From contig CAZFTE010000005.1 in assembly GCA_964521785.1 (NCBI GenBank), positions 1,364 to 65,363 of the forward strand: 64,000 nt of DNA. Reading direction: 5' to 3'. A model generated the notes under the pieces. The model was not told where the DNA came from. It did no database searches and was given only the letters and a program-made list of their open reading frames with translations. Origin of the DNA: an uncultured Lachnospiraceae bacterium (GTDB lineage: Bacteria; Bacillota; Clostridia; Oscillospirales; CAG-272). The translations under genes were made by a program, and so were the position numbers. Position 1 is the stretch's first letter. Each line of letters begins with the position of its first letter. Shown piece by piece: positions 1 to 64,000 of the stretch.

Positions 1-65
1 AAGTGCTAAACAACTTCGAACATTGCGCAAAAACTTCATAATATGAATATATTCAGGAGGCTAAA

Positions 66-2156
66 ATGTTCGAAAATTACAAAATGTTCAATTACGCATA
101 CGCCGGCAGACCCCTCGTTGTTGAAACAGGCAAAGTTGCAGGTCTTGCAAACGGCTCTTGCATGATCCGTTACGGCGAAACAACGATTCTTGCTTGCGCT
201 ACCGCAAGCGCCAAACCTCGCGACGGTATAGATTTCCTTCCCCTTTCCGTTGACTACGACGAAAAGATGTACGCAGTAGGCAAGATTCCCGGCGGTTATC
301 TCCGTCGTGAAGGCAGACCTTCCGAAAAGGCTATCCTCACAAGCCGCGTTATCGACAGACCTATCCGTCCTCTCTTCCCCAAAGATCTCCGCAACGACGT
401 AGCTCTTACACTTACAGTTATGTCCGTTGACCAGGATTGCTCCCCCGAGATTACAGCTATGATCGGCGCTTCCATCGCCCTCTCCATCTCCGATATTCCG
501 TGGAACGGACCTATCGGCGGTGCTTTCGTAGGCCTTGTAAACGGCGAGATCGTTATCAACCCCACAGCTGCTCAGCGCAAAGAAAGCACTCTCGAACTTA
601 CAGTTGCGGCAAGCGAAAAGAAAGTTGTAATGATCGAAGCAGGCGCTAAAGAAGTTCCCGATGACGTTATGTTCGACGCTATCATGAAAGCTCATGAAGA
701 GATCAAAGGTCTCCTCGGCTTCATCAACCAGATCATCGCTGAAGTTGGCAAACCCAAATTCGATTATCCCTCTTGCGAACTCGACCATGATATGTTCGAC
801 AAAATATTCGCTTTCTGTGAAGCAGAAGTTATGGAAGCTCTCGATACAGACGATAAAAACGTTCGCGACGCAAAAATGCAGCCCATCATGGATAAGATCA
901 CGGAAACATTCTCCGAAGAATACCCCGACTTGGCAGTAGTTCTTCCCGAGCTTATCTATAAGATCCAGAAAAAAATCGTTCGCCGTTGGCTCCTCGTTGA
1001 CAAAAAACGTGTAGACGGCAGAACTATGGATCAGCTCCGTCCTCTTGCGGCAGAAGTTGCTCTTCTTCCCCGCGTTCACGGTTCCGGTCTTTTCACACGT
1101 GGTCAGACACAGGTACTCACCATCGCTACTATCGGTGCTCTTTCCGACAGCCAGATGCTCGAAGGGCTTGACGACGAAACAGAAAAGAGATATATGCACC
1201 ACTACAATATGCCCGGCTACTCCACAGGTGAAGCTAAAGCTATCCGCAGCCCCGGCAGACGTGAGATTGGTCATGGCGCTCTTGCAGAACGCGCTCTCGT
1301 TCCCGTTCTTCCTTCTGTTGAAGAATTTCCCTATGCTATGCGCCTCGTTTCCGAAGTAGTTTCCTCCAACGGTTCCACTTCTCAGGCTTCCATCTGCGGC
1401 TCTACGCTCGCACTCATGGACGCAGGCGTTCCGATCAAAGCTCCCGTTGCAGGTATCTCTTGCGGTCTTATCACAGCAGAAGACGGCTCTTTCGACACAA
1501 TGCTCGATATCCAGGGTCTTGAAGACTTCTACGGCGATATGGACTTTAAGGTTGCAGGTACACACAAGGGTATCACAGCTATCCAGATGGACCTTAAAAT
1601 AGATGGTCTTACACCTGAGATCATCAAACAGGCTTTCGAACAGACACACAAGGGTCGCGATTATATCCTTGACGAGATCATGCTCAAGGCTATCCCCGCT
1701 CCCCGTGAAGACGTTAGCCCCTACGCTCCCAAACTCATCCAGATGAAGATCAACCCCGACAAGATCCGCGACGTTATCGGTTCCGGCGGTAAGATCATTC
1801 AGAAGATCACAGCTGACACAGGCGCTAAGATCGACATCAACGATGATGGCACAGTTTACATCCTTGCAGTAAACCGCGAATCCGCTCAGGAAGCTAAGAA
1901 CATCATCGACGCTATCGTATTCGAGCCTGTTGACGGTTGCTGCTACACAGGCGCTGTTACAAGAATCATTCCCATCGGTGCTTTCGTAGAGATTGCTCCC
2001 GGCAAGGAAGGTCTTGTTCACATCTCCAAACTCGCAAACAGACGTGTTGAAAAAGTTGAAGACGTTGTTTCTGTTGGCGATGTAGTTACAGTTAAATTCC
2101 TCGGCACAGACGAAAAGGGCAGACTCAACCTCTCCCTCAAAGATGCAAATAACTGA
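66..2156 (+). CDS. pnp: polyribonucleotide nucleotidyltransferase (PNPase)
   Basis: 696-aa ORF with AGGAGG 5 nt upstream of the ATG. Duplicated RNase PH-like core, then C-terminal KH (GSGGKIIQKI) and S1 (GAFVEIAPGKEGLVHISK) segments typical of PNPase. Confidence 0.95.
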   Translation: MFENYKMFNYAYAGRPLVVETGKVAGLANGSCMIRYGETTILACATASAKPRDGIDFLPLSVDYDEKMYAVGKIPGGYLRREGRPSEKAILTSRVIDRPIRPLFPKDLRNDVALTLTVMSVDQDCSPEITAMIGASIALSISDIPWNGPIGGAFVGLVNGEIVINPTAAQRKESTLELTVAASEKKVVMIEAGAKEVPDDVMFDAIMKAHEEIKGLLGFINQIIAEVGKPKFDYPSCELDHDMFDKIFAFCEAEVMEALDTDDKNVRDAKMQPIMDKITETFSEEYPDLAVVLPELIYKIQKKIVRRWLLVDKKRVDGRTMDQLRPLAAEVALLPRVHGSGLFTRGQTQVLTIATIGALSDSQMLEGLDDETEKRYMHHYNMPGYSTGEAKAIRSPGRREIGHGALAERALVPVLPSVEEFPYAMRLVSEVVSSNGSTSQASICGSTLALMDAGVPIKAPVAGISCGLITAEDGSFDTMLDIQGLEDFYGDMDFKVAGTHKGITAIQMDLKIDGLTPEIIKQAFEQTHKGRDYILDEIMLKAIPAPREDVSPYAPKLIQMKINPDKIRDVIGSGGKIIQKITADTGAKIDINDDGTVYILAVNRESAQEAKNIIDAIVFEPVDGCCYTGAVTRIIPIGAFVEIAPGKEGLVHISKLANRRVEKVEDVVSVGDVVTVKFLGTDEKGRLNLSLKDANN

Positions 2157-2177
2157 TTTGATATTTCAAATCAAAGT

Positions 2178-2213
2178 ACCGCCCGAACCAAAAGTTCGGG
2201 CGGTTTTTGTTTT
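2178..2213 (+). terminator. intrinsic terminator after pnp
   Basis: 11-bp GC-rich stem ACCGCCCGAAC/GTTCGGGCGGT, 5-nt loop, followed by TTTTTGTTTT. Confidence 0.8.
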
Positions 2214-2232
2214 ATCCTTGCTTGCTCTGTGT

Positions 2233-2276
2233 AAATAAAAAGGTCATGTATCCATAAAGATACACGACCTTTTTAT
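2233..2276 (-). terminator. intrinsic terminator after pcrA (bidirectional shape)
   Basis: 12-bp stem AGGTCATGTATC/GATACACGACCT (one wobble), flanked by an A-run on one side and a T-run on the other. Confidence 0.6.
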
Positions 2277-2321
2277 TTATCGACCCGATAAACAACGGGT
2301 ACTATTTTATCGATATAATAT

Positions 2322-4730
2322 TTAAGCTCTGGTAAGCTTTGCGTATGTAGCCATAAGTTTCTTTGTACCTACGCTGTCAAACGCTATCTCGTAAAGCACG
2401 TCCGCACCCATAGCTTTCGCGGAAAGCACCGTGCCAACGCCGAAAGTGAGATGTTTTACTCTGTCGCCCGCATTGAACGTTTCCGTAGAAGTGCTTGCCT
2501 TGCCTATATTGGAAGATATAGCGCTCTTTGCAAAAAGTTCGTTGGAGATACGTACTTTTTTCTTCGCAGGCTTTTCTTTTGCTTCCGCAGATGCTTCGGC
2601 GGCAATTTCTCTCTGCTTCTGTATCTCTTCTTCCTTGTATTCATCTGCTATCTCATTGATGAATCGGGATTTGGGATTATACATCGTTCTGCCGTAGAAT
2701 ATTCTTTCGCGAGTATGTATCATGTAAAGTCTGTCTTTTGCTCTCGTTATCGCAACATAAGCGAGTCTGCGCTCTTCCTCAAGTTCTTCGGGAATCATTA
2801 CGGAGCGACCGCTCGGGAAAAGATCTTCCTCCATGCCGGGAAGGAATACAACGGGAAATTCAAGACCCTTTGCGCTGTGTATCGTCATAAGGACAACAGC
2901 GTCCGCAGAGGAATCATAGTTGTCCACATCAGCAACGAGCGCGATATCTTCAAGGAAGCCTTCGAGCGTAGCGTCCTCATTCTCGCGTTCGTATTCAGCC
3001 GCATAAGAGATAAGTTCGCGAACGTTTTCGCTTCTTTCGGTGGATTCGCCATTCTCTTCCGTAAGTCTGAGCATCTCGCCGTAGCCGGAAAGCTCTATCG
3101 TCTTTTCAACGAGTTTTGCAAGACCTTCGGTCTTACCTATCTTGCGAAGACCGTGGATAAGATAGATGAACATTTCGAATTTGCTTGCCGCTTTGGAGAT
3201 AGCGGGATAGAGGCTCGCGTTTTCCATTATCTTAAACATACTCTTGCCCTCTGTATCGGCAAGGAGTTCAATCTGATTGATGGTGGCTTCACCAATCTTA
3301 CGCTTCGGCTCATTGATGATACGGCGCAAACGGAGATTGTCGTCGTTGTTTGCAACAACGGAAAGATATGCGATGATATCTTTTATCTCTTTGCGTTCGA
3401 AGAAACGCATACCGCCCAAAACTCTGTAAGGAATACCGCTCTTTGCAAAGACATTTTCAAGCGCGCCGGACTGCGCATTTGTTCTGTAAAGCACCGCAAA
3501 ATCGCTGTACTTTCTCTTTTCGCGGATAACGAGTTCCATTATCTTGTTGATGATAAATTTCGCTTCGTCATGCTGTGTATCGACTTTTTTTACATTTATC
3601 TTTTCACCGTTGCCGCGGCAAGCGTGAAGTTCTTTGCCTCTTCTTCCGAAATTATGGCGAATAACGGAGTTAGCCGCGCCGAGTATGGCTTCTGTTGAAC
3701 GATAGTTCTCTTCAAGTTTTATAACTTCCGCGCCGCTTACTTTTTCGTCAAAAGTAAGTATGTTTTCAACGGCGGCACCGCGGAATTTATAGATACTCTG
3801 GTCATCATCTCCGACTACCATGAGGTTGCCGTAGCCCTCGGACAAAAGCTTTGCAAGTTCGAACTGTGCAAAGTTCGTATCCTGAAATTCGTCGATGAGA
3901 ACATAGCGGAACTGCTTCTGATAATGCGAAAGCACTTCGTAATTTCTCTTGAGCAAAAGCACCGTTTTCATTATGATATCGTCGAAGTCAACAGCACCGG
4001 CTTCTTTAAGTCTTGCCTGGTACATGGCATAAACGGAAGATATCATCTGCATCTTGAAATCGTTGTGGGATATATTGTCGTCGAAATCCTGCGGTGTTAC
4101 AAGCTCGTCCTTCGCTCTGCTGATGTGGGAAAGGATAGTCTTTGCGGGAAGCGTCTTTTCGTCCACGTTGAGCTGCTTCATGCAGTCCGCTATCACCTTT
4201 TTGGAATCCTCTGTGTCGTATATGGTGAAAGAAGAAGGAAGATCCGCTTCCGTGTGATATTTGCGAAGTATTCTCAAGCACATGGAATGGAAAGTGCCGC
4301 ACCAAATATCGTTAGCCGTTTCGCCCACGATATTTGCAAGTCTTGTTTTCATCTCATTTGCGGCTTTATTCGTAAATGTTATTGCGAGTATCTGCCAGGG
4401 AGCAACTATATTCTGCTCAAAGTCCTTGAGGTCCTCGTCCGCTATCTCGTCCTTAGCGGCAGCTTCTTCAAGCGCTTTTACGCTCTCCTCCGTGATATTT
4501 TCGGGAATGAGCGTTGAGAAATAAGCGTTGCCGTATTTCAAAATAAAGGCTATTCTGTTTACAAGAAGAGTCGTTTTTCCCGTACCCGCACCTGCCAAAA
4601 CGAGCAAAGGTCCGTTTACCGTGAACACAGCCTTGCGCTGCATCTCGTTAAGAAAACCGTACTTCTTTTCAAACATTGCTTTTTTTGCCGCAGTATATCG
4701 GTCATTAAGCACGTTCTGATCGTTAGACAT
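2322..4730 (-). CDS. pcrA: ATP-dependent DNA helicase PcrA/UvrD family
   Basis: 802-aa ORF with SF1 helicase motifs: Walker A AGAGTGKTT, DEFQDT, VGDDDQSIY, TIHSAKGLEF, YVAITRAK. Confidence 0.9.
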   Translation of the reverse strand: MSNDQNVLNDRYTAAKKAMFEKKYGFLNEMQRKAVFTVNGPLLVLAGAGTGKTTLLVNRIAFILKYGNAYFSTLIPENITEESVKALEEAAAKDEIADEDLKDFEQNIVAPWQILAITFTNKAANEMKTRLANIVGETANDIWCGTFHSMCLRILRKYHTEADLPSSFTIYDTEDSKKVIADCMKQLNVDEKTLPAKTILSHISRAKDELVTPQDFDDNISHNDFKMQMISSVYAMYQARLKEAGAVDFDDIIMKTVLLLKRNYEVLSHYQKQFRYVLIDEFQDTNFAQFELAKLLSEGYGNLMVVGDDDQSIYKFRGAAVENILTFDEKVSGAEVIKLEENYRSTEAILGAANSVIRHNFGRRGKELHACRGNGEKINVKKVDTQHDEAKFIINKIMELVIREKRKYSDFAVLYRTNAQSGALENVFAKSGIPYRVLGGMRFFERKEIKDIIAYLSVVANNDDNLRLRRIINEPKRKIGEATINQIELLADTEGKSMFKIMENASLYPAISKAASKFEMFIYLIHGLRKIGKTEGLAKLVEKTIELSGYGEMLRLTEENGESTERSENVRELISYAAEYERENEDATLEGFLEDIALVADVDNYDSSADAVVLMTIHSAKGLEFPVVFLPGMEEDLFPSGRSVMIPEELEEERRLAYVAITRAKDRLYMIHTRERIFYGRTMYNPKSRFINEIADEYKEEEIQKQREIAAEASAEAKEKPAKKKVRISNELFAKSAISSNIGKASTSTETFNAGDRVKHLTFGVGTVLSAKAMGADVLYEIAFDSVGTKKLMATYAKLTRA

Positions 4731-4967
4731 CTTTTTATACCGTCCTTTCGATAATAAAGTCTATAAAAAATCAAAATAATACTATATAATTATACTATAA
4801 AATCGCAATTAAAGCAACATTAAAATTCCATAAAAACCTTTAAATAAGAATTGCCGAAAACAAAAAAATGTCGATATTAAATATAAAAATTTACATATTA
4901 TCAACAAAAAACAATAAAAAGAGGTTTATAATAATTATACTAAACTTTTTATAACAGGGAGAAAACG

Positions 4968-7928
4968 ATGCTTCAACTTAAAAACATAGTAAAGCAGTAT
5001 CACACGGGCGATGAGACCGTGGACGCTCTTCGCGGAATAAATATAGATTTCCGTGAAAGCGAATTTGTTTCTATACTTGGACCCTCGGGATGCGGCAAGA
5101 CAACACTTCTCAACATCATCGGCGGTCTTGACGGCTACACAGACGGCGACCTCATCATCGACGGAAGATCCACAAAAGAATTTAACGACAGAGACTGGGA
5201 TACATACCGCAACCACAAGATAGGCTTTGTATTTCAAAGTTACAACCTCATATCTCACCAAACGGTACTCTCCAATGTAGAGCTTGCGCTCACTCTTTCG
5301 GGAGTTTCTAAATCAGAGCGCCGCAAGAGAGCCATGGAAGCGCTCGAAAAAGTGGGACTCAAAAATCAGATGCACAAAAAGCCCAACCAAATGTCGGGCG
5401 GTCAGATGCAACGAGTTGCCATCGCTCGCGCACTTGTAAACGATCCGAAGATACTCTTGGCGGACGAGCCGACGGGCGCCCTTGATTCCGCAACGAGCAT
5501 ACAGATAATGGACCTTCTCAAGGAGATCGCAAAAGACAGGCTCGTCATCATGGTAACGCACAACCCCGAGCTTGCAGAGCAATATTCAACGAGAATAGTT
5601 CGCTTCCTCGACGGCAAGATGATAGATGACACAGCTCCTTTTAAAGTGGACGAACATTCCGAAAAAGCAAAAGCGTCATCTCCAGCCATGACACGCACAC
5701 AGAAAAAGGCACAGCGCAAAGCAGAAAAGAAGACTTCCATGTCTTTCTTCACAGCATTCTCCCTCTCGCTCAACAACCTTATGACAAAAAAAGCCCGCAC
5801 GATACTCACGAGCTTCGCAGGCTCCATCGGTATCATCGGTATAGCGCTCATACTCTCCATCTCAAACGGTCTTCAACTTTATATCAACAGAGTACAGGAA
5901 GACACTCTTTCGTCTTATCCCATCACGATACAAGCGGAATCCGTTGACATGACATCGCTCATATCATCTCTCACCTCGCAAACATCGGGCGATGTAACGC
6001 ACGACAAGGACAAGGTTTACTCAAGCGTCATTCTTTATGACATGATGAACTCCCTTACAAACGCGGAGACGGTAACGAACAACTTGAAAGACTTCAAAAA
6101 GTTCCTTGACAGCAATATGTCGAACGATTCCATCACTTCCGTCATCTACGGATATGACATGGAACTCAACATTTACTCCTCCGATGTCAACAACATACGC
6201 AAGCTCAACCCCTCAATGCTCATGAACAGCATGATGGGCAGTTCGGGTATGGCTTCATCCTCCATGGTAAGCATGGGAACATATGATATTTGGAGCCAGA
6301 TGATGCCCGGCAAAGACGGCGAATATATAAACGGTCTTATAAAAGAGCAGTATGACCTTATCGACGGCACATGGCCCTCAAATTACAACGAAGTCGTTCT
6401 CGTTGTGGACAAAAACAACGAAGTCAGCGACCTTGTCCTCTGTATGCTCGGCTTCAAGAGCGAAGAAGAGATGAACGAAATAATCAGCGCCGCTCTTTCA
6501 GGCAAAGAAATAGATTCCAAGCAGGAATATTGGGAATATTCCGATATCCTCTCCACAACGTTCAAACTCGTTATGCCCACAGACTATTACAGCTACAACG
6601 AGCAAACAGGCATTTGGGACGACATGAGCGATAACGACACATATATGTCTTATGTACTCAAAAATGCGGAAGACATCAAGATAGTCGGCATCATTCGCCC
6701 CAATGAAGAAGCTGTTGCTTCCTCTATCTCGGGTTCCATCGGCTACACATACGCCCTTACGGAACATATCGCAAGCAAAGTAAGCGAAAGCGAGATCGTC
6801 AAAGCACAGCAGAACGATACGACAAAAGACGTTTTCACAGGTCTTTCTTTCAAAACAGACGATTATGTTGAACCCACGGACGAAGAAAAAGCCTGTCTTA
6901 TAAAAGAATATCTCTCCTCTCTCTCCGACAGTCAAAAAGCTGTTATCTACTCCGAAATAGCACAGCAGATGCCCGCTTCACAGCTCGAAGCAGCTGTTGA
7001 GGAAGCGCTCAAAAACTTCCCCACAAGAGAATCCATGGAAGAAGTTATCATCGGTGCTTACGCTTCTGAAATGAATATGCCCGAAGAGACTATACGCAAA
7101 TATCTCTCCGATATGTCCGATGAAGAAATCGCGGGTGCCATGTCCGAAATGCTCGCAATGCAAGCACAGGCGGAATATGCCGCAAAGGTTACCGCACAGC
7201 TCTCTCAGATGGGCATCTCCGATCTTGCCGCAATGCTTGACAAATACGTTGCGTCGGCAAACGACTTTGAACTCGTGCCTTTGTACGAAGCGTACTTCCC
7301 CGCTTCCTTCTCCGAAAGCACATACGAAGAAAACATTTCCGCGCTCGGTGTTTTCGATATCGACAGCCCCAATATGATAAGCATCTACGCTTCCACATTC
7401 GAAGCTAAAGACAAGATATCCGCGCTCATCGACGAATACAACGCGAGCGTTTCCGAAAGCAACAAGATATCCTACACAGACTATGTTGCTCTCATAATGT
7501 CCTCCGTTACTACGATAATCAACGCAATAAGCTACATACTTATCGCGTTCGTTTCCATCTCTCTTATAGTTTCCTCCATCATGATAGGCATCATCACATA
7601 CATCTCCGTTTTGGAACGCACAAAAGAGATAGGTATCCTCCGCGCGATAGGCGCTTCCAAGAAAGACGTTCGCCGTGTATTCAACGCAGAAACGCTCCTT
7701 ATCGGCTTTACATCGGGTATGTTCGGTATCATAATCACAGCGCTCCTCAACATACCGATAAACATTATAATCAAATCCATCACAGGCATCGGCGGCATCG
7801 CTTCTCTTCCGATAGCGGGCGCAGTTATACTCGTTATCATCAGCATGACGCTCACGCTCATCTCGGGCTTTATCCCCTCGGGTATCGCCGCAAAGAAAGA
7901 CCCTGTTGAAGCCCTCCGCACAGAATGA
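4968..7928 (+). CDS. fused ABC transporter ATPase / MacB-FtsX-type permease with a very large extracytoplasmic domain
   Basis: 986-aa ORF. N-terminal ABC ATPase (GPSGCGKTT, MSGGQMQR, LLADEPT), Lys-rich linker, one TM, roughly 540 aa of non-membrane sequence, then a C-terminal FtsX-like TM bundle. Confidence 0.85.
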   Translation: MLQLKNIVKQYHTGDETVDALRGINIDFRESEFVSILGPSGCGKTTLLNIIGGLDGYTDGDLIIDGRSTKEFNDRDWDTYRNHKIGFVFQSYNLISHQTVLSNVELALTLSGVSKSERRKRAMEALEKVGLKNQMHKKPNQMSGGQMQRVAIARALVNDPKILLADEPTGALDSATSIQIMDLLKEIAKDRLVIMVTHNPELAEQYSTRIVRFLDGKMIDDTAPFKVDEHSEKAKASSPAMTRTQKKAQRKAEKKTSMSFFTAFSLSLNNLMTKKARTILTSFAGSIGIIGIALILSISNGLQLYINRVQEDTLSSYPITIQAESVDMTSLISSLTSQTSGDVTHDKDKVYSSVILYDMMNSLTNAETVTNNLKDFKKFLDSNMSNDSITSVIYGYDMELNIYSSDVNNIRKLNPSMLMNSMMGSSGMASSSMVSMGTYDIWSQMMPGKDGEYINGLIKEQYDLIDGTWPSNYNEVVLVVDKNNEVSDLVLCMLGFKSEEEMNEIISAALSGKEIDSKQEYWEYSDILSTTFKLVMPTDYYSYNEQTGIWDDMSDNDTYMSYVLKNAEDIKIVGIIRPNEEAVASSISGSIGYTYALTEHIASKVSESEIVKAQQNDTTKDVFTGLSFKTDDYVEPTDEEKACLIKEYLSSLSDSQKAVIYSEIAQQMPASQLEAAVEEALKNFPTRESMEEVIIGAYASEMNMPEETIRKYLSDMSDEEIAGAMSEMLAMQAQAEYAAKVTAQLSQMGISDLAAMLDKYVASANDFELVPLYEAYFPASFSESTYEENISALGVFDIDSPNMISIYASTFEAKDKISALIDEYNASVSESNKISYTDYVALIMSSVTTIINAISYILIAFVSISLIVSSIMIGIITYISVLERTKEIGILRAIGASKKDVRRVFNAETLLIGFTSGMFGIIITALLNIPINIIIKSITGIGGIASLPIAGAVILVIISMTLTLISGFIPSGIAAKKDPVEALRTE

Positions 7929-8130
7929 CCTACTTTTTCTTTCGGAGAAAAAGTAGGCAAAAAGAACTTTACTCAGTGGTAGTGCTTATATCAACAAAAG
8001 CCGACCCTTGAGTGAAAGTTCACTCGGCAAAAGTAGGCAAAAAGAACTTCGCTCAGGGCTAGTGCTTGCATTAACAAAAGTTAAGCCTTGAGTGAAAGTT
8101 CTTTGCCAAGCTTTCTTTCAAGAAAGCTTG
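7929..8130. repeat. intergenic repeat locus A: stop-adjacent hairpin, two tandem 69-nt units at 80-nt period, second hairpin
   Basis: Hairpin CCTACTTTTTC..GAAAAAGTAGG (7929-7957) starts directly after the TGA stop. Units 7953-8021 and 8033-8101 share 58/69 positions by manual alignment; each starts GTAGGCAAAAAGAAC and contains the inverted repeat GAACTTTACTCAG/CTTGAGTGAAAGTTC. Perfect 10-bp hairpin CAAGCTTTCT/AGAAAGCTTG at 8107-8130. Confidence 0.75.
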
Positions 8131-8160
8131 TAATACAGCATAATTTTAAGGAATATCACC

Positions 8161-8907
8161 ATGGAAAACGACAAAATTCTTCAAAATCATCTTTTGGATC
8201 TATCCTCGCGCGCCCGCGACGGCTCATATTATACATATTCAAATTTTTTGACGCTTGCCGAGCAAGATCTGCTCATGAAGACGAAAACGGATATCTCTTT
8301 CTCACTCTTCGGAGGATATGAGAACGCAGAACGTAAGCTCGCCGTTTTCGGAAGCATCGACGATTTCGGATATGAAGCGGAGCCGCCCATAGTTTGCGTG
8401 AAGATAGAACCGCGTATGCAAAAATACGCAGATAAGCTCTCGCACAGAGATTTTCTCGGTTCCGTCGTGGGTCTGGGGCTTGAGCGCGACGTTACGGGAG
8501 ATATAATCATCTACCAAAACGTAGGATATATGTTTTGTCTCGAATCGATAGCTCCGTTTATAACCGAAAGCCTCACCAAAGTAAAGCGAACGGAGGTAAA
8601 ATGCTCCGTTATAGACAGCCCTCCCGCGGAAACGACGGAATTGCCCGATGAACGAACATTCTTTGTCGCTTCCGAAAGGATAGACGCGATAATATCGGCT
8701 GTTTTCGACCTCTCCAGAAGCGAGAGCCAAAAGCTCTTCGGGCAAAAACTCGTATTTTGCGACAGCAAGCTTTGCGAAAATAACGACCGCACCGTCGCCG
8801 AGGGAAGCATCGTCTCTGTTCGAGGTTACGGCAGGTTTATATACTGCGGCATAGCCAAGACCACAAAAAAAGGCAGGCTCTGCATAAACGCCAGAGTATA
8901 CGGCTGA
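8161..8907 (+). CDS. ylmH: YlmH-family RNA-binding protein (S4-like domain)
   Basis: 248-aa ORF with the YlmH-like layout and a C-terminal S4-like segment (ERIDAIISAVFDLSRSESQKLF). Confidence 0.7.
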   Translation: MENDKILQNHLLDLSSRARDGSYYTYSNFLTLAEQDLLMKTKTDISFSLFGGYENAERKLAVFGSIDDFGYEAEPPIVCVKIEPRMQKYADKLSHRDFLGSVVGLGLERDVTGDIIIYQNVGYMFCLESIAPFITESLTKVKRTEVKCSVIDSPPAETTELPDERTFFVASERIDAIISAVFDLSRSESQKLFGQKLVFCDSKLCENNDRTVAEGSIVSVRGYGRFIYCGIAKTTKKGRLCINARVYG

Positions 8908-8958
8908 CGCCGCTTTTTCCTTAAAAAACGATTTTTTCTGTTTTTCTTGTCAAAACTA

Positions 8959-8988
8959 TTGACATAAGCTCGTTATTTGTGATACAAT
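8959..8988 (+). promoter_or_regulatory. sigma-A-type promoter for the L-box/dap-lys operon
   Basis: TTGACA (8959-8964), 18-nt spacer, TACAAT (8983-8988), about 15 nt upstream of the riboswitch. Confidence 0.55.
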
Positions 8989-9000
8989 AACTTATCTAAT

Positions 9001-9166
9001 TCATAGAGGCGCACTTGATAATAAGTAGCTCGGCTTCAAAAAGTATCCGCAGATACCGCCGTGCGAAAGGGATCGGTGCCGAAGGGCGGACAGATCATGC
9101 GGTAAACCGTCCCTGGTTCGTTGGAATAATATCTTGCGGATTGTCGCTTATGCGGAGAGCTATTGA
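9001..9166 (+). promoter_or_regulatory. lysine riboswitch (L-box) aptamer
   Basis: Conserved L-box elements in order: AGAGGCGC (9005-9012), GTGCCGAAGGG (9076-9086), CCCTGG (9111-9116), GGAGAGCTA (9154-9162). P1 is TCATAG/CTATTGA. Located upstream of lysine-biosynthesis genes. Confidence 0.85.
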
Positions 9167-9225
9167 TTTATGAAAAGCGGAATAGAATTTTTAGGTATAT
9201 CTATACCCGTGTTTTTGATTTTTTG

Positions 9226-9253
9226 ATAGCTGACTTCCGTCAGCTATTTTTTT
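9226..9253 (+). terminator. L-box expression-platform terminator
   Basis: Stem ATAGCTGAC/GTCAGCTAT, loop TTCC, then six T. The 5' arm ATAGCT can alternatively pair with AGCTAT (9158-9163), which overlaps the P1 3' strand. This gives OFF-switch logic. Confidence 0.8.
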
Positions 9254-9316
9254 ATACCTTTTACCGTCAGTTTAAAACAAATTAAAATATATTATTACAA
9301 GAAAGAAGCTTTTATC

Positions 9317-10207
9317 ATGGAAAAGAAAATTGTTTTCAAAGGTACAGCAACAGCGCTCATCACTCCTCTTGACGTAAACGGCGTAAACTACGCTCAGTTC
9401 GGCGCACTTATCGAAGACCAGATCAAAAGAGGCGTAAACGCTCTCGTTATCTGCGGCACAACAGGCGAGGCTTCCACACTTAACGATAAAGATCACATCG
9501 GCGCCATCGCATTCGCCGCTGAAAAAGTAAACGGCAGAATCCCCGTTATCGCAGGCGCAGGAAGCAACGATTCCGAACACGGTCTCACGCTTGCTCGCGA
9601 ATCCTGCAAAGCAGGCGCAGACTCGCTCCTCGTTGTAACTCCTTATTACAACAAAACATCTCAGAGAGGTCTTATCAAACTCTATAACGACGTTGCCGAT
9701 GCAAGTGATAAGCCCATCATTCTTTACAACGTTCCCTCTCGTACAGGCGTAAATATCGAACCCGCAACATATGCAAAGCTCGCAGAACACGAAAACATCG
9801 TTGCTGTTAAAGAAGCAAACGGCAACATCGAAAAGATCGTTGAAACGATGTCTCTCGTTGGCGACAAGCTCGCTCTCTACTCCGGTAACGACGACCAGGT
9901 AGTTCCGCTCATGTCTCTCGGAGGTCTCGGCGTTATCTCCGTTGTTTCCAACGTACTTCCCGAAAAGATGGTAGAAATGTGCGACAAATTCTTCGCAGGA
10001 GATATCAAAGGCGCGGCTCAGATGCAGTTTGACCTCCACAAGATCACAAAAGCTATGTTCTCTGATGTAAACCCCATTCCCGTTAAGGCGGCTATGGCAG
10101 CTCTCGGCTACTGCAAGAACTTCGTTCGCGGTCCGCTCGTTCCCATGGAAGGCGAACCTTACGAAAAAATGCTCTCCGTTATGAGAGAATACGGTCTTAA
10201 TGTATAA
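9317..10207 (+). CDS. dapA: 4-hydroxy-tetrahydrodipicolinate synthase
   Basis: 296-aa ORF with a DapA-family sequence (GTTGEASTL, active-site Lys context AVKEANGN). Confidence 0.95.
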   Translation: MEKKIVFKGTATALITPLDVNGVNYAQFGALIEDQIKRGVNALVICGTTGEASTLNDKDHIGAIAFAAEKVNGRIPVIAGAGSNDSEHGLTLARESCKAGADSLLVVTPYYNKTSQRGLIKLYNDVADASDKPIILYNVPSRTGVNIEPATYAKLAEHENIVAVKEANGNIEKIVETMSLVGDKLALYSGNDDQVVPLMSLGGLGVISVVSNVLPEKMVEMCDKFFAGDIKGAAQMQFDLHKITKAMFSDVNPIPVKAAMAALGYCKNFVRGPLVPMEGEPYEKMLSVMREYGLNV

Positions 10208-10217
10208 GGAGTTTGAT

Positions 10218-10955
10218 ATGACAAAAGTTATAATCCACGGCGCTCTCGGAAGAATGGGCAAAGAAATAGAAAAGCTCGTACTCGCCGACGGCACTCTTGA
10301 AATAGCCGCCCTCGTTGACGTAAACGGCGACGGCACTAACGTACTCACTTCTCTCTCCGATTTCAAAGGCGAAGCCGATATCGTCATCGACTTCTCCCAC
10401 CATAGCGCCGTAAAATGCGTTTTGGATTGGGCAAAAGCAAACAACGTTCCCGCCGTTATCGGCACAACGGGTTGCACGGAAGAAGAAGTTGCTTATATCA
10501 ACGAAACAGCGGAAGTCCTCCCTGTTTTCTATTCGGGCAATATGTCTATCGGCATCGCCGTTCTCGCAGCTTTCGCGGCAGAAGCGGCTCGCATCATGAA
10601 AGATGCCGATATCGAAATAGTTGAAACTCACCATAAAAACAAACTCGATGCCCCCAGCGGCACAGCGCTCCTCATTGCAAATGAGATAAAAACGAGCCGT
10701 CCCGACGCAAACTTCGTTCTCGGCAGAAACGGCATGAAGAAACGCGAACCCAACGATATTGGTATCAACTCCGTTCGTTGCGGCAATATCGTAGGTATCC
10801 ACGAGGTGATCATCTCCACAGATTCTCAGACGATCACATTGAAGCACGAGGCTCACAACCGCGCACTTTTCGCCGAAGGCGCAGTTGCGGCAGCTAAATT
10901 CCTCTGCGGCAAAGAAAACGGTCTTTACAACATAAAGGATATGGTCAGAAAATAA
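10218..10955 (+). CDS. dapB: 4-hydroxy-tetrahydrodipicolinate reductase
   Basis: DapB family (GALGRMG nucleotide-binding motif, ETHHKNKLDAPSGTA). Start placed at ATG 10218, which has AAGGAG upstream, rather than the ORF-track start 10200. Confidence 0.92.
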   Translation: MTKVIIHGALGRMGKEIEKLVLADGTLEIAALVDVNGDGTNVLTSLSDFKGEADIVIDFSHHSAVKCVLDWAKANNVPAVIGTTGCTEEEVAYINETAEVLPVFYSGNMSIGIAVLAAFAAEAARIMKDADIEIVETHHKNKLDAPSGTALLIANEIKTSRPDANFVLGRNGMKKREPNDIGINSVRCGNIVGIHEVIISTDSQTITLKHEAHNRALFAEGAVAAAKFLCGKENGLYNIKDMVRK

Positions 10956-11000
10956 GTCCCTTTCAAAAGGCTTATATCAAGACCAAGAAAGAAGGATTAA

Positions 11001-12296
11001 ATGCTTTATTCAAACCTTACAGCAAACGAAAAGGGTCATCTTGCCATAAACGGCTATGACACCGTGGAGCTTGCAAAAAAATACGGCACTGCCCTCTACG
11101 TCATCGACGAGGACAAGCTTCGCGCAAACTGCCGTCTTTATATCGACTCCATGAAAAAGCATTTCGGCGAAGATTCCATGCCGCTCTACGCTTCCAAGGT
11201 ACTCTGCTTCACAGGTATCTACCGTATCGTTGCGGAATGTGGTATGGGCACGGACCTTGTTTCCGCAGGCGAGCTTTACACGGCTAAAAAAGCAGGTTTC
11301 CCCCTCGAAAAAGCCTTTTTCCACGGAAACAATAAAACAGACGCGGATATCGAATACGCTATCGAAAGTGGACTCGGCTATTTCGTAGTAGACAACGAAG
11401 AAGAGCTTAACGCCATCGACGAGATTGCGGGCAAGCACGGCATTACTCAAAAAGTGTTGCTCCGCATCACTCCCGGTATCGACCCTCACACTCACAAGGC
11501 TATCGTTACGGGCAGTGTGGATTCCAAATTCGGCTCTGCCATCGAAACAGGCAGAGCTTACGAGATGGTAAAAATGTCTTTGGCGAAAAAGAATGTTTCG
11601 CTCGAAGGCTTCCATTGCCACATCGGCTCTCAAATATTCGAATGTGAACCTTTCTGTGAAGCGGCAGACATCATGATAAAATTTATCGCTGATGTAAAGG
11701 CTAAATATTCATATAAAACAACTATACTCAACCTCGGCGGCGGCTTCGGCGTGCGCTATACGGAAAATGACCCCGTTATAGACATCGACGCGAATATCGC
11801 AAGCGTTGCTTCCCACGTAAAAAAACGTTGTGCCGAAGCAGGTGTCGATATGCCCAAGATACTTATGGAACCGGGCAGAAGCATCGTTGCCGATACAGGT
11901 ATCACTCTCTATACGGTAGGTTCCGTAAAAGAGATCGCAGACCTTAAAAATTACGTTTCCATAGACGGAGGTATGCCCGACAACCCGAGATACGCCCTCT
12001 ACTCCTCCGCATATACTGTAATGCTCGCTAGCGACGTAAACGCAAAAGCCGACTTTGAATGTACCATCGCAGGCAGATGTTGCGAGAGCGGCGACCTTAT
12101 CCAGGAAAACGTAATGCTCCCCAAACCCAAACGCGGCGATATCATCGCAGTTCTCACAACGGGCGCATATAACTACTCTATGGCTTCCAATTATAACAGG
12201 ATACCTCGTCCTGCAATACTTCTCGTAAGCAAAAACGGCGAGCATATCGCGGTAAGACGCGAAACATTCGAAGATCTTTGTCTTTGCGACAACTGA
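11001..12296 (+). CDS. lysA: diaminopimelate decarboxylase
   Basis: 431-aa ORF of the PLP-dependent Orn/DAP/Arg decarboxylase fold (YASKVL, GGGFGV, CESGD). Confidence 0.93.
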   Translation: MLYSNLTANEKGHLAINGYDTVELAKKYGTALYVIDEDKLRANCRLYIDSMKKHFGEDSMPLYASKVLCFTGIYRIVAECGMGTDLVSAGELYTAKKAGFPLEKAFFHGNNKTDADIEYAIESGLGYFVVDNEEELNAIDEIAGKHGITQKVLLRITPGIDPHTHKAIVTGSVDSKFGSAIETGRAYEMVKMSLAKKNVSLEGFHCHIGSQIFECEPFCEAADIMIKFIADVKAKYSYKTTILNLGGGFGVRYTENDPVIDIDANIASVASHVKKRCAEAGVDMPKILMEPGRSIVADTGITLYTVGSVKEIADLKNYVSIDGGMPDNPRYALYSSAYTVMLASDVNAKADFECTIAGRCCESGDLIQENVMLPKPKRGDIIAVLTTGAYNYSMASNYNRIPRPAILLVSKNGEHIAVRRETFEDLCLCDN

Positions 12297-12335
12297 GCCG
12301 TAGCTTTTAATTTTTCACAGAATGGAGAAAAAGAC

Positions 12336-13649
12336 ATGATAGTAACAAAATTCGGCGGCACATCAATGGCTAGTGCCGAACAGTTTAAAAAGGTCAAAAG
12401 CATTATTGACCAAAATCCCGAAAGACAGGTCGTTGTCGTTTCCGCCGCAGGCAAAAAAACAAGCGACGATATCAAAATAACAGACCTTCTTTACACACTT
12501 TACACCCACCTCCAGTACGGTGTTCCTTACACGGATATCTGGAACATGATAGAAGGCAGATATGTTGAGATAGCGACAGACCTCGGTCTTTCCTATGACA
12601 TCGCTTCCGACCTTGCAACGATCAAATCTCAGCTCAAAAAAGGCATGGACCAGAACTGCCTCATCAGCCGCGGCGAATACCTCTCCGCAAAGCTCATGAG
12701 CGCATACCTCGGTTTTGATTTTGTCGATTCCAAGGATATCATCCGCTTCACATACAGCGGCTCCGTTGACGTTGAAAGAAGCGAACAGAACTGCAAAAAA
12801 GTATTCTCAAGCCACGGAAAGATCGTTGTTCCCGGCTTCTACGGCGCTTACCCCAACGGCGAGATATGCCTCTTCTCCCGCGGCGGCTCCGATATAACAG
12901 GTTCCTACCTCGCAAGATTCTTGGACGCAAAGATATATGAAAACTGGACAGACGTTCCCGGCACTCTTACAGCAGACCCCAGGATCGTAGAAAACCCCAA
13001 GACCATCTCTCAGATCACATATACAGAACTTCGCGAGCTTTCCTACATGGGCGCGAACGTTTTGCATGAAGACAGTATCTCTCCTCTTCAGGAAAAGAAC
13101 ATCTCCATCAACATCAGAAACACGAACGAACCTTCTTGCCCCGGCACCATAATCAAACGCGACTGCACAGACGGCAGCTCCGTTATAACAGGTATCGCAG
13201 GCAAAAAAGACTTTGTTTCTTTCGATATCCTCAAGGACCATATGTCAACAGAGATCGGCTTTACACGCCGTTTGCTCGAAATTTTCGAAGATTACAAGAT
13301 AAATGTTGAACATCTTCCCACAGGTATAGATTCCGTAAGCGTTGTTGTTTCGGGTTCTTCCGTTGCAGGTTGTATGTACGACGTCGTTTCCAGAATCGAA
13401 AACGAACTCGGCGCAAAAGTAAATGCAAAGAAAGAGCTTGCGCTCATCGCTATCGTCGGCAGAAATATGGCAGGCAAGAGCGGCATCTGCGCAAGAATAT
13501 TCGCTTCTCTTTCCGGCATCGGCGTAAACATCAAGATGATCGCTCAGCCCCCGGATGAAACGAACATCATCGTCGGAGTTGACAACAGTGATTTCAAGAA
13601 AGCTATCAAAGCTCTCTACGAAGATTTCGAAAGCGCAGATTGGATCTGA
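12336..13649 (+). CDS. lysC: aspartate kinase
   Basis: 437-aa ORF with N-terminal KFGGTS kinase motif and a C-terminal ACT-like regulatory region. Confidence 0.9.
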   Translation: MIVTKFGGTSMASAEQFKKVKSIIDQNPERQVVVVSAAGKKTSDDIKITDLLYTLYTHLQYGVPYTDIWNMIEGRYVEIATDLGLSYDIASDLATIKSQLKKGMDQNCLISRGEYLSAKLMSAYLGFDFVDSKDIIRFTYSGSVDVERSEQNCKKVFSSHGKIVVPGFYGAYPNGEICLFSRGGSDITGSYLARFLDAKIYENWTDVPGTLTADPRIVENPKTISQITYTELRELSYMGANVLHEDSISPLQEKNISINIRNTNEPSCPGTIIKRDCTDGSSVITGIAGKKDFVSFDILKDHMSTEIGFTRRLLEIFEDYKINVEHLPTGIDSVSVVVSGSSVAGCMYDVVSRIENELGAKVNAKKELALIAIVGRNMAGKSGICARIFASLSGIGVNIKMIAQPPDETNIIVGVDNSDFKKAIKALYEDFESADWI

Positions 13650-13750
13650 CATAACAAAAGCTCTCTATTGCGCTTAACGTATAAATATAGATAAGTATCA
13701 AAGACCGCAGATAGTTCTTCTGCAGCCTTTGTGTTATGAACATTTGTAAT

Positions 13751-13797
13751 AGCAAAGCTCCCGCAGACCGTAAGCTTTAGTCTGTGGGAGCTTTGCT
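13751..13797. terminator. long hairpin between convergent lysC and wecB
   Basis: About 17-bp stem AGCAAAGCTCCCGCAGAC/TCTGTGGGAGCTTTGCT with wobble pairs. No clear U-tract on either strand. Confidence 0.4.
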
Positions 13798-13801
13798 ATA
13801 T

Positions 13802-14896
13802 TCAAGAAATTATATCAGCTATCCGTTGGCAAGCATGACCGTCTCCGTAAGGGTCTTTGGCATGAGCCATAGCGGCATACTCGCGCGGATCGTGCATAAC
13901 GCGAGAGAAGCCGTCATAAACGCTTTCATAAGTGTTGCCGATAAGGCGGACCGTTCCCGCCTCTATACATTCGGGGCGTTCGGTGGTGTTTCTCATAACA
14001 AGAACAGGGACACCGAAAGACGGAGCTTCTTCTTGTATTCCGCCGCTGTCAGTCAGCACGAGATACGCTCTCGACATGATGTTATGAAATTCGAACACAT
14101 CGAGCGGAGATATCAACTTCACTTGCTCGAAGCCATCAAACGCCTCGTGTGCGGCTCGTTGGACTTGCGGATTGGGATGTACAGGGTAAACAGCACAAAC
14201 GTCGCTGTGAGCGCTTAAAACCGCTTTTATCGCATCAAACATCTCCTTCATAGGCGCGCCGATGTTCTCTCGTCTGTGCGCCGTAAGCAATATCATTTTT
14301 CTTCCGTTTGCAAGATCGAGCGCGTAATGCGAAAAATCGCTCTTTACGGTGAAGCGCAACGCATCGATGACGGTGTTCCCCGTAACGAAAACATTTTCTC
14401 GTTTCTTCCCCTCCGCAATAAGTCGCTGTTCGGCGAGCTTCGTCGGCGCAAAATGAAAGCTCGCTATCGAATCCACCGCGACTCTGTTAAATTCCTCGGG
14501 GTAAGGCGAGTTTATATCATATGTGCGAAGCCCCGCCTCCACATGACCCACCGGTATACGCATATAAAAAGCAGCAAGCGCGGCTGCAAAAGCCGTTGTC
14601 GTATCACCATGCACCAACAGCATATCGCATTTTTCTTTTTCCAATACCTCGCGCATACCGCGCATAACTTTTTCGGTTATATCGAAAAGCGTTTGCCCAT
14701 CGCTCATTATATCGAGGTCGTGATCGGCAACCACTCCGAAAAAATCAAGCACAGACGAAAGCATCTCGCGGTGCTGACCTGTTACGCAAACGCTTACGCG
14801 AACATTTTTGCGCTTTTTAAGCTCTATTACCAAAGGACACATCTTTATCGCTTCGGGGCGAGTGCCGAAAACAAGCATTATATTTTTCAATTTCAA
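13802..14896 (-). CDS. wecB: UDP-N-acetylglucosamine 2-epimerase (non-hydrolysing)
   Basis: 364-aa ORF, FGTRPEAIKM N-terminus, WecB/MnaA family throughout. The ORF-track start codon is TTG. Confidence 0.9.
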   Translation of the reverse strand: MKLKNIMLVFGTRPEAIKMCPLVIELKKRKNVRVSVCVTGQHREMLSSVLDFFGVVADHDLDIMSDGQTLFDITEKVMRGMREVLEKEKCDMLLVHGDTTTAFAAALAAFYMRIPVGHVEAGLRTYDINSPYPEEFNRVAVDSIASFHFAPTKLAEQRLIAEGKKRENVFVTGNTVIDALRFTVKSDFSHYALDLANGRKMILLTAHRRENIGAPMKEMFDAIKAVLSAHSDVCAVYPVHPNPQVQRAAHEAFDGFEQVKLISPLDVFEFHNIMSRAYLVLTDSGGIQEEAPSFGVPVLVMRNTTERPECIEAGTVRLIGNTYESVYDGFSRVMHDPREYAAMAHAKDPYGDGHACQRIADIIS

Positions 14897-15020
14897 AAAT
14901 TCCTTTCGGCTTTTTGGTTTATTATTTCCGTATTTCCATAATTTTATAAAATATTATAACAAAGTTCAAAAGATAAAGCAATAGAAAAAACTTTTATTTA
15001 TATTAAAGAAACAATGTCAA

Positions 15021-15066
15021 AAAGCAAAAAATGCTTTTCGCCGAAAACGAAAAGCATTTTTTATTT
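15021..15066. terminator. bidirectional intrinsic terminator ending the mrp-like operon
   Basis: 13-bp stem AAAATGCTTTTCG/CGAAAAGCATTTT flanked by an A-run and a T-run, directly after the stop codon at 15067. Confidence 0.75.
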
Positions 15067-17055
15067 TTAAAATACCAATACGATGAATACGAGTATCAGG
15101 CAAACGCCCAAGCCGGCCATGAGGAGCGCAAACGAGAAGTTTCTCGATATCTGCGATGTCGTCTGCTCGATAGTTTCGGATACTCGAGAGAAGCGTTTTG
15201 CGTGAGTGTGGTTATCATCGGCAAATATTCTATCCACCGCAAGACCGAGCGCATACGCAAACTTGTGCTTGTGTACGTTGACAGCCTCAAGTTCTTTGCT
15301 GTCGCGGAAGAATGTTTTGCGAAGCAAAAGGACAATAGCGTCCGTTATGTTATCTGCTATACGGCAAACCACGGAAAGCACGAATATGAGCGCTTTTCCG
15401 ATCGGCGCATAGAGAAGATGTTCCATGGAGAGTTTGTCGCTCCACGGGCAGATATACGTTTTTCTGCCGTCTTTTTTCTTGATAAGCACCGTTCTGATAA
15501 AGACGAAATAAACTATCGCGCCTATCGCGAGCGAGATAAGAACGCCCTTGATATTATTGAAAGAAAAATAGTTTATCTCTTCACCGAAAGCGTGTCCATC
15601 GGCAATGGAAAGCATAGAACCCGTTATCTTGTCGGAAAGTTTATGCGGCATAACTCCGAGAACTATCAAAGGAAGCGCGGAAAGACCGAGCGATACCTTC
15701 GAAGCGAGCGTAAGCTTCATCTTTTTGCCTTCGCCATCGCCTTTTTCTATAAATATGGCAACAAAAAGCTTTGTCATATATGCCGCGGTAAGACCGCCCG
15801 AGAAAAGGAATAGCCATTCAACAGCCGTTATAAGTGCGCCCGCGTGATGCGCATATTCAACTATGCTCTCATGAACGAGAGTTTTGGAAATGTATCCGCA
15901 AAATCCGGGAACACCCGCAAGACTGCAAGCGCCTATGAGGAACACTATCGCCAAGAAAGGCTTGCTTTTGCCGAAGCCACGCAATTTGTTGAGGTCGAGC
16001 GTATGTGCGCTCATATATATCGCGCCTGCCGCAAGGAAGAGCGTGAGCTTAACGATAGAATGGTTTATCATGTAAAGGAACGTGCCGTTTGCCGCAAGAG
16101 CATTTTCTTCCCCGAGAAGCGTTATCATCGCAACACCTGTAAGAATGAAGCCTATCTGAGAAAGAGAGGAGCAAGCGAGCGTTCTTTTTATGTTGATGGA
16201 GAATACCGCCAAAACAGCACCGAGTACCATTGTAACAGCGGCAAGAGCAAGGAGCGTATAGCCCCAGATCTTATCCTCGCGCAAAATATGACCTGTTATA
16301 ACGAGTATACCGAATACGCCCGCTTTTGTAAGTACACCCGAAAGAAGTGCGCTCGCAGGTGCGGGAGCAACAGGGTGCGCCTTGGGAAGCCAAATATGAA
16401 GCGGAAACATACCCGCTTTTGCACCAAAGCCGAAAAGCAAGCAGAATGCGGAAGCATAGAGCATATTGCTCTTTCCCGCCGCCTTAACAGCTTCATAGAG
16501 AGCGTCTATCTCAAGCGTTCCCGCAATGTGATAGAGCAAGAAAAGACCCATGAGGGCTACCATACCGCCTATAACGGCGATAGTGATATATGTCTTTCCC
16601 GCCGCCATCGCTTCCTTGCTCTCTTCCTGAACGACCCATACATAAGATGTAAACGACATTATCTCAAAGAAGATAAATGTTGTGAGAAGGTCTGCGGAAA
16701 GGAATACACCCATCGTCGCACCGAGCGTGAGCAAGAGGAAAAAGTTATATCTTGAAAGTTTGTGATGTCCTTTAAAATACTGAAGCGAAAGAAGCGCGGC
16801 GCAGAACCACATGAACGCGCTCACGATACCGTATACCGCGTGAAAATCCCCGAATTTAAACGAGAATCCGCAAACGGAAAGTTCAAAGTTCTCGCCATAT
16901 GCAAACACTGCGCAAAGCACTGTGATCGCAAGAGTTGCGGCGCACGCCAAAACAGATATAACGCCGCAAGCGTTTTCGTTCTTTTTGCCTACAGCGGCAG
17001 AAACAACGGCGGCAACAAAAGGCAGCAGCACCGCCAAGAAAATGAGTATATTCAT
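15067..17055 (-). CDS. NuoL/MrpA(N-terminal)-like antiporter subunit with a C-terminal lateral-helix-like extension
   Basis: 662-aa polytopic ORF with a proton-conducting antiporter core (GAKAGMFPLHIWLPKAHPVAPAPASALLSG). ATGA overlap with the upstream gene. The last ~96 aa are a charged amphipathic stretch plus a terminal TM. Confidence 0.8.
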   Translation of the reverse strand: MNILIFLAVLLPFVAAVVSAAVGKKNENACGVISVLACAATLAITVLCAVFAYGENFELSVCGFSFKFGDFHAVYGIVSAFMWFCAALLSLQYFKGHHKLSRYNFFLLLTLGATMGVFLSADLLTTFIFFEIMSFTSYVWVVQEESKEAMAAGKTYITIAVIGGMVALMGLFLLYHIAGTLEIDALYEAVKAAGKSNMLYASAFCLLFGFGAKAGMFPLHIWLPKAHPVAPAPASALLSGVLTKAGVFGILVITGHILREDKIWGYTLLALAAVTMVLGAVLAVFSINIKRTLACSSLSQIGFILTGVAMITLLGEENALAANGTFLYMINHSIVKLTLFLAAGAIYMSAHTLDLNKLRGFGKSKPFLAIVFLIGACSLAGVPGFCGYISKTLVHESIVEYAHHAGALITAVEWLFLFSGGLTAAYMTKLFVAIFIEKGDGEGKKMKLTLASKVSLGLSALPLIVLGVMPHKLSDKITGSMLSIADGHAFGEEINYFSFNNIKGVLISLAIGAIVYFVFIRTVLIKKKDGRKTYICPWSDKLSMEHLLYAPIGKALIFVLSVVCRIADNITDAIVLLLRKTFFRDSKELEAVNVHKHKFAYALGLAVDRIFADDNHTHAKRFSRVSETIEQTTSQISRNFSFALLMAGLGVCLILVFIVLVF

Positions 17056-18506
17056 ATTCCAACCACCTTCGTTATAATTTCAATAAAATTGCCCGAAAAG
17101 ATACCAAGTATCACACACATCACAGCGCAAACGAACATCGGAACCTTCATTCGCCAGCCTGCTTCATGAACGCCCGAAAGAGAAAGTTCGGCTCCCTCTT
17201 TGGGGAAATACGCCTTTATAACAACAGAGAGCGCGTAGATAGCCGTAAGGAATGCGGAGATCATAAGCACTATCGTGCCGACGATGGCAAGTGGAGCACC
17301 GTGAGCGATAGCGCCCTCGGCAATGAGCCATTTGCTTACAAAGCCGCAAAGCGGAGGTATACCGACAAGCGACATTGCCGCAACGGAGAAAAATGCAAAT
17401 GTAAACGGCATCTTTCTGCCCAATCCGTCAAGCTCGCTGACGTATTCTTTGCCTGCATGATGAAGCACCGCACCCGCACCGAAAAAGAGGCATATCTTTA
17501 TTACGGAGTGGAATATCATATGAGTGAACGAAGCGATAAGACCTTCGTTCGTCATAAGGGTAGCAGCGAAGATTATGTAAGAAAGGTTTGCGACCGTAGA
17601 ATATGCAAATCTTCTTTTGAAATGAGTCTGTTTGAGCGCTTTAGAAGAGCCGTAGAATATCGTGATGATAGCAAAGATCATCGCAACAGCCTGCGCCCAT
17701 GTTCCCGAAAGCACCTCTGTGCCATAGGAATAATAGATAAGTCTGATAACGGCAAATACGCCCGCCTTAACGACAGCCACCGCATGGAGGAGCGCCGTTA
17801 CGGGAGTGGGAGCAACGGAGGCGGAGGGGAGCCAACCGTGGAACGGGAATATGGCTGCCTTTACGCCGAAACCGAAAAATGCGAAAATGAAAAGTACGAG
17901 CGCTATCGTCTCGTCGCTTCCTACGTTGAGCGAACCGCCGAGCGTAAAGCTCTGCGCGCCACAGCTCACAAGATAAGCTACGCAAGAGAAAGCGAACGCC
18001 GCGCCGCCGAAAGAATACAACATATATTTTTTCGTTGCGGAAACACTCTTTTCGCTTCTGCCGTGCATAACGAGCGGTATAGTGAAAAGAGTGAGCAATT
18101 CATAGAAAAGGTACATCGTTGCGATACCTTCAGCATATGCAACGCCCATCACGGCACCAAAAGCCATAGTGAAGAATGCGTAGAACGCACCGAGGTGATC
18201 TTCATGAGCCATATATTCGAACGCATATACAGCCGTTATGGACCAAAGCGTTGCCGCAAGGCAGGAGAATATCTTGCCTGCGCCGTCTATACGGAGCGTG
18301 AACGATATTTTATCAGTAAAATGTATAAGCTCGAGCGCACCTTCGGGAGTGAATATCGCAAGGAGCCATACCGACACCGCGGAAATAAGCAATGTCGCAA
18401 AAGTAAAGATATTTCTCACCCTTGCTTTGCGAATGGGCAGAAAGTAGAGCAATATGCCGCAAAGTATGGAAAACAATATCGGAAAAAGCATAAATATTTT
18501 ATTCAT
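17052..18506 (-). CDS. mrpD: MrpD/NuoM/N-like antiporter subunit (paralogue 3)
   Basis: About 484 aa with motif GVKAAIFPFHGWLPSASVAPTPVTALLHA. The ORF-track start 18515 is GTG; ATG 18506 is preferred because GGTG lies upstream. Confidence 0.8.
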   Translation of the reverse strand: MNKIFMLFPILFSILCGILLYFLPIRKARVRNIFTFATLLISAVSVWLLAIFTPEGALELIHFTDKISFTLRIDGAGKIFSCLAATLWSITAVYAFEYMAHEDHLGAFYAFFTMAFGAVMGVAYAEGIATMYLFYELLTLFTIPLVMHGRSEKSVSATKKYMLYSFGGAAFAFSCVAYLVSCGAQSFTLGGSLNVGSDETIALVLFIFAFFGFGVKAAIFPFHGWLPSASVAPTPVTALLHAVAVVKAGVFAVIRLIYYSYGTEVLSGTWAQAVAMIFAIITIFYGSSKALKQTHFKRRFAYSTVANLSYIIFAATLMTNEGLIASFTHMIFHSVIKICLFFGAGAVLHHAGKEYVSELDGLGRKMPFTFAFFSVAAMSLVGIPPLCGFVSKWLIAEGAIAHGAPLAIVGTIVLMISAFLTAIYALSVVIKAYFPKEGAELSLSGVHEAGWRMKVPMFVCAVMCVILGIFSGNFIEIITKVVGI

Positions 18507-18516
18507 AATGTTCACC

Positions 18517-19968
18517 TTACATCGTGGAAGAAGCTATCTTTCCTATAATATCCGTAACGGGAGAGGCGAAAAGTCCACCCAATACCGCAATAACGGCAAG
18601 AATTATTATCGGAACAAGCATAAGCACGGGTTCTTTCTTTGTTTCTGTTATCTTTACGGCTTCTTCGCCCGGGAAGAAAGCGCGTATGGAAATCGTAAGG
18701 AGGTAGCCTGCCGTGAGAAGCGCTGAAACGAGCAATATTACAGGCACGAGCCAAGAGAGCGTTCCGTTCAGCGAATCGAGCGATGCGGTGGCGAGGTACC
18801 ATTTGCTTACAAAGCCGCCTGTGGGAGGGATACCTATAAGCGAGAGCGAGAGCAACGTAAAGCAAACTAATGTTACAGGCATCTTTTTGCCGATACCGTT
18901 GATATCGCCGACATTTGTTTTACCGTAAAGGAATATGACAGCGCCACAGCAAAGGAACAAGCCTATCTTTACGACAGAGTGGAAGATGACTTGCAAAAGT
19001 GCGCCTTCCATTCCCGCTTCCGAGAAAAGGAAAAGACCGCAAAGCACATATGCTATCTGGCTGACTGTGGAATACGCAAGACGTTTTTTGAATATCTTTT
19101 CACGATAAGCCATCATGGAACCCATGAGTACAGTTATGAGCGCAAGGCAAATGAGCGCCGTCTGCACCCAAGTTCCCGAAAGTACCTTAGCACCGACGGT
19201 AAAGTACGCCGTGCGGATTATCGCAAGAACGCCCGCTTTTGCAATGATAGCGGAAAGAAGCGCACTCGCGGGAGCCGGAGCAACAGGGTGTGCCGAGGGG
19301 AGCCAGCCGTGGAGTGGAAACATGCCCGCTTTTGCGCCGAATCCGATGCACATCGCAAAAACTACGGCGAGTACAAGTCCGTTTGCGCTCTCCATATTTC
19401 CGCCCGCATTAAACGTGAGCGTAGGAGCATATTCGTTCAAAACAAATATGCCGAAGAGCGCCGTGAAAGCGCCCGCAACGGAATAATAGAGATATTTCTT
19501 TGCCGCTGTAATAGACTCTTTGGAGAGCGTGTGGATAACGAGCGGCATGGAAAACAGCGTTACAAATTCATAGAAAATATACATGGAAACAAGACCGGAA
19601 GAAAGAGCCGCACCTATCATCGCTCCTTCGGAAAGGAGCATGAATGAAAAGAAGCGTTCTTCGTTCTTTTCGTGCTTCATGTAAACGCAAGCGTATATCA
19701 TGACCAAGAGCCAACCGATGCAGACAACGGCGCAAAACAATTTTGCCACGCCGTCAGATGAAAAGCCTATCGTTATCGCTTCGGTTATCTTGAAAACGCC
19801 CGTAGTCATCGTTTCGGAGAAAACGATGACAGCGCAGAATATCGTTTCAACGACCTGCATCGCAGTGATGAGCGCGAGCTTTGCTTTTCTGCTGTTTATT
19901 TTTTTGAGCAACGGTATCATAATGCCGCATATGAGCGGAAATACGACCGCAAGAATAAGTATAAACAT
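18517..19968 (-). CDS. mrpD: MrpD/NuoM/N-like antiporter subunit (paralogue 2)
   Basis: 483-aa polytopic ORF with motif GAKAGMFPLHGWLPSAHPVAPAPASALLSA. Confidence 0.8.
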   Translation of the reverse strand: MFILILAVVFPLICGIMIPLLKKINSRKAKLALITAMQVVETIFCAVIVFSETMTTGVFKITEAITIGFSSDGVAKLFCAVVCIGWLLVMIYACVYMKHEKNEERFFSFMLLSEGAMIGAALSSGLVSMYIFYEFVTLFSMPLVIHTLSKESITAAKKYLYYSVAGAFTALFGIFVLNEYAPTLTFNAGGNMESANGLVLAVVFAMCIGFGAKAGMFPLHGWLPSAHPVAPAPASALLSAIIAKAGVLAIIRTAYFTVGAKVLSGTWVQTALICLALITVLMGSMMAYREKIFKKRLAYSTVSQIAYVLCGLFLFSEAGMEGALLQVIFHSVVKIGLFLCCGAVIFLYGKTNVGDINGIGKKMPVTLVCFTLLSLSLIGIPPTGGFVSKWYLATASLDSLNGTLSWLVPVILLVSALLTAGYLLTISIRAFFPGEEAVKITETKKEPVLMLVPIIILAVIAVLGGLFASPVTDIIGKIASSTM

Positions 19969-19981
19969 TTAAACCTCTCTT

Positions 19982-21490
19982 TCAACGTACATTGATGAAA
20001 AGTTCCAATCCCTTTTCAAGCAAGGAGATGATAGGCTGAGAATTTAAGCCTACCGCAACGTTTATTGCCACAAAAACGATCATCGCAAACGCAAAAGGAG
20101 CTATCTTTGCTATCTTCTTTTTTGTTTTTTTGCTTTCTTCGTCGAGCGGCTTGAATATTACCAATACCGTGCGGAGGAAGTACATTACGTTGAGCATCGT
20201 ACTGATGGCAAGCGCAATAAGAACAAAATATGTTTTCGCACCGTTGCCGAAAGAGGCGAGCGCGAAAAGAAGCTTCGGCACGAATCCCAAGAATATCGGA
20301 ATACCTACCATGGAAAGCGAGCCTGCCAAGAATGCGCCGCCCGCAAATACATTTTTATGCGCGGAAGATGTGAGTGCATTGAAGTTCTGCTTGCCGTCTG
20401 CCGTGTCGCAAAGACCTCCGGCAGAAACGAAGAGCATTGACTTTGTAAGAGAGTGCGATGCTATCTGGAAGAGAGACGCAACGACAGCCGCTCTCGTTCC
20501 CAAGCCGAGACCCATATAGATATAACCTATCTGAGCCGCAGATGAAAAAGCGACCATAAAGTTTATGCTCTTTGCGCGGATAGCGGAAACGGAACCGAAT
20601 ATCATGCCGCATATACCGAACACGAACAAAACGTTCTGCACTCCGCTGTCAAGGAACACATCTATTCCGATAACGCGGAAAAGTATCTTGAGGAGCAACA
20701 CTATATAGCCTTTGGATATAACACCCGAAAGTATAGCGGAAGCCGCGGGAGTTGCCGTGCCGTATGTATCGGGCATCCAAAAATGGAACGGGAAAAGACC
20801 GCTCTTTATGGCAAGACCCGAAACTATAAGTCCTATTGCGACCGTAAGCGGGAGAGTATACTGTCCGCTCTTCCAAACAAGACCTATCGCTTCGTAAAGG
20901 CTGGGGAAAAGAAGCTGACCCGTGATTGCATAGAGCAAGATTATACCGATGAGCAGGAAGCCCGAACCGATAAGGCTGAATATCATGTATCTCGTTGCCG
21001 CGATAAGCGAGCGACCGCTCGAACGAGCCATGAGCAACGAGCAGGACGCGATAGTGCATATCTCGACAAATACGTATGCCGTGAATATATCGTTCGTATA
21101 GCAGAGCGAAGCAAGCGCCGCATGGCAAAGGTTTACCATTACATAGAAGAACTTCTGCTTATCCTCGGCAACATCGGAAAATATCCTGTTTCTGCCGCCG
21201 ATGATGGAAAAGAGCATCACCACTTCAAAGAGCAACGCAAAGAAAGGCTCCAAAAGTCCTGCGGATATCTCGTTGCCTATGGGCGCATCGTAATGACCCA
21301 TGCGGTAAACAAAATATCCTACCTCGGAATTAAGGTTATATAATATAACGGAAGCCGACATAACAGCGCCCGCCGTAAGGAGAAAGTACGTTACGAAACG
21401 GGCTTTCTTTCCGTTAAATGCATAGGCAACGACAGAACAGAAAAGAGAAAGAACTATCGTTATAAAAGGGGAATTCTTAATAAAGTCCAT
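19982..21490 (-). CDS. mrpD: MrpD/NuoN-like antiporter subunit (paralogue 1, most divergent)
   Basis: 502-aa polytopic ORF with motif KSGLFPFHFWMPDTYGTATPAASAILSG. GGAGG upstream of the ATG. Confidence 0.75.
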   Translation of the reverse strand: MDFIKNSPFITIVLSLFCSVVAYAFNGKKARFVTYFLLTAGAVMSASVILYNLNSEVGYFVYRMGHYDAPIGNEISAGLLEPFFALLFEVVMLFSIIGGRNRIFSDVAEDKQKFFYVMVNLCHAALASLCYTNDIFTAYVFVEICTIASCSLLMARSSGRSLIAATRYMIFSLIGSGFLLIGIILLYAITGQLLFPSLYEAIGLVWKSGQYTLPLTVAIGLIVSGLAIKSGLFPFHFWMPDTYGTATPAASAILSGVISKGYIVLLLKILFRVIGIDVFLDSGVQNVLFVFGICGMIFGSVSAIRAKSINFMVAFSSAAQIGYIYMGLGLGTRAAVVASLFQIASHSLTKSMLFVSAGGLCDTADGKQNFNALTSSAHKNVFAGGAFLAGSLSMVGIPIFLGFVPKLLFALASFGNGAKTYFVLIALAISTMLNVMYFLRTVLVIFKPLDEESKKTKKKIAKIAPFAFAMIVFVAINVAVGLNSQPIISLLEKGLELFINVR

Positions 21491-21862
21491 TTATTCCTCC
21501 TCGCTACGCAGATGCATATACATTTCATCGAGATTGAGCGTGTGATATTTTTTGTAAAGACGGACGCAGAGCGCGAGCATGAGCGCCGTAACGCTTACGG
21601 ATACGACGATACCCGTAAGAACGAGACCCGAGGGAATGGGATTGATGTAATCCGCAACATTTACCTCGCCTTCGGACGGTACGATCGGCGTAAGAGCGTT
21701 TTTGATATAGCCCATAGACGCAAGGAAAAGATATACGCCCGTATCCATGATGTTAAGACCCATTATCTTTTTGATAAGATTGCGGGAGAAAACGAGCATG
21801 GTAAAGCCTATCGCGAAAAGTATCATCGCAACAAGCTCTTCATAGTTTTGAATGATATTCAA
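21491..21862 (-). CDS. mrpC: MrpC/NuoK-like subunit
   Basis: Small 3-TM protein. The ORF-track start 21913 is TTG with a 55-nt overlap. I prefer TTG 21862, which overlaps the upstream stop as TTGA and has a G-rich SD. The start is uncertain (ATG 21826 is also possible). Confidence 0.7.
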   Translation of the reverse strand: MNIIQNYEELVAMILFAIGFTMLVFSRNLIKKIMGLNIMDTGVYLFLASMGYIKNALTPIVPSEGEVNVADYINPIPSGLVLTGIVVSVSVTALMLALCVRLYKKYHTLNLDEMYMHLRSEEE

Positions 21863-22767
21863 TTCATGCGCCCCCTTTTGAAAAGCATATAGAAGCTGTA
21901 CATCGTGCAACAAACGACAAGACCTACGGCAATATTGAGCGGCATGATAAGTCCGCCCGAAAGTATATCGCCGGGTGTGCCTGCCGAGATAATGGAATGA
22001 ACGCCGTTAAATTCGTTTCCCGTAAAGAATGAATAGCTCTTTGCAAGGCAATAGAAAGAAAGTGAGCAGATGCTTATGATCTTTACTTTCTTTTCGCTGA
22101 GAACCTTGAGCGCCTGTTCTTCGCCGTATACCATCGCGTAAAGGATAAATCCCGCGCCGAGTATAGCTCCGCCGGAGAAGCCGCCGCCGGGAGAAAGATG
22201 ACCGTTTACAAGGATATATACGCCAAAAACAAGTATGAGCGGAATGAGTATCCTTGCCATCGTTTTAACGATGGGGTCGCGAGAATAGTTGAGTATATCG
22301 CCAGATTCGTCCTTCGGCTTTTTCTTTCTGTCCTCCATAAGAATGAGTACGGCGCAAGTTGCCGTGAAAAGAACGAAAGATTCGCCGAGCGTATCGAACG
22401 CACGGTAGTCAAGTATCATACCCGCAACGGTATTGACAGCGCCTGTTTCATCTCTGCCGTTTACGACATAATGACCCGAAACGTCGTTCATCGTCGGAGT
22501 GTCCGTGTCGGCAAATCCGGGAAGCACCGCTACCGTAGCGATAAGAACACTTATAAGTATTATACAGAATATCGTTGAAAATACTCTGTATTCAAAAGCG
22601 GAAATTTTTTTCTCTTTCTTTTCGAGAGAAGTGATTATCTTGTTTTCGTCTTTGTCCGCTTTTTCGGAGCAAACTTTTTTCGCCTTGCTACCCTCGGATG
22701 CTTTTTCTGTAAGATCTATTTCGCCGTCGAGCCAACGGAGAAATCTTGCGGAGAATTTATTCTTCAT
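21859..22767 (-). CDS. mrpB: MrpB/MnhB-domain subunit with a charged N-terminal extension
   Basis: MnhB signature NTVAGMILDYRAFDTLGE. Start moved to ATG 22767 (AAGGAGG 6 nt upstream). About 60 aa of Lys/Glu-rich sequence precede the first TM. Confidence 0.75.
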   Translation of the reverse strand: MKNKFSARFLRWLDGEIDLTEKASEGSKAKKVCSEKADKDENKIITSLEKKEKKISAFEYRVFSTIFCIILISVLIATVAVLPGFADTDTPTMNDVSGHYVVNGRDETGAVNTVAGMILDYRAFDTLGESFVLFTATCAVLILMEDRKKKPKDESGDILNYSRDPIVKTMARILIPLILVFGVYILVNGHLSPGGGFSGGAILGAGFILYAMVYGEEQALKVLSEKKVKIISICSLSFYCLAKSYSFFTGNEFNGVHSIISAGTPGDILSGGLIMPLNIAVGLVVCCTMYSFYMLFKRGRMN

Positions 22768-23071
22768 TTTCTTCCTCCTTTTCGTCTTCGTCGGTTTCTT
22801 CCTTGTCAACTTCGTTATCTTTATCTATAAGGTGAAGTTTGCGGAGCGTAAGGAAGAAAAGTACGCCTGTGATACCCGCGCCGACAGCCGCCTCTGTTAT
22901 AGCAAGGTCGGGCGAACGCAACAAAAGCCAAACAACGGACATAACGATGCTGTATGAGGTGAATATTATTATCATCGTCATCGGCTTTTTCGAAAATGCC
23001 GTCGCAACGGCACAAACAACAAGAGAAATGAGAAGTATCACGCGGAATACGGTAAGCAATGTTTCAAGCAT
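22757..23071 (-). CDS. MbhD/DUF4040-like small subunit (equivalent to the MrpA C-terminal region)
   Basis: 104-aa, 3-TM protein (DLAITEAAVGAGITG) ending in an acidic tail DKEETDEDEKEEENEE. GGAGGG SD. Confidence 0.65.
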   Translation of the reverse strand: MLETLLTVFRVILLISLVVCAVATAFSKKPMTMIIIFTSYSIVMSVVWLLLRSPDLAITEAAVGAGITGVLFFLTLRKLHLIDKDNEVDKEETDEDEKEEENEE

Positions 23072-23405
23072 TTTCCTCGCCCTCCTTCGGAAGCTCGCAG
23101 TGTTCAGCCAAATGCTCGTCCGTCATATATTCAGCTTTTGTGAGCATATGAGATGTCAAGGGGCAAGTACACCACTGAATAAATACTATAAGCGCAAATT
23201 TCGCGGACATTATGTCGAATCCCGCCGCGATAACGCCGCCTATAAAGAAAAGTATCAAAACGATAGTATCGTTCATAGCGGCGCAATGTATGCGGTTGAG
23301 CGCGAAGCGGAAACGATATGTACCGAGTATGGAGATATAGAGCAAAACGAGCGCAGATATAAAGAATATCGCGATGATGCCGAATCTTATCCAATCCAAA
23401 ATCAT
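23064..23405 (-). CDS. mrpG: MrpG/MnhG subunit
   Basis: 113 aa with MnhG-like YRFRFALNRIHCAAMNDT motif. ATGA overlap with mrpF. Confidence 0.75.
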   Translation of the reverse strand: MILDWIRFGIIAIFFISALVLLYISILGTYRFRFALNRIHCAAMNDTIVLILFFIGGVIAAGFDIMSAKFALIVFIQWCTCPLTSHMLTKAEYMTDEHLAEHCELPKEGEENA

Positions 23406-23698
23406 TTTTTATCCCCCTTATTTCCGCCGAAAAGGTTGATATACATCTTGCAAAGTATCATTACGGAAAGGAAGCTCAATACGACGTAGATTATGCCGAC
23501 GTCGGGGAGGTAATTTTCCTTGAACAACAACGCAAGTATGCATATAGCGCAAACGACGATGGTCGTTATCATGTTGATACCGATGAAACGGTCTACCGTT
23601 CTTTTACCCGTTATCGTGCGGATAAGGCAGAGCAGCGCCGCTATACCGAGAAATATAAGTACCACACTGTAAAGGATATTATAAGCTGTTTCCAACAT
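23402..23698 (-). CDS. mrpF: MrpF/MnhF subunit
   Basis: 98 aa, 3 TM, with MnhF-like GKRTVDRFIGINMITT motif. Confidence 0.75.
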   Translation of the reverse strand: MLETAYNILYSVVLIFLGIAALLCLIRTITGKRTVDRFIGINMITTIVVCAICILALLFKENYLPDVGIIYVVLSFLSVMILCKMYINLFGGNKGDKK

Positions 23699-23700
23699 TA

Positions 23701-24174
23701 TTATTTTTCCATCCTTTCCAATATCTTAACGAATCTGCTGTTCTCTATTCCGTCGATGAACGAACGGTCAAGGCAGTGTACCGTATACTCGTCTCCGTTC
23801 TGGTCTATCGTGATAGTACCGGGAGTAAGAGTGATGGAGTTAGCCAAAAGCATACGTGAAAAGCTCTTTTTCAAGGGTATGTTCACTTTTACGACAGCAG
23901 GCGTAACCTTTCTTTCCTTGTTGAGAATGACGATGACGACGGAGTAATTCGCCTTCAACACTTCCCACACAAGAACGGCGCAATAAGCTATCAACAAGAC
24001 AGCATTTCGCCAAAAATAAAGCTCGGCTTTCGGAGAAAAACCAAGAGCTTTGACAGCAAAAATATACACAAGTGCCGCAACGGCTATACCGGAAACAACT
24101 ATTTCCGCCATACCCGCATCAAGCGTAAATCTGCCGTTCAAAAGTATCCACAGCACAAATAATAATATTGCCAT
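23701..24174 (-). CDS. mrpE: MrpE/MnhE subunit
   Basis: MnhE-like sequence (WILLNGRFTLD...). Start moved to ATG 24174 (AAAGGAAG upstream); the ORF-track N-terminal 33 aa run into AT-rich promoter DNA. Confidence 0.7.
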   Translation of the reverse strand: MAILLFVLWILLNGRFTLDAGMAEIVVSGIAVAALVYIFAVKALGFSPKAELYFWRNAVLLIAYCAVLVWEVLKANYSVVIVILNKERKVTPAVVKVNIPLKKSFSRMLLANSITLTPGTITIDQNGDEYTVHCLDRSFIDGIENSRFVKILERMEK

Positions 24175-24294
24175 AAAAACTTCCTTTCGTTTTTGAATAA
24201 AAAGCAAAAATAACGGTATAAAAACAATGCGCTTATGCACGTTATTCACCGAAATTTTACATTTTATTATCATTTTTTTAAATTTGCATACATT

Positions 24295-24323
24295 ATTATA
24301 GCACTTAAAATTTTAAAATTCAA
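24295..24323 (-). promoter_or_regulatory. sigma-A-type promoter of the mrp-like operon
   Basis: On the minus strand: TTGAAT (24323-24318), 17-nt spacer, TATAAT (24300-24295). Confidence 0.55.
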
Positions 24324-24353
24324 TAATTATAAACAATAAAAAATATGATAATC

Positions 24354-24382
24354 TTGACACTGTTTTGGGAAAACTATATAAT
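24354..24382 (+). promoter_or_regulatory. consensus sigma-A promoter of rnfCDGEAB
   Basis: TTGACA (24354-24359), exactly 17-nt spacer, TATAAT (24377-24382). Confidence 0.7.
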
Positions 24383-24430
24383 ATATGAATATAATAATAG
24401 ACTGTTTATGGTTTCAAAAAAATATAAGCT

Positions 24431-24443
24431 GTCTATAATAGAC
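24431..24443. promoter_or_regulatory. candidate operator palindrome in the rnfC 5' UTR
   Basis: GTCTAT-A-ATAGAC, a perfect 6-1-6 palindrome. A further ATAATAGAC copy lies 41 nt upstream (24394-24402). Confidence 0.3.
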
Positions 24444-24474
24444 AAGTAATAAATATACCGAGAGGTGAAAAAAT

Positions 24475-25794
24475 ATGTCCTTTTTCCTTAAAGGCGTTCA
24501 CGTTCCGCACAGGAAGAATACCGCCGATTCGGCTCCCATAAAGATGACCGTTCCTAAGACGGTCATGATTCCAATGTCAATGCATATAGGAAAGCCGTCC
24601 GTCCCTGTCGTAAGTGTGGGAGATCACGTACATGTCGGCACTCTCATTGGCAAGCAGAACGGCGCAGTCTCTTCTCCCATCTATTCGAGCGTTTCGGGAA
24701 CGGTAAAAAAGATAGACAATATCCTGCTTGCAAACGGAATGTATTCAAAAGCCGTCGTCATAGTTTCCGACGGACTGCAAACAAAAGACCCGAGCATATC
24801 CCCTCCCATCATCGCTTGTAAAGAAGACCTTGTTTCGGCAATACAAAAAAGCGGCATCGTCGGGCTTGGCGGCGCGGGATTCCCGACATATATCAAATTC
24901 AATGTCAAAGATGTTTCGGCAATAGACGAGCTTATCATCAACGGAGCGGAGTGCGAACCGTATATCACGAGCGACACGCGCACTATGATAGACAAAGCGG
25001 ACGATATCGCTTTTGCCATATCCCTTATCAAAAAGCATCTCGGTATCAAAAAAGTCATCATCGGCATAGAGACCAATAAAAAAAGAGCCATCATCAAAAT
25101 GAAAGAGATCGCCGAAGATATAGACGGCGCAGAAGTCAAGGTGTTGCCGAGCGTTTATCCTCAGGGCGGCGAAAAAGTGCTTATCTATCACACGACAGGA
25201 AAAGTGGTTCCCGCGGGAAAATTACCGATAGATATCGGCTGCATCGTTTGCAACTGCACAACAATGGCGGCAATAGCAAAATTCGCAAAAACAGGTATGC
25301 CTTTGGTTGAAAAATGCGTAACCGTCGATGGAAGCGCCGTCAAAGAACCGCAAAACGTTATCGTTCCGATAGGCACGTCCATGGCTGATGTTTTTGAATT
25401 TTGCAAAGGATTCGTATCCGAACCGAAAAAGATACTCTACGGCGGACCGATGATGGGAATATCCGTCGCGAGCATAGATATGCCCGTACTCAAAAACACG
25501 AATGCCCTGCTCGCGTTCAATGAAAAAGACGCGCTCAGACCTAAAACGACACAGTGTATCCATTGCGGTATGTGCGTTTCGCACTGCCCTTTCGGGCTTT
25601 CTCCCATCGGAATAGCAAAAGCGTATAAAAGTGGAAACATCGAGGAGCTGAAGAAGCTTCGCGTCGATATCTGTATGGAATGTGGCTGTTGTTCCTATAT
25701 CTGCCCTGCAAAGCGCCCACTTGCGGAAACGAACAAGTTGGCAAAAAATATGCTTCGCGAATATGTCGCAAAGCAAAAGGAGATACAAAAATGA
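24475..25794 (+). CDS. rnfC: Rnf complex subunit C
   Basis: 439 aa with GLGGAGFPT and two ferredoxin-type clusters, CIHCGMCVSHCP and CMECGCCSYICP. Confidence 0.93.
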   Translation: MSFFLKGVHVPHRKNTADSAPIKMTVPKTVMIPMSMHIGKPSVPVVSVGDHVHVGTLIGKQNGAVSSPIYSSVSGTVKKIDNILLANGMYSKAVVIVSDGLQTKDPSISPPIIACKEDLVSAIQKSGIVGLGGAGFPTYIKFNVKDVSAIDELIINGAECEPYITSDTRTMIDKADDIAFAISLIKKHLGIKKVIIGIETNKKRAIIKMKEIAEDIDGAEVKVLPSVYPQGGEKVLIYHTTGKVVPAGKLPIDIGCIVCNCTTMAAIAKFAKTGMPLVEKCVTVDGSAVKEPQNVIVPIGTSMADVFEFCKGFVSEPKKILYGGPMMGISVASIDMPVLKNTNALLAFNEKDALRPKTTQCIHCGMCVSHCPFGLSPIGIAKAYKSGNIEELKKLRVDICMECGCCSYICPAKRPLAETNKLAKNMLREYVAKQKEIQK

Positions 25795-26714
25795 ACGAAC
25801 TTCATATTTCCGCTTCGCCTCATATATACTGTCCGCGCACGACGCAAAGCATAATGCTCGATGTTTTGATAGCGCTTTTACCCGCTTCTGTCGTCGGAAT
25901 ATTGATATTCGGCATAAGAGCGCTCGCTGTCATAGCCGTTTGCGTGTCATTTGCCGTGATATCGGAATTTATTTTCAATAAGATATGCAAAAAAGAAACT
26001 ACGGTGGGCGACCTCAGCGCCGCCGTTACGGGAACATTGCTCGCGCTGAATCTGCCTGCGGATATTCCGCTTTGGCAAGGCGCGATAGGTTCTGTTTTTG
26101 CAATAGTCATAGTCAAATGCCTTTTCGGCGGTATAGGTCAAAACTTTGCAAATCCCGCAATAACGGGGCGCGTATTCATGCTTATCACGTTCGGCTCGAT
26201 GACAACTTCCGCAATGCCGAAGATAGCGGATACCGCGTCAAGCGCCACACCGCTCGTTTCCCTTGCGAACGGCGAAAGCGTAAAGCTCTCAACGCTTCTG
26301 CTCGGAACGCACGGCGGCACCATCGGTGAGACCTGCATAATAGCGATATTGATAGGCGGCATATACCTCATCGTTCGCAAAGTGATATTGCCGCATACAC
26401 CGATAGCTTTTATAGCAACTGTGTTCGTTCTGTCTTTGGCTGTAACAAAAGACTTTTCATCGGCACTTGCGTATATCCTTTCGGGCGGTCTTTTCATCGG
26501 TGCGTTCTTTATGGCAACAGACTACGCCACGACACCGTTGACATCATGGGGCAAGGTGATATTCGGTATAGGCGCAGGTGTCATAACAGTGGTCATAAGA
26601 TTTTGGGGTTCATACCCGGAAGGCGTGTCGTTTGCGATACTCCTCATGAATATCTTGTCGCCTTATATCGATAAATTAACGGCGAAAAAGCCTTTCGGAG
26701 GTGCAAAAACATGA
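25791..26714 (+). CDS. rnfD: Rnf complex subunit D
   Basis: Polytopic NqrB/RnfD family (FFMATDYATTP). Start placed at ATG 25791, which makes an ATGA overlap with the rnfC stop. Confidence 0.92.
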   Translation: MNELHISASPHIYCPRTTQSIMLDVLIALLPASVVGILIFGIRALAVIAVCVSFAVISEFIFNKICKKETTVGDLSAAVTGTLLALNLPADIPLWQGAIGSVFAIVIVKCLFGGIGQNFANPAITGRVFMLITFGSMTTSAMPKIADTASSATPLVSLANGESVKLSTLLLGTHGGTIGETCIIAILIGGIYLIVRKVILPHTPIAFIATVFVLSLAVTKDFSSALAYILSGGLFIGAFFMATDYATTPLTSWGKVIFGIGAGVITVVIRFWGSYPEGVSFAILLMNILSPYIDKLTAKKPFGGAKT

Positions 26715-27874
26715 AAAGATCTTTTCAAAGCGTTATCGTGCTGACAGTAATATGCATCGTCATCTCCGCGCTTTTGGCGGCGGTAAACGCGATCACATTT
26801 CCGATAATAGAAAAAGCGGAAGCGCAAAAAGCGAACGAAGCTCTCTTGATAGTAATGCCGAACGGCAAAAGCTTTGAGGAGCTTTCGATGATAGAATACG
26901 ATCTTCCATCCTCCGTTACAAACGCATACCGCGCAGAAAACGGCGGATATGTTTTCAAAATGACCACTACGGGATATTCATCCGGGCTTGTCATAATGTG
27001 CGGCATCGATAATAACGGAAAAATAACAGGCGCCGTCTGTCTTGACAGCGGAGAAACATTGAGGCATGAAAAAACGTTCGGCGAAAGATTCATCGGGCTT
27101 GACAAAGACGGTGCCGACATCGTGGATACCATATCGGGTGCAACAAAGACGACTTCGGCTTATAAAAACGCGATAAAAGACGCATTCAATTCATTCATCA
27201 TCTTAAAAGGCGGCAGTGTTGATATTCGAACAGAAGACGAGATCCTTGCGGACGAGCTTTCTGTTGCTCTACCAAACGGCGAAAATTTCAAAAAAGAATT
27301 TATCATCGATGTTTTGGATGGTATCGACGCGATATATCTCGCCCAAAACGGCGAGGGATATGTTTTCTCGGTCAACGGAAGCTTTGTCGGAATAGATAAA
27401 AACGGAGATATCGTCGGCAAGGTCGATAGCCTCGCCGAACGCAAAGCGCTCGATGCTTACGCGATATACAAAAACAGTTCTCTTGATGAATTGGACATAT
27501 CCGTTTACGACGATATCTCGGACAAGATAACAAAAGCTTATAAAACAAGCGGCGGAAATTATGTATTTTCTCTCAGGGCTTCGGGATACGGAATAAACGG
27601 CGAATGGCAAGCCTCGGGCGAATATATCGTTATCGATATCTCGATAACGAGCGGCGGCAAAATAATCTCGTGCGTTACAAGAGAGCAACACGAAACAGAA
27701 GGCATCGGCTCCGTTTGCGCTTTGCCGTCATATTACGAAAGATATAACGGCAAAACATCGCAAACGCTCGATGAAGTAGACGCAATAAGCGGCGCGACAT
27801 TCACCCATAACGGTTACCGCGTTGCAGTCCTCAAGGCTTTGGAAGCCGTAGATATATTGGAGGGAGCAAAATAA
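26711..27874 (+). CDS. rnfG: Rnf complex subunit G, elongated, with two FMN-binding domains
   Basis: 387 aa with an N-terminal TM anchor. Two DxISGAT motifs (S142-T145 at 27134-27145; S360-T363 at 27788-27799). Three GG/EG/GN-YVF repeat starts. Confidence 0.85.
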   Translation: MKRSFQSVIVLTVICIVISALLAAVNAITFPIIEKAEAQKANEALLIVMPNGKSFEELSMIEYDLPSSVTNAYRAENGGYVFKMTTTGYSSGLVIMCGIDNNGKITGAVCLDSGETLRHEKTFGERFIGLDKDGADIVDTISGATKTTSAYKNAIKDAFNSFIILKGGSVDIRTEDEILADELSVALPNGENFKKEFIIDVLDGIDAIYLAQNGEGYVFSVNGSFVGIDKNGDIVGKVDSLAERKALDAYAIYKNSSLDELDISVYDDISDKITKAYKTSGGNYVFSLRASGYGINGEWQASGEYIVIDISITSGGKIISCVTREQHETEGIGSVCALPSYYERYNGKTSQTLDEVDAISGATFTHNGYRVAVLKALEAVDILEGAK

Positions 27875-27876
27875 AA

Positions 27877-28566
27877 ATGAAAAATACAAATAAACTTTCC
27901 TTTCTTCTCAAAGGCTTGCTCCTTGAAAATCCCGTTTTCGTGCTTGTGTTGGGTACTTGCCCGACGCTTGCCACCACGACGAGCGTGATAGGAGCCGTAA
28001 GCATGGGGCTTGCCGCGACCGCGGTGTTGACATGCTCGAACACGGTCATATCATTGCTCCGCAAAGTGATACCCGATAAAGTGCGGATACCTTGCTATAT
28101 AGTTATCATCGCGGGGTTTGTAACTCTCGTTCAGATGCTCATGCACGCATATCTGCCCGAACTTTACGAGCTTCTCGGAATATACCTTGCGCTCATAACC
28201 GTAAATTGTATAATCCTCGGCAGAGCGGAGATGTTCGCAAGCAAAAACGATGTCGGCGCATCTGCCCTTGACGGTCTGGGAATGGGGCTTGGATTTACGC
28301 TCGCCCTCTTTCTCATGTCAACGATAAGAGAAATATTCGGCAACGGCTCTTTCGCAGGCATAGCCATACCGTTTTTGCAAAATTATAAGATAGAGTTTTT
28401 GGTAAGGTCCCCCGGCGGATTTCTCGTGTTCGGCATCTTGATAGCGATAGTGAACGCCGCCGCAAGAGGCAAAGCCCTAAAGAAAAAGGATTTCGGTTGC
28501 GAAGCTTGCCCGAGCGCGGGTATTTGCCATTCCAACTCTTGCACAGCGGAAAAGGAGGAAAAGTGA
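27877..28566 (+). CDS. rnfE: Rnf complex subunit E
   Basis: 229 aa, NqrD/RnfE family (NPVFVLVLGTCPTLA). Confidence 0.92.
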   Translation: MKNTNKLSFLLKGLLLENPVFVLVLGTCPTLATTTSVIGAVSMGLAATAVLTCSNTVISLLRKVIPDKVRIPCYIVIIAGFVTLVQMLMHAYLPELYELLGIYLALITVNCIILGRAEMFASKNDVGASALDGLGMGLGFTLALFLMSTIREIFGNGSFAGIAIPFLQNYKIEFLVRSPGGFLVFGILIAIVNAAARGKALKKKDFGCEACPSAGICHSNSCTAEKEEK

Positions 28567-28567
28567 T

Positions 28568-29167
28568 ATGGATACTTTCAAAAATTTGATGATCATACTC
28601 ATGTCCTCCGTGCTTGTCAACAACTATGTATTGAGCAGATTCTTGGGCATATGTCCCTTTTTGGGCGTTTCGAAAAAGCTCGATCAAGCAAGCGGTATGG
28701 GACTGTCCGTAATATTCGTAATGCTTTTGGCAACAGCGGCTACTTGGCCCATACAAAGATTCATTCTCGAACCGTTGAAACTTGAATTTTTGCAAACGAT
28801 AGTATTCATACTCGTTATAGCAGCCCTCGTTCAGTTTATAGAGATAGCTTTGAAAAAATATATACCCTCGTTGCACAAAAATCTCGGCGTATATCTTCCG
28901 CTTATAACGACAAACTGTGCTGTTCTCGGTGTTACCATAAACAACATCACGGACGGATACAGCTTTATCGAATCCATGGTAAGCTCGCTCGGTTGCGGTC
29001 TTGGATTTTTGCTTGCCATGGTGCTGTTCTCGGGCGTTCGCCAAAGGATAGAGGATTGCGATGCCCCCGAATGTTTCAAAGGGCTTCCGATAACGCTCAT
29101 TGCGGCATCGATAGTTTCGCTCGCTTTCTTCGGCTTTACGGGAATAGTCGATAACATTTTCGCATGA
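28568..29167 (+). CDS. rnfA: Rnf complex subunit A
   Basis: 199 aa, NqrE/RnfA family (LGICPFLGVS). Confidence 0.92.
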   Translation: MDTFKNLMIILMSSVLVNNYVLSRFLGICPFLGVSKKLDQASGMGLSVIFVMLLATAATWPIQRFILEPLKLEFLQTIVFILVIAALVQFIEIALKKYIPSLHKNLGVYLPLITTNCAVLGVTINNITDGYSFIESMVSSLGCGLGFLLAMVLFSGVRQRIEDCDAPECFKGLPITLIAASIVSLAFFGFTGIVDNIFA

Positions 29168-29185
29168 TTTCGGAGGTATTGATAT

Positions 29186-29989
29186 ATGTTTAATGCTATT
29201 ATTACAGCCGTGGCGGTCGTTGGCGCCATCGGTCTTATCTGCGGAATAATACTCGCGCTCGCTTCTCATTTCATGAGCGTGAAAACAGACGAGAGAATAT
29301 CCGATATCCGCGAATGTTTGCCGGGCGCAAACTGCGGCGCTTGCGGTTACACGGGTTGCGACGGATATGCAAAAGCGATAATAGAGGATAGCGCAAAAAC
29401 GAATCTCTGCGTTCCTGGCGCTTCCGATGTCGCGAAAAAAATATCGGATATGCTGGGCGTGGAAGCGGAAGCTGTGGAGAGATGCGTTGCGTTCGTTCAC
29501 TGCAACGGAAACTTCGACGCGGCAAAAAGCAAAGCCATCTACGACGGCATTAAAAGCTGCAAAGCGGAATGTCTTATATACGGCGGCTCCAAAGCTTGTG
29601 TTTTTGGTTGTGTCGGTTGCGGAGATTGCGCCTCCGTTTGCCCAAAAGGCGCCATATGCGTCGATGACGGAGTTGCTCGGATAAATCGTTCGCTCTGCAT
29701 CGGGTGCGGCATCTGCGTAAGATCTTGCCCAAAGGGGCTGATAACGCTCATTCCCGCAAAAGCGAAGGTTGCCGTGATGTGCAACAGCAAAGAAAAAGGG
29801 GCTTCGGTTCGCAAAGCTTGCACAAACGGCTGTATCGGTTGCAAAAAATGTGAAACGATATGTCCCCAAGACGCTATTCATGTTGAAAACAATCTTGCCG
29901 TGATAGATCATGACAAATGTGTAGGTTGCGGTCTTTGCGCCAAAAATTGTCCTATTCAATGTATAGTAAAGATACCGAAGAACTCTTGA
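29186..29989 (+). CDS. rnfB: Rnf complex subunit B (polyferredoxin)
   Basis: 267 aa with an N-terminal TM, CGACGYTGC, and several CxxCxxCxxxCP 4Fe-4S motifs. Confidence 0.92.
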   Translation: MFNAIITAVAVVGAIGLICGIILALASHFMSVKTDERISDIRECLPGANCGACGYTGCDGYAKAIIEDSAKTNLCVPGASDVAKKISDMLGVEAEAVERCVAFVHCNGNFDAAKSKAIYDGIKSCKAECLIYGGSKACVFGCVGCGDCASVCPKGAICVDDGVARINRSLCIGCGICVRSCPKGLITLIPAKAKVAVMCNSKEKGASVRKACTNGCIGCKKCETICPQDAIHVENNLAVIDHDKCVGCGLCAKNCPIQCIVKIPKNS

Positions 29990-29997
29990 AAAATTTT

Positions 29998-30029
29998 AAA
30001 ATAAGGCAGGATACATTCTGCCTTATTTT
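29998..30029 (+). terminator. hairpin/terminator between rnfB and the NusG-II gene
   Basis: 12-bp stem AAAATAAGGCAG/CTGCCTTATTTT, 8-nt loop. The U-run is part of the 3' arm. Confidence 0.55.
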
Positions 30030-30043
30030 AAACGGAGGGTACG

Positions 30044-30421
30044 ATGGAAAAGAAAAAAATCAAAAACGACATTATCCTCATCTCAGCGATATTGATATGC
30101 TTGTTTTCGGCGCTTGCCGTATTTTTGACGATACGCAGTGTCGGCGGCTATGCTGTCGTTATAAAAAACGGAGTTGAAACAGCACGCTATCCGCTCTTTA
30201 AAGATGCGGAGATAACGCTGACTTATCCCGAAAGCGATGCATACAATACCTTGAAGATAGAAAACGGCAAAGCGAGCATCATCTCCGCTTCCTGCGCGGA
30301 CGGAATATGCGTCGAGCATCGTGCGATAAGATACGACGGCGAAACGATAGTTTGTTTGCCGAACAAGCTCGTCATAAAGATAATATCCGAAAGCGAGGGC
30401 GCTGTGGACGCGATATCGTAA
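30044..30421 (+). CDS. NusG domain II-containing membrane-anchored protein
   Basis: 125 aa with an N-terminal TM and a beta-rich domain carrying ASCADGICVEH and IVCLPNKLVI, typical of this family. GGAGGG SD. Confidence 0.7.
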   Translation: MEKKKIKNDIILISAILICLFSALAVFLTIRSVGGYAVVIKNGVETARYPLFKDAEITLTYPESDAYNTLKIENGKASIISASCADGICVEHRAIRYDGETIVCLPNKLVIKIISESEGAVDAIS

Positions 30422-30422
30422 A

Positions 30423-30914
30423 ATGAAAACAAAAAAGCTTACTTTTTTGGCGCTTTGCGCTTGCATCGCGCTCATACTGTCATATATCGAATCTTTACTG
30501 CCACCGATATTTTCCGCCATACCCGGCATAAAAGTCGGATTGCCGAATATTATCATCATATTTGCCCTATATCGTTACGGTCTGTGCGCCGCGGGCGCTG
30601 TTTCGATGATACGAATATGCTTATCCGCGCTTCTTTTCGGCAATGTTTGGTCGCTGGTTTACAGCATATGCGGTGGCGCGTTGAGCCTATTTTTGATGTT
30701 TTTATTAAAGAAAACAGAACGATTTTCCTATGTCGGTATCAGCGTAGTCGGCGGCATCTCGCATAATTTGGGGCAAATCTTGCTTGCCATGGTAGCCCTT
30801 AAAACGCGCGAGATAGGCTTCTATATGATAGTTCTTTCGTTCAGCGGCATAATAGCGGGTATATTAGTGGGGCTTGCCTCGGCGCTCATGCTCAAATATG
30901 TAAAAAAGGTATAG
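30423..30914 (+). CDS. Gx transporter family protein (Hpre_diP_synt_I-like)
   Basis: 163 aa, 5 TM, with signature IESLLPPIFSAIPGIKVGLPNIIII. Start lies 1 nt after the upstream stop. Confidence 0.7.
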   Translation: MKTKKLTFLALCACIALILSYIESLLPPIFSAIPGIKVGLPNIIIIFALYRYGLCAAGAVSMIRICLSALLFGNVWSLVYSICGGALSLFLMFLLKKTERFSYVGISVVGGISHNLGQILLAMVALKTREIGFYMIVLSFSGIIAGILVGLASALMLKYVKKV

Positions 30915-30945
30915 AAAGCAAACGCTCTCTATACCTTTTTGTTTT
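30908..30945. terminator. bidirectional terminator between the Gx-transporter gene and apbE
   Basis: Stem GGTATAGA/TCTATACC followed by TTTTTGTTTT, with an A-run on the other side. Confidence 0.55.
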
Positions 30946-31966
30946 ATCTGTTCCAATCCGAGGAATATATCACGCTTTTGTCGTTTTTGACCCACAAAGC
31001 CTTTGTGCCGTCCAAAGAATCAATAAGCGCCATTCCGTCTTCTAGGCTCATACTGAAAAGAGCCGTGGAAAGCGCATCCGCAAGACCGGAATCCTCGCAA
31101 AGCACGGAAACGGAGAGAAATGTGTCATCCGGCATGAGCGTATCCTTGCTTATGATGTGATGATATCTTTTGCCGTCAACATAATAGAATCTTTGATACG
31201 AACCACTCGTAATGAGCGCGCCGCTCGTCATGTAAACATATTCGATATATTCTTCTCCATCATACGGAGCCTCCACTCCGACGGTCCAAGGAGTGCCGTC
31301 GCCGCGCGGACCTATCACGCAAACATTGCCGCCGACATTTATAATGTAACCGCTTTTGCCGATACCTTCAAGATATTCCACAATGCGCGCCGCGGCATAT
31401 CCTTTTGCTATCGCGCCAACATCAACGCTCATTTCTCCATCGGCAAGATAAGCCGTTCCGCGTTCGCGGTCTATGACGATATCGTTTATATCCGTATGTT
31501 TGGAAGCATTAGAAAGCACCTCCATCGATGGTATAGATGCCTTTTCGGGAGAGATAGAGCCTATATCTCTATGATCGTGCCATATCGAAAGCACGCTTCC
31601 CATCGCTATGTTTGTATAACCGGCGGTAATATCGTATATCTCTTTGCCGTATTCCAAAAGAGACAATATTTTTTCATCAAGCTCGATAGGTTCACGCGAA
31701 TTATTGAGCGTATAAAGATTATTCAAACCATCGTAAGGCGTATATATGTCATACAGTTTATGATATTCCTCCAAGAGAGCAAATATATCCTCGCAAACAG
31801 CGTCGAACTCCGCTTTTTCGCTCTCATATCCTATTATGACAGTAGATGTATCAAAATAGTCGAAGTTATACGCGCTGTATCTGTTCTTGCGCTTTTGGCA
31901 AGAACAGCACACGCACGATATAAGCAACGCCAAAGCAACGCATAATGTTTTTTTGAATATCTTCAT
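30944..31966 (-). CDS. apbE: FAD:protein FMN transferase (ApbE family lipoprotein)
   Basis: 340 aa with a signal peptide and Cys-rich lipobox region (ALLISCVCCSC). ApbE motifs VDVGAIAKGYAA and TSGSYQRFYYVDGKRYHHIISKDT. Confidence 0.9.
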   Translation of the reverse strand: MKIFKKTLCVALALLISCVCCSCQKRKNRYSAYNFDYFDTSTVIIGYESEKAEFDAVCEDIFALLEEYHKLYDIYTPYDGLNNLYTLNNSREPIELDEKILSLLEYGKEIYDITAGYTNIAMGSVLSIWHDHRDIGSISPEKASIPSMEVLSNASKHTDINDIVIDRERGTAYLADGEMSVDVGAIAKGYAAARIVEYLEGIGKSGYIINVGGNVCVIGPRGDGTPWTVGVEAPYDGEEYIEYVYMTSGALITSGSYQRFYYVDGKRYHHIISKDTLMPDDTFLSVSVLCEDSGLADALSTALFSMSLEDGMALIDSLDGTKALWVKNDKSVIYSSDWNR

Positions 31967-32029
31967 CTTTATCCCTCGCCATGTAAAATATGAGGAGAGA
32001 TATTCTCCTCATATTTTCGAATATTATAT

Positions 32030-33001
32030 CTATTTTTGTTCGATAGCTTTCATGATAGCCTTTGCCATGCCCGATATCTTAACGGTGCAACCTGCGTTCA
32101 ATATTTCTTCGCCGCCGTAACCGTCGGAAGAAACGAGCTTTTTTATCTCTTCGGCGGTCTTGCCTACGCAGAACTCCGCAAGCTTATCCGCTTGTTCGAA
32201 CCACTCAAGCTTAGAACCCGCTTTCTCCATGCCGTAATCATAGCCTTTTTCTCGTTTTGTCGATACCTTTTCGTCCGCGCTTACGGTGGAAGCTCCGTTT
32301 CTGTCGAATGTGAAATTCATCTCGGCACTGTCGAATATCGTAAAAACACATCTTCCGTCTTTATCAGTAACCGATGCGGCAACGTCTGCCGTTATTTTTC
32401 CGTAGCCGTCCGCTTCCTCGCTCGCACTTCTTCCGCTTTGATAAGCGTCCGTGCCGATAGTCAGAGCGTATTCTCCGTCGATATCGCATTTTTTTGCGTT
32501 ATCACAAGCTTTTTCTATCGCTTTTACCATGTCTGTCAAAACCATCGTACAGCCATGGCTTACAAGCTCCGCATTTCCGTAGCCGTCAGGCGTCAAAGTC
32601 GCCGTTATCTCGCCGTGAGTTTTTCCCTTGCAAAAGTTTTCGAATATTTTTATCTGTTCTGCCTGCGAGATATTGGAACCGACCGTTTTATCGTCGCTCT
32701 CTCTTTTTGTCGCTACGCTTTTGGTTCCGACAAGTTCCCCGCCCGCAGTATATTCTACGGTATCTTCCGCAACATCTATCTTTATATCGATGATATTTCC
32801 GTCTTTGCCGATAATAACAGCGGCAGCCGTCATATCGAAAATACCTTTTCCGTTCGTCTCCTCGATTGCGTCGAGAGCCGAATAAGACGGCACCACCCCA
32901 AGCCCAAGCTTAGTCTCCTCTTCGGCAGAGCCGCAAGCGGCAAGCGCAAACAAGCAAAAAGCCAAAGATAACGCAAATATCATCTTGAAAATTCTTTTCA
33001 T
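32030..33001 (-). CDS. lipoprotein with two FMN_bind-like repeats (PplA-like architecture, non-canonical G-C-T motifs)
   Basis: 323 aa with lipobox LAAC (C23). Two about 140-aa repeats, each ending with STKRE..GxxYG..(W)..Q..F..GKT...DGYG...L..GCT...MxKAI. G150-C151-T152 at 32554-32546 and G304-C305-T306 at 32092-32084. Confidence 0.6.
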   Translation of the reverse strand: MKRIFKMIFALSLAFCLFALAACGSAEEETKLGLGVVPSYSALDAIEETNGKGIFDMTAAAVIIGKDGNIIDIKIDVAEDTVEYTAGGELVGTKSVATKRESDDKTVGSNISQAEQIKIFENFCKGKTHGEITATLTPDGYGNAELVSHGCTMVLTDMVKAIEKACDNAKKCDIDGEYALTIGTDAYQSGRSASEEADGYGKITADVAASVTDKDGRCVFTIFDSAEMNFTFDRNGASTVSADEKVSTKREKGYDYGMEKAGSKLEWFEQADKLAEFCVGKTAEEIKKLVSSDGYGGEEILNAGCTVKISGMAKAIMKAIEQK

Positions 33002-33253
33002 ATATCAACTCCATAAAATATATCCAAAAATTTTCATACAAGAATAATACATTATTTTTCAACGAAAGTCAATATTTTTCCCGTATGAACGTTTACGCAC
33101 AGCGTAAAGTGCTTTTCAAGATATATTCTGCCCTTTCCGATATATTTTTATAAAATATTTTTTATATTTATGATGACAAATCGCTTTTAAAGTTGTATAA
33201 TAGGAAAGTCGTCAAAAAGACACACAATTTTTACAGGAAATACGGTGATACAT

Positions 33254-34396
33254 ATGAAAAAAACTGACAAAGTAAAGAGAGCTGTCTTCTCTTTCGTAAG
33301 ACAAAACACCGTTTTGATGATCGCAATATGCGCCGCCTTGATAACATCTTTCATCGTGCCACCCGACAAAGAATATTTGGGATATTTCGATTTCAAAACG
33401 CTCAGCTGTCTTTTTTCCGTTTTGGCGGTAGTGTGCGCGCTCCGCAACATACATTTCTTTACCATACTCGCGCGAAAGATAGTTAAACTTTGCAAAAACT
33501 CTCGTTTGTGCGTGTTGACGCTCGTCTATATAACGTTCATCGGCTCCATGCTGATAGCAAACGATATGGCGCTCATAACATTTTTGCCGCTCGGCTTTTT
33601 CGCGCTCGACAGCACGGGCAAGCAAAAATATCTTCCATTTACATTCATAATGCAGAACATCGCCGCCAACCTCGGCGGTATGCTCACACCTTTCGGAAAT
33701 CCCCAAAATCTTTATCTTTACAGTAAATTCAATATCCCCACGGGCGAATTTATGGAGATAATGCTGTTTCCTTTCATTCTCGCAATAGCGGTCATAACGA
33801 TATGCTGTTTCATTTTCGTAAAAAAAGAAGAGCTTTACATCGTTCCGAAGGAAGAAAAGCTCGATGTAAAAAGAGCGGTATTTTACGCTTTGCTTTTCGC
33901 TCTTTCAATACTTGCTGTTTTCAGAGTGATAAATTATATCGTGGCTCTCGCGATAATAACGGTCGCGCTCTTGATAGCCGATCGAAAAGCGCTTGCCAAA
34001 GTTGACTATGGTCTGCTCTTCACGTTCTGCGCGTTCTTCGTATTTGCGGGAAATATGTCTCGCATACCTGCGGTAAACTCACTGCTCTCTATGTTGCTCG
34101 AAAAGAACACTCTCGTTTTTTCGGCACTCTCTTGCCAGTGCATAAGCAACGTGCCTTCCGCTATACTCCTTTCCAACTTCACGGATAATTACCGCGACTT
34201 GTTGCTCGGCGTAAACATCGGCGGTGTCGGAACGCTCATTTCCTCGCTTGCTTCGCTCATCACGTTTAAGGAATATACGAACCTTTACCCCAAGAGCGCA
34301 GGAAACTATATTTTGAAATTTTCCGCTTTCAACTTCTTTTTCCTCATCTCGCTCTTACTGTTGCAGAGCTTGTTCAATGCATTGACGGTATTTTGA
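33254..34396 (+). CDS. ArsB/NhaD (CitMHS-like) superfamily ion transporter
   Basis: About 380-aa polytopic protein with permease-type repeats (NIAANLGGMLTPFGNPQN). The ORF-track start 33245 is GTG; ATG 33254 is preferred. Confidence 0.55.
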   Translation: MKKTDKVKRAVFSFVRQNTVLMIAICAALITSFIVPPDKEYLGYFDFKTLSCLFSVLAVVCALRNIHFFTILARKIVKLCKNSRLCVLTLVYITFIGSMLIANDMALITFLPLGFFALDSTGKQKYLPFTFIMQNIAANLGGMLTPFGNPQNLYLYSKFNIPTGEFMEIMLFPFILAIAVITICCFIFVKKEELYIVPKEEKLDVKRAVFYALLFALSILAVFRVINYIVALAIITVALLIADRKALAKVDYGLLFTFCAFFVFAGNMSRIPAVNSLLSMLLEKNTLVFSALSCQCISNVPSAILLSNFTDNYRDLLLGVNIGGVGTLISSLASLITFKEYTNLYPKSAGNYILKFSAFNFFFLISLLLLQSLFNALTVF

Positions 34397-34414
34397 TATT
34401 TTAAATAAAAAAAC

Positions 34415-34451
34415 AAAAAGGTTATCGAGATAAACTCGATAACCTTTTTTT
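34415..34451. terminator. bidirectional intrinsic terminator
   Basis: 11-bp stem AGGTTATCGAG/CTCGATAACCT flanked by an A-run and TTTTTT, between convergent genes. Confidence 0.8.
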
Positions 34452-34459
34452 AGTTTCGA

Positions 34460-36706
34460 TTATTTGAGCAAGCCGCACGCATTTTCGTACGCTGTCTTTA
34501 CCTGATTTGCATTGAGAGCAACATCGTAAACCTTAACGTCTACGCAAGAGAAGTCTTTCATCGGGAAGCCGTTGGGGCCGATATCGTTACCGATGGAAAG
34601 CTGGTTAGCATAAGGAACGAATCTTGTATCGCCTATCCAAAGTTCACCTTTAAGCTCGCTACTTCCCTGCAATTCGCCGTTTACATAGATAGCTGTATAG
34701 AACTTACCGTCGTAAACGATACCTGTTGCAACAACGTGTGTAAGGTCTGTTGCGGAAGCTTTGCCTTTAGCGTATGTGTAGTTGTAAGATTTCTTTTCTG
34801 TCGTATATGTGCAGAAACCGGGAGTGCCGTGGTTCGTCGTAGCGATACCGAGACCGCCGTATTCAGTCGCGCAAAGTACGCCCGCCGTAGCTTTGTCTGT
34901 GCCGTCCATATCGTTGCTGATATAGAATGCTTCAAGCGTAAAGCCTGCCGCACCGTTATAAAGATCGTTTATAGTAGATGTGTCATATTTGTCGATAGTA
35001 AGAGTACCGGACTGACCGGATGCCGTTACATTGAGAGCTGCCAAAGTGTTCTTCAAACCGTTATGAGTGAACTCTTTTTCGCCGATAGTAGCGCCGCCGA
35101 TAAGTGTAACTGTGGAGTTGCCCTTAACGTCTGTGGCTGTGCCGTCTGCGTTGAAATCGATATCAACGATAGCTTCGGGAAGAACGGAAGTATCTGTATC
35201 TGTTACGGATACTGTCGCTGTAAGAGCATTGCTCTGTGCATCCCAAGAGTCTACTGCTACAACTTCTATCTTATAATCTGTACCTGCCGTAAGAGTTCCT
35301 ATGGAATAAGAAAGCTCTTTCTTCATGCTTTCTGCGGGGTTGGAATAGAGATAGAAGTCTGTGAGGTATTTGGATTCGCTGATAACAGCGCCTGTTTTTA
35401 CGTTTGTAACTTTTACGATGTAGTGGTGAACGAAATCATCGTCAGCACCTGCGTTGAAAGATACTGTGGCAACATTGGAGCCACCTATCTTAGCTGTTAC
35501 AACTTTGAGTTCGCCGCTCATTGTGGGAGCCGCGTTGGAATTTGCACGGTCTTCTGTGTATGCTTTAAGGTGAGAACCGTCTGCGGAAGGAGCGGAAAGT
35601 TCCCAAGTTGTCTTGAATGTGGAATTATCGGCAAAGTTCATTCTTGTGATCCTTACGTTGCCGTTCTTGTCCACCTGAACGAGATGACCGGAAGAAGTCT
35701 GACCTGCATCGGAAGGAACTGTGCCGCTTACATTTGCATATCCGTTTTCGATAGCCATGTATGTTACGGAACCGCAACCGATAGACGTGAATTTATCCTG
35801 CATGATAGAGCGTTCGTCGTTTATCGGGAAATGAGTATGACCGCCGAATGTCATTACCTGAGGATATTTTTCAAGGATAGTTGTAAGGTCTTTTGTATAC
35901 CAACGGTGGTTACCCGTGAGAAGTGTGCTACCGTATGTCGTGCCGTATACCATAGGATGAGTATTTACGAAAACATACTGGTTGGGGTTTTCCGCTGTGA
36001 TCTTTGCAAGAGTATCGTCGAGCCACTGTTTAGCTTTTTCTGAGTACAAAACGCCGCCTGCGTCCGTACCGATGTATTCTTTATCGATAGGATTGATACA
36101 GAGGAAGTGATAACCGTTCACGATAGTGTGTGTGCAACCGATGGAAAGGTCGCTCGTTTCTTCTTCATATGAATTGTACTGAGAACCGAATATGGAGTAG
36201 AAAGAGGACATTGTGAGGTTTTCATATGTGTAACCTGCGTTGCAGTTTACGTCATGGTTGCCAAGGGAGAAGATAAGCGGAACATTTACGGGAGACAAAA
36301 CTTCCTCGTAAGCCTGTTTAAATTCTTTTACCTGGTTAGTTTGAGCGTTCTGAACAAGGTCGCCTACAAAAAGGACTGCGTTAAGGTCGCTACCCGATTC
36401 GATAGCATATGTTGAAAGCTGCTGGAGAGCGCTCTTGAATTTTTCGAGCGTATCGATGTTGGGGTATTTGTGCTGAGTATCGGATATAGCCGCAAAAGAA
36501 AGAATGATGTTGTTTTCATCAAAATCTTTGGAAGGTGTTACGGCATTGTCCGTTGTCTGGTCCGAAGAGCCTGTTGTCTGTTCGGAATGATCTGTCGTGT
36601 TGTCTGTTCCGACATTCGTGTCTGTTGTTTTGTTTTCTCCGCCTGCGCAAGAAGCAACAGCGAAAAGCATTGCAACAACAAGCAATAACGATAAAAGTTT
36701 TTTCAT
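34460..36706 (-). CDS. surface lipoprotein: calcineurin-like metallophosphoesterase plus beta-sandwich region plus C-terminal LamG/concanavalin-like domain
   Basis: 748 aa with lipobox VASC. Metallophosphoesterase motifs GDLVQN, GNHD, GGHTHF. The C-terminal ~200 aa are lectin/LamG-like (assigned from composition and pattern only). Confidence 0.65.
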   Translation of the reverse strand: MKKLLSLLLVVAMLFAVASCAGGENKTTDTNVGTDNTTDHSEQTTGSSDQTTDNAVTPSKDFDENNIILSFAAISDTQHKYPNIDTLEKFKSALQQLSTYAIESGSDLNAVLFVGDLVQNAQTNQVKEFKQAYEEVLSPVNVPLIFSLGNHDVNCNAGYTYENLTMSSFYSIFGSQYNSYEEETSDLSIGCTHTIVNGYHFLCINPIDKEYIGTDAGGVLYSEKAKQWLDDTLAKITAENPNQYVFVNTHPMVYGTTYGSTLLTGNHRWYTKDLTTILEKYPQVMTFGGHTHFPINDERSIMQDKFTSIGCGSVTYMAIENGYANVSGTVPSDAGQTSSGHLVQVDKNGNVRITRMNFADNSTFKTTWELSAPSADGSHLKAYTEDRANSNAAPTMSGELKVVTAKIGGSNVATVSFNAGADDDFVHHYIVKVTNVKTGAVISESKYLTDFYLYSNPAESMKKELSYSIGTLTAGTDYKIEVVAVDSWDAQSNALTATVSVTDTDTSVLPEAIVDIDFNADGTATDVKGNSTVTLIGGATIGEKEFTHNGLKNTLAALNVTASGQSGTLTIDKYDTSTINDLYNGAAGFTLEAFYISNDMDGTDKATAGVLCATEYGGLGIATTNHGTPGFCTYTTEKKSYNYTYAKGKASATDLTHVVATGIVYDGKFYTAIYVNGELQGSSELKGELWIGDTRFVPYANQLSIGNDIGPNGFPMKDFSCVDVKVYDVALNANQVKTAYENACGLLK

Positions 36707-36748
36707 GATGTTCCATCTCCTTTATGGACTTTATAATTTAACATATAT

Positions 36749-36777
36749 ATAATATCACATATTTTCATTGATGTCAA
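36749..36777 (-). promoter_or_regulatory. sigma-A promoter for the phosphoesterase lipoprotein gene
   Basis: On the minus strand: TTGACA (36777-36772), 17-nt spacer ending in TG-A, TATTAT (36754-36749). Confidence 0.55.
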
Positions 36778-36877
36778 TAAACAGTTTTGTGCTTTTTGTT
36801 TGCAAAACATGGACAAAATAGCATTTTTTCTGTTTAAAAATCGCATCTATCTCTCACATCGAAAATGCGCTCTCGGC

Positions 36878-36914
36878 AAAAAAAATATATCGGTCTTACG
36901 ACCGATATATTTTT
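36878..36914 (-). terminator. intrinsic terminator after the flotillin gene
   Basis: 11-bp stem ATATATCGGTC/GACCGATATAT, loop TTAC, with A8 and T4 flanks. Confidence 0.75.
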
Positions 36915-36918
36915 CATG

Positions 36919-38352
36919 TTATTCGTTTGCGGGATCGTCTTTTTTCGCATCATCGTCAGCCTTCTTCGTGGGAGCGATAGCGGCTTTACCGCCCGCAAAA
37001 CCCGCGATAAGCGAGGATATGTCGATGCCTGTGGATTCTTTAACGCCTTCCATGATCTGATTCGTACTGCTCATAACATCGCGAACTACCTTTGTGGAGT
37101 TGCCGTCGCCGTACATAACGATCTTGTCTGTACGAGACAAAGGCTCGGCGGCATTCTTAACGACTTCGGGCAATGCATTAAGGTACATTTCAAGCACGGA
37201 AGCTTCGCCCATCTTCTTCTGAGCTTCGGCTTTCTTTTCAATAGCTTCGGCTTCGGCAAGACCTTTGGCGCGGATACCTTCCGCTTCCTGCTCCATAGCA
37301 TAGCGGATAGCTTCGGCTTCGGCTTTTTTCGCCTCGGCTTCGCGGATAGCTTCGTATTTTTTTGCGTCCGCTTCGCGCTGACGTTTGATAAGCTCGGCTT
37401 CTGCCTGTTTTTCGGACTGATATTTCATAGCGTCCGCTTGCTTCATGATATTCGCTTCAAGTTCTTTTTCCTTGATGGAGATATCTTTCTCCGCAAGCTC
37501 CGCTTCTTTTTCGCGACGAGCGATATCCGCATTCGTCTTAGCAATCTCGATTATCTTACGCTGATTTTCTTGCTGAATGGAGTAAGCCGCGTCTGCGTCT
37601 GCCTTTTTCGTGTCGGCTTTCACCTTCATGTCGGCTTGCTGAACGGCAAGTTCAGCGTCCTGTTCGGCTATCTTCTTTTCAGCTTCGACTTTGACCGCGT
37701 TAGCTTCTTCCTGTGCCTTAGCCGTTGCTATGGCTATGTCGCGCTGTGCGTTAGCCTTGGCGATCTGAGCATTTTTGCGTATCTGTTCTACGTTGTCGAT
37801 ACCCATGTTCTCGATAGTGCCTGCGGCATCTTTAAAGTTTTGGATATTAAAGTTTACTACCTCGATACCGAGTTTTTTCATATCGGGAACAACGTTTTCT
37901 GTTATCTTCTTTGCAACGCCCTGGCGGTCCTGGACCATCTCTTTAAGTCCGACGGAACCAACTATCTCTCGCATATTACCTTCAAGCACCTGCGTTACAA
38001 GGTTTACAAGGTCTGCCTGACGCATACCGAGGAGAGATTCGGAAGCAAGCTTGAGCGCTTCGGGGTCGGAAGATATCTTGATGTTCGCAACGCCGTCTAC
38101 CGTAACGTTGATAAATTCATTTGTGGGGACAGCTTCGCTCGTTTTAACGTCAACTTGCATTACACGGAGGGAAAGACGGTCAACTCGTTCAAAGAAAGGT
38201 ATTCTGAAACCTGCTTTACCGATGAGTATTCTGCGCTTTTTGCCAAGACCGGAAATGATGTATGCCGTGTCGGGCGGAGCTTTAAGATAGCCGCTTGCGA
38301 AAAATACGATGATCAATAATGCAATTATTGCAATGATGATGAAATGGTTCAT
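36919..38352 (-). CDS. floT: flotillin-like SPFH/band-7 protein (FloT/YuaG type)
   Basis: 477 aa with an N-terminal membrane hairpin, an SPFH domain, and a long Ala/Glu/Lys-rich coiled-coil flotillin-repeat region. Confidence 0.85.
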   Translation of the reverse strand: MNHFIIIAIIALLIIVFFASGYLKAPPDTAYIISGLGKKRRILIGKAGFRIPFFERVDRLSLRVMQVDVKTSEAVPTNEFINVTVDGVANIKISSDPEALKLASESLLGMRQADLVNLVTQVLEGNMREIVGSVGLKEMVQDRQGVAKKITENVVPDMKKLGIEVVNFNIQNFKDAAGTIENMGIDNVEQIRKNAQIAKANAQRDIAIATAKAQEEANAVKVEAEKKIAEQDAELAVQQADMKVKADTKKADADAAYSIQQENQRKIIEIAKTNADIARREKEAELAEKDISIKEKELEANIMKQADAMKYQSEKQAEAELIKRQREADAKKYEAIREAEAKKAEAEAIRYAMEQEAEGIRAKGLAEAEAIEKKAEAQKKMGEASVLEMYLNALPEVVKNAAEPLSRTDKIVMYGDGNSTKVVRDVMSSTNQIMEGVKESTGIDISSLIAGFAGGKAAIAPTKKADDDAKKDDPANE

Positions 38353-38401
38353 AATATTCCTCCAAAATAAGTATTTTTTGGTCTTGCGGAAGCCTTTTAA
38401 A

Positions 38402-38439
38402 CAAAAAAGACTTTTACCGCTTAAACAGTAAAAGTCTTG
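38402..38439 (-). terminator. intrinsic terminator of the leader/sORF unit upstream of floT
   Basis: 11-bp stem AAGACTTTTAC/GTAAAAGTCTT, 10-nt loop, followed on the minus strand by TTTTTTG. Confidence 0.8.
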
Positions 38440-38445
38440 TAAAAA

Positions 38446-38541
38446 TCATTTAAAAGATCCTGTATACACCGAGCATCTGCAGCTGCCGTCATGACGATGC
38501 ATACACATTGTAAAATACAATGTACTACTCCCTTTTGACAT
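38446..38541 (-). other. candidate small ORF (31 codons from ATG, or 24 from an SD-preceded TTG) or structured leader RNA
   Basis: Minus-strand reading gives MSKGSSTLYFTMCMHRHDGSCRCSVYTGSFK*. GGGAG lies 7 nt upstream of the in-frame TTG (codon 8). The region contains an 8-bp hairpin ACATTGTA/TACAATGT. It sits between a consensus promoter and a terminator. Confidence 0.35.
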
Positions 38542-38545
38542 TTTC

Positions 38546-38574
38546 ATTATAGCATATTGCCAATATTTTGTCAA
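38546..38574 (-). promoter_or_regulatory. perfect-consensus sigma-A promoter
   Basis: On the minus strand: TTGACA (38574-38569), exactly 17-nt spacer, TATAAT (38551-38546). Confidence 0.75.
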
Positions 38575-38663
38575 TAGTCAGCAAAAATTTTTTCAAAGCG
38601 ACAAAAATGAACAGTGAAATGCTCCGTCGAGAGCATTGCGCCGTTCATTTATCGTTCTTCTAT

Positions 38664-39917
38664 TTAAGAAAATTCGGGTGCTGCCTTTTCGGTTATTACC
38701 TTATCGGTTATAACTATCTTCGTATAGCCCTTTTCTTCGCGGAGCGAGGGAGACTCATACATGATAGGCTGCATAAATTCTTCCATTATCGCGCGAAGAC
38801 CGCGCGCGCCCGTACCGCGTTCCTTTGCGAGTTCGGCTATCTTGACGATAGCTTCGTCCGTAAATTCTATATCGAGGTCATCGAGTGCGAACAGCTTCTT
38901 ATATTGCTTAACTATCGCGTTTTTCGGCTCTGTCAATATTCTTACGAAAGCGTCCGTATCGAGCTGATCGAGGCTCACTATAACGGGTATCCTTCCCACG
39001 AGTTCGGGGATAAGACCGTATTTTACTATATCGTGAGCTGTCGCATTTTTGAAAACGGAGACATCTTTCGTCTCGTTCTTGCTCTTGACTTCACTTCCGA
39101 AGCCTATGCCCTGTTTGCCTTTTCTCTTTTCGATTATCTGCTCAAGACCGTCGAACGCGCCGCCGCAGATGAACAAGATATTAGATGTATTTATCTGAAT
39201 AAATTCCTGTCCGGGGTGCTTACGTCCGCCCTTCGGAGGAACGTTGGCAACAGTGCCTTCAAGTATCTTGAGAAGCGCCTGCTGAACGCCTTCACCCGAA
39301 ACGTCTCTCGTGATAGAGCGATTTTCGCTCTTACGAGATATCTTGTCTATCTCATCGATATATATGATGCCGCGTTCCGCGAGCTTTTCGTCGCCGTCTG
39401 CCGCCTGGATAAGACGAAGAAGTATATTTTCAACGTCCTCGCCGACATATCCCGCTTCTGTAAGCGTTGTGGCATCTGCTATGGCAAAAGGAACTTTAAG
39501 CGTTTTCGCGAGCGTTTGAGCCAAGAATGTTTTGCCAACACCCGTAGGTCCGAGCAAAAGCACATTGCTCTTCTGTATCTCAACGCCATCGTCGCTCTCT
39601 TTCTGCAATATACGTTTATAGTGGTTATAAACGGCAACGGAAAGAGCCACTTTCGCCTCGTCCTGTCCGATAACGTAATCATCAAGAACTTTTTTTATAT
39701 CCTTGGGTTTGGGAAGCTCGGAAAGTTCGGGCATTGCCTGCAATGCGCCCTCTGCAGATTCCTTTTCGTCCTCTATCTCGGACAATATCTCGTTGCAAGC
39801 CCAAACGCACTGATTACAGATATTCGCGCCCGTAGCCGAAGGTATCAAAAATTCTACCTGTCTTTCGGTCCTGCCGCAAAAGGAGCATCTGTGTTCTGTA
39901 TTCATGTTGTCAGCCAT
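38664..39917 (-). CDS. clpX: ATP-dependent Clp protease ATP-binding subunit ClpX
   Basis: 417 aa with an N-terminal zinc ribbon (CSFCGR..CNQC), Walker A GPTGVGKT, and IYIDEIDK. Confidence 0.95.
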
Positions 39918-39933
39918 TTTTCAGCACCTCTGC

Positions 39934-40518
39934 TTATGCTCTTTTTTCAATAACCTTATCGATAAGACCGTAATCGGCAGCTTCCTGTGCGGACATGAAG
40001 TTATCTCTTTCTGTATCCACTGCGATCTGATCTACTGTCTTACCTGTTTCACGAGCGAGTATCTCGTTGAGTTTCTGACGAGTGCGGAGGATATGGTCCG
40101 CGTGTATCTTGATATCGCTCGCCTGACCCTGCATTCCGCCCAAAGGCTGATGTATCATTATCTCGCTGTTGGGGAGCGCCCAACGTTTACCCGGAGTACC
40201 TGCTGCAAGCAAGAATGCGCCCATGGAAGCCGCCATACCGATGCAAATCGTGCAAACATCGCATTTGATATAATTCATCGTATCGTAAATAGCGAAACCT
40301 GCGGAAACGGAGCCGCCGGGGCTATTGATATAAAGCATTATATCCTTATCGGGATCCTGAGACTCAAGGAAAAGAAGCTGTGCAACAACAAGAGAAGCTG
40401 TTGTGTCGTTTACCTCGTCTGTCAAAAAAATGATTCTGTCGTTAAGAAGGCGAGAATAGATATCGTATGCGCGTTCGCCTCTGCCTGTCTGTTCAACGAC
40501 TGTTGGTACAAGTGCCAT
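39934..40518 (-). CDS. clpP: ATP-dependent Clp protease proteolytic subunit ClpP
   Basis: ClpP catalytic contexts [11 protein letters not shown] and MIHQPLGG. Start moved to ATG 40518 (AAAGGAG upstream); the ORF-track extension reads through a repeat hairpin. Confidence 0.93.
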
Positions 40519-40542
40519 AATTATTTTTCTCCTTTCAAAACC

Positions 40543-40744
40543 CCTACTTTTCTTTCGGAGAAAAGTAGGCAAAAGAACTCCACTCGGCAGTCTTATTTAT
40601 ATCTCTGCCGTTTCGAGCCTTTCCTTTTCTTTTTTCATTTCGGCTATAAAGACAATTTATCTTCTTTCGTCGCAAACCATGCAAAAGAACTCTACTCGGC
40701 AGTCCTATTTATATCTCTGCCGTTTCGAGCCTTTCCTTTCGGGG
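40543..40744. repeat. intergenic repeat locus B: hairpin plus two 58-nt direct repeats
   Basis: Hairpin CCTACTTTTCTTTCGGAGAAAAGTAGG (40543-40569). CAAAAGAACTC..CGGCAG..CTGCCGTTTCGAGCCTTTCCTTT occurs at 40570-40627 and 40682-40739, 56/58 identical by manual alignment. Confidence 0.75.
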
Positions 40745-40808
40745 ATATTTACACAAAACTTTCTCCGACAGGATAAAGTCGAAAAATGTATTTTCCCCGT
40801 TTAAGCAA

Positions 40809-40834
40809 ATTCGCAGACGATACCGTCTGCGAAT
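40809..40834 (-). terminator. hairpin/terminator after tig
   Basis: 11-bp stem ATTCGCAGACG/CGTCTGCGAAT, loop ATAC, with a weak U-tract on the minus strand. Confidence 0.5.
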
Positions 40835-40853
40835 CCCTTATATTGTCTTTAAA

Positions 40854-42146
40854 TTATTCAGCGTCTTTTGTTGTAACAACTGCTGTGTCGCGGAGAAGCT
40901 GTGCAGCTTTGCCAACAACGATATCAGCAGCGATAGCAGCGCTGTCAACGAGTTCGCGAACCTTTTCAGCTTCGATGCTGTAAGCTTCTGCGATCTTGCT
41001 GTATTCAGCGTCGATCTCTTCTGTTGTTGCTTCGAAGTTTTCAGCTTTTGCAACTGCTTCGAGAGCAAGACGGGTCTTAACCTGCTTTTCAGCCTGAGGA
41101 CGGAACTGAGCCTTCATGGAATCAGCTGTCTGACCGGTGTAACGCATAAATGTTTCGAGGTCGAGACCCTGGTAACGAAGTCTTGTTTCGTAGTCGCGCA
41201 TCATGTTTTCGAGTTCGTTTTCGAACATAGCTTCGGGAATGTCTGCTTCGAGAGTTTCAACGAGTTTTTCGATGATCTGATCGTCTACTTTAGCGTCCTC
41301 TGCTTTGTCAGCTCTTTCCTGGAGTTTTGCCTTGATATCAGCGCGGTATTCGTCGAGTGTATCAAATTCGGAAACGTCTTTTACAAACTCGTCGTCGAGT
41401 TCGGGAAGTTCGCGAACTTTGATAGCGTGAACAACACATTTGAATGTTGCTTCTTTGTTAGCGAGTTCAGCTGCATGGTATTCAGCAGGGAATGTAACGT
41501 TTACATCGAAGTTTTCGCCGATAGCTTTGCCAACGATCTGTTCTTCGAAACCGGGAATGAACGCGCCGGAACCAACCTTGAGGTTGTAGTTTTCAGCTTT
41601 GCCGCCTTCGAAAGCAACACCGTCAACGTAACCGTCGAAATCAAATGTGATCTCGTCGCCGTTTGCAACCGCTCTGTCTGTAACTTCTGTTTCGCGAGCA
41701 TTTCTTTCGCGAACGCTGTTGATCTCGTTTTCAACAGCTTCATCGGAAATAGCTACTGTTTCGCGTGTAGCTGCGATGCCCTTGTATTCGCCAACCTTAA
41801 CTTCGGGTTTTACGAAAACTGTTGCTGTAACAACAACACCGTTGTCGTCGATAGTTTTGATATCGATCTCGGGGCGGCTTACAACATCGAGTTTGGATTC
41901 AGCGAGAGCTGCTTCGTATGCTTCGGGAAGTATGTCGTTGATAGCGTCTTCATAGAAGAAGCCTTTGCCGTACATTTTTTCGATCATGCTCTTGGGAGCT
42001 TTGCCGGGTCTGAAGCCGGGAACATTGAGTTTAGATACATTTTTCTTGTATACTTTGTCAACAGCTGCATCAAATGTAGCTTTGTCAACAGAAAACTCAA
42101 TTACTTTCTGATTTTTTTCAGCGTCTGTAATGTTGAGTAATTTCAT
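40854..42146 (-). CDS. tig: trigger factor
   Basis: Trigger-factor layout: N-terminal ribosome-binding GFRPGKAP motif, a central PPIase-like domain, and an acidic C-terminal domain. Start placed at ATG 42146 (GGAGG 7 nt upstream). Confidence 0.93.
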   Translation of the reverse strand: MKLLNITDAEKNQKVIEFSVDKATFDAAVDKVYKKNVSKLNVPGFRPGKAPKSMIEKMYGKGFFYEDAINDILPEAYEAALAESKLDVVSRPEIDIKTIDDNGVVVTATVFVKPEVKVGEYKGIAATRETVAISDEAVENEINSVRERNARETEVTDRAVANGDEITFDFDGYVDGVAFEGGKAENYNLKVGSGAFIPGFEEQIVGKAIGENFDVNVTFPAEYHAAELANKEATFKCVVHAIKVRELPELDDEFVKDVSEFDTLDEYRADIKAKLQERADKAEDAKVDDQIIEKLVETLEADIPEAMFENELENMMRDYETRLRYQGLDLETFMRYTGQTADSMKAQFRPQAEKQVKTRLALEAVAKAENFEATTEEIDAEYSKIAEAYSIEAEKVRELVDSAAIAADIVVGKAAQLLRDTAVVTTKDAE

Positions 42147-42273
42147 TTTATCCTCCGTGAAATTGCGAGAATTTATTTGTTCCATAATTATTAGTTATTA
42201 TATCACTTTTACTCGTCAAAGTCAACTATTTTATTACAATATTTATATATTCCGAGCGCAAGCGCTCGTTTTT

Positions 42274-43020
42274 TCAGCCCTTTTCTTTCGGCTCTATCCT
42301 GTATGGGCGGAACGCAAGATAGTCTGCGGATATAAAATAAAAATCGATATCCGCGTAATTCGTTTTCATCGGCGTATCGTAGCATCCGTGTATATGACCG
42401 AAGTAACAACGGCTCACTTCTTTTCTGTAAAGTTCCATTATTATCTCATCGCACATATACCCTCTGAATATCGGCGGAAAATGCAAAAAAGCGAGCATCT
42501 CTCTTTCTTTTCCGTCCGCTTCGGCAAGCTCTTGTCTGAGCTTCAAGCCCTCACCAAGGCTCATTCCCAAACGCATCACCTCTCGCGCGACTATTTTTTC
42601 GCTGTCCGCGCCGCGCATATTCACATTTTTGTCGTCATTATACCAACCGCGCGAACCGCCTATTATAAAATCCTCGCACGCATATGCGTTATTGTGAAGA
42701 AAACGTATGGTTTTATAACCGTTCTTCTCCACAAAAGCGTCAAGTTTCGACATGGTCTGCCACCAGTAGTCATGGTTTCCCTTTGATATTATCTTTTGCC
42801 CGGGCAGAGCTTCTATAAAATCAAAATCAGCCTTTGCCTCGTCAAGCGTCATCGCCCAGGATATATCCCCTGCGATAACAACGGTGTCCTCGTCTTTGAC
42901 AACGCTTTTCCACTCAGCCTCAAGGCGTTCGGTATACCCCTTCCAACGTGCGCCGAATATATCCATCGGCTTTTCGCACGAAAGCGAAAGATGCGTATCC
43001 CCTATAACAAAAAGCGACAT
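42274..43020 (-). CDS. metallophosphoesterase family protein
   Basis: 248 aa with motifs GDTHL, GDISW, GNHDYWW, GHIHG. Confidence 0.8.
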   Translation of the reverse strand: MSLFVIGDTHLSLSCEKPMDIFGARWKGYTERLEAEWKSVVKDEDTVVIAGDISWAMTLDEAKADFDFIEALPGQKIISKGNHDYWWQTMSKLDAFVEKNGYKTIRFLHNNAYACEDFIIGGSRGWYNDDKNVNMRGADSEKIVAREVMRLGMSLGEGLKLRQELAEADGKEREMLAFLHFPPIFRGYMCDEIIMELYRKEVSRCYFGHIHGCYDTPMKTNYADIDFYFISADYLAFRPYRIEPKEKG

Positions 43021-43124
43021 AGCTCACCTCCTCTAAATTTTTAAAATAAAAAATGTCATGCACGAATAAACAGTCCTGTTTCGTGCCAAAATACAAACAA
43101 GCTCACAGAAAGGAGTTTTAACAA

Positions 43125-43310
43125 ATGAATAAAAACGATGACAAGATAACTTGCAAATGCAACAACGGCGTTATTTGCGATGTTTCCAACTGCGCCTATC
43201 ACACGGAGGACAGCACCTGCACGGCAAAGACAATAAATGTCGGTCCCAGCTATGCCACCTCTTGCACAGATACCGTTTGCGCTACCTTTAAGCAGAAAAG
43301 TTCCTCCTGA
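43125..43310 (+). CDS. DUF1540-like small cysteine-rich protein
   Basis: 61 aa with two C..V..C.Y.....C.A..I.V repeats. AAAGGAG SD. Confidence 0.65.
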   Translation: MNKNDDKITCKCNNGVICDVSNCAYHTEDSTCTAKTINVGPSYATSCTDTVCATFKQKSSS

Positions 43311-43427
43311 CCTACTTTTCTTGAAAGAAAAGTAGGCAAAAGAACTTTTACTCAAAATAATTTCTACGCACCGATCGATTTCAGCGATTCCCAAAAACAA
43401 ACCGTGCAAAAGAACTTTTGCTAAGAG
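43311..43427. repeat. intergenic repeat locus C: stop-adjacent hairpin plus two GCAAAAGAACTTTT cores
   Basis: Perfect 11-bp hairpin CCTACTTTTCT/AGAAAAGTAGG (43311-43336) directly after the TGA stop. GCAAAAGAAC cores at 43336-43345 and 43406-43415. Confidence 0.7.
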
Positions 43428-43480
43428 TATTTTTTAATCAATTTAGGCTATTACTCTTGCTATATTCCTTCTCGACAGCC

Positions 43481-43518
43481 GTCAAGGTCTTTGCTGTATG
43501 AACAGCAAAGACTTTGAC
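43481..43518. other. 17-bp hairpin downstream of yraN
   Basis: GTCAAGGTCTTTGCTGT / ACAGCAAAGACTTTGAC (one wobble), 4-nt loop, no U-tract on either strand. Confidence 0.5.
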
Positions 43519-43525
43519 GCTCATT

Positions 43526-43909
43526 TCATGCCGTAACGGCATTTTTTATATACCGTATACCGTTTTCAGCCAACAATTCACCGTGAGCGTCAAGATAAAC
43601 TTCTATAACATCTATACGCGGTTTTTTGCTCGGCTTGTTTTTGTATATATACTCCTTTGCACATTCGAGCATACGTTCTCTTTTGCGAGCATCGACAGCA
43701 TCTTTTGCGCTTCCATATCGCGTATATCTTCCTTTATCGGTGCGCGTTTTCACCTCTACAAAAAGAAGATATCTTTCGTCCTCACATATAATATCGGTTT
43801 CAAGATGACCCGCGCGATAATTTCGATGCAGTATCTTAAAACCGAGTTTTTCGAGATATTCGCAGGCAAGCGCTTCTCCGCGCTTGCCTGTCTCACTTTT
43901 TGCACTCAT
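43526..43909 (-). CDS. yraN: YraN-family (UPF0102) endonuclease
   Basis: 127 aa with motifs GEALACEYLEKLGFKILHRNYR and ETDIICED. ATGA overlap with rnhB. Confidence 0.85.
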   Translation of the reverse strand: MSAKSETGKRGEALACEYLEKLGFKILHRNYRAGHLETDIICEDERYLLFVEVKTRTDKGRYTRYGSAKDAVDARKRERMLECAKEYIYKNKPSKKPRIDVIEVYLDAHGELLAENGIRYIKNAVTA

Positions 43910-44505
43910 TTATTCAAAAAAGAAAGGAAGCTTTTTCTGTGTTCGGGGCAAGGACCTATCTCGCGCACCTTTTGCATATGATCCTTTGTGGGATATGCTT
44001 TATGCTTTGCAAATCCATATTCGGGATATGCCTTGTCCATCTCGATACACTGTCTGTCCCTTGTAATCTTGGCAAGAATGGAAGCCGCAGCTATCGAAGG
44101 GCTTTTTGCGTCGCCCTTTACAACTGTCTGCGTGGGGATATCGAATCCGCGCGCGCAGTTGCCATCGATAAGCGCGATATCCGCTTTGACGGACAATCCG
44201 TCCACCGCTCTTTTCATAGCGAGCATCGTTGCGTTGAGTATGTTCAATTCATCTATCTCCGCAGGCGTAGCCCAAGCTATGGAATAAGCGATAGCTTCCT
44301 TTGTTATGATATCATAAAGCGCTTCGCGTTTCTTTTCCGTAAGCTTTTTGGAATCGTTTAGACCGTCTATAACAAGCCCTTGCGGCAATATTACAGCCGC
44401 GGCAACGACATTTCCCGCAAGCGGACCTCTGCCCGCTTCGTCAACGCCGCAAACATTGGCGAAGCCTTGCGCTTGCGCTTCGCTCTCAAGTATATATTCA
44501 AGCAT
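43906..44505 (-). CDS. rnhB: ribonuclease HII
   Basis: 199 aa with motifs GVDEAGRGPLAG and DSKKL. Confidence 0.93.
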   Translation of the reverse strand: MLEYILESEAQAQGFANVCGVDEAGRGPLAGNVVAAAVILPQGLVIDGLNDSKKLTEKKREALYDIITKEAIAYSIAWATPAEIDELNILNATMLAMKRAVDGLSVKADIALIDGNCARGFDIPTQTVVKGDAKSPSIAAASILAKITRDRQCIEMDKAYPEYGFAKHKAYPTKDHMQKVREIGPCPEHRKSFLSFLNK

Positions 44506-45376
44506 TGTGCACCTCGGGCAAATCGAGCGTCATTCTGCCTATCTTGCCGTTTCTGAATTCTTCGAGAAGCATTTTCGCCGTGCGTTCAAGGTCTATCTCG
44601 CCGCCCGAAACAAGAAATCCTCTCGCTTTGCCTATCTTTTCAAGCACATCGAAATCGTTGTATTCTTCGTCGAGCGCTCCGTCTTTGAGCTTATATCTTG
44701 CCATAAGCTTATCGGGGTAAAGTGTGCGCAAACGATTTACGAGTATGGAAGCGAGCGTTTCTATATCGAGTATATCGTCCTTTATAGCGCCCGTAACAGC
44801 GAGATTCTCGCCTATCTTGGGGTCTTCGAATTTAGGCCAAAGCACACCGGGAGTATCGAGCAAGTCGAATCCCGCGTTCGTCGGTATCCACTGCTTTTGG
44901 CGTGTTACACCGGGACGGTTCTCCACCTTTGCGCTTTTTGTTCTGGAAAGCTTATTGATTATCGAGCTTTTGCCGACATTCGGTATACCTACTATCATAG
45001 CGCGCAATTTTCTGCCTGCCATGCCTTTTTCGCGGTAGCGTTCGAGCTTTTCCGCGAGCAATTCGCGAGCGGCGGGAGTTATATCATTCATTCCCTCACC
45101 CGTCAAGCAATCGTAGAATATGCATTTAGTGCCGTTGGCGGCAAAATATTCTTTCCAAGCTTTTGTAACCTTGGGGTCTGCGAGCGAAACTCTGCTGCAA
45201 AGTATGAGCCTTGGCTTATCTCCGCATATCTTCGCTATTTCGGGATTTCTGGAGCTGCTCGGTATGCGCGCATCCAAAAGTTCTATAACAAAATCCACAT
45301 TTTTTAAATTTTCTCCGATCTCTCGGCGAGTTCTCGCCATATGACCGGGAAACCACTGTATAATTTCCGAGGGCAT
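44498..45376 (-). CDS. rbgA: ribosome biogenesis GTPase A (YlqF/RbgA)
   Basis: 292 aa, a circularly permuted GTPase with FPGHMARTRREI and GIPNVGKSSIIN. Confidence 0.92.
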   Translation of the reverse strand: MPSEIIQWFPGHMARTRREIGENLKNVDFVIELLDARIPSSSRNPEIAKICGDKPRLILCSRVSLADPKVTKAWKEYFAANGTKCIFYDCLTGEGMNDITPAARELLAEKLERYREKGMAGRKLRAMIVGIPNVGKSSIINKLSRTKSAKVENRPGVTRQKQWIPTNAGFDLLDTPGVLWPKFEDPKIGENLAVTGAIKDDILDIETLASILVNRLRTLYPDKLMARYKLKDGALDEEYNDFDVLEKIGKARGFLVSGGEIDLERTAKMLLEEFRNGKIGRMTLDLPEVHNA

Positions 45377-45397
45377 TTGTTCACGTCCTTTCTAAAA

Positions 45398-45997
45398 TCA
45401 ATCGACCGTACCTATTCTGCCGGAAACACGAAAGATGACTCTACCCATTACTTCATCTTCGCTTACAAAGCCTATTATATACATATTTCGGCTGTCGGTA
45501 GAATCGTTTCTGTTGTCTCCCATGACGAAAAGATAACCTTCGGGTACGGTCAATTCCTCGGGGCAACCGTCGCTCTTCATAGCGACGCCTATCTTGCGGT
45601 TTACGTAATCTTCTTCAAGAAGTTCTCCGTCCACCCAAACTTGCCATGTGTCGAAATCAAACTTTACCGTTTGACCGCCCTTGGCGATGACTCTTTTCAC
45701 TATCGGACCTTTGAAATATCCGTTCTGTTCCTGAACGACGACTATATCGCCGTTTTCGGGAGTATAGAAAAGGTTTGAAACTATAAGTCTTTCGCCGTGT
45801 TGGAGCGTAGGATACATAGAACTGCCGTCAACGGTATTGAGCCTGCCCACAAAGGTAAATATCACGATGACAAAAGCGAACGCTATCGAAAGAACCTCTA
45901 TAAAATCATACACCTTTTCGATCGCAGAGGTCTTTTTTTCGACCGTATCTTGCTTATTGCCGTTGTTCTGCATTGCGGAACTGTTTTGTTCTTCCAT
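45398..45997 (-). CDS. lepB: signal peptidase I
   Basis: 199 aa with an N-terminal TM and S26 motifs GSSMYPTL and GDNRNDSTDSR. Confidence 0.9.
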   Translation of the reverse strand: MEEQNSSAMQNNGNKQDTVEKKTSAIEKVYDFIEVLSIAFAFVIVIFTFVGRLNTVDGSSMYPTLQHGERLIVSNLFYTPENGDIVVVQEQNGYFKGPIVKRVIAKGGQTVKFDFDTWQVWVDGELLEEDYVNRKIGVAMKSDGCPEELTVPEGYLFVMGDNRNDSTDSRNMYIIGFVSEDEVMGRVIFRVSGRIGTVD

Positions 45998-46013
45998 ATA
46001 AAAACCTCTTTTC

Positions 46014-47318
46014 TCAAAGAACCTTTTCCGCTTCGGCGGAAATGTCGCTCATAACGGAATACATATATATTATAACGATAACGTCAAGCAATGTTCTCAC
46101 AGCCCAAACGAGCGAGAACCACGGAACGAGTGCCATTAGTACGGCACTTGCCGCTATGCTTATACATTCCATGACGAAAAGTCTGTCTATGCGCTTGCAA
46201 GCCTCCGCTCTGAGCTGGGAATCCACTTCTTTTCTTCTTGCGTCGGTACTTTCGCCATAGCCTATACCGTCCCCCGTCATTTTTTTCATGACGAGGCAAG
46301 CCTTGCGGCAAAGCAAGAGCGCGACGGCGTATCCCGCCGTAAGAAATATCACATAAGGAAGATAATATTTCAAAAAGCCATCGCTCTCGTAAGGGAATAT
46401 CATCTCGCCCATGTTAGAAGAATATATCCACAAAAAGATATATCCCAAAAGCATCAGAATAGTGTTCGCGAAACACAAAACATTCGTTTTCTTATGTTCT
46501 TCATCATAAGATCTTGCTTTTCCGAACGCAAAGAAAGCGCATATACCGAACCCAAACTCCGGTATGATGAAATGATATTCAAGCGAGATGCAGAGCAAGA
46601 AAAAGAACGCGGCAAACCAAATATGCCAAAATCCTTTTACGCTTCTTTTTATGCGGAGCGCTTTGTTGTTCAACACGTCGCTTATATATTTTTTCTCCAC
46701 CGCATCAAGAAAAGAACGATTCTTCTTTATCTCGGTAAGCGCAGGAACGACTGCGGAAAGCCAAACTATGCCCAGCACAAGAACCGCAATGAAGCATATA
46801 ACGGAAAGAAGATTTTCCAAAGCTTTCGTGCTTCCCGTGCCGCCCGAGGTAACGTAACCGTAATCTGTCACCAAAGCGGTAAGTTCAGGCACGAAAGCGC
46901 CGACAGCGCGAGCGATGATGAATACCGCCGTCATCTTTTGCGCGTTGGCAAGCTTTTGAGATTCCGCTCTGTCGCTCTCACGGAACTGCGAATAAGAAAG
47001 TCCGTCAAAGAACGATGTCAGCGCGGGCAATGTAAAAAAGATATCCAAAACAGCCAATGCAAAAACAAACGTCAGTTTCATCGTCGAATCGAAATTCGCG
47101 ATAATGCTGAAAAGCATCACGGCATATCTTCCGAGCGCGACATAGAGCGCATATCTCATCTTCACCCTTGATTGAGCAAGTTTTTCTTCGGTATCCGCAA
47201 ATTTTGTCATACCGCGAATTATAAGCAGATATCCGATAAAATCGGGAATGATGTCAAAAACGTTAAAAAACGGTTCGAAGAGAAAAAACAAGCCGGCAAG
47301 AATATATCCTATACCCAT
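46014..47318 (-). CDS. uncharacterized polytopic membrane protein (internally duplicated module)
   Basis: 434 aa. N-terminus MGIGYILAGLFFL..FDIIPDFIGYLLIIRGMTKFA. The second half repeats the theme (HFIIPEFGFGICAFFAFGKA). I do not recognise a family. Confidence 0.6.
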   Translation of the reverse strand: MGIGYILAGLFFLFEPFFNVFDIIPDFIGYLLIIRGMTKFADTEEKLAQSRVKMRYALYVALGRYAVMLFSIIANFDSTMKLTFVFALAVLDIFFTLPALTSFFDGLSYSQFRESDRAESQKLANAQKMTAVFIIARAVGAFVPELTALVTDYGYVTSGGTGSTKALENLLSVICFIAVLVLGIVWLSAVVPALTEIKKNRSFLDAVEKKYISDVLNNKALRIKRSVKGFWHIWFAAFFFLLCISLEYHFIIPEFGFGICAFFAFGKARSYDEEHKKTNVLCFANTILMLLGYIFLWIYSSNMGEMIFPYESDGFLKYYLPYVIFLTAGYAVALLLCRKACLVMKKMTGDGIGYGESTDARRKEVDSQLRAEACKRIDRLFVMECISIAASAVLMALVPWFSLVWAVRTLLDVIVIIYMYSVMSDISAEAEKVL

Positions 47319-47334
47319 AAAGTTTCCCTTTCCT

Positions 47335-47997
47335 TTATTTTTTCTTCTTTTTATTATTGCTTCTGCTCATTGTAGTTTGATTTTTCTTTTTGTTTTTCTC
47401 GTAAAATTCGAGAGGAGATTTAAAATCATGCTCTCTGCGTTCCATATCCTCGTCTCCCTCAAGACAGATGCGAGCATAGCATCTGAAAAGAAGTATCGCC
47501 GTGAGTATCGTTGCAAGCAGAGAAAGCAACATTCCCGTTCCGTATATCTGCGCTCCGTTTTCCGGGATAGAAACGGAGTTTTCCGAAACGTATATGACTA
47601 TCACTTGCGCCACAACGAGAAATAGCGGCACGAGCGCCATATTCGAATAAGCCATGCTTCTTATCTTGGGAAGATCAACGTCCTTTGCGATATCCGCAAC
47701 GGCAAGGAACAATACCAAATAGAAGCATATCATATATATCGTATAGACAGAACTGAAAGCGTTGTTTACACTTGCGCCGAAAAGATCTATATTGAGCCAA
47801 TCGGCGATCTGGAGCGCAAGATCGAACGCGGAAAAAGCAAAGCCGAGTATGCAGACCTTTTTCGCATTATTGAAAAAAGTGCAATGCTTGCTCGCTATGT
47901 TCATACCGACATAAAAAAGCAAAAAACCTATTATATCGGGTATGCCCAACGTTCCGACAAGGAAAAAGCACCCCAAAAACATATATCCAAAACCCAT
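47335..47997 (-). CDS. uncharacterized polytopic membrane protein (paralogue of the 46014-47318 module)
   Basis: About 220 aa. With the ATG 47997 start it reads MGFGYMFLGCFFL..IPDIIGFLLFYVGMNIASK, parallel to its neighbour. It has a poly-Lys C-terminus. The ORF-track start 48003 is GTG. Confidence 0.6.
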   Translation of the reverse strand: MGFGYMFLGCFFLVGTLGIPDIIGFLLFYVGMNIASKHCTFFNNAKKVCILGFAFSAFDLALQIADWLNIDLFGASVNNAFSSVYTIYMICFYLVLFLAVADIAKDVDLPKIRSMAYSNMALVPLFLVVAQVIVIYVSENSVSIPENGAQIYGTGMLLSLLATILTAILLFRCYARICLEGDEDMERREHDFKSPLEFYEKNKKKNQTTMSRSNNKKKKK

Positions 47998-48073
47998 AAA
48001 CACCTCAGGGCAAGCTTTCGCCGAAGCGAAAGCCCACCTTATTTTTTAATATTCAAGCAAAGCGAGCGAAATA

Positions 48074-50806
48074 TCAGTTCTCGCCGTCATCGATACCTGC
48101 GCCGCAGCATTTTTTATACTTTTTGCCCGAGCCGCAAGGACAAGGATCGTTTCTGCCCACTTTATCGGAAAGCTTCTTTACAACAGGGCGCTTTTTCGTT
48201 TCTTCGCCGCCGACTGCCGCCGCACTTTCCGCCTGCTTCTGAACTACCTGCACTCTCTTTATCTGCTGTGCGGGACGAGAGAAGAGTACCATTCTCGCGG
48301 TATCGACGTGTATTTCAGATATCATCATATCAAACATATCGCCTGCCGCCAAACGGTATTCGTTGAGAGGATTTCTCTGTGCGTATGCCGCAAGACCTAC
48401 GCCGCCGCGAAGATCGTCCATGGCATCGAGATGTTCCATCCAATGCTTGTCAACGGAGCGAAGGAGCGCAACTCTTTCGAGTTCGCGCATATTGTCTCCG
48501 AATACTTCCTGCTGTTTTGCATAAACTTCATGTGCGCGATCCGTAAGGAACTTCGAAACGGATTCGGCTGTATGTTCTCCTTCCGCAAAATCATCGGGAG
48601 CAACGAGCCAGAAGAGGTTCTTGCGTACAGCTTCAACGGAGAATTTGCCTGTTTCGTGTTCTATGCTCTCGGCGATGCCGTTTGCAATGGAGCTGTCTAT
48701 CATCTTCTTTACAGTCTCACTGATATCTTCGCCATCAAGCACTCTGCGACGTTCGCTGTATATGATATTTCTCTGCTGGTTCATAACGTCGTCGTAATCG
48801 AGAACGCTCTTTCTTCTGTTGAAGTTTTCGCCCTCAAGACGTTTCTGCGCGTTTTCTATCGTACCCGAAAGTATCTTCGCGTCGATAGGCTGATCGTCGG
48901 GAAGTCCGAGTCTTTCGATCATGCCCTTTATCTTATCGCTTCCGAAAAGACGGAGCAAGTCGTCTTCCAGGGAAAGGAAGAAACGGCTCTCGCCGGGGTC
49001 TCCCTGTCGTCCCGCACGACCGCGGAGCTGGTTATCTATACGACGGCTCTCGTGTCTTTCCGTGCCGAGAATGAACAGACCGCCCGCAGCTCTTACCTTT
49101 TCGGCTTCGGGAGCTATCGCCGCTTTAAATTCGGCAAGCTTTTCGTTATATATCTCGCGAGCCTCGCGGATCCTATCATCGATGTTTTCGGAAGCGCCTG
49201 TTGCGCCGAAAATCTCTTCTTCGTTATATCCGAGCTTTTTAAGTTCGTTTTTCGCCAAGAACTCGGCATTACCGCCGAGCATGATATCCGTACCACGACC
49301 TGCCATGTTGGTGGAGATGGTTACGGCACCGTATTTACCTGCCTGAGCTACTATTTCAGCTTCTTTTTCATGATATTTCGCATTGAGGACATTGTGCTTG
49401 ATACCCGTGCGGTTGAGGAGCTTTGAAAGAAGTTCGGATCTATCGACGGAGACCGTGCCGACGAGTACAGGCTGACCTTTTTCGTGGCATTCTTTTATCT
49501 GCGCGATGATAGCATCATATTTGCCCTTTTCATTCTTGTATACGACATCGTTCTGATCTTTGCGTATCATAGGTCTGTTCGTGGGTATCTCAACAACGTC
49601 GAGTTTGTATATCTCACGAAATTCTTCTTCTTCGGTAAGCGCAGTACCCGTCATACCCGAAAGTTTGTTATAGAGGCGGAAGAAGTTCTGGAACGTGATA
49701 GTCGCGAGCGTTTGGTTCTCGTTCTGTATCTTTACGCCTTCTTTTGCTTCGATAGCCTGGTGGAGACCTTCGGAGAAGCGTCTGCCGGGCATGATACGAC
49801 CTGTAAAGCTGTCTACGATAAGTACTTTGCCGTCCATTACAACGTAGTCAACGTCGAGCTTCATAACGCCGTGAGCATGAAGCGCTTGATTTACGTAATG
49901 GTTAAGGTCCGTGTTCTCAAGGTCGGAGTAGTTCTCGACACCAAAGAATGCTTCCGCTTTTGCGATACCGTGCTTTGTAAGAGTAGCGCGTTTGCCCTTT
50001 TCGTCAACGATGTAATCTTCCGCTACGTCGTCATAGTCGGATTTCGTATCTTTTTCTTTTATCTTGAGCGCGTGGAGCTTGCGAACAAAAGCGTCTGCTT
50101 TCGAATACATAGCATCGGAAGCATTGCCTTGACCCGAAATGATAAGAGGAGTTCTGGCTTCATCGATAAGGATAGAGTCCACCTCGTCCACGATGGCAAA
50201 GTTATGTCCGCGCTGAACTATCTTGTTTTTGAAAATAGCCATGTTATCTCTCAGATAATCAAATCCCATCTCATTGTTCGTACCGTAAGTGATATCGCAG
50301 TTATATGCCGCTTTCTTTTCCTCGGGAGTCTGCTCATGAACTATAAGACCTGTCGTAAGACCGAGGAAACCGTAAACTTTGCCCATCTCTTCGCTGTCTC
50401 GGCGAGCAAGGTAATCGTTCACCGTAACTACATGAACGCCTTTGCCCGAGAGAGCGTTGAGGTAAGCAGGCATCGTCGCAACGAGCGTCTTACCTTCACC
50501 CGTCTTCATTTCGGCGATTCTTCCCTGATGGAGTATAACACCGCCCATGATCTGAACGCGGAACGGACGTTTTCCCAAAACGCGCGTTGCCGCTTCGCGT
50601 ACAACGGCAAACGCTTCGGGCAAAAGATCGTCCAAAGTTTCACCGTTTGCAAGTCTTGCCTTGAAGTCGTCTGTGCAAGAAGCGAGCTGTTCGTCGCTCA
50701 TTCTTGAGTATTTATCCGCAAGGGCTTCTACCTTGTCCACGATAGGTTCGACTTTTTTTATCTGCTTAGAACTGTATGTTCCGAAAATTTTTTCGATTAA
50801 AGACAT
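48074..50806 (-). CDS. secA: preprotein translocase ATPase SecA
   Basis: 910 aa with DEAD-like motor motifs ([27 protein letters not shown]) and a C-terminal zinc finger [14 protein letters not shown]. Confidence 0.96.
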
Positions 50807-50937
50807 ACTACCTCCGAAATATATAATAAAGATTTAAATTACGCAGTATAATAATTTTTATTATACTATATAATTGCCAATAAAACCACAACAAATTGTA
50901 AATAAATATGATTTTTTATCGTTTTTCCGTAAAAAAA

Positions 50938-51450
50938 TCATTTCTCATGAAATGACATCATCTGCGAGAGCTTCTCTCCGTCACATTTCAAATGTTCGAA
51001 ATCTCTTTGGCGCATAGCCTCGTAAACGGCTATGGCAACCGTATTCGAAAGATTGAGCGAACGGCTGCCCTCTTTCATGGGCATACGCAAAGTATTGGAA
51101 AAATGTTCTTCGAGCATATCCTCCGGCAATCCTTTCGTTTCTTTTCCGAAAACGAGGAACGTGCGTTTAGAATAAGACACCTCCGAATATACATGGCTTG
51201 CTTTTTTGGAATAGAACCACATCTCCTCGTCCTTGTTTTTTTCAAGGAACTCGGCAAGATTTTCATAATAATGTATCTCAAGTTCGTTCCAATAATCCAG
51301 TCCCGCGCGTTTCATCTTTTTGTCGTCTATCTCAAAGCCGAGCGGCTTTACGAGGTGGAGCGCCGCCCCCGTAACAGAGCAAGTGCGCGCAATATTTCCC
51401 GTGTTTTGCGGTATCTCGGGTTCAACCAAAACTATATTAAGATCTGCCAC
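50938..51450 (-). CDS. trmL: SpoU/TrmL-type tRNA 2'-O-methyltransferase
   Basis: 170 aa, SPOUT family (PEIPQNTGNIARTC, LNLSNTVAIAVYEA). GTG start codon. Confidence 0.8.
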   Translation of the reverse strand: MADLNIVLVEPEIPQNTGNIARTCSVTGAALHLVKPLGFEIDDKKMKRAGLDYWNELEIHYYENLAEFLEKNKDEEMWFYSKKASHVYSEVSYSKRTFLVFGKETKGLPEDMLEEHFSNTLRMPMKEGSRSLNLSNTVAIAVYEAMRQRDFEHLKCDGEKLSQMMSFHEK

Positions 51451-51619
51451 TTTAAAAATTCTCCGTAAAATTTATATTTAATATTAAAATTATACATCAT
51501 ATAACGGCAAAAATCAAGTTTTACCAAAGAAAGCATATTTTTTTGCGTTTATTTTTTTATCTTAACGCAAAAACTTTATTTGCGGATAAAGCAAATAAAC
51601 CGAAAGAAAGGATACGCTG

Positions 51620-52390
51620 ATGGATAAAAGGATCAAAAAAATGTTCGTGCCGTTGACGCTGTTGTGCGTCCTGTCGCTTTCGATATGCGTATACGGCGCA
51701 AACGCATATAATTGGTATTGTAAACGCGAAAAAGACCATGCTCGCCCGAACGCGGAAGCGTCTATGAGCTTCATCTCGCAAAACGGCGGCGCATATATCG
51801 GCAAAGACCCCGAAGAAAAGGTGATATACCTCACTTTTGACGCGGGATACGAAAACGGAAACATCTCAAAAATACTCGATGTCTTGAAAAAGCACGATGC
51901 AAAAGGCGCATTTTTTGTGCTTGAAAATATTATCGTGAGAAATACGGACCTTGTAAAGCGAATGGCTGATGAAGGTCATCTGGTCTGTAACCATACCGCA
52001 AAGCACAAGGACATGACAAAGATGAGCGAGCAGCAATTCAAAGATGAGCTGCATCGTCTTGAAGATATACTAAAAGAAAAAACAGGTGTTGAATGTGCCA
52101 AATTCTATCGTCCGCCCGAAGGAAGATTCAACGAAGCCAACCTCAAGACAGCAGCCGACATGGGATATAAGACCGTATTTTGGAGCCTCGCCTATGCCGA
52201 TTGGGACAACGATAAACAACCCGAACCGCAAAAAGCCAAGCAGTTGCTCCTTGCGAACACGCACAACGGCGCTGTTATATTGCTCCACCCCACATCAAAG
52301 ACCAATGCGAATATACTCGACGAGCTTTTGACGGAATGGGAAAAAGAGGGCTACCGCTTCGGCACTCTCGACGAACTTTTCAAAGAATGA
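51620..52390 (+). CDS. pdaA: polysaccharide deacetylase, PdaA-like (delta-lactam-biosynthetic de-N-acetylase)
   Basis: 256 aa with a signal/TM segment, a NodB domain (LTFDAGYENG, HTAKH, LLHP), and the PdaA-like WYCKR..HARP N-terminal pattern. Confidence 0.7.
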   Translation: MDKRIKKMFVPLTLLCVLSLSICVYGANAYNWYCKREKDHARPNAEASMSFISQNGGAYIGKDPEEKVIYLTFDAGYENGNISKILDVLKKHDAKGAFFVLENIIVRNTDLVKRMADEGHLVCNHTAKHKDMTKMSEQQFKDELHRLEDILKEKTGVECAKFYRPPEGRFNEANLKTAADMGYKTVFWSLAYADWDNDKQPEPQKAKQLLLANTHNGAVILLHPTSKTNANILDELLTEWEKEGYRFGTLDELFKE

Positions 52391-52401
52391 TATAGGGCAA
52401 A

Positions 52402-53100
52402 ATGAAAAAAGCAATATTGTTTATTTTGGCTTCGGCTATCTTTGTCGCAACAGTGTGTCAAAGCGTTTGCGCTTCGGCACCGCCGCAAAAAGATGGTGTC
52501 ATTTTTTCGGGCAATACTTCTTACGGCAAAAAGATAGCGCTCACGTTCGATGACGGACCGCATCCGACAAAGACCGAAAAGATACTGGATATATTGGATC
52601 GATATGATGTTAAAGCCACGTTCTTCATAATCGGCTCAAACGCGGAATATCACCCCGAGATAGTGGCGCAAGAAGTCTTGCGCGGTCATGAGGTGGCAAA
52701 CCATTCGTATTCTCATACTAACCTTTCCAAATGCACCCCCGAACAGGTCAAAAAAGAGATAGACCTTGCGGATAGAGCTATCGAAAAAGCCGCGGGCATA
52801 AGACCGAAGCTTTTTCGTCCGCCTGAGGGCGCATATTCGGAAAACAGCGTCAAGATCGCGAGCGAACTCGGCAAAAACACGATAATATGGACGGTCGATA
52901 CGATGGACTGGGCAAACAGATCTGCCGATGATATCGTCAAAAACATCAAAGAAAATGTTCGTTCGGGAAGCATAATATTGTTTCATGATTTCACTTCTCC
53001 GAAAGCACACACGATAGAAGCGTTGGAGATAATAATTCCCTATCTCAAATCTCAAGGATATGAATTTGTTACCGTATCGGATTTCATTCCGATGTCATAG
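52402..53100 (+). CDS. polysaccharide deacetylase family protein (NodB domain)
   Basis: 232 aa with a signal peptide and motifs TFDDGP, HSYSH, FRPPEG, ILFHD. Confidence 0.85.
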   Translation: MKKAILFILASAIFVATVCQSVCASAPPQKDGVIFSGNTSYGKKIALTFDDGPHPTKTEKILDILDRYDVKATFFIIGSNAEYHPEIVAQEVLRGHEVANHSYSHTNLSKCTPEQVKKEIDLADRAIEKAAGIRPKLFRPPEGAYSENSVKIASELGKNTIIWTVDTMDWANRSADDIVKNIKENVRSGSIILFHDFTSPKAHTIEALEIIIPYLKSQGYEFVTVSDFIPMS

Positions 53101-53134
53101 TTCGCCGAGCATATCGAACAAATAAAAATAAAAA

Positions 53135-53170
53135 ATATCCCTTTTTCGGCAAAGAAAAAGGGATATTTTT
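53135..53170. terminator. bidirectional intrinsic terminator
   Basis: 13-bp stem ATATCCCTTTTTC/GAAAAAGGGATAT with an A-rich flank and a TTTT flank, between convergent genes. Confidence 0.8.
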
Positions 53171-53176
53171 CTCTCG

Positions 53177-53473
53177 TCAAAGCGAAAAGAGCAATGTTGC
53201 GACAGTGCCGAATACCGCGCTCAGAACTGCGGTAATAACCGATGCAAACACTGCGTTTTGGCGTGAACGCGGCTGTTTTTCTATCTCCGACAAGCGCCTT
53301 TCGTGCGCCTCCACAGATAGATTCGTCGATTCGAGTTTTTCAACAAGTCTTGCTATGTTTTCGTTTTGACGGTTGATCGCTTCGGTCAGGCTTTCAAGGC
53401 GGTCTATGCGGTGAGAATTGCTCTTTCCGCGCTCTTCCGCTTTTATAAGGCGTTCGTTATCGGTTCCGTCCAT
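53177..53473 (-). CDS. XhlA-like coiled-coil protein with a C-terminal TM anchor
   Basis: 98 aa. The N-terminal ~70 aa are heptad-like and charged (RIDRLESLTEAINRQNENIARLVEKLES), and the C-terminal TM is AVFASVITAVLSAVFGTVATLLF. GGAGG SD. Confidence 0.45.
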   Translation of the reverse strand: MDGTDNERLIKAEERGKSNSHRIDRLESLTEAINRQNENIARLVEKLESTNLSVEAHERRLSEIEKQPRSRQNAVFASVITAVLSAVFGTVATLLFSL

Positions 53474-53731
53474 AAAGCCTCCGAAAAATACTTGTATTTG
53501 TCAATAATGATCATCTCCTTCAAAGCTATCCTCCGACGATGCTTTAAGATGATGTTCGGGAAATCGTTTCAGAAAGCCCTGTCGGCTCTCTTTATATATT
53601 GTACCACATTTCTTGATATTTGTAAATAGTTTTTGAACATTTGTTCTTTTTTGACTGTAAAAAGAAGCACGTAGCTATACTTAAAAACGATCTTTTTCGT
53701 CTGTACATATAAATGCGCTCTTTTATCGTGT

Positions 53732-54763
53732 TTACATCTTTATCACAACGTTGCCCGAGTGTTCAACATCTCCCGCTGTTCTTATCGCTTTCGCAAGTTC
53801 ATCGAGCGAAAACTCATGCGTTATCATATCCTCGATAGACCATTTTCCGCTTGCCATCATGCTTTGAACATCGTATACATCTTCGGGCATATATCCGCCC
53901 GAACCGATTATGCTTTGCTGCGCGTATGTCATATGGAGAAGATCGAGCGTGCGCTGAACATTATTCACTGCAACGGAAACGAATCTGCTGTCTATCTTGC
54001 CGAGACGAATAAAATCGTCCAATATGCTCTCTGAGCCTGCCGCGTCGAGCCAACAATCTATATCAGCCGTATTGCCGCTTATAGACGCGGCGCTACCGAA
54101 ATATTTTTCCGAACTTTCTTTAAGATCCTCTGTCGCCGTATTGCAAACAACAAAACCGAGTTTGCGCGCGATATCCAAACGATATTCGGATCTGTCGCAT
54201 ACCATTACCTTGTCCATTCCGAAATATTTAAAAGCAATAGCCGCCGCGATACCTATCGTGCCGCAACCGAATACGACAGCAGATTGACCTTTTACATATC
54301 CGTCTTTTCCGCAATGTATCATGCCGCGTCTCGCCGCACGGCAACCGACAGTGAACGGTTCTATAAGACTTGCAAGCTTGTCGGATATTCTCTCGTCCAC
54401 CGCATAGAGAGAATGAGATTTCTTTGCGTTGGGAACGAGTATATATTCCGAAAATCCTCCGATGGTACCCGCTCTTTTGGTGTCGTTCTTTGCGTATCTC
54501 GGGTATGGATAAACTCTTTCTCCCACAGAAAATTCCGTTACATTCTTTCCGACCTTAACGACTCTCGATACTGTTTCATGACCAAATTCGCCTCCGACAG
54601 ATATCTTATGACCTGTATTCGGACCGTGGTTAAAAACAGCAACGTCCGTGCCGCAGATGCTCGAATATATATTTTTTATCAAAACATCGTTATCGCCGAC
54701 TTCGGGCAAAGGCACTTCCCTTATCTCAACGTTTTCTTTACCGAGATATATTCCCGCTTTCAT
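53732..54763 (-). CDS. zinc-dependent medium-chain alcohol/polyol dehydrogenase
   Basis: 343 aa with CGTD, GHE, and the Rossmann motif GCGTIG. Confidence 0.85.
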   Translation of the reverse strand: MKAGIYLGKENVEIREVPLPEVGDNDVLIKNIYSSICGTDVAVFNHGPNTGHKISVGGEFGHETVSRVVKVGKNVTEFSVGERVYPYPRYAKNDTKRAGTIGGFSEYILVPNAKKSHSLYAVDERISDKLASLIEPFTVGCRAARRGMIHCGKDGYVKGQSAVVFGCGTIGIAAAIAFKYFGMDKVMVCDRSEYRLDIARKLGFVVCNTATEDLKESSEKYFGSAASISGNTADIDCWLDAAGSESILDDFIRLGKIDSRFVSVAVNNVQRTLDLLHMTYAQQSIIGSGGYMPEDVYDVQSMMASGKWSIEDMITHEFSLDELAKAIRTAGDVEHSGNVVIKM

Positions 54764-54841
54764 GATATCACACCTTGTCTTTATATTTTTTTATTTGTAA
54801 TTATAGCACCGTTTTTTTCGCATTGTCAACGTTTTTGCAAC

Positions 54842-54870
54842 AAAAAAGCGGTGTATCTCACCGCTTTTTG
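54842..54870. terminator. bidirectional intrinsic terminator after radA
   Basis: Stem AAAAAGCGGTG/CACCGCTTTTT, 5-nt loop. Confidence 0.75.
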
Positions 54871-54873
54871 AGT

Positions 54874-56268
54874 TTATTTTTCTTTCTTTTTAAGCAATGG
54901 CAAAAGGTCGAACACGCTCTTCGCGGGAATTATCTCAACTCCGTCGGGAATGTGTGTTGATTTTGTTACGGCGCGATACGGAACGACTATCTTGCGAAAT
55001 CCGAGTCGAGCGCTTTCCTTTATCCTGTCCTCGGCGCGCATGACAGCGCGACATTCGCCCGAAAGTCCGAGTTCGCCGAAGCACAAAAGGTCATCGGGTA
55101 TCTCTACATCTCGCATCGACGAGATGAGCGCGAGCGCCATGCCCATGTCGCTTGCCGTTTCGTCGATCCTTATGCCACCTATAACATTGAGGTAAACGTC
55201 GTTTGTTGAATAGCGAAGACCGAGCCTTTTTTCAAGCACGGCAAGTATGAGCGCAACACGATTGAAATCTATGCCCGTTGACATTCTGCGCGGTGCGGGA
55301 TAAACGGTCGGCGTACAAAGCGCCTGTATCTCCGCAATGATAGGACGAGTACCCTCTATAACGCATACGGCGCAGTTGCCCGAAGTCTTTTGCGGTCTGT
55401 CCGCAAGCAACATCTCCGAGGGGTTCTGCACCTCCGAAAGACCTCTGTCGGTCATCTCGAAAACGCCTATCTCGTTGGTCGAACCGAAACGATTCTTCAT
55501 AGCTCGTATTATGCGGAAATTCTGTCTTCTTTCACCTTCGAAGTAAAGAACCGTATCAACCATATGCTCAAGTATCTTAGGTCCCGCGATGGTGCCCTCT
55601 TTGTTTACATGACCGACCAATAGAACGCTCGTGCCGTCCGTTTTTGCTTTGTTTATGAACATGGAAGCACATTCGCGTATCTGCGTAACGCTTCCGGGAA
55701 CGCTCGCGCTCTCCACATGGTACATCGTTTGTATGGAATCCACGATTATTATATCGGGCGCAAGCTTTTCCGCTTTTGATATGACTTTTTGAGCGTTCGT
55801 CTCCGCAAGGACATATATGCGTTCGCCTTTAACTCCCAAACGCTTTGCGCGCATCGAAAGTTGCGCGGCTGATTCCTCGCCCGTAACGTAAAGCACGATC
55901 TTCGTTGTTGAAAGCGAAGCACATATCTGCATGAGTAGCGTCGATTTACCTATACCGGGTTCGCCAGAAAGAAGCACTACGCTTCCCTCTACGAGGCCGC
56001 CGCCAAGCACGCGGTCAAATTCCTGCATACCCGTGTCCGAGCGGATATACTCGGGCAGATCGTCCCAAGAAAGCTTTTGCACCTCGGAATCCTCATCGTT
56101 CCTTACGAGTATGGAGCGACGAGGGCTTTCTTTTTTGGAGGCTGTAGTCTCTTCCTCGAAAGTTTCCTCCGTAAATGTATTCCAGCTTCCACAGGAAGGG
56201 CATTTGCCGAGCCATTTCGGACTTTGATAATCACATTCGGTGCAAACATAAACTTTTTTCTGCTTCAT
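54874..56268 (-). CDS. radA: DNA repair protein RadA/Sms
   Basis: Zinc finger CTECDYQSPKWLGKCPSC, Walker A GEPGIGKST, KNRFG, and a Lon-like C-terminus. Start moved to ATG 56268 (AAGGA upstream), which avoids overlap with cwlD. Confidence 0.93.
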   Translation of the reverse strand: MKQKKVYVCTECDYQSPKWLGKCPSCGSWNTFTEETFEEETTASKKESPRRSILVRNDEDSEVQKLSWDDLPEYIRSDTGMQEFDRVLGGGLVEGSVVLLSGEPGIGKSTLLMQICASLSTTKIVLYVTGEESAAQLSMRAKRLGVKGERIYVLAETNAQKVISKAEKLAPDIIIVDSIQTMYHVESASVPGSVTQIRECASMFINKAKTDGTSVLLVGHVNKEGTIAGPKILEHMVDTVLYFEGERRQNFRIIRAMKNRFGSTNEIGVFEMTDRGLSEVQNPSEMLLADRPQKTSGNCAVCVIEGTRPIIAEIQALCTPTVYPAPRRMSTGIDFNRVALILAVLEKRLGLRYSTNDVYLNVIGGIRIDETASDMGMALALISSMRDVEIPDDLLCFGELGLSGECRAVMRAEDRIKESARLGFRKIVVPYRAVTKSTHIPDGVEIIPAKSVFDLLPLLKKKEK

Positions 56269-56297
56269 TATTGTAACATCCTTACTTTGTTTGAATA

Positions 56298-57050
56298 TCA
56301 TTGTGTCTGCGAAGCGATAACGTCCAACACGGCGCACGATATCACCGCCGCAAGCTTATCTTGGTACCCCTCGTCCTGCAATAGCGCCGCTTCATCCGTG
56401 TTAGAAAGGAATCCACATTCCACAAGCACCGCAGGTACACGGATATTGTTCAAGATATATATTGCGGAATCCGCCGCCTTTGTCATGCGGGCGTTGCCGC
56501 TTTGCAGAGTGGCGACCGTCTTTGACTGTATCGCATCTGCCAAGATCTTGCTCTTATCGTTGTTTTTTGAATAATACACTTGCAGACCGCTGTATTTCTC
56601 AACGGGAAATTTATTCATATGTATGCTCACGAAAACACATTTTTCGTAAGCATCTACGGTGTGCAGACGCACATTGAGGTCATCTTGCTTCTTGTGCTTG
56701 GAGCTTTCGTCTGCGAGCATAACGTCCTCTTCCCTCGTCATTACGACATCAACATTTGCAAGAGAAAGTATCTTCTTTATCTTCTTTGCCACGGCAAGAT
56801 TCAAGTGCTTTTCCAAAACGCCGCTCTCCGTCATCGCGCCGCCGTCAAGACCGCCATGGCCTGCGTCTATAACGATAGTCATGCGTTCATCTGACGTTGC
56901 GAAAACATCTTTTTCGTCGTCCATGCCGATATCGCTCACGCGCTCGCCTATCGTATATGTTACCGAAACGAGCGAGAGACACACCGCCGAAAAAACGACA
57001 AAAAACGATATCTGCCGCCAAAAATAATTTTTTATCTTCTTCAAAACCAT
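56298..57050 (-). CDS. cwlD: N-acetylmuramoyl-L-alanine amidase, CwlD-like
   Basis: 250 aa with an N-terminal TM and an Amidase_3 domain (VIDAGHGGLDGGA, SIHMN, ECGFLSN). Confidence 0.75.
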   Translation of the reverse strand: MVLKKIKNYFWRQISFFVVFSAVCLSLVSVTYTIGERVSDIGMDDEKDVFATSDERMTIVIDAGHGGLDGGAMTESGVLEKHLNLAVAKKIKKILSLANVDVVMTREEDVMLADESSKHKKQDDLNVRLHTVDAYEKCVFVSIHMNKFPVEKYSGLQVYYSKNNDKSKILADAIQSKTVATLQSGNARMTKAADSAIYILNNIRVPAVLVECGFLSNTDEAALLQDEGYQDKLAAVISCAVLDVIASQTQ

Positions 57051-57094
57051 TCACCGCCGAATCTATATTTTATGCAAAATATATTCGGCGGTGA
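57051..57094. other. long hairpin abutting the cwlD start codon
   Basis: TCACCGCCGAAT..TATATTTT / AAAATATA..TTCGGCGGTGA, about 19 bp with a 2-nt bulge. On the minus strand the 3' arm ends GGCGGTGA, immediately before the cwlD ATG. Confidence 0.6.
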
Positions 57095-57116
57095 TACGGA
57101 TTATGAAAAACTTTCG

Positions 57117-57779
57117 TCAGATAAGCTCGTCCTCATCATCGTCAGGCTCATTGCGTTTGTTTTTCTTTTCTTCTTTGAGTTTCTTTTTGTTTTCTTTCTC
57201 ATATCTGCGACGTTCTTCGTCCTCGGGCGTGTCGGCGGCGGGAGCAAGATAGATGTCCTTCATACCGAGTATGTAGCATATGCCGCACGAGATAACCGTA
57301 AAGAAAGGAATGAATATAAAGAGATAGGGGCCTTTTTGGAAGAACACTTCCTTAACGCCCATGAACATACCCTCCCAAAGCGTTGCGATGAAGGAGAAGA
57401 TGGCGCAAGGAGCCACAGCCCATTCGTATCCTTTCAAAAACCAGAACACTACATAGAGAGTGCAAATGATAAAATCGGGAATGGCAGTGATGAGACCGAT
57501 GATGAATCCCTTTGCGGGCGTTGCTTTCGCGCGACCGCCGACAACGCGGATATTATCCTTCGAGCCTATCTCCCAGACCTTGTAATATATCATATAAAAA
57601 TAAAATACCACGGAAATTATACCAAAAGCGCCCGCGAGCAAAGTATGAAACATACTTTCCCCTACTTTGTTCAAGGGGAGCCAAGTCATAAGACCGAACA
57701 TCGATATTACAACATGGACAACGAGCAGTTTTACGATAAGATAACCGTTTTCGCCAAAAAACTTTTTGATTTTTTCCAT
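57117..57779 (-). CDS. uncharacterized membrane protein with a charged C-terminal tail
   Basis: 220 aa, about 5 TM, with C-terminus PEDEERRRYEKENKKKLKEEKKNKRNEPDDDEDELI. I do not recognise a family. Confidence 0.55.
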   Translation of the reverse strand: MEKIKKFFGENGYLIVKLLVVHVVISMFGLMTWLPLNKVGESMFHTLLAGAFGIISVVFYFYMIYYKVWEIGSKDNIRVVGGRAKATPAKGFIIGLITAIPDFIICTLYVVFWFLKGYEWAVAPCAIFSFIATLWEGMFMGVKEVFFQKGPYLFIFIPFFTVISCGICYILGMKDIYLAPAADTPEDEERRRYEKENKKKLKEEKKNKRNEPDDDEDELI

Positions 57780-57879
57780 AAAGCAACTCCGTTATCAGAT
57801 TATTATGTTTATTATTTTAACCTTAAAACGCACCAAATGCAAGCGAATAACGGAAAATAATATATTTTGTTAAAAAAAG

Positions 57880-57908
57880 TTTACATTTTTCAAAAAAGGT
57901 AGTATAAT
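57880..57908 (+). promoter_or_regulatory. sigma-A promoter upstream of the tyrosine recombinase gene
   Basis: TTTACA (57880-57885), 17-nt spacer, TATAAT (57903-57908). Confidence 0.55.
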
Positions 57909-57948
57909 ATTTTGTATAATTCACAGAAGAAACGGTGCTGATAAAAAC

Positions 57949-58968
57949 ATGGAAGAAAAAACATCTAACAAAAACGACAAATCCCCTCTTGTCGAACGTT
58001 TTTTGCGATATAAGTTGGTCATACAGGGCAGATCGAAAAAGACCGTTGACGAATACGCGCTCGATCTGCGTACATTTTTCAGATATATGATAGCCGTGCG
58101 AAGCGAAATATCCACCGACGGTGAAGAATTTGAAAACATCTCCATCGCTTGCGTTGACGAAGAATTCGTCAAGAGCATCAAAACGATAGACGTGCTTGAA
58201 TTTATGTCGTTCGTCGCAAGCGAACGCGACAACGCGGCTTCCGCGCGTTCGCGCAAGCTCTCCACGCTCCGTATGTTTTTCAAATATCTCACGGCAAACG
58301 AAAGGATAATGGAAGTAAACCCCGTTGCAGATATCGAATCCCCGAAGCAAAAAAAATCTTTGCCGAAATACCTGACCGTCGAAGAGAGCAAGAATCTGCT
58401 CCACAGTGTACTCGCTGACGAAGAGAACAAAAACAAAGAGCGCGATTTTTGCATCTTGACTTTGTTCTTGAACTGCGGTCTGCGTCTTTCGGAGCTTGTC
58501 GGAATAAATCTTCCGAACATAGACAGAGAACTTCGTTCCGTCCGCATAGTCGGTAAAGGCAGTAAGGAGAGGATAATCTACCTCAACGACGCTTGCAAGA
58601 GCGCACTCGCAACATATCTCGAAGTGCGCGCCAAAAATTCCGAAAACATCAAAGAGAGCGACAAGCAAGCGCTCTTCATCTCCCGACTCGGAAAGAGGAT
58701 AAGCAACAAGACCGTACAGTGGCTCGTATATAAATACCTCGAAGAAGCAGGACTTGAATATAAGCATTTTTCGACACATAAGCTTCGCCATACGGCGGCG
58801 ACGCTCATGTATCAAGAGGGTGGAGTTGACGTCTTGGCTCTTCAAGATATATTGGGTCATGCACAGCTCAATACGACACAGATATATACCCATATCAACA
58901 ACAAAAAGCTTCAAGAAGCGGTCGAGAGCCACCCTTTGGCAAACATCACCGAAGAAGACGTAAAATAA
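57949..58968 (+). CDS. tyrosine recombinase, XerC/XerD family
   Basis: 339 aa with an N-terminal SAM-like core-binding domain and a catalytic region containing GLRLSE, HKLRHTAAT and LGHAQLNTTQIYTH. Confidence 0.85.
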   Translation: MEEKTSNKNDKSPLVERFLRYKLVIQGRSKKTVDEYALDLRTFFRYMIAVRSEISTDGEEFENISIACVDEEFVKSIKTIDVLEFMSFVASERDNAASARSRKLSTLRMFFKYLTANERIMEVNPVADIESPKQKKSLPKYLTVEESKNLLHSVLADEENKNKERDFCILTLFLNCGLRLSELVGINLPNIDRELRSVRIVGKGSKERIIYLNDACKSALATYLEVRAKNSENIKESDKQALFISRLGKRISNKTVQWLVYKYLEEAGLEYKHFSTHKLRHTAATLMYQEGGVDVLALQDILGHAQLNTTQIYTHINNKKLQEAVESHPLANITEEDVK

Positions 58969-58993
58969 CATATCTACAAGGAAACACTCACAC

Positions 58994-60130
58994 ATGAACA
59001 AAGATAAGATGCATTGGGTCTCCGCTTGGGGAAACGCGATGTCCATCGCCGAAAACAGACCCGAAAGTTATGCAAAAAATATCACTCTGCGCTACCCCGT
59101 TTATTTGCCGTTCGGCGGCAAAGCGCTCCGCCTTACTTTTGACAATTACTGCGGAACAGAACACATAACGATAGAAAAGACCACCGTCCGCATAAGCGGC
59201 ACATTCCGCACGGCTACATTCGAAAATAACGAGCGCGTGACCATCGACAATGGAAAAAGCGCCGTTTGCGACACTATCTTTTGCGATATCTCGCAAGACA
59301 GCACCATCGAGATAAGTTTCTATCTCAAAGACTTTACGCAGATGCGCTCTGCGGTATATGTTCAGGGTCCGCTCTCCAAAGGCGATTTTGCCATAGGCGA
59401 TCTTACCGAGACCGAAATTTTCCCGAAAGAGATATCAAAAAGCGCACCTTATTGCTATTTTTTGAGCAACGTTTCGGTCTATACGGAAGAAACGAAGCGC
59501 GCTATCGTTTGCTATGGGGATTCCATCACGGCGCAAAACTTCCCCGATGAGCTTGCACTCTTATGCAAAAACAACGGCATATCCGATACCTCTGTTATAC
59601 GCAGAGCGACAAGCGGTTCGCGCATATTGCGAGAATACAGCTGTATCTCTTATGAATCCTACGGTCTTTGCGGTAAAAAACGTTTTTCGCACGAAGTCCC
59701 GACAGACGGTGCGGACACCGTTCTCATATTGCAAGGTATAAACGATATAATACATCTCGTCGGAACAGACGTAAATCCTTTCCGACCCATGAGCGACCTG
59801 CCGACGGCGGAAGAACTTATCGACGGTCTTAAATATTACATCGAACAAGCGCGCTCTTACGGATACAAAGTTTATGTCGGAACGCTCTTGCCTATAGGCG
59901 GCTGGCGCACTTACGCACCGTTCCGCGAGGAATTGCGCAACGCTTATAACGATTGGATACGTTCCACTTCTCTCATAGACGGATGCGTGGACTTCGATAT
60001 GGCGATGAAAGACCCGAATAACACGGAAGCGTTTCTGCCGCAATATGACAGCGGAGACCATCTGCACCCAAGCGCCGAGGGATATCGTGTGATGGCTCGC
60101 GAAGCCGCAAAAACGATATTGGGCATATGA
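58994..60130 (+). CDS. SGNH/GDSL-family hydrolase with an N-terminal beta-sandwich region
   Basis: 378 aa with block I CYGDSITAQ, GINDI, and block V DHLHPS. Confidence 0.8.
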   Translation: MNKDKMHWVSAWGNAMSIAENRPESYAKNITLRYPVYLPFGGKALRLTFDNYCGTEHITIEKTTVRISGTFRTATFENNERVTIDNGKSAVCDTIFCDISQDSTIEISFYLKDFTQMRSAVYVQGPLSKGDFAIGDLTETEIFPKEISKSAPYCYFLSNVSVYTEETKRAIVCYGDSITAQNFPDELALLCKNNGISDTSVIRRATSGSRILREYSCISYESYGLCGKKRFSHEVPTDGADTVLILQGINDIIHLVGTDVNPFRPMSDLPTAEELIDGLKYYIEQARSYGYKVYVGTLLPIGGWRTYAPFREELRNAYNDWIRSTSLIDGCVDFDMAMKDPNNTEAFLPQYDSGDHLHPSAEGYRVMAREAAKTILGI

Positions 60131-60261
60131 ACGACGCAATGCTTATTTTTTCAAATATTCTTGACACAAACCGAGCGCCTATGTTAATATTATAATTAAC
60201 TATAAATTTCTCGATTTATATTATACTCAAACCAATTTTTATATACAAAGGAGACAAAAAC

Positions 60262-60708
60262 ATGAAAGTCGTACTTCTTGCTGACGTAAAAAGTCAAGGC
60301 AAAAAAGGTCAAGTCATCGACGTATCCGAAGGATATGCGAAAAATTTCCTCTTCCCCAAAAAACTTGCCGTTGCCGCAAACAATCAGATACTCACTGAAA
60401 TAAAGGGCAAAGAGGAATCCAGACTTCACAATATCGAGCTTGAAAAAGCAGCGGCAAAAGAGACCGCACAGAAACTTTCCGATATAACGGTAAAGATAAC
60501 ATCAAAAGCAGGTACGGACGGTCGTACATATGGCTCTGTTACGGCAAAGGATATCGCGGAAGCTCTCGAAACTCAGCACAAGATAAAGGTAGACCGCCGC
60601 AAGATCACTCTTAACGAGCCTATCAAAACATTCGGCACATACATTCTCGACGTAAAGCTTTACGCGGACGTTTCCGGTAAGATCACCGTTTCCGTTTCCG
60701 AAGGCTGA
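60262..60708 (+). CDS. rplI: 50S ribosomal protein L9
   Basis: 148 aa starting MKVVLLADVKSQGKKGQVIDVSEGYAKNFLFPKKLA. Confidence 0.96.
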   Translation: MKVVLLADVKSQGKKGQVIDVSEGYAKNFLFPKKLAVAANNQILTEIKGKEESRLHNIELEKAAAKETAQKLSDITVKITSKAGTDGRTYGSVTAKDIAEALETQHKIKVDRRKITLNEPIKTFGTYILDVKLYADVSGKITVSVSEG

Positions 60709-60758
60709 CGCACCCACCTCGAAAACGCTGTAATATTTAAATAAGGAGGTACAAAGCT

Positions 60759-62084
60759 TTGAAGGATACCGAAAAAAATATACCGTTTGCGCTTGAAGCG
60801 GAGCAATCCGTGCTTGGTTCTATACTCATAGACCCGGAAGCATTTACCGATATAACGGAGATAATAAGCGCAGAGGATTTTTATCTTTCGGAACACGCGG
60901 AGATATTCTCCGCCATGCGCGATCTTTTCTCGGAAAACAGAGAGATTGACCTTGTAACTCTCATAGATATGCTTGTAAAGCGCGGCGTTTATAACGAGGA
61001 AGAAAGCAAAAAATATATAAAGGTCATCGCTCAGACCGTCCCCAGCGCCTCAAACGTGCGCGATTACGCGCGCATAGTCAAGGACAAGAGCCTTTTGCGC
61101 TCGCTTATCAAAGCGTCCGACGAGATACGTGAGGACGCTTACACCGAGCAGGGTGATATACAGCATCTTTTGGACAGTGCGGAGCAAAAGATATACAATG
61201 TTTCCCACGGAAACGAAACAAGATCTTTTGTTACGCTCGGAGATGCCATTCGCCAAACATATACGCGACTTGACCTCATAAACAAAAACAAAAAAGCCGC
61301 CATGGGTACGCCCACGGGGTTCGAGGGACTTGACAAGACCATCGTCGGAATGGGTCCCGGAGATCTTGTAATATTGGGCGCTCGTCCCGGTATGGGTAAA
61401 ACGAGTTTTGCGCTCAACATCGCGGCAAACGTCGCAAAGAGCGAAAACAAGACCGTCTGCGTCTTCTCGCTTGAAATGTCCGCCGAACAGCTCGCGACCC
61501 GTGTGCTTTCCAGTGAAGCGATGGTAAACAGCTATTCTCTGCGTTCGGGCAGCTTGCAGAACGAAGATTGGGCAAAGCTTGCGGGAGCGGCGGCTCGCCT
61601 TTCCAAATGCGACATACTTATAGACGACACGAGCGGCATAACCGTTACGGGTATGAAAGCGAAGCTTCGCAGGGTCAAGAACCTCGGACTTATCGTCGTT
61701 GACTATCTTCAGCTCATGAAAGGCGAAACAAAGACAGACAACCGTGTGCAGGAAGTTACGGAAATATCCCGCGGTCTTAAACTAATGGCAAAAGATTTCG
61801 GTGTTCCCTGTATATGCGCGGCTCAGCTCTCCCGCGGACCCGCGAAAGAAGCTCGCCGTCCCGCACTTTCCGACCTTCGAGAATCGGGGTCTATCGAGCA
61901 GGACGCCGACCTTGTTATGTTCCTGCACAGCGAGAGCTATTATGACCCGACCGACCTTGAAAAGAAAGGTAAAGCGGAATGTATCATCGCCAAGAACCGT
62001 CATGGTGAAGTGAAGGTGGTTCCGCTTCGTTGGATAGGCGAATATACAAAATTCCTTACGGTAGACGCGGAGCATGAAGAATGA
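60759..62084 (+). CDS. dnaB: replicative DNA helicase (DnaB family)
   Basis: 441 aa with a TTG start 9 nt after AAGGAGG. Motifs PFALEAEQSVLGSIL and Walker A GARPGMGKTSFALN. Confidence 0.95.
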   Translation: MKDTEKNIPFALEAEQSVLGSILIDPEAFTDITEIISAEDFYLSEHAEIFSAMRDLFSENREIDLVTLIDMLVKRGVYNEEESKKYIKVIAQTVPSASNVRDYARIVKDKSLLRSLIKASDEIREDAYTEQGDIQHLLDSAEQKIYNVSHGNETRSFVTLGDAIRQTYTRLDLINKNKKAAMGTPTGFEGLDKTIVGMGPGDLVILGARPGMGKTSFALNIAANVAKSENKTVCVFSLEMSAEQLATRVLSSEAMVNSYSLRSGSLQNEDWAKLAGAAARLSKCDILIDDTSGITVTGMKAKLRRVKNLGLIVVDYLQLMKGETKTDNRVQEVTEISRGLKLMAKDFGVPCICAAQLSRGPAKEARRPALSDLRESGSIEQDADLVMFLHSESYYDPTDLEKKGKAECIIAKNRHGEVKVVPLRWIGEYTKFLTVDAEHEE

Positions 62085-63457
62085 GTTTTTCCAAAACAGT
62101 TATCCAAAAGGCTCGCGAAGCCGTTAAAAAATTTGAACTTATCTCGGAAAACGATAAAGTTCTCGTCGGATTTTCCGGCGGAGCGGATTCCACCGTATTG
62201 CTCTCCGTTATGCATGAGATCCTCGGAAACAGAGTTTGCGCTTTTCATGTGAACCATATGCTTCGCGGTGCAGATTCTGACGAGGACGAGCTTTTCTGCC
62301 GTCGCTTCTGCGAGAGCATAGGCATACCGTTCAATGCGGTGCATATAGATATAATGGCTATTTCAGGCGGTACTGGCGTGGAGGAAACGGCGCGAAACGA
62401 GCGCTATTCCGCGTTGACCGCCGAATGTGAACGAATCGGTGCGAAAAAGATCGCTTTGGCGCACACTGCGTCGGACAATATCGAAACGGTGATATTCAAC
62501 TTGGCTCGCGGCGCTTCCCTTTCGGGTATGCGCGGCATACCGCCAAAAAGACCGCAAGGAGATGTTGAAGTCATTCGTCCGCTCATTCTCTGTACAAGAG
62601 AAGAAATCGAGGGATATTGCCGTGAGCATTCGCTTTCTTTCTGCACCGACAAAACGAACAGCGACACAAATTATACGCGAAACTTCATACGCCACAAGAT
62701 AGTACCGCTCATGAAAGAGATAAATCCGAACGCGGAAGCACGAGCGATATCAGCAGGAGAAAGCCTTGCGCGAGATGCGGACTTCATAGCACTTTCCGTT
62801 GAAAGCTTCTGCCGCGAAAATATCGTCGAAAACGCTTGCGACATATCCGCACTCAAAAGCGCGCACCCCGCCGTGCGTTCACGTGCGATAGCAAAGATGT
62901 ACGGCAATATTTGCGACGAAAAGCTGGAAGCTCGCCACTTCGACGAGATAGACTTTTTCATACACAACAATAAAAACGGCGCACGTATCGCGTTGCCGTG
63001 CAAGATATCCGCTTTGATGCGCGATAACAGACTCGTTTTTCTAAGCGAAGAAGAACTTTTGCGTCAAACGAAAAAAGAAAAGTTTTGCGAAAACGTGAAA
63101 GAAGGCTTTTCCGAATACGGCAATTTCTCCGTTTTGCTGTGCAAAAGAGGAGGCGAAAAGCTCTACCTCAATGATATAACAAAAACGCCGTCGTTTACGG
63201 CAAAAACATTGCTTCCCGCAGATACCGCAAACGAACTTTGCGTAAGAACGCGCGAAAGCGGCGAAAAATATGTTTTCGGCGGCATGACGAGAACGCTCAA
63301 AAAATTGCTCTCGGGAGAAAGCGAAAAGGTCAAAGCGGAACGACCCGTTTTCTGCGATAACGAAGGCATAATATGGTTGCCGCCGTTCCGCATACGCGAT
63401 GATATCTATAAAAAAGCAGATCTCTCGGCTTACACATTGTATTATTTTGAATATTAA
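62081..63457 (+). CDS. tilS: tRNA(Ile)-lysidine synthetase
   Basis: 458 aa with PP-loop SGGADS. ATGA overlap with dnaB. Confidence 0.9.
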   Translation: MSFSKTVIQKAREAVKKFELISENDKVLVGFSGGADSTVLLSVMHEILGNRVCAFHVNHMLRGADSDEDELFCRRFCESIGIPFNAVHIDIMAISGGTGVEETARNERYSALTAECERIGAKKIALAHTASDNIETVIFNLARGASLSGMRGIPPKRPQGDVEVIRPLILCTREEIEGYCREHSLSFCTDKTNSDTNYTRNFIRHKIVPLMKEINPNAEARAISAGESLARDADFIALSVESFCRENIVENACDISALKSAHPAVRSRAIAKMYGNICDEKLEARHFDEIDFFIHNNKNGARIALPCKISALMRDNRLVFLSEEELLRQTKKEKFCENVKEGFSEYGNFSVLLCKRGGEKLYLNDITKTPSFTAKTLLPADTANELCVRTRESGEKYVFGGMTRTLKKLLSGESEKVKAERPVFCDNEGIIWLPPFRIRDDIYKKADLSAYTLYYFEY

Positions 63458-63478
63458 AAATTCAGAAAGAGGTTTATT

Positions 63479-64000
63479 ATGAACACAAACATGAATAACG
63501 ATGTTGAATCCGTTCTTCTTACAGCTGAACAGATAGACAATATCACGTTAAGACTCGGCTCTAAAATTTCGGAAGATTATAAAAATTCCAAAAAGCTTGT
63601 TCTTCTTTGCATACTCAAAGGCTCGGTAGTGTTCTTTGCCGACCTTATGCGTAAGATAGACATTCCCTGCGCTCTCGAATTCATGCGTGTATCCTCCTAT
63701 AAAGGCACAGAAACGACGCATCAGATGACCGTTTTGCTCGATATCGAAGATCAGCATATCGCAGGAAACGATATCATCATCGTTGAAGATATCATCGACA
63801 GCGGCAATACTCTCGCACACCTCAAAAATTATATCGAATCCAAGGGTGCGCACAGCGTTGCTACTTGCACGCTTCTCGACAAACCCTCTCGTCGCGAAGT
63901 GAACCTTACTCCCGACTACGTCGGAATAGAGATCCCCGATGAATTTGTTATCGGATACGGTCTTGACTATAACGAAACATATCGTAATCTTCCCTATATA
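63479..64000 (+). CDS. hpt: hypoxanthine phosphoribosyltransferase (3' end truncated by the window edge)
   Basis: Open frame from ATG 63479 to the window end. It contains the PRPP-binding motif IIIVEDIIDSGNTL and EFVIGYGLDY, and GAGG lies upstream. It is absent from the ORF track because no stop codon falls within the window. Confidence 0.9.
   Translation, partial: MNTNMNNDVESVLLTAEQIDNITLRLGSKISEDYKNSKKLVLLCILKGSVVFFADLMRKIDIPCALEFMRVSSYKGTETTHQMTVLLDIEDQHIAGNDIIIVEDIIDSGNTLAHLKNYIESKGAHSVATCTLLDKPSRREVNLTPDYVGIEIPDEFVIGYGLDYNETYRNLPYI

Follow-up and report, generated by a model that had tools for sequence, protein, structure and literature searches.

A ten-gene Mrp-type operon with four antiporter-like subunits in an uncultured Lachnospiraceae bacterium and its conservation among Clostridia

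The window analysed, a stretch of 64 000 nucleotides from an uncultured Lachnospiraceae bacterium, contains ten tightly packed minus-strand ORFs between positions 15067 and 24174. These encode, in order, MrpE, MrpF, MrpG, an MbhD-like subunit, an MbhE+MnhB fusion (the ‘MrpB’ gene), MrpC and four large antiporter-like subunits, here termed D1, D2, D3 and L. All ten had been described in an initial annotation of this DNA, and both their positions and the ATGA- and TTGA-type stop–start overlaps reported there agree with the sequence. Overlaps were found between mrpF and mrpG (4 nt, ATGA), mrpG and the MbhD-like gene (8 nt), the MbhD-like and fusion genes (11 nt), the fusion gene and mrpC (4 nt, TTGA) and D3 and L (4 nt), and the other junctions were gaps of 0 nt (MrpC/D1), 1 nt (D2/D3), 2 nt (MrpE/MrpF) and 13 nt (D1/D2). 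The operon had also been described as bounded by a promoter and a strong terminator, and candidates for both were recovered. The promoter-like site (24295..24323, minus strand), recognized purely from its match to the consensus, comprises a −35 element (TTGAAT), a 17-nt spacer and an extended −10 element (TG-TATAAT); it matches 10 of 12 consensus positions, with the TG present, and lies approximately 120 nt 5′ of the MrpE start. Directly past the stop of L, the last gene, a terminator-like hairpin (15025..15063), detected on both strands and with a stem of up to 18 pairs between T and A runs, divides the operon from a UDP-GlcNAc 2-epimerase gene (13802-14896). On the other side, a complete rnfCDGEAB operon (24475-29989) is transcribed divergently.

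Every one of the ten genes exceeded its Pfam gathering score, which was the pass mark used, and the subunit assignments of the initial annotation were upheld. For MrpE (157 aa; 23701..24174, minus strand, as for all ten genes; MNHE, 5.1e-30), the start at 24174, already chosen in the initial annotation, is preferred to that of a longer ORF of 190 aa, because it is preceded by an AGGAAG ribosome-binding site and the orthologues have a median length of 156 aa. It is followed by MrpF (98 aa; 23402..23698; MrpF_PhaF, 6e-10) and MrpG (113 aa; 23064..23405; PhaG_MnhG_YufB, 6e-12). The MbhD/DUF4040-like subunit (104 aa; 22757..23071; MbhD, 1.1e-19) matches positions 621-703 of the 793-position MrpA model TIGR00940, corresponding to the initial portion of the C-terminal domain of MrpA. 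The next gene (302 aa; 21859..22767; MbhE, 5e-8; MnhB, 7e-28) had been assigned as MrpB, which was correct and could be refined, as its product consists of a Lys-rich N-terminal extension of ~70 aa, an MbhE part (residues 78-155) and an MnhB (MrpB) part (residues 166-290). Residues 72-149 of this fusion match positions 711-788 of the same MrpA model, which is the remainder of the C-terminal domain. The MrpC/NuoK-like subunit (123 aa; 21491..21862; Oxidored_q2, 4.8e-24), whose TTG start overlaps the stop of the preceding gene, was closest to MbsG and MbhG among solved structures; for the small subunits, the nearest solved relatives were those of MBS and MBH, with Mrp next. Orthologues invariably had E60 in the MbhD-like subunit (MBH E69d) and D40 in MrpC (MBH D37g), and the motif YRAFDTLGE (D125, E129) was conserved in the MbhE part of the fusion. 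The equivalents of these residues, together with E143 of D1, are the proposed sites of Na+/H+ coupling and exit (PMC7419157), and all of them are conserved here.

Proton_antipo_M was found four times, with E-values of 2e-42 to 1e-58 across the large subunits. D1 (502 aa; 19982..21490; Proton_antipo_M, 2.2e-42) is of the MrpD/MbhH/NuoN type, with best PDB matches to MbsH, MbhH and MrpD and with NuoN lower in the list, and is predicted to adjoin MrpC in the complex. The middle positions are held by D2 (483 aa; 18517..19968; Proton_antipo_N and Proton_antipo_M, 2e-57) and D3 (487 aa; 17052..18515; Proton_antipo_M, 1.3e-53, with a weak Proton_antipo_N), the latter matching MbhH and then MrpA and NuoL in the PDB; L (662 aa; 15067..17055; Proton_antipo_M, 1e-58) is the terminal subunit. 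The channel residues (TM5 Glu, TM7 Lys, TM8 Lys, TM11 His and TM12 Lys) were invariant or nearly so in all four, with 35 species sampled for each: E143, K229, K260, H346 and K406 in D1; E134, K213, K244, H330 and K389 in D2; E139, K219, H336 and K395 in D3, with K250 in 34/35; and E131, K213, K244, H332 and K391 in L. The number of antiporter-like subunits was therefore as first described, but their labels, three MrpD/NuoM/N-like and one NuoL-like, oversimplified the case: in D2 and D3 the N-terminal Pfam domain is of the NuoL/MrpA type, and the core of L scores highest against MbhH and MrpD, with a C-terminal lateral helix of the NuoL/MrpA type.

The AlphaFold2 model of L (pLDDT 84.5) places TM15 at residues 499-523, lateral helices at 544-581, 598-610 and 617-639, and TM16 at 642-661, and its top Foldseek matches were MrpA (7qru_A and 6z16_A), then HycC and NuoL. 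L is accordingly the counterpart of MrpA TM1-16, NuoL, HyfB and MbsH′ and has, besides its lateral helix, a helix that anchors its C-terminus. The reported splitting of MrpA was borne out by NCBIfam positions and Foldseek, with L approximating TM1-16 and the MbhD-like subunit plus the N-terminal part of the fusion approximating TM17-21. The connector between TM15 and TM16 of L is 118 aa long (family median 129 aa, range 88-195 aa), compared to 101 aa in the three-channel Peptoclostridium homologue, ~80 aa in Escherichia coli NuoL and ~106 aa in HyfB; it is longer than in subunits spanning two neighbours, but its length shows no clean scaling with channel number and parts of the modelled connector are of low confidence. 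D2 and D3 share 36 % identity, and D1 shares 24 % with either. Phylogenetic inference recovered D1, D2, D3 and L as each monophyletic across families of Clostridia, with D2 and D3 as sister clades. By this phylogeny the large subunits represent four old orthologous clades, and D2 and D3 are evidently products of duplication of the middle subunit.

Related loci span several families of Clostridia at 43-64 % identity. The survey for this exact gene order, suggested by the initial annotation, covered 80 loci from Oscillospiraceae, Acutalibacteraceae, Lachnospiraceae and Christensenellales, and wherever a locus was long enough to judge, the same ten genes stood in identical order. A chance origin of the operon is excluded by the Pfam E-values and by synteny in ~70 other genomes. 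The flanking genes are housekeeping genes that differ between loci, and no family besides Rnf recurs in more than nine. RefSeq annotation already names such genes.

The gene order is of the MBH type and the operon lacks a redox module, as first described, with no NuoH-, NuoB- or NuoD-type gene in the window or in 82 related loci. The membrane arms of MBH (6CFW) and MBS (6U8Y) from Thermococcales share this order and gave the best sequence matches for MrpF, MrpC, the MbhD-like subunit and all four large subunits; in addition, the fusion resembles MbsE, and L is MbsH′-like along its entire length. However, homologues of MbhI/J/K/L/M/N or MbsJ-N are absent from the present loci, and MBH has one and MBS two antiporter-like subunits, compared to four here. 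Mrp of Bacillus/Anoxybacillus (mrpABCDEFG; 6Z16, 7QRU; PMC7419157) shares all seven of its subunit types with the operon, together with the channel residues and the DTLGE exit motif, and L models best onto its MrpA. It differs from the present operon, which has two extra MrpD-like subunits, MrpA in three pieces, another gene order, an MBH-like Asp rather than His/His at the MrpC coupling site and Asn rather than D35 in MrpF. Contrasting the operon with canonical mrpABCDEFG, as was done initially, left out group-3 Mrp, in which mrpD is present ‘sometimes with multiple copies’ (PMC8415708). The stand-alone mrpEFGBB′CD of Pyrococcus furiosus (PF1147-53) has been studied genetically and is involved in the pH and Na+ physiology of its host (PMC8415708). 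It shares the order E-F-G, MrpB-domain genes, C, D, is without a full-length mrpA or a redox module and has MBH/MBS-like small subunits, but it has one antiporter-like subunit rather than four, no MrpA-N/NuoL-like terminal subunit comparable to L with its lateral helix, and no fusion of MbhE and MnhB.

Genome papers have also described MrpEFGBBBCD+MrpDD, as well as mrpA-G accompanied by two additional NuoL/M-like genes (PMC6305446, PMC7784846). The three-channel clusters of Peptoclostridium acidaminophilum (EAL2_RS12435-12475) and an NPL-UPA2 MAG (‘MrpEFGBBBCD+MrpDD’, PMC6305446) have the same order and subunit types, and in Peptoclostridium MrpF also carries Asn, Pac_1 is the D1 orthologue and Pac_3 corresponds to L. 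In contrast to the present operon, these clusters have a single middle subunit in place of D2 and D3, separate MbhE and MnhB genes and a shorter L connector (101 aa vs 118-129 aa). Four antiporter-like subunits are also attributed to ‘2M’ complex I by Chadwick et al. 2018, as cited by PMC12342949. In both 2M complex I and E. coli Hyf (HyfB, HyfD, HyfF) the antiporter-like row is extended by duplication, but these enzymes are redox-driven, with Q-module or hydrogenase subunits, of which the present complex has none. In 2M complex I, the terminal subunit reportedly has a lengthened lateral helix as well (Chadwick et al. 2018). Novelty was overstated in the initial annotation, because Mrp operons that stand alone in MBH order, and clusters with several MrpD, were already in the literature, and the four-channel operon is best read as a variant of these.

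Our favoured interpretation, held with good confidence, is a self-contained cation/proton antiporter of the Mrp type (CPA3, ‘group 3’) whose proton channels outnumber those of Bacillus-type Mrp by two; the complete set of Mrp subunits, with curated family matches, points to a stand-alone antiporter. Its architecture would follow that of the membrane part in Mrp, MBH and MBS, with a cation module of small subunits made up of MrpE, MrpF, MrpG and MrpC together with the MbhD, MbhE and MnhB domains. The four proton-channel subunits would stand in a row in the gene order D1-D2-D3-L, a subunit order suggested by gene order and homology, and L would clamp this row, its long lateral helix and last transmembrane helix running back along it as in MrpA and NuoL. 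One of the extra channels is already found in the three-channel relatives, and the second arose by duplication of the middle subunit. Homology suggests Na+/H+ antiport in this clade, and the likely reaction would be electrogenic, with several H+ moving inward for Na+ outward at an H+/Na+ ratio higher than the ~2 assumed for Mrp. The transported cation, the direction of transport and the passage of one H+ per channel are likewise presumed, and for canonical Mrp itself neither the H+/Na+ ratio nor the one-proton-per-channel rule is established (PMC7419157). Such exchange would let low-energy fermenters expel Na+ in Na+-rich gut contents and would tie their H+ circuits to their Na+ circuits, that of Rnf among them.

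Alignment to MbsB, MbhB and MrpF of the solved structures indicated that MrpF has Asn42 at the position of a conserved Asp in the path proposed for Na+ entry. This Asp (D35f), present in Mrp, MBH and MBS, has been described as highly conserved in that path of Mrp, where it was a mutagenesis target. N42 was found in 71/71 orthologues and in 148/150 representative clusters, and the replacement of Asp by Asn in this clade appears, from sequence comparison, to be a new detail. Because the Asn is invariant, cation entry or the ion used may differ. It is conceivable, though rather unlikely, that this stand-alone CPA3 complex has another substrate or role, such as K+/H+ or Ca2+/H+ exchange or an MrpF-linked function, for example bile-salt tolerance in the gut, and that the neutral Asn, invariant clade-wide at the proposed cation entry site, marks the change. 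K+/H+ and Ca2+/H+ activities are known among Mrp complexes, and MrpF of Bacillus subtilis contributes to bile-acid tolerance (PMC5703873). Record titles place the host bacteria in bile-exposed gut habitats. However, the acidic coupling and exit residues common to the Na+-dependent MBH and MBS are all kept, and Asn is still able to ligate Na+.

An antiporter working on its own is also preferred to a membrane arm of a respiratory enzyme, in which a redox module encoded elsewhere (Rnf, a hydrogenase or a formate dehydrogenase) would drive the four channels with redox energy; we regard this as very improbable. To our knowledge, all other complexes with at least three antiporter-like subunits are redox-driven. 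The divergent rnfCDGEAB lies ~300 bp from the operon, the same layout occurs in six close relatives and rnf lies downstream in one Blautia locus; in Clostridium aceticum, a multisubunit antiporter cluster adjoins formate hydrogenlyase genes (PMC4600107). Nevertheless, the window and 82 related loci (1.58 Mb in total) contained no homologues of NuoH/HyfC, NuoB/HyfI, NuoCD/HyfG, NuoA or NuoJ, and thus neither a NuoH/MbhM/HyfC-type connector nor NuoB- and NuoD-type subunits. The loss of a redox module retained by relatives had been named beforehand as evidence against the initial claim, and a hydrogenase/dehydrogenase module was absent from all orthologous loci surveyed. Docking onto Rnf, which had been proposed, found no support, as Rnf adjoins the operon in just 8 of ~70 loci, in two arrangements, and both predicted ends of the complex are occupied as in Mrp. 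The MBH redox module occupies the place of MrpA in Mrp (PMC7419157), a position filled here by L with its own lateral helix and anchor, and the opposite end is capped by MrpE, MrpF and MrpG. Rnf has an unrelated, NQR-like architecture, and we know of no interface between it and Mrp-type subunits.

A second finding named at the outset as evidence against the initial claim was a recent tandem origin or decay of the D-like genes, which would leave an ordinary one- or two-channel Mrp as the working complex. The adjacency and similar size of the three genes speak for this reading, but it is hardly credible: the low identities given above, a separate clade for each across families of Clostridia, invariant catalytic residues and intact, translationally coupled genes in ~70 genomes mark them as old paralogues with their channel residues preserved.

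Ten open reading frames (ORFs) follow one another on the minus strand between 15067 and 24174, and their coordinates and sequence leave nearly no intergenic space. Overlaps were found at F/G (ATGA), G/MbhD (8 nt), MbhD/B (11 nt), B/C (TTGA) and D3/L (4 nt), and the remaining junctions span 0 to 13 nt. The operon is bounded upstream by a promoter-like site matching consensus (TTGAAT-17-TG-TATAAT, 24323-24295, minus strand) and downstream by an 18-pair hairpin with T runs (15025-15063). All ten products scored above the curated Pfam threshold for the subunit families named in the initial annotation, with one match each to MNHE, MrpF_PhaF, PhaG_MnhG_YufB, MbhD and Oxidored_q2, and four to Proton_antipo_M (E-values 2e-42 to 1e-58). 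The ORFs, the Pfam and NCBIfam matches and the two bounding elements together bear out the ten-gene Mrp-type operon first read from the sequence. A single 302-aa protein matched both MbhE and MnhB in Pfam, and the gene labelled ‘MrpB’ is, by its predicted domains, an MbhE+MnhB fusion resembling MbsE of MBS. Residues 1-70 of this fusion (21859-22767, minus strand) form a Lys/Glu-rich N-terminal extension of ~70 aa before the MbhE domain, with no Pfam match. Its orthologues are of similar total length (295-332 aa), and the N-terminal stretch is conserved at few positions only (W12, G15). The NCBIfam MrpA model was matched by the 662-aa L protein at positions 61-544, by the MbhD-like protein at 621-703 and by residues 72-149 of the B protein at 711-788, and MrpA is therefore split three ways.

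The L protein has thousands of database relatives, some clusters of which hold >1000 members, and the best 120 of these thousands are full-length orthologues (52-100 % identity) from uncultured Clostridia. A locus scan that sampled each species by a single genome gave 80 loci, from Oscillospiraceae, Acutalibacteraceae, Lachnospiraceae (Blautia, Acetatifactor, Coprococcus, Faecalimonas) and Christensenellales, a few of them on contigs that are probably mis-binned. By these relatives, the host falls among uncultured Clostridia close to Acutalibacteraceae and Oscillospiraceae. The 426 stretches confirmed in the scan are not a species count and cannot serve as one, because one of the two peptides used for searching also occurs in the paralogue D2. 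When the ten window proteins were compared with these loci by tblastn, the order E-F-G-MbhD-B-C-D1-D2-D3-L was identical in every locus with enough sequence, and each paralogue matched its positional counterpart best. The same ten-gene operon surrounds a far more distant member, whose MrpF is 34 % identical.

Homologues of all seven subunits A-G that together characterize Mrp/CPA3 (TC 2.A.63) were recovered by Pfam, NCBIfam and Foldseek, the MrpA equivalents being L (TM1-16) and the MbhD-like protein with the MbhE domain (TM17-21), and the TM5 Glu, TM7 Lys, TM8 Lys and TM12 Lys of this class occur in all four antiporter-like subunits. Group-3 Mrp has been defined by an irregular gene order or an absent mrpA, with mrpD ‘sometimes with multiple copies’ (PMC5703873, PMC8415708). 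The operon has an order other than ABCDEFG, no intact mrpA and at least one mrpD-like gene, and on gene order and content it is assigned to this known group; what is new is best seen as the four conserved channels, the split MrpA and an Asn in MrpF.

The initial annotation had inferred a free-standing, extended membrane arm, for which Rnf was suspected as a possible docking partner. In tblastn searches with E. coli NuoH, HyfC, NuoB, HyfI, NuoCD, HyfG, NuoA and NuoJ, neither the window nor 82 related loci (1.58 Mb in total) gave a match. Accordingly, the NiFe-hydrogenase-like module MbhJ/K/L/N (equivalent to NuoB/C/D/I) and the MbhM/NuoH connector that MBH and MBS encode with their Mrp-like genes were not found in the window and the 82 loci, nor were the HyfC/G/I genes that accompany HyfB/D/F in formate hydrogenlyase-2 (Hyf). 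Of complex I (NDH-1), recognized by NuoA/H/J and NuoB/C/D/I, only the NuoK-like MrpC and the antiporter-like subunits were present. The hydrogenase or dehydrogenase module that relatives might have retained is thus lacking from their loci. The flanks of the 80 loci are unconserved, with no gene family in more than nine, and the recurrent families, judged by eye, are housekeeping or Rnf subunits. Among the scanned ORFs of the remaining window (most of the larger ones), neither a hydrogenase nor an ATP synthase was found, these ORFs being housekeeping or without a Pfam match.

The divergent neighbour of the operon is a complete rnfCDGEAB operon (24475-29989), with an ApbE flavin transferase gene beyond it (30944-31966, minus strand). 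Both in the window and in the nearest relatives, rnf and mrp are transcribed divergently from one shared 300-bp region. This layout would suit an arm that, instead of being an autonomous antiporter, supplies the ion-translocating half of a supercomplex not described before, with the redox enzyme (for instance Rnf) encoded elsewhere. However, Rnf adjoins the operon divergently only in the six closest relatives and lies downstream, behind a terminator-like hairpin, in one Blautia locus, giving adjacency in 8 of ~70 loci. Furthermore, the MBH redox module sits where Mrp has MrpA (PMC7419157), whereas in the window operon this position is filled by L. Together with the tblastn result, these observations argue against a redox partner, and we consider such a supercomplex very improbable. 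The free-standing arm is upheld and Rnf docking finds no support; the rare adjacency suggests a functional link in ion cycling rather than a physical partnership.

The region between mrpE and rnfC also holds a perfect 12/12 sigma-70 consensus (TTGACA-17-TATAAT, 24354-24382, plus strand). It faces rnfC and stands back to back with the promoter-like site of mrp, the two −35 boxes being ~30 bp apart. No shared operator and no Rfam match were found in this intergenic region, which contains only weak AT-rich palindromes. RnfG (26711-27874, plus strand) is 387 aa long, about twice the usual size, and carries a tandemly duplicated FMN_bind domain (two Pfam stretches), its halves being 33 % identical (E 6e-13). 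The S-G-A-T flavinylation motif is retained in both halves, which would allow two covalent FMNs. In several relatives the window RnfG was matched over part of its length only.

The origin of the four channels was explored using a neighbour-joining tree of 35 species, E. coli NuoL, NuoM, NuoN, HyfB, HyfD and HyfF, and one cultured relative. D1 (502 aa), D2 (483 aa), D3 (487 aa) and L each formed one exclusive clade in this tree, which has low deep resolution and lacks Bacillus MrpA and MrpD because the intended canonical Mrp reference, from a plasmid collection, proved to be an unusual nuo cluster. D2 and D3 are sister clades with 36 % identity, and D1 is ~24 % identical to either. The operon of Peptoclostridium acidaminophilum, in which MbhE and MnhB are separate genes, has three large subunits only. 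They are the counterparts of D1, of the D2/D3 ancestor and of L, and the fourth channel therefore stems from the middle subunit, which duplicated long ago. Functional antiporter-like subunits are defined by TM5 Glu, TM7 Lys, TM8 Lys, TM11 His and TM12 Lys. These residues, which align with E. coli NuoM E144, K234, K265, H348 and E407, are kept in all four subunits, with only one substitution among 140 sequences (35 species per subunit). The separate old clades, the divergence between paralogues and the intact channel residues rule out recent tandem duplicates with decayed residues, a possibility raised at the outset. The label ‘three MrpD plus one NuoL’ gave the right number of channels, but proved too simple as to their kind: D2 and D3 carry an N-terminal Pfam domain of NuoL/MrpA type without the C-terminal extension, and the core of L is nearest to MbhH and MrpD.

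An AlphaFold2 model of L, built with 46 orthologues (pLDDT 84.5), predicted fourteen core helices, TM15 (499-523), a hairpin, surface helices (544-581, 598-610 and 617-639) and a last TM helix (642-661). The top Foldseek ranks went to the MrpA proteins of Bacillus pseudofirmus and Anoxybacillus, with HycC and NuoL next. By sequence, the L core scored highest against MbhH and MrpD, MbsH' alone aligned over nearly the full length, and the score against the HyfB model (245 bits) was far under the cut-off of 667. The TM15-TM16 connector was measured by alignment to the AlphaFold2 helix boundaries, since a gap measure based on hydropathy only is confounded by the first lateral helix, which is itself hydrophobic. 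The connector is 118 aa in the window L, with a family median of 129 aa (range 88-195 aa), and 133 aa in the distant locus L087, compared to 101 aa in the three-channel Peptoclostridium protein, ~106 aa in HyfB and ~80 aa in E. coli NuoL. This trend, which is unclean and involves a connector modelled partly at low confidence, fits a predicted clamp spanning three neighbours rather than two.

Cation-path residues were compared as proposed by Steiner and Sazanov (PMC7419157), where the putative Na+ path of Mrp comprises MrpF D35, MrpA E706/D792/E796 and the MrpC H37/H40 site, with Asp as the MBH equivalent. Conserved coupling and exit-site residues in the operon were E60 (MbhD-like), D40 (MrpC), E143 (D1) and D125/E129 (FDTLGE motif), all of the MBH/MBS type. 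The equivalent of MrpF D35, a highly conserved position that is Asp in Mrp, MBH and MBS, is Asn42 in the window protein (23402-23698, minus strand). Asn42 is invariant in 71 of 71 orthologues, and Peptoclostridium also has Asn. In a 1.8-billion-protein library, 148 of the 150 best representative clusters for MrpF had Asn and the other two Ser. On these alignments the Asn is a clade-level signature, and the Asp-to-Asn change is a ready-made site to probe the disputed Na+ entry path. That the clade is a distinct high-ratio class of Mrp (3-4 H+ per Na+), with this Asn as its mark, is more probable than the supercomplex, though still less likely than not.

Related arrangements have been described previously. 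In Pyrococcus furiosus, a stand-alone mrpEFGBB'CD operon has been the subject of a deletion study and is connected with pH and Na+ physiology (PMC8415708), ‘MrpEFGBBBCD, MrpDD’ was listed for an acetogenic MAG with Rnf and a Na+ A-type ATPase (PMC6305446), Nitrospira has extra NuoL/M-like genes after mrpA-G (PMC7784846), and Clostridium aceticum has uncharacterised multisubunit antiporter clusters (PMC4600107). A Natranaerobius paper is cited for ‘three mrpB genes’, but its main text contains no account of an operon of this kind. RefSeq labels for the Peptoclostridium genes are generic. The literature searched yielded no biochemical work on clostridial complexes with three or four channels and no assay of the operon's clade.

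We infer ion, ratio and direction alike, and the most likely function would be electrogenic Na+/H+ exchange at a raised H+/Na+ ratio. Such a ratio would favour Na+ export driven by the proton-motive force in low-energy gut anaerobes. Mrp is seen as ancestral to the proton-pumping arm of complex I. Whether one proton passes through every antiporter-like subunit per cycle is still a matter of debate. Stand-alone, redox-free complexes appear to exist with one channel (P. furiosus), two (Bacillus), three (Peptoclostridium, NPL-UPA2) and four (the operon's clade), and the H+/Na+ ratio across this series would be a direct test of the one-proton-per-subunit rule. Lachnospiraceae, Oscillospiraceae and their relatives are the dominant members of gut and rumen communities, and conservation of the four-channel form among them probably makes it a major contributor to Na+/H+ balance and to Rnf-based energy conservation in these habitats.

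Four antiporter-like genes were also seen in L084, a comparison locus on a Phyllobacterium zundukense plasmid (NZ_CP017942, 6107-15272) that holds a complex I cluster of unusual order: nuoJ, nuoK, an MrpD-like gene (487 aa), a hypothetical gene (84 aa), ‘MrpD’ (586 aa), nuoM, nuoN, nuoA, nuoB, nuoC and nuoD. Its first MrpD-like protein fell with the clade of D2, D3 and Pac_2, a Peptoclostridium large subunit, in the neighbour-joining tree, and similar matches occur on many Rhizobium and Sinorhizobium plasmids.

Elsewhere in the window, six ORFs of 290-484 aa (32030-33001, minus; 36865-38319, 38568-39953, 39904-40776 and 44348-45307, plus; 46014-47318, minus) had no Pfam match at E ≤ 1e-5, and some of these may be wrong-strand artefacts of greedy ORF choice, as at 9272-10477. 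A lysine riboswitch (RF00168, 66.5 bits, 8996-9170, plus strand) lies upstream of plus-strand ORFs 9317-10207 and 10200-10955, which are followed by genes for diaminopimelate decarboxylase (11001-12296) and aspartokinase (12336-13649), and these genes form an ordinary lysine-biosynthesis operon.

Follow-up and report, generated by a model that had tools for sequence, protein, structure and literature searches.

Among the closest described counterparts of the locus analysed here is the flavin-based EET locus of Listeria monocytogenes, comprising Ndh2, DmkA/B, EetA, EetB, FmnA, FmnB and PplA (Light 2018, Rivera-Lugo 2023). In that system EetB, the substrate-binding subunit of a FAD exporter, was found experimentally to be needed for both FAD export and PplA flavinylation; in the same work PF07009 is labelled EetA (Data Set S1) and PF07456 is the eetB family, eetB is reported to lie with Rnf in 572 Clostridia genomes, and clusters joining eetB, apbE and Rnf are common in Clostridia (Rivera-Lugo 2023, PMC9973259). 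RNF clusters with a multi-flavinylated RnfG have been proposed as a second route to extracytosolic acceptors (Méheust 2021, eLife; PMC8238504), and in Methanosarcina acetivorans a branch from Rnf through the multihaem cytochrome MmcA has been studied experimentally (reviewed in PMC12174285). A further point of comparison is FMN-bind2, a class of domains approximately 160 aa long, present in even copy numbers and paired through their beta-sheets (Huang 2024, mSystems; PMC11334425).

The window, i.e. the whole 64-kb stretch of DNA from an uncultured Lachnospiraceae bacterium that was analysed, carries a ten-gene module whose features are collected in Table 1. Pfam and NCBIfam scans bore out the gene content at these coordinates, an Rnf operon with a double-domain RnfG, a NusG_II/PF07456 pair, ApbE and a lipoprotein. 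On the basis of these profile matches the locus encodes a complete Rnf complex (RnfCDGEAB), with RnfC, D, E, A and B each above their NCBIfam cut-offs and RnfG at 54.6 bits against TIGR01947, under the cut-off of 102. The rnfD open reading frame opens at 25680, the likelier start being the ATG that overlaps the rnfC stop.

Table 1. Features of the module and its flanks, numbered from the first nucleotide of the window.
Feature	Position	Strand	Description
Promoter-like site, 5' of rnfC	24354..24382	+	TTGACA-17-TATAAT; 12/12, consensus match only
rnfC	24475..25794	+	439 aa; NADH/FMN-binding and 4Fe-4S subunit; TIGR01945 444.8 bits (cut-off 246); Pfam RnfC_N, Complex1_51K, SLBB, Fer4
rnfD	25791..26714	+	307 aa; PF03116 361.6 bits; TIGR01946 287.4 bits
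RnfD predicted covalent-FMN site	26247-26249 (Thr codon)	+	D-T-A-S-S-A-T
rnfG	26711..27874	+	387 aa; two FMN_bind stretches (Pfam)
RnfG residues 1-168	27143-27145 (Thr145 codon)	+	TM helix and canonical FMN_bind domain
RnfG residues 169-387	27215-27871; 27797-27799 (Thr363 codon)	+	Extra RnfG-like FMN_bind domain
rnfE	27877..28566	+	229 aa; TIGR01948 237.3 bits (cut-off 213.4)
rnfA	28568..29167	+	199 aa; TIGR01943 263.2 bits (cut-off 229.3)
rnfB	29186..29989	+	267 aa; polyferredoxin subunit; TIGR01944 125 bits (cut-off 68.7); Pfam FeS and several Fer4 families
eetA homologue	30044..30421	+	125 aa; N-terminal TM helix and NusG_II domain; PF07009 E=1.2e-25
eetB homologue	30423..30914	+	163 aa; ECF-S-like putative FAD exporter subunit; PF07456 E=3.3e-35
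Hairpin	30909..30945	.	GGTATAGA...TCTATACC, A-run and T-run flanks; putative bidirectional terminator
apbE	30944..31966	-	340 aa; lipoprotein-type FAD:protein FMN transferase; PF02424 217.4 bits
'GCT' lipoprotein	32030..33001	-	323 aa; signal peptide, lipobox L-A-A-C23
Lipoprotein repeat 1	32474-32914; 32546-32548 (Thr codon)	-	H-G-C-T152
Lipoprotein repeat 2	32033-32473; 32084-32086 (Thr codon)	-	A-G-C-T306
Promoter-like site, 5' of lipoprotein gene	33044..33072	-	TTGACT-17-TATTAT; consensus match only

The N-terminal part of RnfG aligns with the solved RnfG structures 7zc6_G and 9eri_G, and its two domains align with each other at E=3.6e-23 (hhalign). Their predicted covalent-FMN sites read D-T-I-S-G-A-T and D-A-I-S-G-A-T, nearly all relatives in an alignment of 64 retain both G-A-T cores, and the RnfG of these organisms tolerates Ala or Gly at position -3. 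With more than one predicted FMN_bind domain on RnfG, the locus falls among the RNF clusters for which the second path was proposed (PMC8238504).

Downstream of rnfB, the pair that had been described as a putative flavin-delivery pair consists of homologues of EetA (PF07009) and EetB (PF07456), the latter with a weak Pfam ECF_trnsprt match and five hydrophobic segments in a hydropathy scan; the statement that no EetA/EetB homologue is visible was therefore wrong, and EetA/B are not electron carriers, EetB having a published role as a FAD exporter subunit (PMC9973259). Nor are the known EET components lacking: EetA, EetB and ApbE, the equivalent of FmnB, are all encoded, and the lipoprotein is an analogue of PplA. 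The hairpin at 30909..30945, read from the sequence as a putative terminator common to two convergent transcription units, was absent from the list returned by a terminator scan.

The locus thus resembles the Listeria one in its EetA and EetB homologues with an adjacent ApbE/FmnB flavin transferase, in a lipoprotein at the surface for which two flavinylation sites are predicted, and in an overall logic by which exported FAD would be covalently attached to an extracytoplasmic carrier. It differs in that the window contains no Ndh2, DmkA/B or FmnA and the candidate membrane donor is Rnf, drawing on ferredoxin, rather than an NADH dehydrogenase with demethylmenaquinone. The predicted absence of Ndh2, DmkA and DmkB within 64 kb was confirmed by a scan of the open reading frames of the window, which returned no Pyr_redox_2, UbiA or polyprenyl synthase, and no Ndh2, UbiA-type or polyprenyl synthase genes were noted among the called genes of twelve inspected loci. 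The description of the route as an undescribed wiring was overstated, since a second RNF route had already been proposed (PMC8238504) and the Methanosarcina Rnf-MmcA system is a precedent (PMC12174285). The idea of a quinone-free electron outlet already exists in outline in the literature. The Methanosarcina system likewise adds to Rnf an extracytoplasmic redox protein directed toward non-NAD+ acceptors, extracellular ones included, but MmcA is an unrelated archaeal haem protein, whereas the partner here is predicted to carry flavin.

The two repeats of the lipoprotein, each approximately 147 aa, align with each other at E=1.6e-42 (hhalign). The AlphaFold model (pLDDT 91.7, pTM 0.86) predicts for each repeat three long strands followed by helices, with G-C-T in the loop before the last helix. 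The claim of two FMN_bind-like domains holds for the two repeats and not for a Pfam FMN_bind match: the protein matched no Pfam or NCBIfam model, an FMN_bind match was missing even at E<=10, and neither the separate repeats nor any of 39 homologues matched FMN_bind. In a profile search of the PDB the lipoprotein returned 2kzx_A at E=2.4e-7, plus one chance-level match, and 2kzx itself scores 25.3 bits against Pfam FMN_bind (cut-off 22); 3O6U, the reported PplA/Cad template, was not returned. Foldseek searches of the PDB with the full-length model and with a single repeat gave no match at E<=0.001 and missed even 2kzx, so that fold-level proof of the FMN_bind relationship failed. Comparison of the repeats with both RnfG FMN_bind domains (hhalign) was not significant, at a probability <10%, with a local line-up of the motif and following helix only. 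The wording 'FMN_bind-like' is kept because of the 2kzx_A match, the S-G-A-T found in relatives at the same position (D-L-I-S-G-A-T, the canonical form, in relative P0243) and the fit to the FMN-bind2 description.

The lipoprotein is accordingly predicted to be a two-domain, FMN-bind2-like flavin carrier. Its family shares with FMN-bind2, as a match to the published description only, repeats of approximately 150-160 aa in even numbers (2, 4 or 6) and long beta-strands predicted to pair two repeats into a two-site unit, and the FMN-bind2 exemplar NTW96865.1 is likewise without an InterPro entry. The A-G-C-T site and the association with Rnf, in contrast, are unmentioned in that account (PMC11334425). 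PplA has two Pfam FMN_bind domains with S-G-A-T sites, and PplA/Cad have been modelled on the FMN-bind1 structure 3O6U (PMC7074142), whereas the protein described here has no Pfam FMN_bind domain and an A-G-C-T site, making it an analogue of PplA and not a member of its family; orthology to PplA was rejected on the absence of an FMN_bind match, the failure to return 3O6U and the G-C-T reading of the sites. Repeat 1 of the window protein is without the Y-G-M and E-W-x-E-Q segment of the family, and flavin may therefore not be held there.

At 50% identity the family forms at least 1861 clusters, and a scan of 185,579 species genomes confirmed relatives at no fewer than 502 places. Two repeats are present in 248 of 265 proteins and four or six in 13. 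Across 549 ungapped repeats from these 265 members, the site residue is Thr in 534 and Ser in 13 (547/549 together), while the preceding residue is Cys in 483, Val in 47 and Ala in 12; retention of Thr/Ser while its neighbour varies is what one would expect were the hydroxyl group carried by the functional residue. Relative to the published ApbE target motif, D-x-x-[S/T]-G-A-[S/T], the lipoprotein sites keep Gly and Thr and deviate at three positions: -6 is not Asp, -3 is Ala or His, and -1 is Cys. In a model substrate approximately 50% flavinylation was reached despite an Ala-to-Val change at -1, and an Asp-to-Ala change retained activity (PMC12052999). The protein is placed outside the cytoplasm by its lipobox and its gene adjoins apbE, the context of an ApbE substrate, and T152 and T306 are candidate flavinylation sites. 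The natural ApbE target motif may be looser than the published one. We found no description in the literature of A-G-C-T in place of the canonical S-G-A-T in a Pfam-invisible lipoprotein family. Being missed by the Pfam FMN_bind model, the family would also be missed by Pfam-based surveys of flavinylated proteins, including the RNF survey, in which flavin domains were defined by PF04205 (PMC8238504).

The module is real and strongly conserved: it recurs across hundreds of Clostridia genomes, and its clustering is not due to chance. Among 84 loci found through the lipoprotein, which are those of its closest relatives and do not describe the whole family, apbE adjoins the lipoprotein gene in nearly all, rnfCDGEAB-eetAB lies next to them on every contig that is long enough, and the RnfG alongside is the double-domain form of approximately 390 aa. 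The converse comparison was made with the neighbours of four RnfG homologues on long contigs, all four of which (4/4) have a 333-336-aa lipoprotein with two A-G-C-T motifs, followed by apbE in the three whose contig reaches past the lipoprotein gene. The suggested co-conservation of the two proteins consequently holds in both directions. A metagenome scan with RnfG domain 2 as its seed yielded for the most part short contigs and generic FMN_bind matches and was of no use for the converse test. As the flanking genes differ among loci, the conserved unit is the module itself; across 86 loci no terminal reductase or acceptor-related gene recurs around it, the sole recurring extra being a small DUF1622 membrane protein (37/86 loci) that the window does not contain. 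At two loci, L085 from Feifania hominis and L086, the Rnf G subunit has a single FMN_bind domain and the repeat protein bears a canonical FMN_bind domain of its own. The extra domain is thus located on either RnfG or the repeat protein, a domain swap that ties the two together. Neither this swap nor the tight pairing of the lipoprotein with double-domain RnfG was found described in the literature.

A possible explanation for this arrangement, to which we give about an even chance, is that an Rnf ferredoxin:NAD+ pump is extended on its outer face by a short chain of covalent flavins, forming a quinone-free branch to the lipoprotein. FAD would be exported by EetA/EetB together with ECF T and A subunits whose genes lie elsewhere, and the ApbE lipoprotein would move FMN onto threonines of RnfD (one), RnfG (two) and the lipoprotein (two, in G-C-T). 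Electrons from reduced ferredoxin would pass through RnfB and the RnfA/E iron-sulfur cluster to the canonical flavin of RnfG, which would lie outside the membrane. The normal return from this flavin would run through RnfD and RnfC to NAD+, and the branch through the second flavin domain of RnfG to the lipoprotein with its two flavins. The latter could then reduce an extracytoplasmic acceptor not encoded by the cluster, e.g. free flavins, Fe(III) or a secreted reductase; the same wiring could run in reverse. Flavin attachment at the G-C-T threonines, the RnfG-lipoprotein contact, the direction of electron flow and the acceptor are all points that we infer.

The lipoprotein might instead serve maturation only, as a flavin store or as a handler of FAD or FMN between export by EetAB and transfer by ApbE, with no electron outlet. 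EetB and ApbE are maturation functions commonly co-localised with Rnf in Clostridia, the lipoprotein gene adjoins apbE in nearly every locus, and the cluster conserves no acceptor gene, all of which would suit such a role. It is nevertheless unlikely, given that the most conserved feature of the lipoprotein is Thr/Ser at the flavinylation-site position, which fits a substrate better than a carrier, that most Rnf operons mature without such a protein (the operons at L103, L105 and L108 have none), that an FMN_bind domain moving between RnfG and the repeat protein is hard to reconcile with a chaperone, and that relatives with four to six repeats resemble relay chains.

Another reading makes the lipoprotein a PplA-like terminal carrier that would receive its electrons from an Ndh2/demethylmenaquinone branch whose genes lie outside the window, and adjacency to rnf would then reflect only a common reliance on ApbE and EetAB. 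In general architecture it does match PplA, likewise a two-flavin-site lipoprotein encoded beside apbE and eetAB, and the Ndh2/Dmk genes may sit beyond the 64 kb of the window. Against this quite improbable reading are the strict two-way co-occurrence of the lipoprotein with double-domain RnfG, the domain swap, the lack of Ndh2, UbiA-type and polyprenyl synthase genes in the window and the twelve loci, and the report that PplA/Cad occur beside apbE only in genomes without rnf (PMC7074142). The remaining alternative is a protein that has lost flavin chemistry, its cysteines serving thiol or metal chemistry, or that binds a non-redox ligand. Cysteine is indeed invariant at both sites in the close clade, the sites depart from the canonical ApbE motif, none of 39 members matches Pfam FMN_bind, and there is no fold match, but the near-universal tie to apbE and FMN_bind domains in the sampled loci and the exchange of Cys for Val or Ala in the wider family, with Thr/Ser kept, make this very improbable. 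The same exchange indicates that Cys is not the essential residue, and cysteine chemistry in the form of a thiol-flavin adduct, disulfide or metal site is unlikely.

A purely fermentative metabolism is assumed for many Clostridia of the gut and rumen, and we know of no clear route to external acceptors for those without a Listeria-type quinone route. It is possible, though doubtful, that in quinone-poor gut Clostridia Rnf itself provides the membrane part of a respiratory outlet that uses flavins only and carries ferredoxin electrons to the cell surface. RnfD would contribute one covalent flavin to such an outlet, and RnfG and the lipoprotein two each, five in all, with the Pfam-invisible lipoprotein family as its missing outer carrier. 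If electrons taking the branch still power the translocation of ions, the cell would couple the reduction of an external acceptor directly to Na+ or H+ pumping without quinone or cytochrome. Feifania hominis, a cultured carrier of a relative of the repeat protein, could serve as an experimental organism. A conserved Rnf-linked flavin relay would provide these organisms with a concrete route to external acceptors, with ferredoxin as the donor, that may conserve energy through Rnf.

Ten genes make up the cluster, arranged as two convergent transcription units. On the forward strand, rnfC, rnfD, rnfG, rnfE, rnfA and rnfB precede two genes whose products are a NusG_II protein (PF07009) and a membrane protein of family PF07456; Pfam and NCBIfam models match all of these strongly. 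On the reverse strand the lipoprotein gene is followed by that for an ApbE flavin transferase. Domain matches and reading of the sequence thus confirmed the originally predicted gene content (Rnf, the PF07009/PF07456 pair, ApbE and the lipoprotein). The accompanying claim that EetA and EetB are absent was wrong, since the supposed 'flavin-delivery pair' is EetA/EetB by the assignments of Rivera-Lugo et al. 2023, in which eetB is PF07456 and PF07009 is labelled EetA in the data set (PMC9973259). EetB was shown there to be the FAD-binding ECF-S subunit required for FAD export and PplA flavinylation, and eetB was found beside Rnf in 572 Clostridia genomes (PMC9973259). For rnfD, the likely start is the ATG overlapping the rnfC stop codon, which agrees better with the family model and with the RnfD lengths of relatives (305-311 aa) than does that of the longest open reading frame. 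The hairpin at the junction of the units, read from the sequence and absent from the terminator-scan output, is a putative bidirectional terminator, and the palindrome ahead of eetA could be an internal attenuator or RNA-processing site of the operon.

Coordinates of features in the window and at related loci in other genomes or contigs (L-numbers)
Feature	Location	Strand	Remark
Mrp/Mnh-type cation/proton antiporter cluster	window 15067-24273	-	complete; divergent from rnf
Gene cluster	window 24475-33001		
Promoter-like TTGACA-17-TATAAT	upstream of rnfC		perfect consensus match
Overlap of longest rnfD ORF with rnfC	window 25680-25794	+	115 bases
Preferred rnfD start	window 25791	+	ATG
Palindrome between rnfB and eetA	window 29995-30032		38 nt, near-perfect: TTTAAAATAAGGCAG...CTGCCTTATTTTAAA
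eetA	window 30044-30421	+	PF07009
eetB	window 30423-30914	+	PF07456
Hairpin	window 30909-30945		between A-run and T-run
apbE	window 30944-31966	-	
Lipoprotein gene	window 32030-33001	-	323 aa
Lipoprotein repeat 1	window 32474-32914	-	site H-G-C-T, not A-G-C-T
DUF1622 (PF07784) genes	L003:12124-12501; L124:14474-14857; L125:14476-14835		examples; 34 other loci
FeoA/FeoB ferrous-iron transporter	L086:13870-16206		directly downstream of rnf/repeat protein/apbE/eetAB cluster
607-aa RnfG	L036, RnfG match at about 4634		

Among the remaining large open reading frames of the 64-kb window, Pfam detected no Ndh2-type dehydrogenase, UbiA-type prenyltransferase or polyprenyl synthase, in agreement with the earlier claim that Ndh2 and Dmk homologues are missing from the window, and no cytochrome or fumarate-reductase-like enzyme; these frames encode housekeeping functions and the Mrp antiporter cluster. 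The latter comprises MnhE, MrpF, MnhG, an MbhD-like protein, MnhB/MbhE, MnhC and four consecutive Proton_antipo_M paralogues, with no hydrogenase or Nuo soluble subunits seen there, and its adjacency to rnf is not conserved in relatives L001-L004.

Behind its lipobox (L-A-A-C23), the lipoprotein is built of two internal repeats, alignable to one another at E=1.6e-42 (hhalign) and ending in H-G-C-T152 and A-G-C-T306, respectively. Neither the protein, nor either repeat taken singly, nor any of 39 homologues was matched by a Pfam or NCBIfam model. The profile of these homologues matched a single PDB chain, 2kzx_A (E=2.4e-7), placing A-G-C-T-I opposite S-G-A-T-I-K, and the 2kzx sequence scores 25.3 bits against Pfam FMN_bind (cut-off 22). 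AlphaFold modelled the whole lipoprotein with a pLDDT of 91.7 and pTM of 0.86 (93.2 pLDDT for one repeat alone), each repeat forming three long strands, then helices, with G-C-T in the loop preceding the last helix. As Foldseek against the PDB returned no match for the full-length model or a single repeat, and hhalign gave no significant alignment of the repeats with either RnfG domain, the relation to canonical FMN_bind is remote. Likened by description only, the model fits the published FMN-bind2 subtype, whose exemplar (NTW96865.1) likewise has no InterPro entry and in which ~160-aa domains occur in even copy numbers, joined in twos through an extended sheet so that each pair has two flavin sites (PMC11334425). 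Orthology to PplA was rejected, as the published model of PplA/Cad used the FMN-bind1 structure 3O6U as template and its gene was reported next to apbE only in the absence of rnf (PMC7074142); the lipoprotein is instead an analogue.

The family is large, with at least 1861 clusters at 50% identity reaching E<=0.001, and a scan of 185,579 species, with one genome per species, gave at least 502 places encoding a relative among the 600 matches listed. All 80 loci retained from the scan were in Clostridia metagenome-assembled genomes, many from the ruminant gut. Among the repeats aligned without gaps (549, in 265 proteins), Thr occupies the site in 534 and Ser in 13; the preceding residue varies (Cys 483, Val 47, Ala 12), and distant members carry D-L-x-S-S-V-T, D-L-A-A-S-C-T or, once, the canonical D-L-I-S-G-A-T. 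On these alignments, the hydroxyl residue is the constant feature of the site, as expected for phosphoester flavinylation, and the cysteine is a clade habit and no requirement; in the published ApbE motif, replacement of Ala by Val or of Asp by Ala is tolerated (PMC12052999). Repeat 1 of the window lipoprotein has lost the conserved Y-G-M and E-W-x-E-Q segment of the family, as has repeat 1 of the relatives P0001 and P0002 (72-97% identical), and may be degenerate with an inactive site. Relatives with four to six repeats, namely P0121 (991 aa), P0122 (624 aa), P0185 (714 aa) and P0202 (839 aa), look like longer relay proteins; a Big_2 Ig-like domain is present in one of the multi-repeat relatives, and another consists of five shortened repeats, each ending in G-C-T.

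At 387 aa, the window RnfG is approximately twice as long as usual. The N-terminal helix together with the first FMN_bind domain can be aligned to the solved RnfG subunits 7zc6_G and 9eri_G, and a second RnfG-like domain spans residues 169-387 (E=3.6e-23 against the first, hhalign). D-x-x-S-G-A-T is kept in both domains (Thr145, Thr363) and D-T-A-S-S-A-T in RnfD. RnfG at lipoprotein-seeded loci is mostly about 385-400 aa, shorter lengths probably being artefacts of crude start-codon choice. Nearly all aligned RnfG (n=64) contain both G-A-T cores, and position -3 is occupied by Ser, Ala or Gly in lipoprotein-bearing organisms. The long RnfG of L036 reads S-G-A-T at residue 145 and S-G-A-S at residue 452; it may have three domains or be a fusion protein.

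Co-conservation of double-domain RnfG and the lipoprotein held in both directions. In all but a few of 84 lipoprotein-seeded loci apbE adjoins the lipoprotein gene, the exceptions being ~10 kb away (one locus) or one to two kb further downstream (two), and rnfCDGEAB with the PF07009/PF07456 pair adjoins wherever the contig extends, except at L030. Flanking genes vary from locus to locus. Conversely, in 4/4 loci, RnfG homologues on long contigs were accompanied by a lipoprotein of 333-336 aa that has the A-G-C-T site twice, with apbE next in the three whose contig runs past it. The accessory set was wholly missing within 10 kb of three Rnf operons with single-domain RnfG on human-gut contigs. 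Most telling is a domain swap: the extra canonical flavin domain lies on either RnfG or the repeat protein. The relative in Feifania hominis (WP_249298697.1, annotated 'FMN-binding protein') is membrane-anchored and has a canonical Pfam FMN_bind domain fused ahead of two repeats; its gene neighbours apbE and a divergently oriented rnf-eetAB operon, in which RnfG has a single domain (182 aa). L086 is organised alike, with RnfD and RnfG fused. This alternation argues that RnfG and the repeat protein work together.

Two further neighbours were observed. DUF1622 is a ~125-aa membrane protein whose gene follows apbE or neighbours rnfC in 37 of 86 related loci; not found in the window by tblastn, it may belong to the module as an optional eleventh component. 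The iron transporter at L086, a single case, could point to a connection with iron reduction or uptake.

The notion of a route from Rnf to the lipoprotein is partly supported by the conserved linkage and the domain swap, and was largely anticipated in print by the second extracytosolic route proposed from multi-flavinylated RnfG (Méheust 2021, PMC8238504). An experimentally studied analogue of such a branch is the Rnf of Methanosarcina, whose additional multihaem cytochrome (cited as MmcA) is the expected electron route to methanophenazine or extracellular acceptors (PMC12174285). Not found described in the literature was the near-constant pairing, across the sampled loci, of double-domain RnfG with a lipoprotein of A-G-C-T repeats that Pfam does not recognise. 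The lipoprotein could alternatively serve in maturation only, be supplied by a Listeria-type quinone branch encoded elsewhere, or have a non-flavin function; all three are less consistent with the site conservation and the domain swap than is a relay from RnfG.

The module itself is real and strongly conserved. The reading that joins maturation by EetAB and ApbE to an RnfG-lipoprotein relay is considered to have about an even chance of being correct, and within it we infer that the G-C-T threonines are flavinylated and that RnfG contacts the lipoprotein, as well as which way electrons flow and to what acceptor. FAD would be exported by EetAB, and ApbE would place FMN on RnfD, both RnfG domains and the lipoprotein. 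The second RnfG domain and the lipoprotein would then form a short flavin chain branching off the Rnf loop on the outer side of the membrane, leading toward an acceptor not encoded by the cluster.

Follow-up and report, generated by a model that had tools for sequence, protein, structure and literature searches.

The window analysed here is a 64,000-nucleotide stretch of a contig from an uncultured Lachnospiraceae bacterium (Oscillospirales, CAG-272 in the GTDB lineage), and it carries an rnfCDGEAB operon on the forward strand with Pfam matches in all six genes. The first gene, rnfC (24475..25794, 439 aa), matches RnfC_N, Complex1_51K, SLBB and Fer4. It is followed by rnfD (25788..26714, 308 aa from the ATG at 25788, an inferred start for which 25680 is also possible), which scores 362 bits against NQR2_RnfD_RnfE and bears the flavinylation-type motif DTASSAT, with T154 at nt 26247-26249. 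The rnfG gene (26711..27874) lies between rnfD and rnfE. Downstream are rnfE (27877..28566, 229 aa) and rnfA (28568..29167, 199 aa), with Rnf-Nqr scores of 214 and 204 bits, respectively, and rnfB (29186..29989, 267 aa), which contains FeS and several Fer4 domains. Next on the same strand are the genes for a membrane-anchored NusG_II-domain protein (30044..30421, 125 aa; NusG_II, 90 bits) and an EetB-type membrane protein (30423..30914, 163 aa; Hpre_diP_synt_I, PF07456, 121.7 bits). The reverse strand then encodes an ApbE flavin transferase (30944..31966, 340 aa), which has a lipoprotein-type N-terminus (LISC) and scores 217 bits with Pfam ApbE and E 3.7e-26 with the NCBIfam ApbE model, the latter being under the model cut-off, and a conserved lipoprotein (32030..33001, 323 aa) with the lipobox LAAC.

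The rnfG frame is translated without interruption into 387 aa from an ATG that overlaps the rnfD stop codon (ATGA) and is preceded, 7 nt upstream, by the ribosome-binding site GGAGGTG. The protein is laid out as a TM anchor, a flavin domain (D1), a spacer half-domain and a second flavin domain (D2). Residues 2-48 (26714..26854) form a single long helix in the AF2 model, with a hydrophobic core at about aa 5-27, and this anchor and linker stretch aligns with the N-termini of the RnfG chains 7zc6_G and 9eri_G. The model reaches a pLDDT of 88.4 and a pTM of 0.66, the latter value making the relative placement of the domains uncertain. Its top Foldseek matches are the chains 9eri_G, 7zc6_G and 8rb9_G (probability 1.00, target TM-score 0.60-0.71), and structure prediction thus yields an N-terminal helix anchor followed by an RnfG-like fold. 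A phmmer comparison matches the protein to RnfG of C. tetanomorphum (7zc6_G) with E 7e-8, and RnfG of A. woodii is also matched by sequence. The curated cut-offs of the NCBIfam RnfG models are not reached (TIGR01947, 54.6 bits vs 102; NF045876, 48.5 bits vs 205), low scores that reflect divergence and inserted modules and are compatible with both the fold and the place of the gene in the operon. Based on the operon position, the sequence match to solved RnfG, the Foldseek matches and the confident model, we identify ORF 26711-27874 as a genuine RnfG subunit of the ferredoxin:NAD+ oxidoreductase (Rnf) ion pump. Misassembly or an artefactual fusion can be ruled out as the origin of the long RnfG, since the same length and layout are found in 114 homologues.

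The canonical RnfG/NqrC proteins (C. tetanomorphum 7ZC6, A. woodii 9ERI and A. vinelandii 8RB9, chain G in each; V. cholerae NqrC) share with this protein the TM anchor, the linker helix, the alpha/beta FMN domain, the Thr of the S-G-A-T motif and the gene order rnfD-rnfG-rnfE. The solved chains have 187-207 aa and a single FMN, whereas the RnfG described here, which the first-pass annotation had correctly called nearly twice the normal length, is ~220 aa longer due to the spacer and the second flavin domain. The membrane-proximal domain D1 (26861..27214, aa 51-168) contains a Pfam FMN_bind match at aa 88-159 and the motif VDTISGAT, with a predicted FMN site at T145 (nt 27143-27145). The spacer (27215..27430, aa 169-240) repeats the N-terminal half of the RnfG domain in truncated form, as a helix and beta strands. 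Domain D2 (27431..27871, aa 241-387) is again complete, with FMN_bind at aa 306-378, the motif VDAISGAT with a predicted FMN site at T363 (nt 27797-27799), and an invariant C336.

When each region was scanned as a separate fragment, PF04205 (FMN_bind) scored 42.7 bits in D1 and 41.6-42.1 bits in D2, compared with a gathering cut-off of 22 bits, whereas the middle piece scanned alone has neither a Pfam match nor a flavinylation motif. Profile-profile comparison with hhalign aligns D1 (aa ~39-168) with D2 (aa ~244-387) at a probability of 99.5% (E 1.7e-22, 35% identity over 128 columns), and the middle piece (aa 174-238) with the N-terminal half of D1 at a probability of 94.5% (E 7.7e-8). Three beta-strand motifs, at aa 71-82, 207-219 and 275-286, mark the three copies. 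The initial reading of the sequence as two complete FMN-binding domains with SGAT sites at T145 and T363, plus a truncated middle copy, is therefore borne out by the HMM domain count and the profile comparisons, the residues and nucleotides of both sites being exactly as claimed. We also considered a circularly permuted double-flavin protein of the kind shown by Huang et al. 2024 (Fig. 3B), which is ruled out because D1 possesses a motif and a C-terminal helix of its own and can be aligned with D2 over the full length of both. Genuine single-domain RnfGs of relatives, which have 166-184 aa and are encoded in rnf operons, are 45-53% identical to D1 and have the loop ETLGYEKTYG in common with it; thus D1 is, judged by sequence, the canonical RnfG domain. 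The loop of A. woodii RnfG reads ETPGLG and that of D1 here ETLRHEKTFG, and it is D2, not D1, that keeps the ET-x-G-[IL]-G loop corresponding to ETPGLG.

Among the best 120 database homologues, 114 have 386-397 aa and the same layout. In these 114 proteins, which are 50-67% identical overall, T145 and T363 are each invariant and D-x-[IV]-x-G-A-T is kept at both sites; at D2, the G-A-T core is found in 114/114 and the full D-x-I-x-G-A-T in nearly all. The three modules are about equally conserved, the frequency of the majority residue being 0.73 in D1, 0.70 in the spacer and 0.71 in D2, and the spacer is modelled with a pLDDT of 83-97. The two FMN_bind matches, the invariant Thr residues and the equal conservation of the modules lead us to predict two functional flavin sites.

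RnfG proteins of the D1-spacer-D2 type occur in at least 80 species-level genomes, animal-gut MAGs that bear the labels Acutalibacteraceae, Oscillospiraceae, Ca. Fimenecus and others. In relatives, the spacer-D2 unit occurs in series, for a total of 2, 3 or 4 flavin domains (P0008, P0241, P0246), and other relatives have up to 13. RnfGs with several flavin domains were found in a genome survey by Meheust et al. 2021 (eLife 10:e66878, PMC8238504) and named 'multi-flavinylated RnfGs', with the proposal that they provide a second electron path to extracytosolic acceptors. With two PF04205 domains and both RnfB and ApbE encoded in the cluster, the 387-aa RnfG belongs to this already-described class; as in the other members, the FMN-binding domain is present more than once, ApbE is encoded in the RNF cluster, and the role proposed is the same. 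The observation is thus sound but not new, and the rarity and novelty implied by the first-pass annotation were overstated, the double form being common in the clade and both the class and the hypothesis being in print (PMC8238504). That annotation had also allowed for the double form being common and already characterised in the clade; it is common and has been described since 2021, but our literature search found no experimental study of any two-flavin RnfG. The report of Meheust et al. is a survey-level one that does not give the anatomy of the proteins, and, leaving its supplementary table aside, the D1-spacer-D2 layout, the spacer-D2 repeat unit and the gut clade are undescribed in the literature that we found. 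Two details appear to be new, namely the co-conservation of the lipoprotein and its own tandem FMN_bind-type build with A-G-C-T motifs.

The rnf gene order is the same across 80 related loci, and the accessory genes are largely kept with it in the arrangement rnfCDGEAB-NusG_II-EetB-lipoprotein-ApbE. The NusG_II-domain gene directly follows rnfB in 72/80 loci and the EetB-type gene is likewise present in 72/80, while the lipoprotein is found in 67/80 and ApbE in 58/80, at least some of the loci counted as lacking either of the last two ending at a contig edge. We looked up five rnf operons with a single-domain RnfG. Four of them are on contigs too short to judge the lipoprotein, and the one with enough flanking sequence is devoid of the whole accessory block. 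The EetB-type protein is likely an FAD-export subunit that supplies ApbE, a prediction made by analogy: PF07456 is EetB, which binds FAD, is required in Listeria for the flavinylation of PplA, and has been described as the FAD exporter for ApbE, colocalised with Rnf in 572 Clostridia genomes (PMC9973259). No literature on NusG_II together with ApbE was found. The genes scanned on the flanks of the cluster encode Mrp subunits, a CitMHS transporter, a phosphoesterase and an epimerase, and no terminal reductase or obvious acceptor gene is among them.

The lipoprotein is built of two divergent FMN_bind-type domains, whose predicted sites are T152 (nt 32546-32548) and T306 (nt 32084-32086). Both domains have A-G-C-T where S-G-A-T is expected, and G-C-T is invariant in 76/76 homologues. 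The two halves are homologous to each other (E 1.3e-42), and the family profile matches 2kzx_A (E 9.6e-8) with GCT aligned on DAISGAT, the matched 2kzx segment itself scoring 25.7 bits with Pfam FMN_bind (cut-off 22). The lipoprotein thus appears to be related to FMN_bind, the link being transitive through 2kzx_A only. Comparing the lipoprotein and RnfG profiles directly gives no significant match (E 0.017-0.058), Pfam and NCBIfam scans give no match, and the AF2 model (pLDDT 92, pTM 0.86) has no resembling solved structure in a Foldseek search of the PDB. The matches of some members to Mfa2, SPRY and WNK are weak and inconsistent, and assignment to a known family was rejected. As the motif is offset by one residue from the ApbE consensus and the Asp is missing, flavinylation of the A-G-C-T sites is doubtful. 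In two out of two reverse look-ups, a distant homologue of the lipoprotein (34-38% identity) was encoded in the same kind of cluster, where RnfG has 391 or 394 aa. Synteny and the single negative case thus make the lipoprotein a candidate electron partner of RnfG D2.

The best explanation of these data, which we consider somewhat better than an even bet, is a multi-flavinylated RnfG in which D2 serves as an outward side branch to the lipoprotein. The anchor, D1, rigid spacer and D2 follow each other as laid out by the sequence and the model, and in this Gram-positive gut anaerobe the soluble part lies on the outer side of the cytoplasmic membrane. The adjacent lipoprotein-type ApbE would attach FMN at both T145 and T363, with the EetB-type protein encoded nearby exporting the FAD for this reaction. 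D1 would act as the usual shuttle, exchanging electrons between the [2Fe-2S] cluster of RnfA/E and the flavin of RnfD, and D2 would be a side branch that takes electrons from D1 and leads them outward. They would most likely be received by the co-conserved lipoprotein with its two FMN_bind-type domains, and the lipoprotein could pass them to a soluble or wall-associated acceptor; reverse flow along the same path would also be possible. Such an outward extension would fit the serial addition of spacer-D2 units in relatives. The electron path towards the lipoprotein suggested by the first-pass annotation is consistent with the invariant sites, the equal conservation of D1, spacer and D2, the serial units, the synteny and the build of the lipoprotein, although both flavinylation and electron transfer are predicted only.

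In a wider reading, which we regard as tentative and rather doubtful as a whole, the ten-gene cluster rnfCDGEAB-NusG_II-EetB-lipoprotein-ApbE would serve uncultured gut Oscillospirales for extracellular electron transfer driven by ferredoxin/NADH, with a flavin wire running from RnfG D1 through D2 to a PplA-like lipoprotein. The lipoprotein sites would represent an ApbE motif variant not described before, A-G-C-T, in which the invariant Cys beside the flavin-bearing Thr might give flavin-thiol chemistry (e.g., extracellular disulfide or oxygen reduction), and Rnf would be a branch point for reductant disposal as well as an ion pump.

The D2 flavin could instead be internal to the Rnf cycle, as an electron buffer or a second shuttle head between RnfA/E and RnfD, or it could tune Na+/H+ coupling, in each case with no outside partner. 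RnfG/NqrC swings between RnfA/E and RnfD with a movement whose energetics are unresolved (review PMC12174285), and the equal conservation of D1 and D2, the retention of the A. woodii-type ETPGLG loop by D2 rather than D1, and the lack of a terminal reductase gene among the scanned neighbours are all compatible with this role. However, three, four or more stacked spacer-D2 units make little sense in a shuttle, D1 and the rigid spacer stand between D2 and the membrane anchor in the AF2 model, D1-like single-domain RnfGs work without D2, and the co-conserved extracytoplasmic FMN_bind-type lipoprotein is left with no role. We thus consider an internal function unlikely.

The same architecture and synteny are equally compatible with electron flow in either direction, and Rnf is reversible (review PMC12174285). 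In an inward version of the wire, the lipoprotein and D2 would take electrons from an external donor, such as reduced flavins, quinones, thiols or a partner cell, and pass them through D1 and Rnf to NAD+ or, driven by the ion gradient, to ferredoxin. A large Mrp-type antiporter cluster, which adjoins rnf here and in 11/80 loci, could manage the gradient in this case. Nevertheless, the sequence carries no indication of direction, and fermentative gut Clostridia generally need reductant sinks, not sources, which makes an inward wire improbable. The least probable alternative is that D2 is a non-redox or decayed duplicate serving as a structural spacer or wall-contact domain without flavin: its flavinylation is predicted from sequence and the degenerate middle copy proves that the lineage tolerates degenerate domain copies, but that copy has wholly lost the motif, whereas D2 keeps T363 and the G-A-T core in all 114 homologues, the full motif in nearly all, and an FMN_bind score as high as that of D1.

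The preferred reading, an outward branch from D1 through D2 to the lipoprotein, invites comparison with the EET locus of Listeria monocytogenes (Light et al. 2018; Rivera-Lugo et al. 2023), which comprises PplA, FmnB/ApbE, EetA/EetB, Ndh2 and DmkA/B. In both systems a surface lipoprotein, here with two putative FMN-binding-type domains, an ApbE-type transferase and an EetB (PF07456) protein are encoded together. In Listeria the electron source is Ndh2 with demethylmenaquinone, whereas here it would be Rnf (ferredoxin/NADH) via the extra RnfG flavin, and, unlike PplA, the lipoprotein here is unrecognised by Pfam FMN_bind and has A-G-C-T instead of S-G-A-T. Because no Ndh2- or DmkA/B-like genes were found among the scanned cluster neighbours, which cover part of the window, we do not class the cluster as a member of the Listeria-type EET group; by analogy, it may be an Rnf-fed counterpart of the PplA/FmnB/EetB module.

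In many gut and rumen anaerobes, Rnf is the central complex of energy conservation, and the solved Rnf structures and mechanistic models all assume one RnfG flavin, whereas a large clade of uncultured animal-gut Clostridia has two predicted RnfG flavins and its relatives have three or four. If the extra flavins constitute an exit path, ferredoxin- or NADH-derived electrons could reach acceptors outside the cell, which, if true, would change the modelling of fermentation balances and of oxygen and redox tolerance. As this idea has been in print since 2021, the value of the locus is that of a compact, well-defined test case, with two sites and one partner, rather than of a discovery.

Two further groups of flavoproteins resemble parts of the cluster. 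The FMN-bind2 domain (Huang et al. 2024, mSystems 9:e00375-24) has ~150-160 aa, an extended beta-sheet and an even copy number, forming a pseudo-symmetric two-site unit. Compared with the FMN-bind2 description alone, the two homologous ~150-aa halves of the lipoprotein and their 14-15-residue strands fit, but in the motif Cys replaces Ala and the upstream Asp is out of register. SaFMN3 and CbFMN4 (Tong et al. 2023, BBA Advances) are soluble proteins for which multiple covalent FMNs were shown experimentally. They resemble the RnfG described here in having several FMN_bind domains per extracytosolic polypeptide, which in SaFMN3 and CbFMN4 are flavinylated by ApbE, but they are secreted soluble proteins and not Rnf subunits.

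The 387-aa RnfG has no exact match in the public gene index, and the closest proteins are P0001, from a Logan assembly, at 95% identity and L001 at 78% identity. Relatives of the two-domain RnfG are named 'FMN-binding protein' in public records.

We identified in the window a genuine RnfG, the flavin subunit of the Rnf ion pump (ferredoxin:NAD+ oxidoreductase), that carries, on the outer face, two conserved domains of the flavinylation type. Its gene (26711-27874, + strand) translates into 387 aa, is preceded 7 nt before the start by a GGAGGTG ribosome-binding site, and has an ATG that overlaps the stop of the preceding gene (ATGA). The flanking genes were identified by strong Pfam matches as rnfC (24475-25794), rnfD (25788-26714), rnfE (27877-28566), rnfA (28568-29167) and rnfB (29186-29989), thus the reading frame occupies the rnfG slot of rnfCDGEAB. 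None of the NCBIfam RnfG models gives the protein a score that reaches the curated cut-off, and public records therefore name it 'FMN-binding protein'. A flavinylation-type motif is also present in RnfD (D-T-A-S-S-A-T, aa 148-154, 26229-26249), with Ser in place of the Gly of the RnfG sites.

When scanned as fragments, RnfG has two matches to the Pfam family FMN_bind (PF04205, gathering score 22 bits), at aa 88-159 (42.7 bits) and aa 306-378 (~42 bits), and the middle fragment obtains no Pfam score when scanned alone. The flavinylation motifs read VDTISGAT (T145, nt 27143-27145) and VDAISGAT (T363, nt 27797-27799). By comparing sub-profiles of an alignment of 114 full-length homologues with each other, we found that the membrane-proximal flavin domain (D1, aa ~39-168) and the second flavin domain (D2, aa ~244-387) are homologous over the whole domain length, beyond the 77-residue Pfam core (probability 99.5%, E 1.7e-22, 35% identity). 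The spacer between them (aa 174-238) resembles the linker helix and beta strands that make up the N-terminal half of D1 (probability 94.5%, E 7.7e-8), and ends ahead of the flavin-bearing part. The first-pass annotation had placed two motifs at T145 and T363 and described a pair of complete domains with a shortened copy in the middle, which is correct on all counts. Its description of the protein as nearly twice the normal length is also accurate, since solved RnfG chains have 187-207 aa and one covalent FMN.

A confident AlphaFold2 model built on the same alignment (mean pLDDT 88.4, pTM 0.66) begins with a single long helix (aa 2-48), which comprises the membrane anchor and the linker, and continues with three folded modules. 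Among PDB structures it is most similar to the RnfG chains 9eri_G (A. woodii), 7zc6_G (C. tetanomorphum) and 8rb9_G (A. vinelandii), with a probability of 1.00 and target TM-scores of 0.60-0.71. Solved RnfGs align in sequence with the N-terminal part of the protein. Genuine single-domain RnfGs of 166-184 aa, whose genes are flanked by rnfD and rnfE on metagenomic contigs, are 45-53% identical to D1 and have in common with the D1 family an unusual ETLGYEKTYG loop. D1 is the canonical RnfG domain. The loop reads ETLRHEKTFG in the window (aa 112-121, 27044-27073), whereas A. woodii RnfG has ETPGLG at this position, to which the D2 loop ET-E-G-I-G (ET-x-G-I-G) is nearer. The D2 region containing the latter loop (aa 324-336, 27680-27718) also includes Cys336, which is invariant in the alignment; C97 and C110 of D1 are nearly invariant.

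A protein search with the window RnfG gave 2062 matches, and 114 of the best 120, from which length and layout were taken, have 386-397 aa. A library clustered at 50% identity contains 181 clusters at E < 1e-30. Scanning one genome per GTDB species, we found 453 relatives, the best 80 of which all cover residues 1-385 of 387, and all belong to MAGs or uncultured-organism assemblies, obtained from animal gut or faecal samples where the isolate name tells the source. Their taxonomic labels, which are the MAG depositors' own, include Acutalibacteraceae, Oscillospiraceae, Ca. Fimenecus, Ca. Flemingiibacterium, Bianqueaceae, Eubacteriales and 'Lachnospiraceae'. The nearest genome locus (L001) and the nearest protein (P0001) have 78% and 95% identity, respectively, and the public gene index contains no identical protein. 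The two-domain RnfG is very common in one uncultured clade and, among the best 80 of 453 relatives, is the norm, contrary to the rarity implied by the first-pass annotation.

HMMs of D1, spacer and D2 were mapped on 269 relatives, of which 179 have the D1-spacer-D2 layout and 23 have D1 only. Other layouts are D1-(spacer-D2)x2 (P0008, P0009, P0251, P0261), D1-(spacer-D2)x3 (P0241, P0246) and D1-spacer-D1-spacer-D2. Pfam confirms 3-4 FMN_bind domains in the longer forms. Longer relatives (P0008, P0241, P0246, P0330 and P0381) either have two or three spacer-D2 units or reach 8-13 FMN_bind-type domains, the proteins being up to 1636 aa long. The RnfG-like flavin proteins are therefore graded in a series with no one-or-two dichotomy, and the growth unit of this series is the spacer plus a flavin domain.

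RnfG is encoded together with FAD-export and FMN-attachment genes and a conserved outer-face lipoprotein of two FMN_bind-related domains. Downstream of rnfB are genes for a membrane-anchored NusG_II-domain protein (30044-30421, + strand), an EetB-type PF07456 protein (30423-30914, + strand), a flavin transferase (ApbE) bearing a lipoprotein signal (30944-31966, - strand) and a 323-aa lipoprotein (32030-33001, - strand). In Listeria, FAD export to FmnB, an ApbE homologue, depends on EetB (PF07456), which binds FAD; 572 Clostridia genomes have EetB colocalised with Rnf genes (PMC9973259). The conserved order in the 80 best of 453 related loci is rnfCDGEAB-NusG_II-EetB-lipoprotein-ApbE, and of these 80, 72 have NusG_II, 72 have EetB, 67 have the lipoprotein and 58 have ApbE, at least some of the loci without accessory genes ending early at a contig edge. 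Most loci show the order EetB-lipoprotein-ApbE, with the genes of the lipoprotein and ApbE on the same strand as rnf; compared with L009-L080, the lipoprotein-ApbE block is inverted (- strand) in the window and in the related loci L001 and L003. In a single informative case, L085, the one rnf operon of the single-domain type whose flanks are long enough, none of the four accessory genes follows rnfB. Entries in a supplementary table of Meheust et al. 2021 (PMC8238504) also place the NusG_II and EetB pair in organohalide-respiration flavinylation clusters.

The lipoprotein belongs to no Pfam or NCBIfam family, and its confident AlphaFold2 model (pLDDT 92.2, pTM 0.86) has no significant match among solved structures. 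Its two ~150-aa halves are homologous (E 1.3e-42, 35% identity), and each is closed by an A-G-C-T motif and a helix, with G-C-T kept unchanged in 76/76 homologues. Searching with the family profile gives the NMR structure 2kzx_A (E 9.6e-8), that of an uncharacterised protein from C. thermocellum, with '...evinaGCTi...' aligned on the canonical ApbE motif 'DAIS-GATI'. As the aligned 2kzx segment scores 25.7 bits against the FMN_bind gathering threshold of 22, the lipoprotein is transitively related to FMN_bind; the direct profile comparison with RnfG is not significant. It resembles the FMN-bind2 pairs (Huang et al. 2024) in size, even copy number and long strands, but differs by the Ala-to-Cys motif and by having no upstream Asp in register. 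The lipoprotein is possibly a divergent flavoprotein with two sites, in which the ApbE motif contains Cys. For two distant homologues (34-38% identity) the gene cluster is the same, and the RnfGs encoded there have 391 and 394 aa.

The window protein is very probably a two-flavin RnfG of the known multi-flavinylated class. In the proposed mechanism, ApbE would load FMN on T145 and T363, and D1 would shuttle as usual between the [2Fe-2S] cluster of RnfA/E and the flavin of RnfD, as described in a 2025 Rnf/Nqr review, which gives one FMN per RnfG (PMC12174285). The spacer would hold D2 off the membrane, and electrons would pass from D1 through D2 and the lipoprotein to an acceptor. The outward path put forward in the first-pass annotation is plausible and partly supported, but it is not a new idea: a survey of 31,910 genomes reported multi-flavinylated RnfGs and proposed for them a second electron path to extracytosolic acceptors (Meheust et al. 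2021, eLife; PMC8238504). The class is known from bioinformatics, and the structure and biochemistry of multi-FMN proteins have since been described, both by that group and by others; our literature searches, including targeted ones, found no experimental study of a multi-flavin RnfG. The co-conserved A-G-C-T lipoprotein and the repeat logic of spacer plus flavin domain may be new.

The window cluster is overall similar to the Listeria PplA/FmnB/EetB module, whose electron source is Ndh2 and demethylmenaquinone, whereas here Rnf would replace both. No Ndh2 or Dmk genes occur among the genes scanned around the cluster, which places it outside Listeria-type EET membership. We lean slightly towards the whole explanation, a two-flavin RnfG with an outward branch. 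The electron branch to the lipoprotein has somewhat less than an even chance, and it is doubtful that the cluster is an extracellular electron conduit driven by Rnf and equipped with a variant flavin-thiol site.

Alternatively, D2 could be an internal buffer or a second shuttle head. This is unlikely; relatives add spacer-D2 units in series, the strongest argument for an outward wire as opposed to an internal part of the pump cycle. The path through D1, D2 and the lipoprotein could also run in reverse, but we consider a wire serving electron uptake improbable. It is hardly credible that D2 is a non-flavinylated structural domain, since in the 114 homologues (mostly 50-67% identical to the window RnfG) Thr is invariant and D-x-[IV]-x-G-A-T is kept at both sites, and D2 is conserved like D1 (majority-residue frequency 0.73 in D1, 0.70 in the spacer and 0.71 in D2), a profile unlike that of a decayed duplicate. 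The sole variable stretch of RnfG is a short helix at aa 241-256, and the truncated middle copy is an example of motif loss within the same protein.

Elsewhere in the window, two + strand reading frames, 36865-38319 (484 aa) and 38568-39953 (461 aa), have no Pfam match at E <= 1e-5. A large Mrp/Mnh-type cation:proton antiporter cluster (15067-24273, - strand), divergent from rnf, encodes four Proton_antipo_M subunits (662, 487, 483 and 502 aa), an MnhB/MbhE-like subunit as well as small subunits. The tested antiporter subunits, from the 502-aa one onward, are located directly upstream of rnfC in 11 of the 80 related loci, and this suggests that the handling of Na+/H+ gradients is linked.
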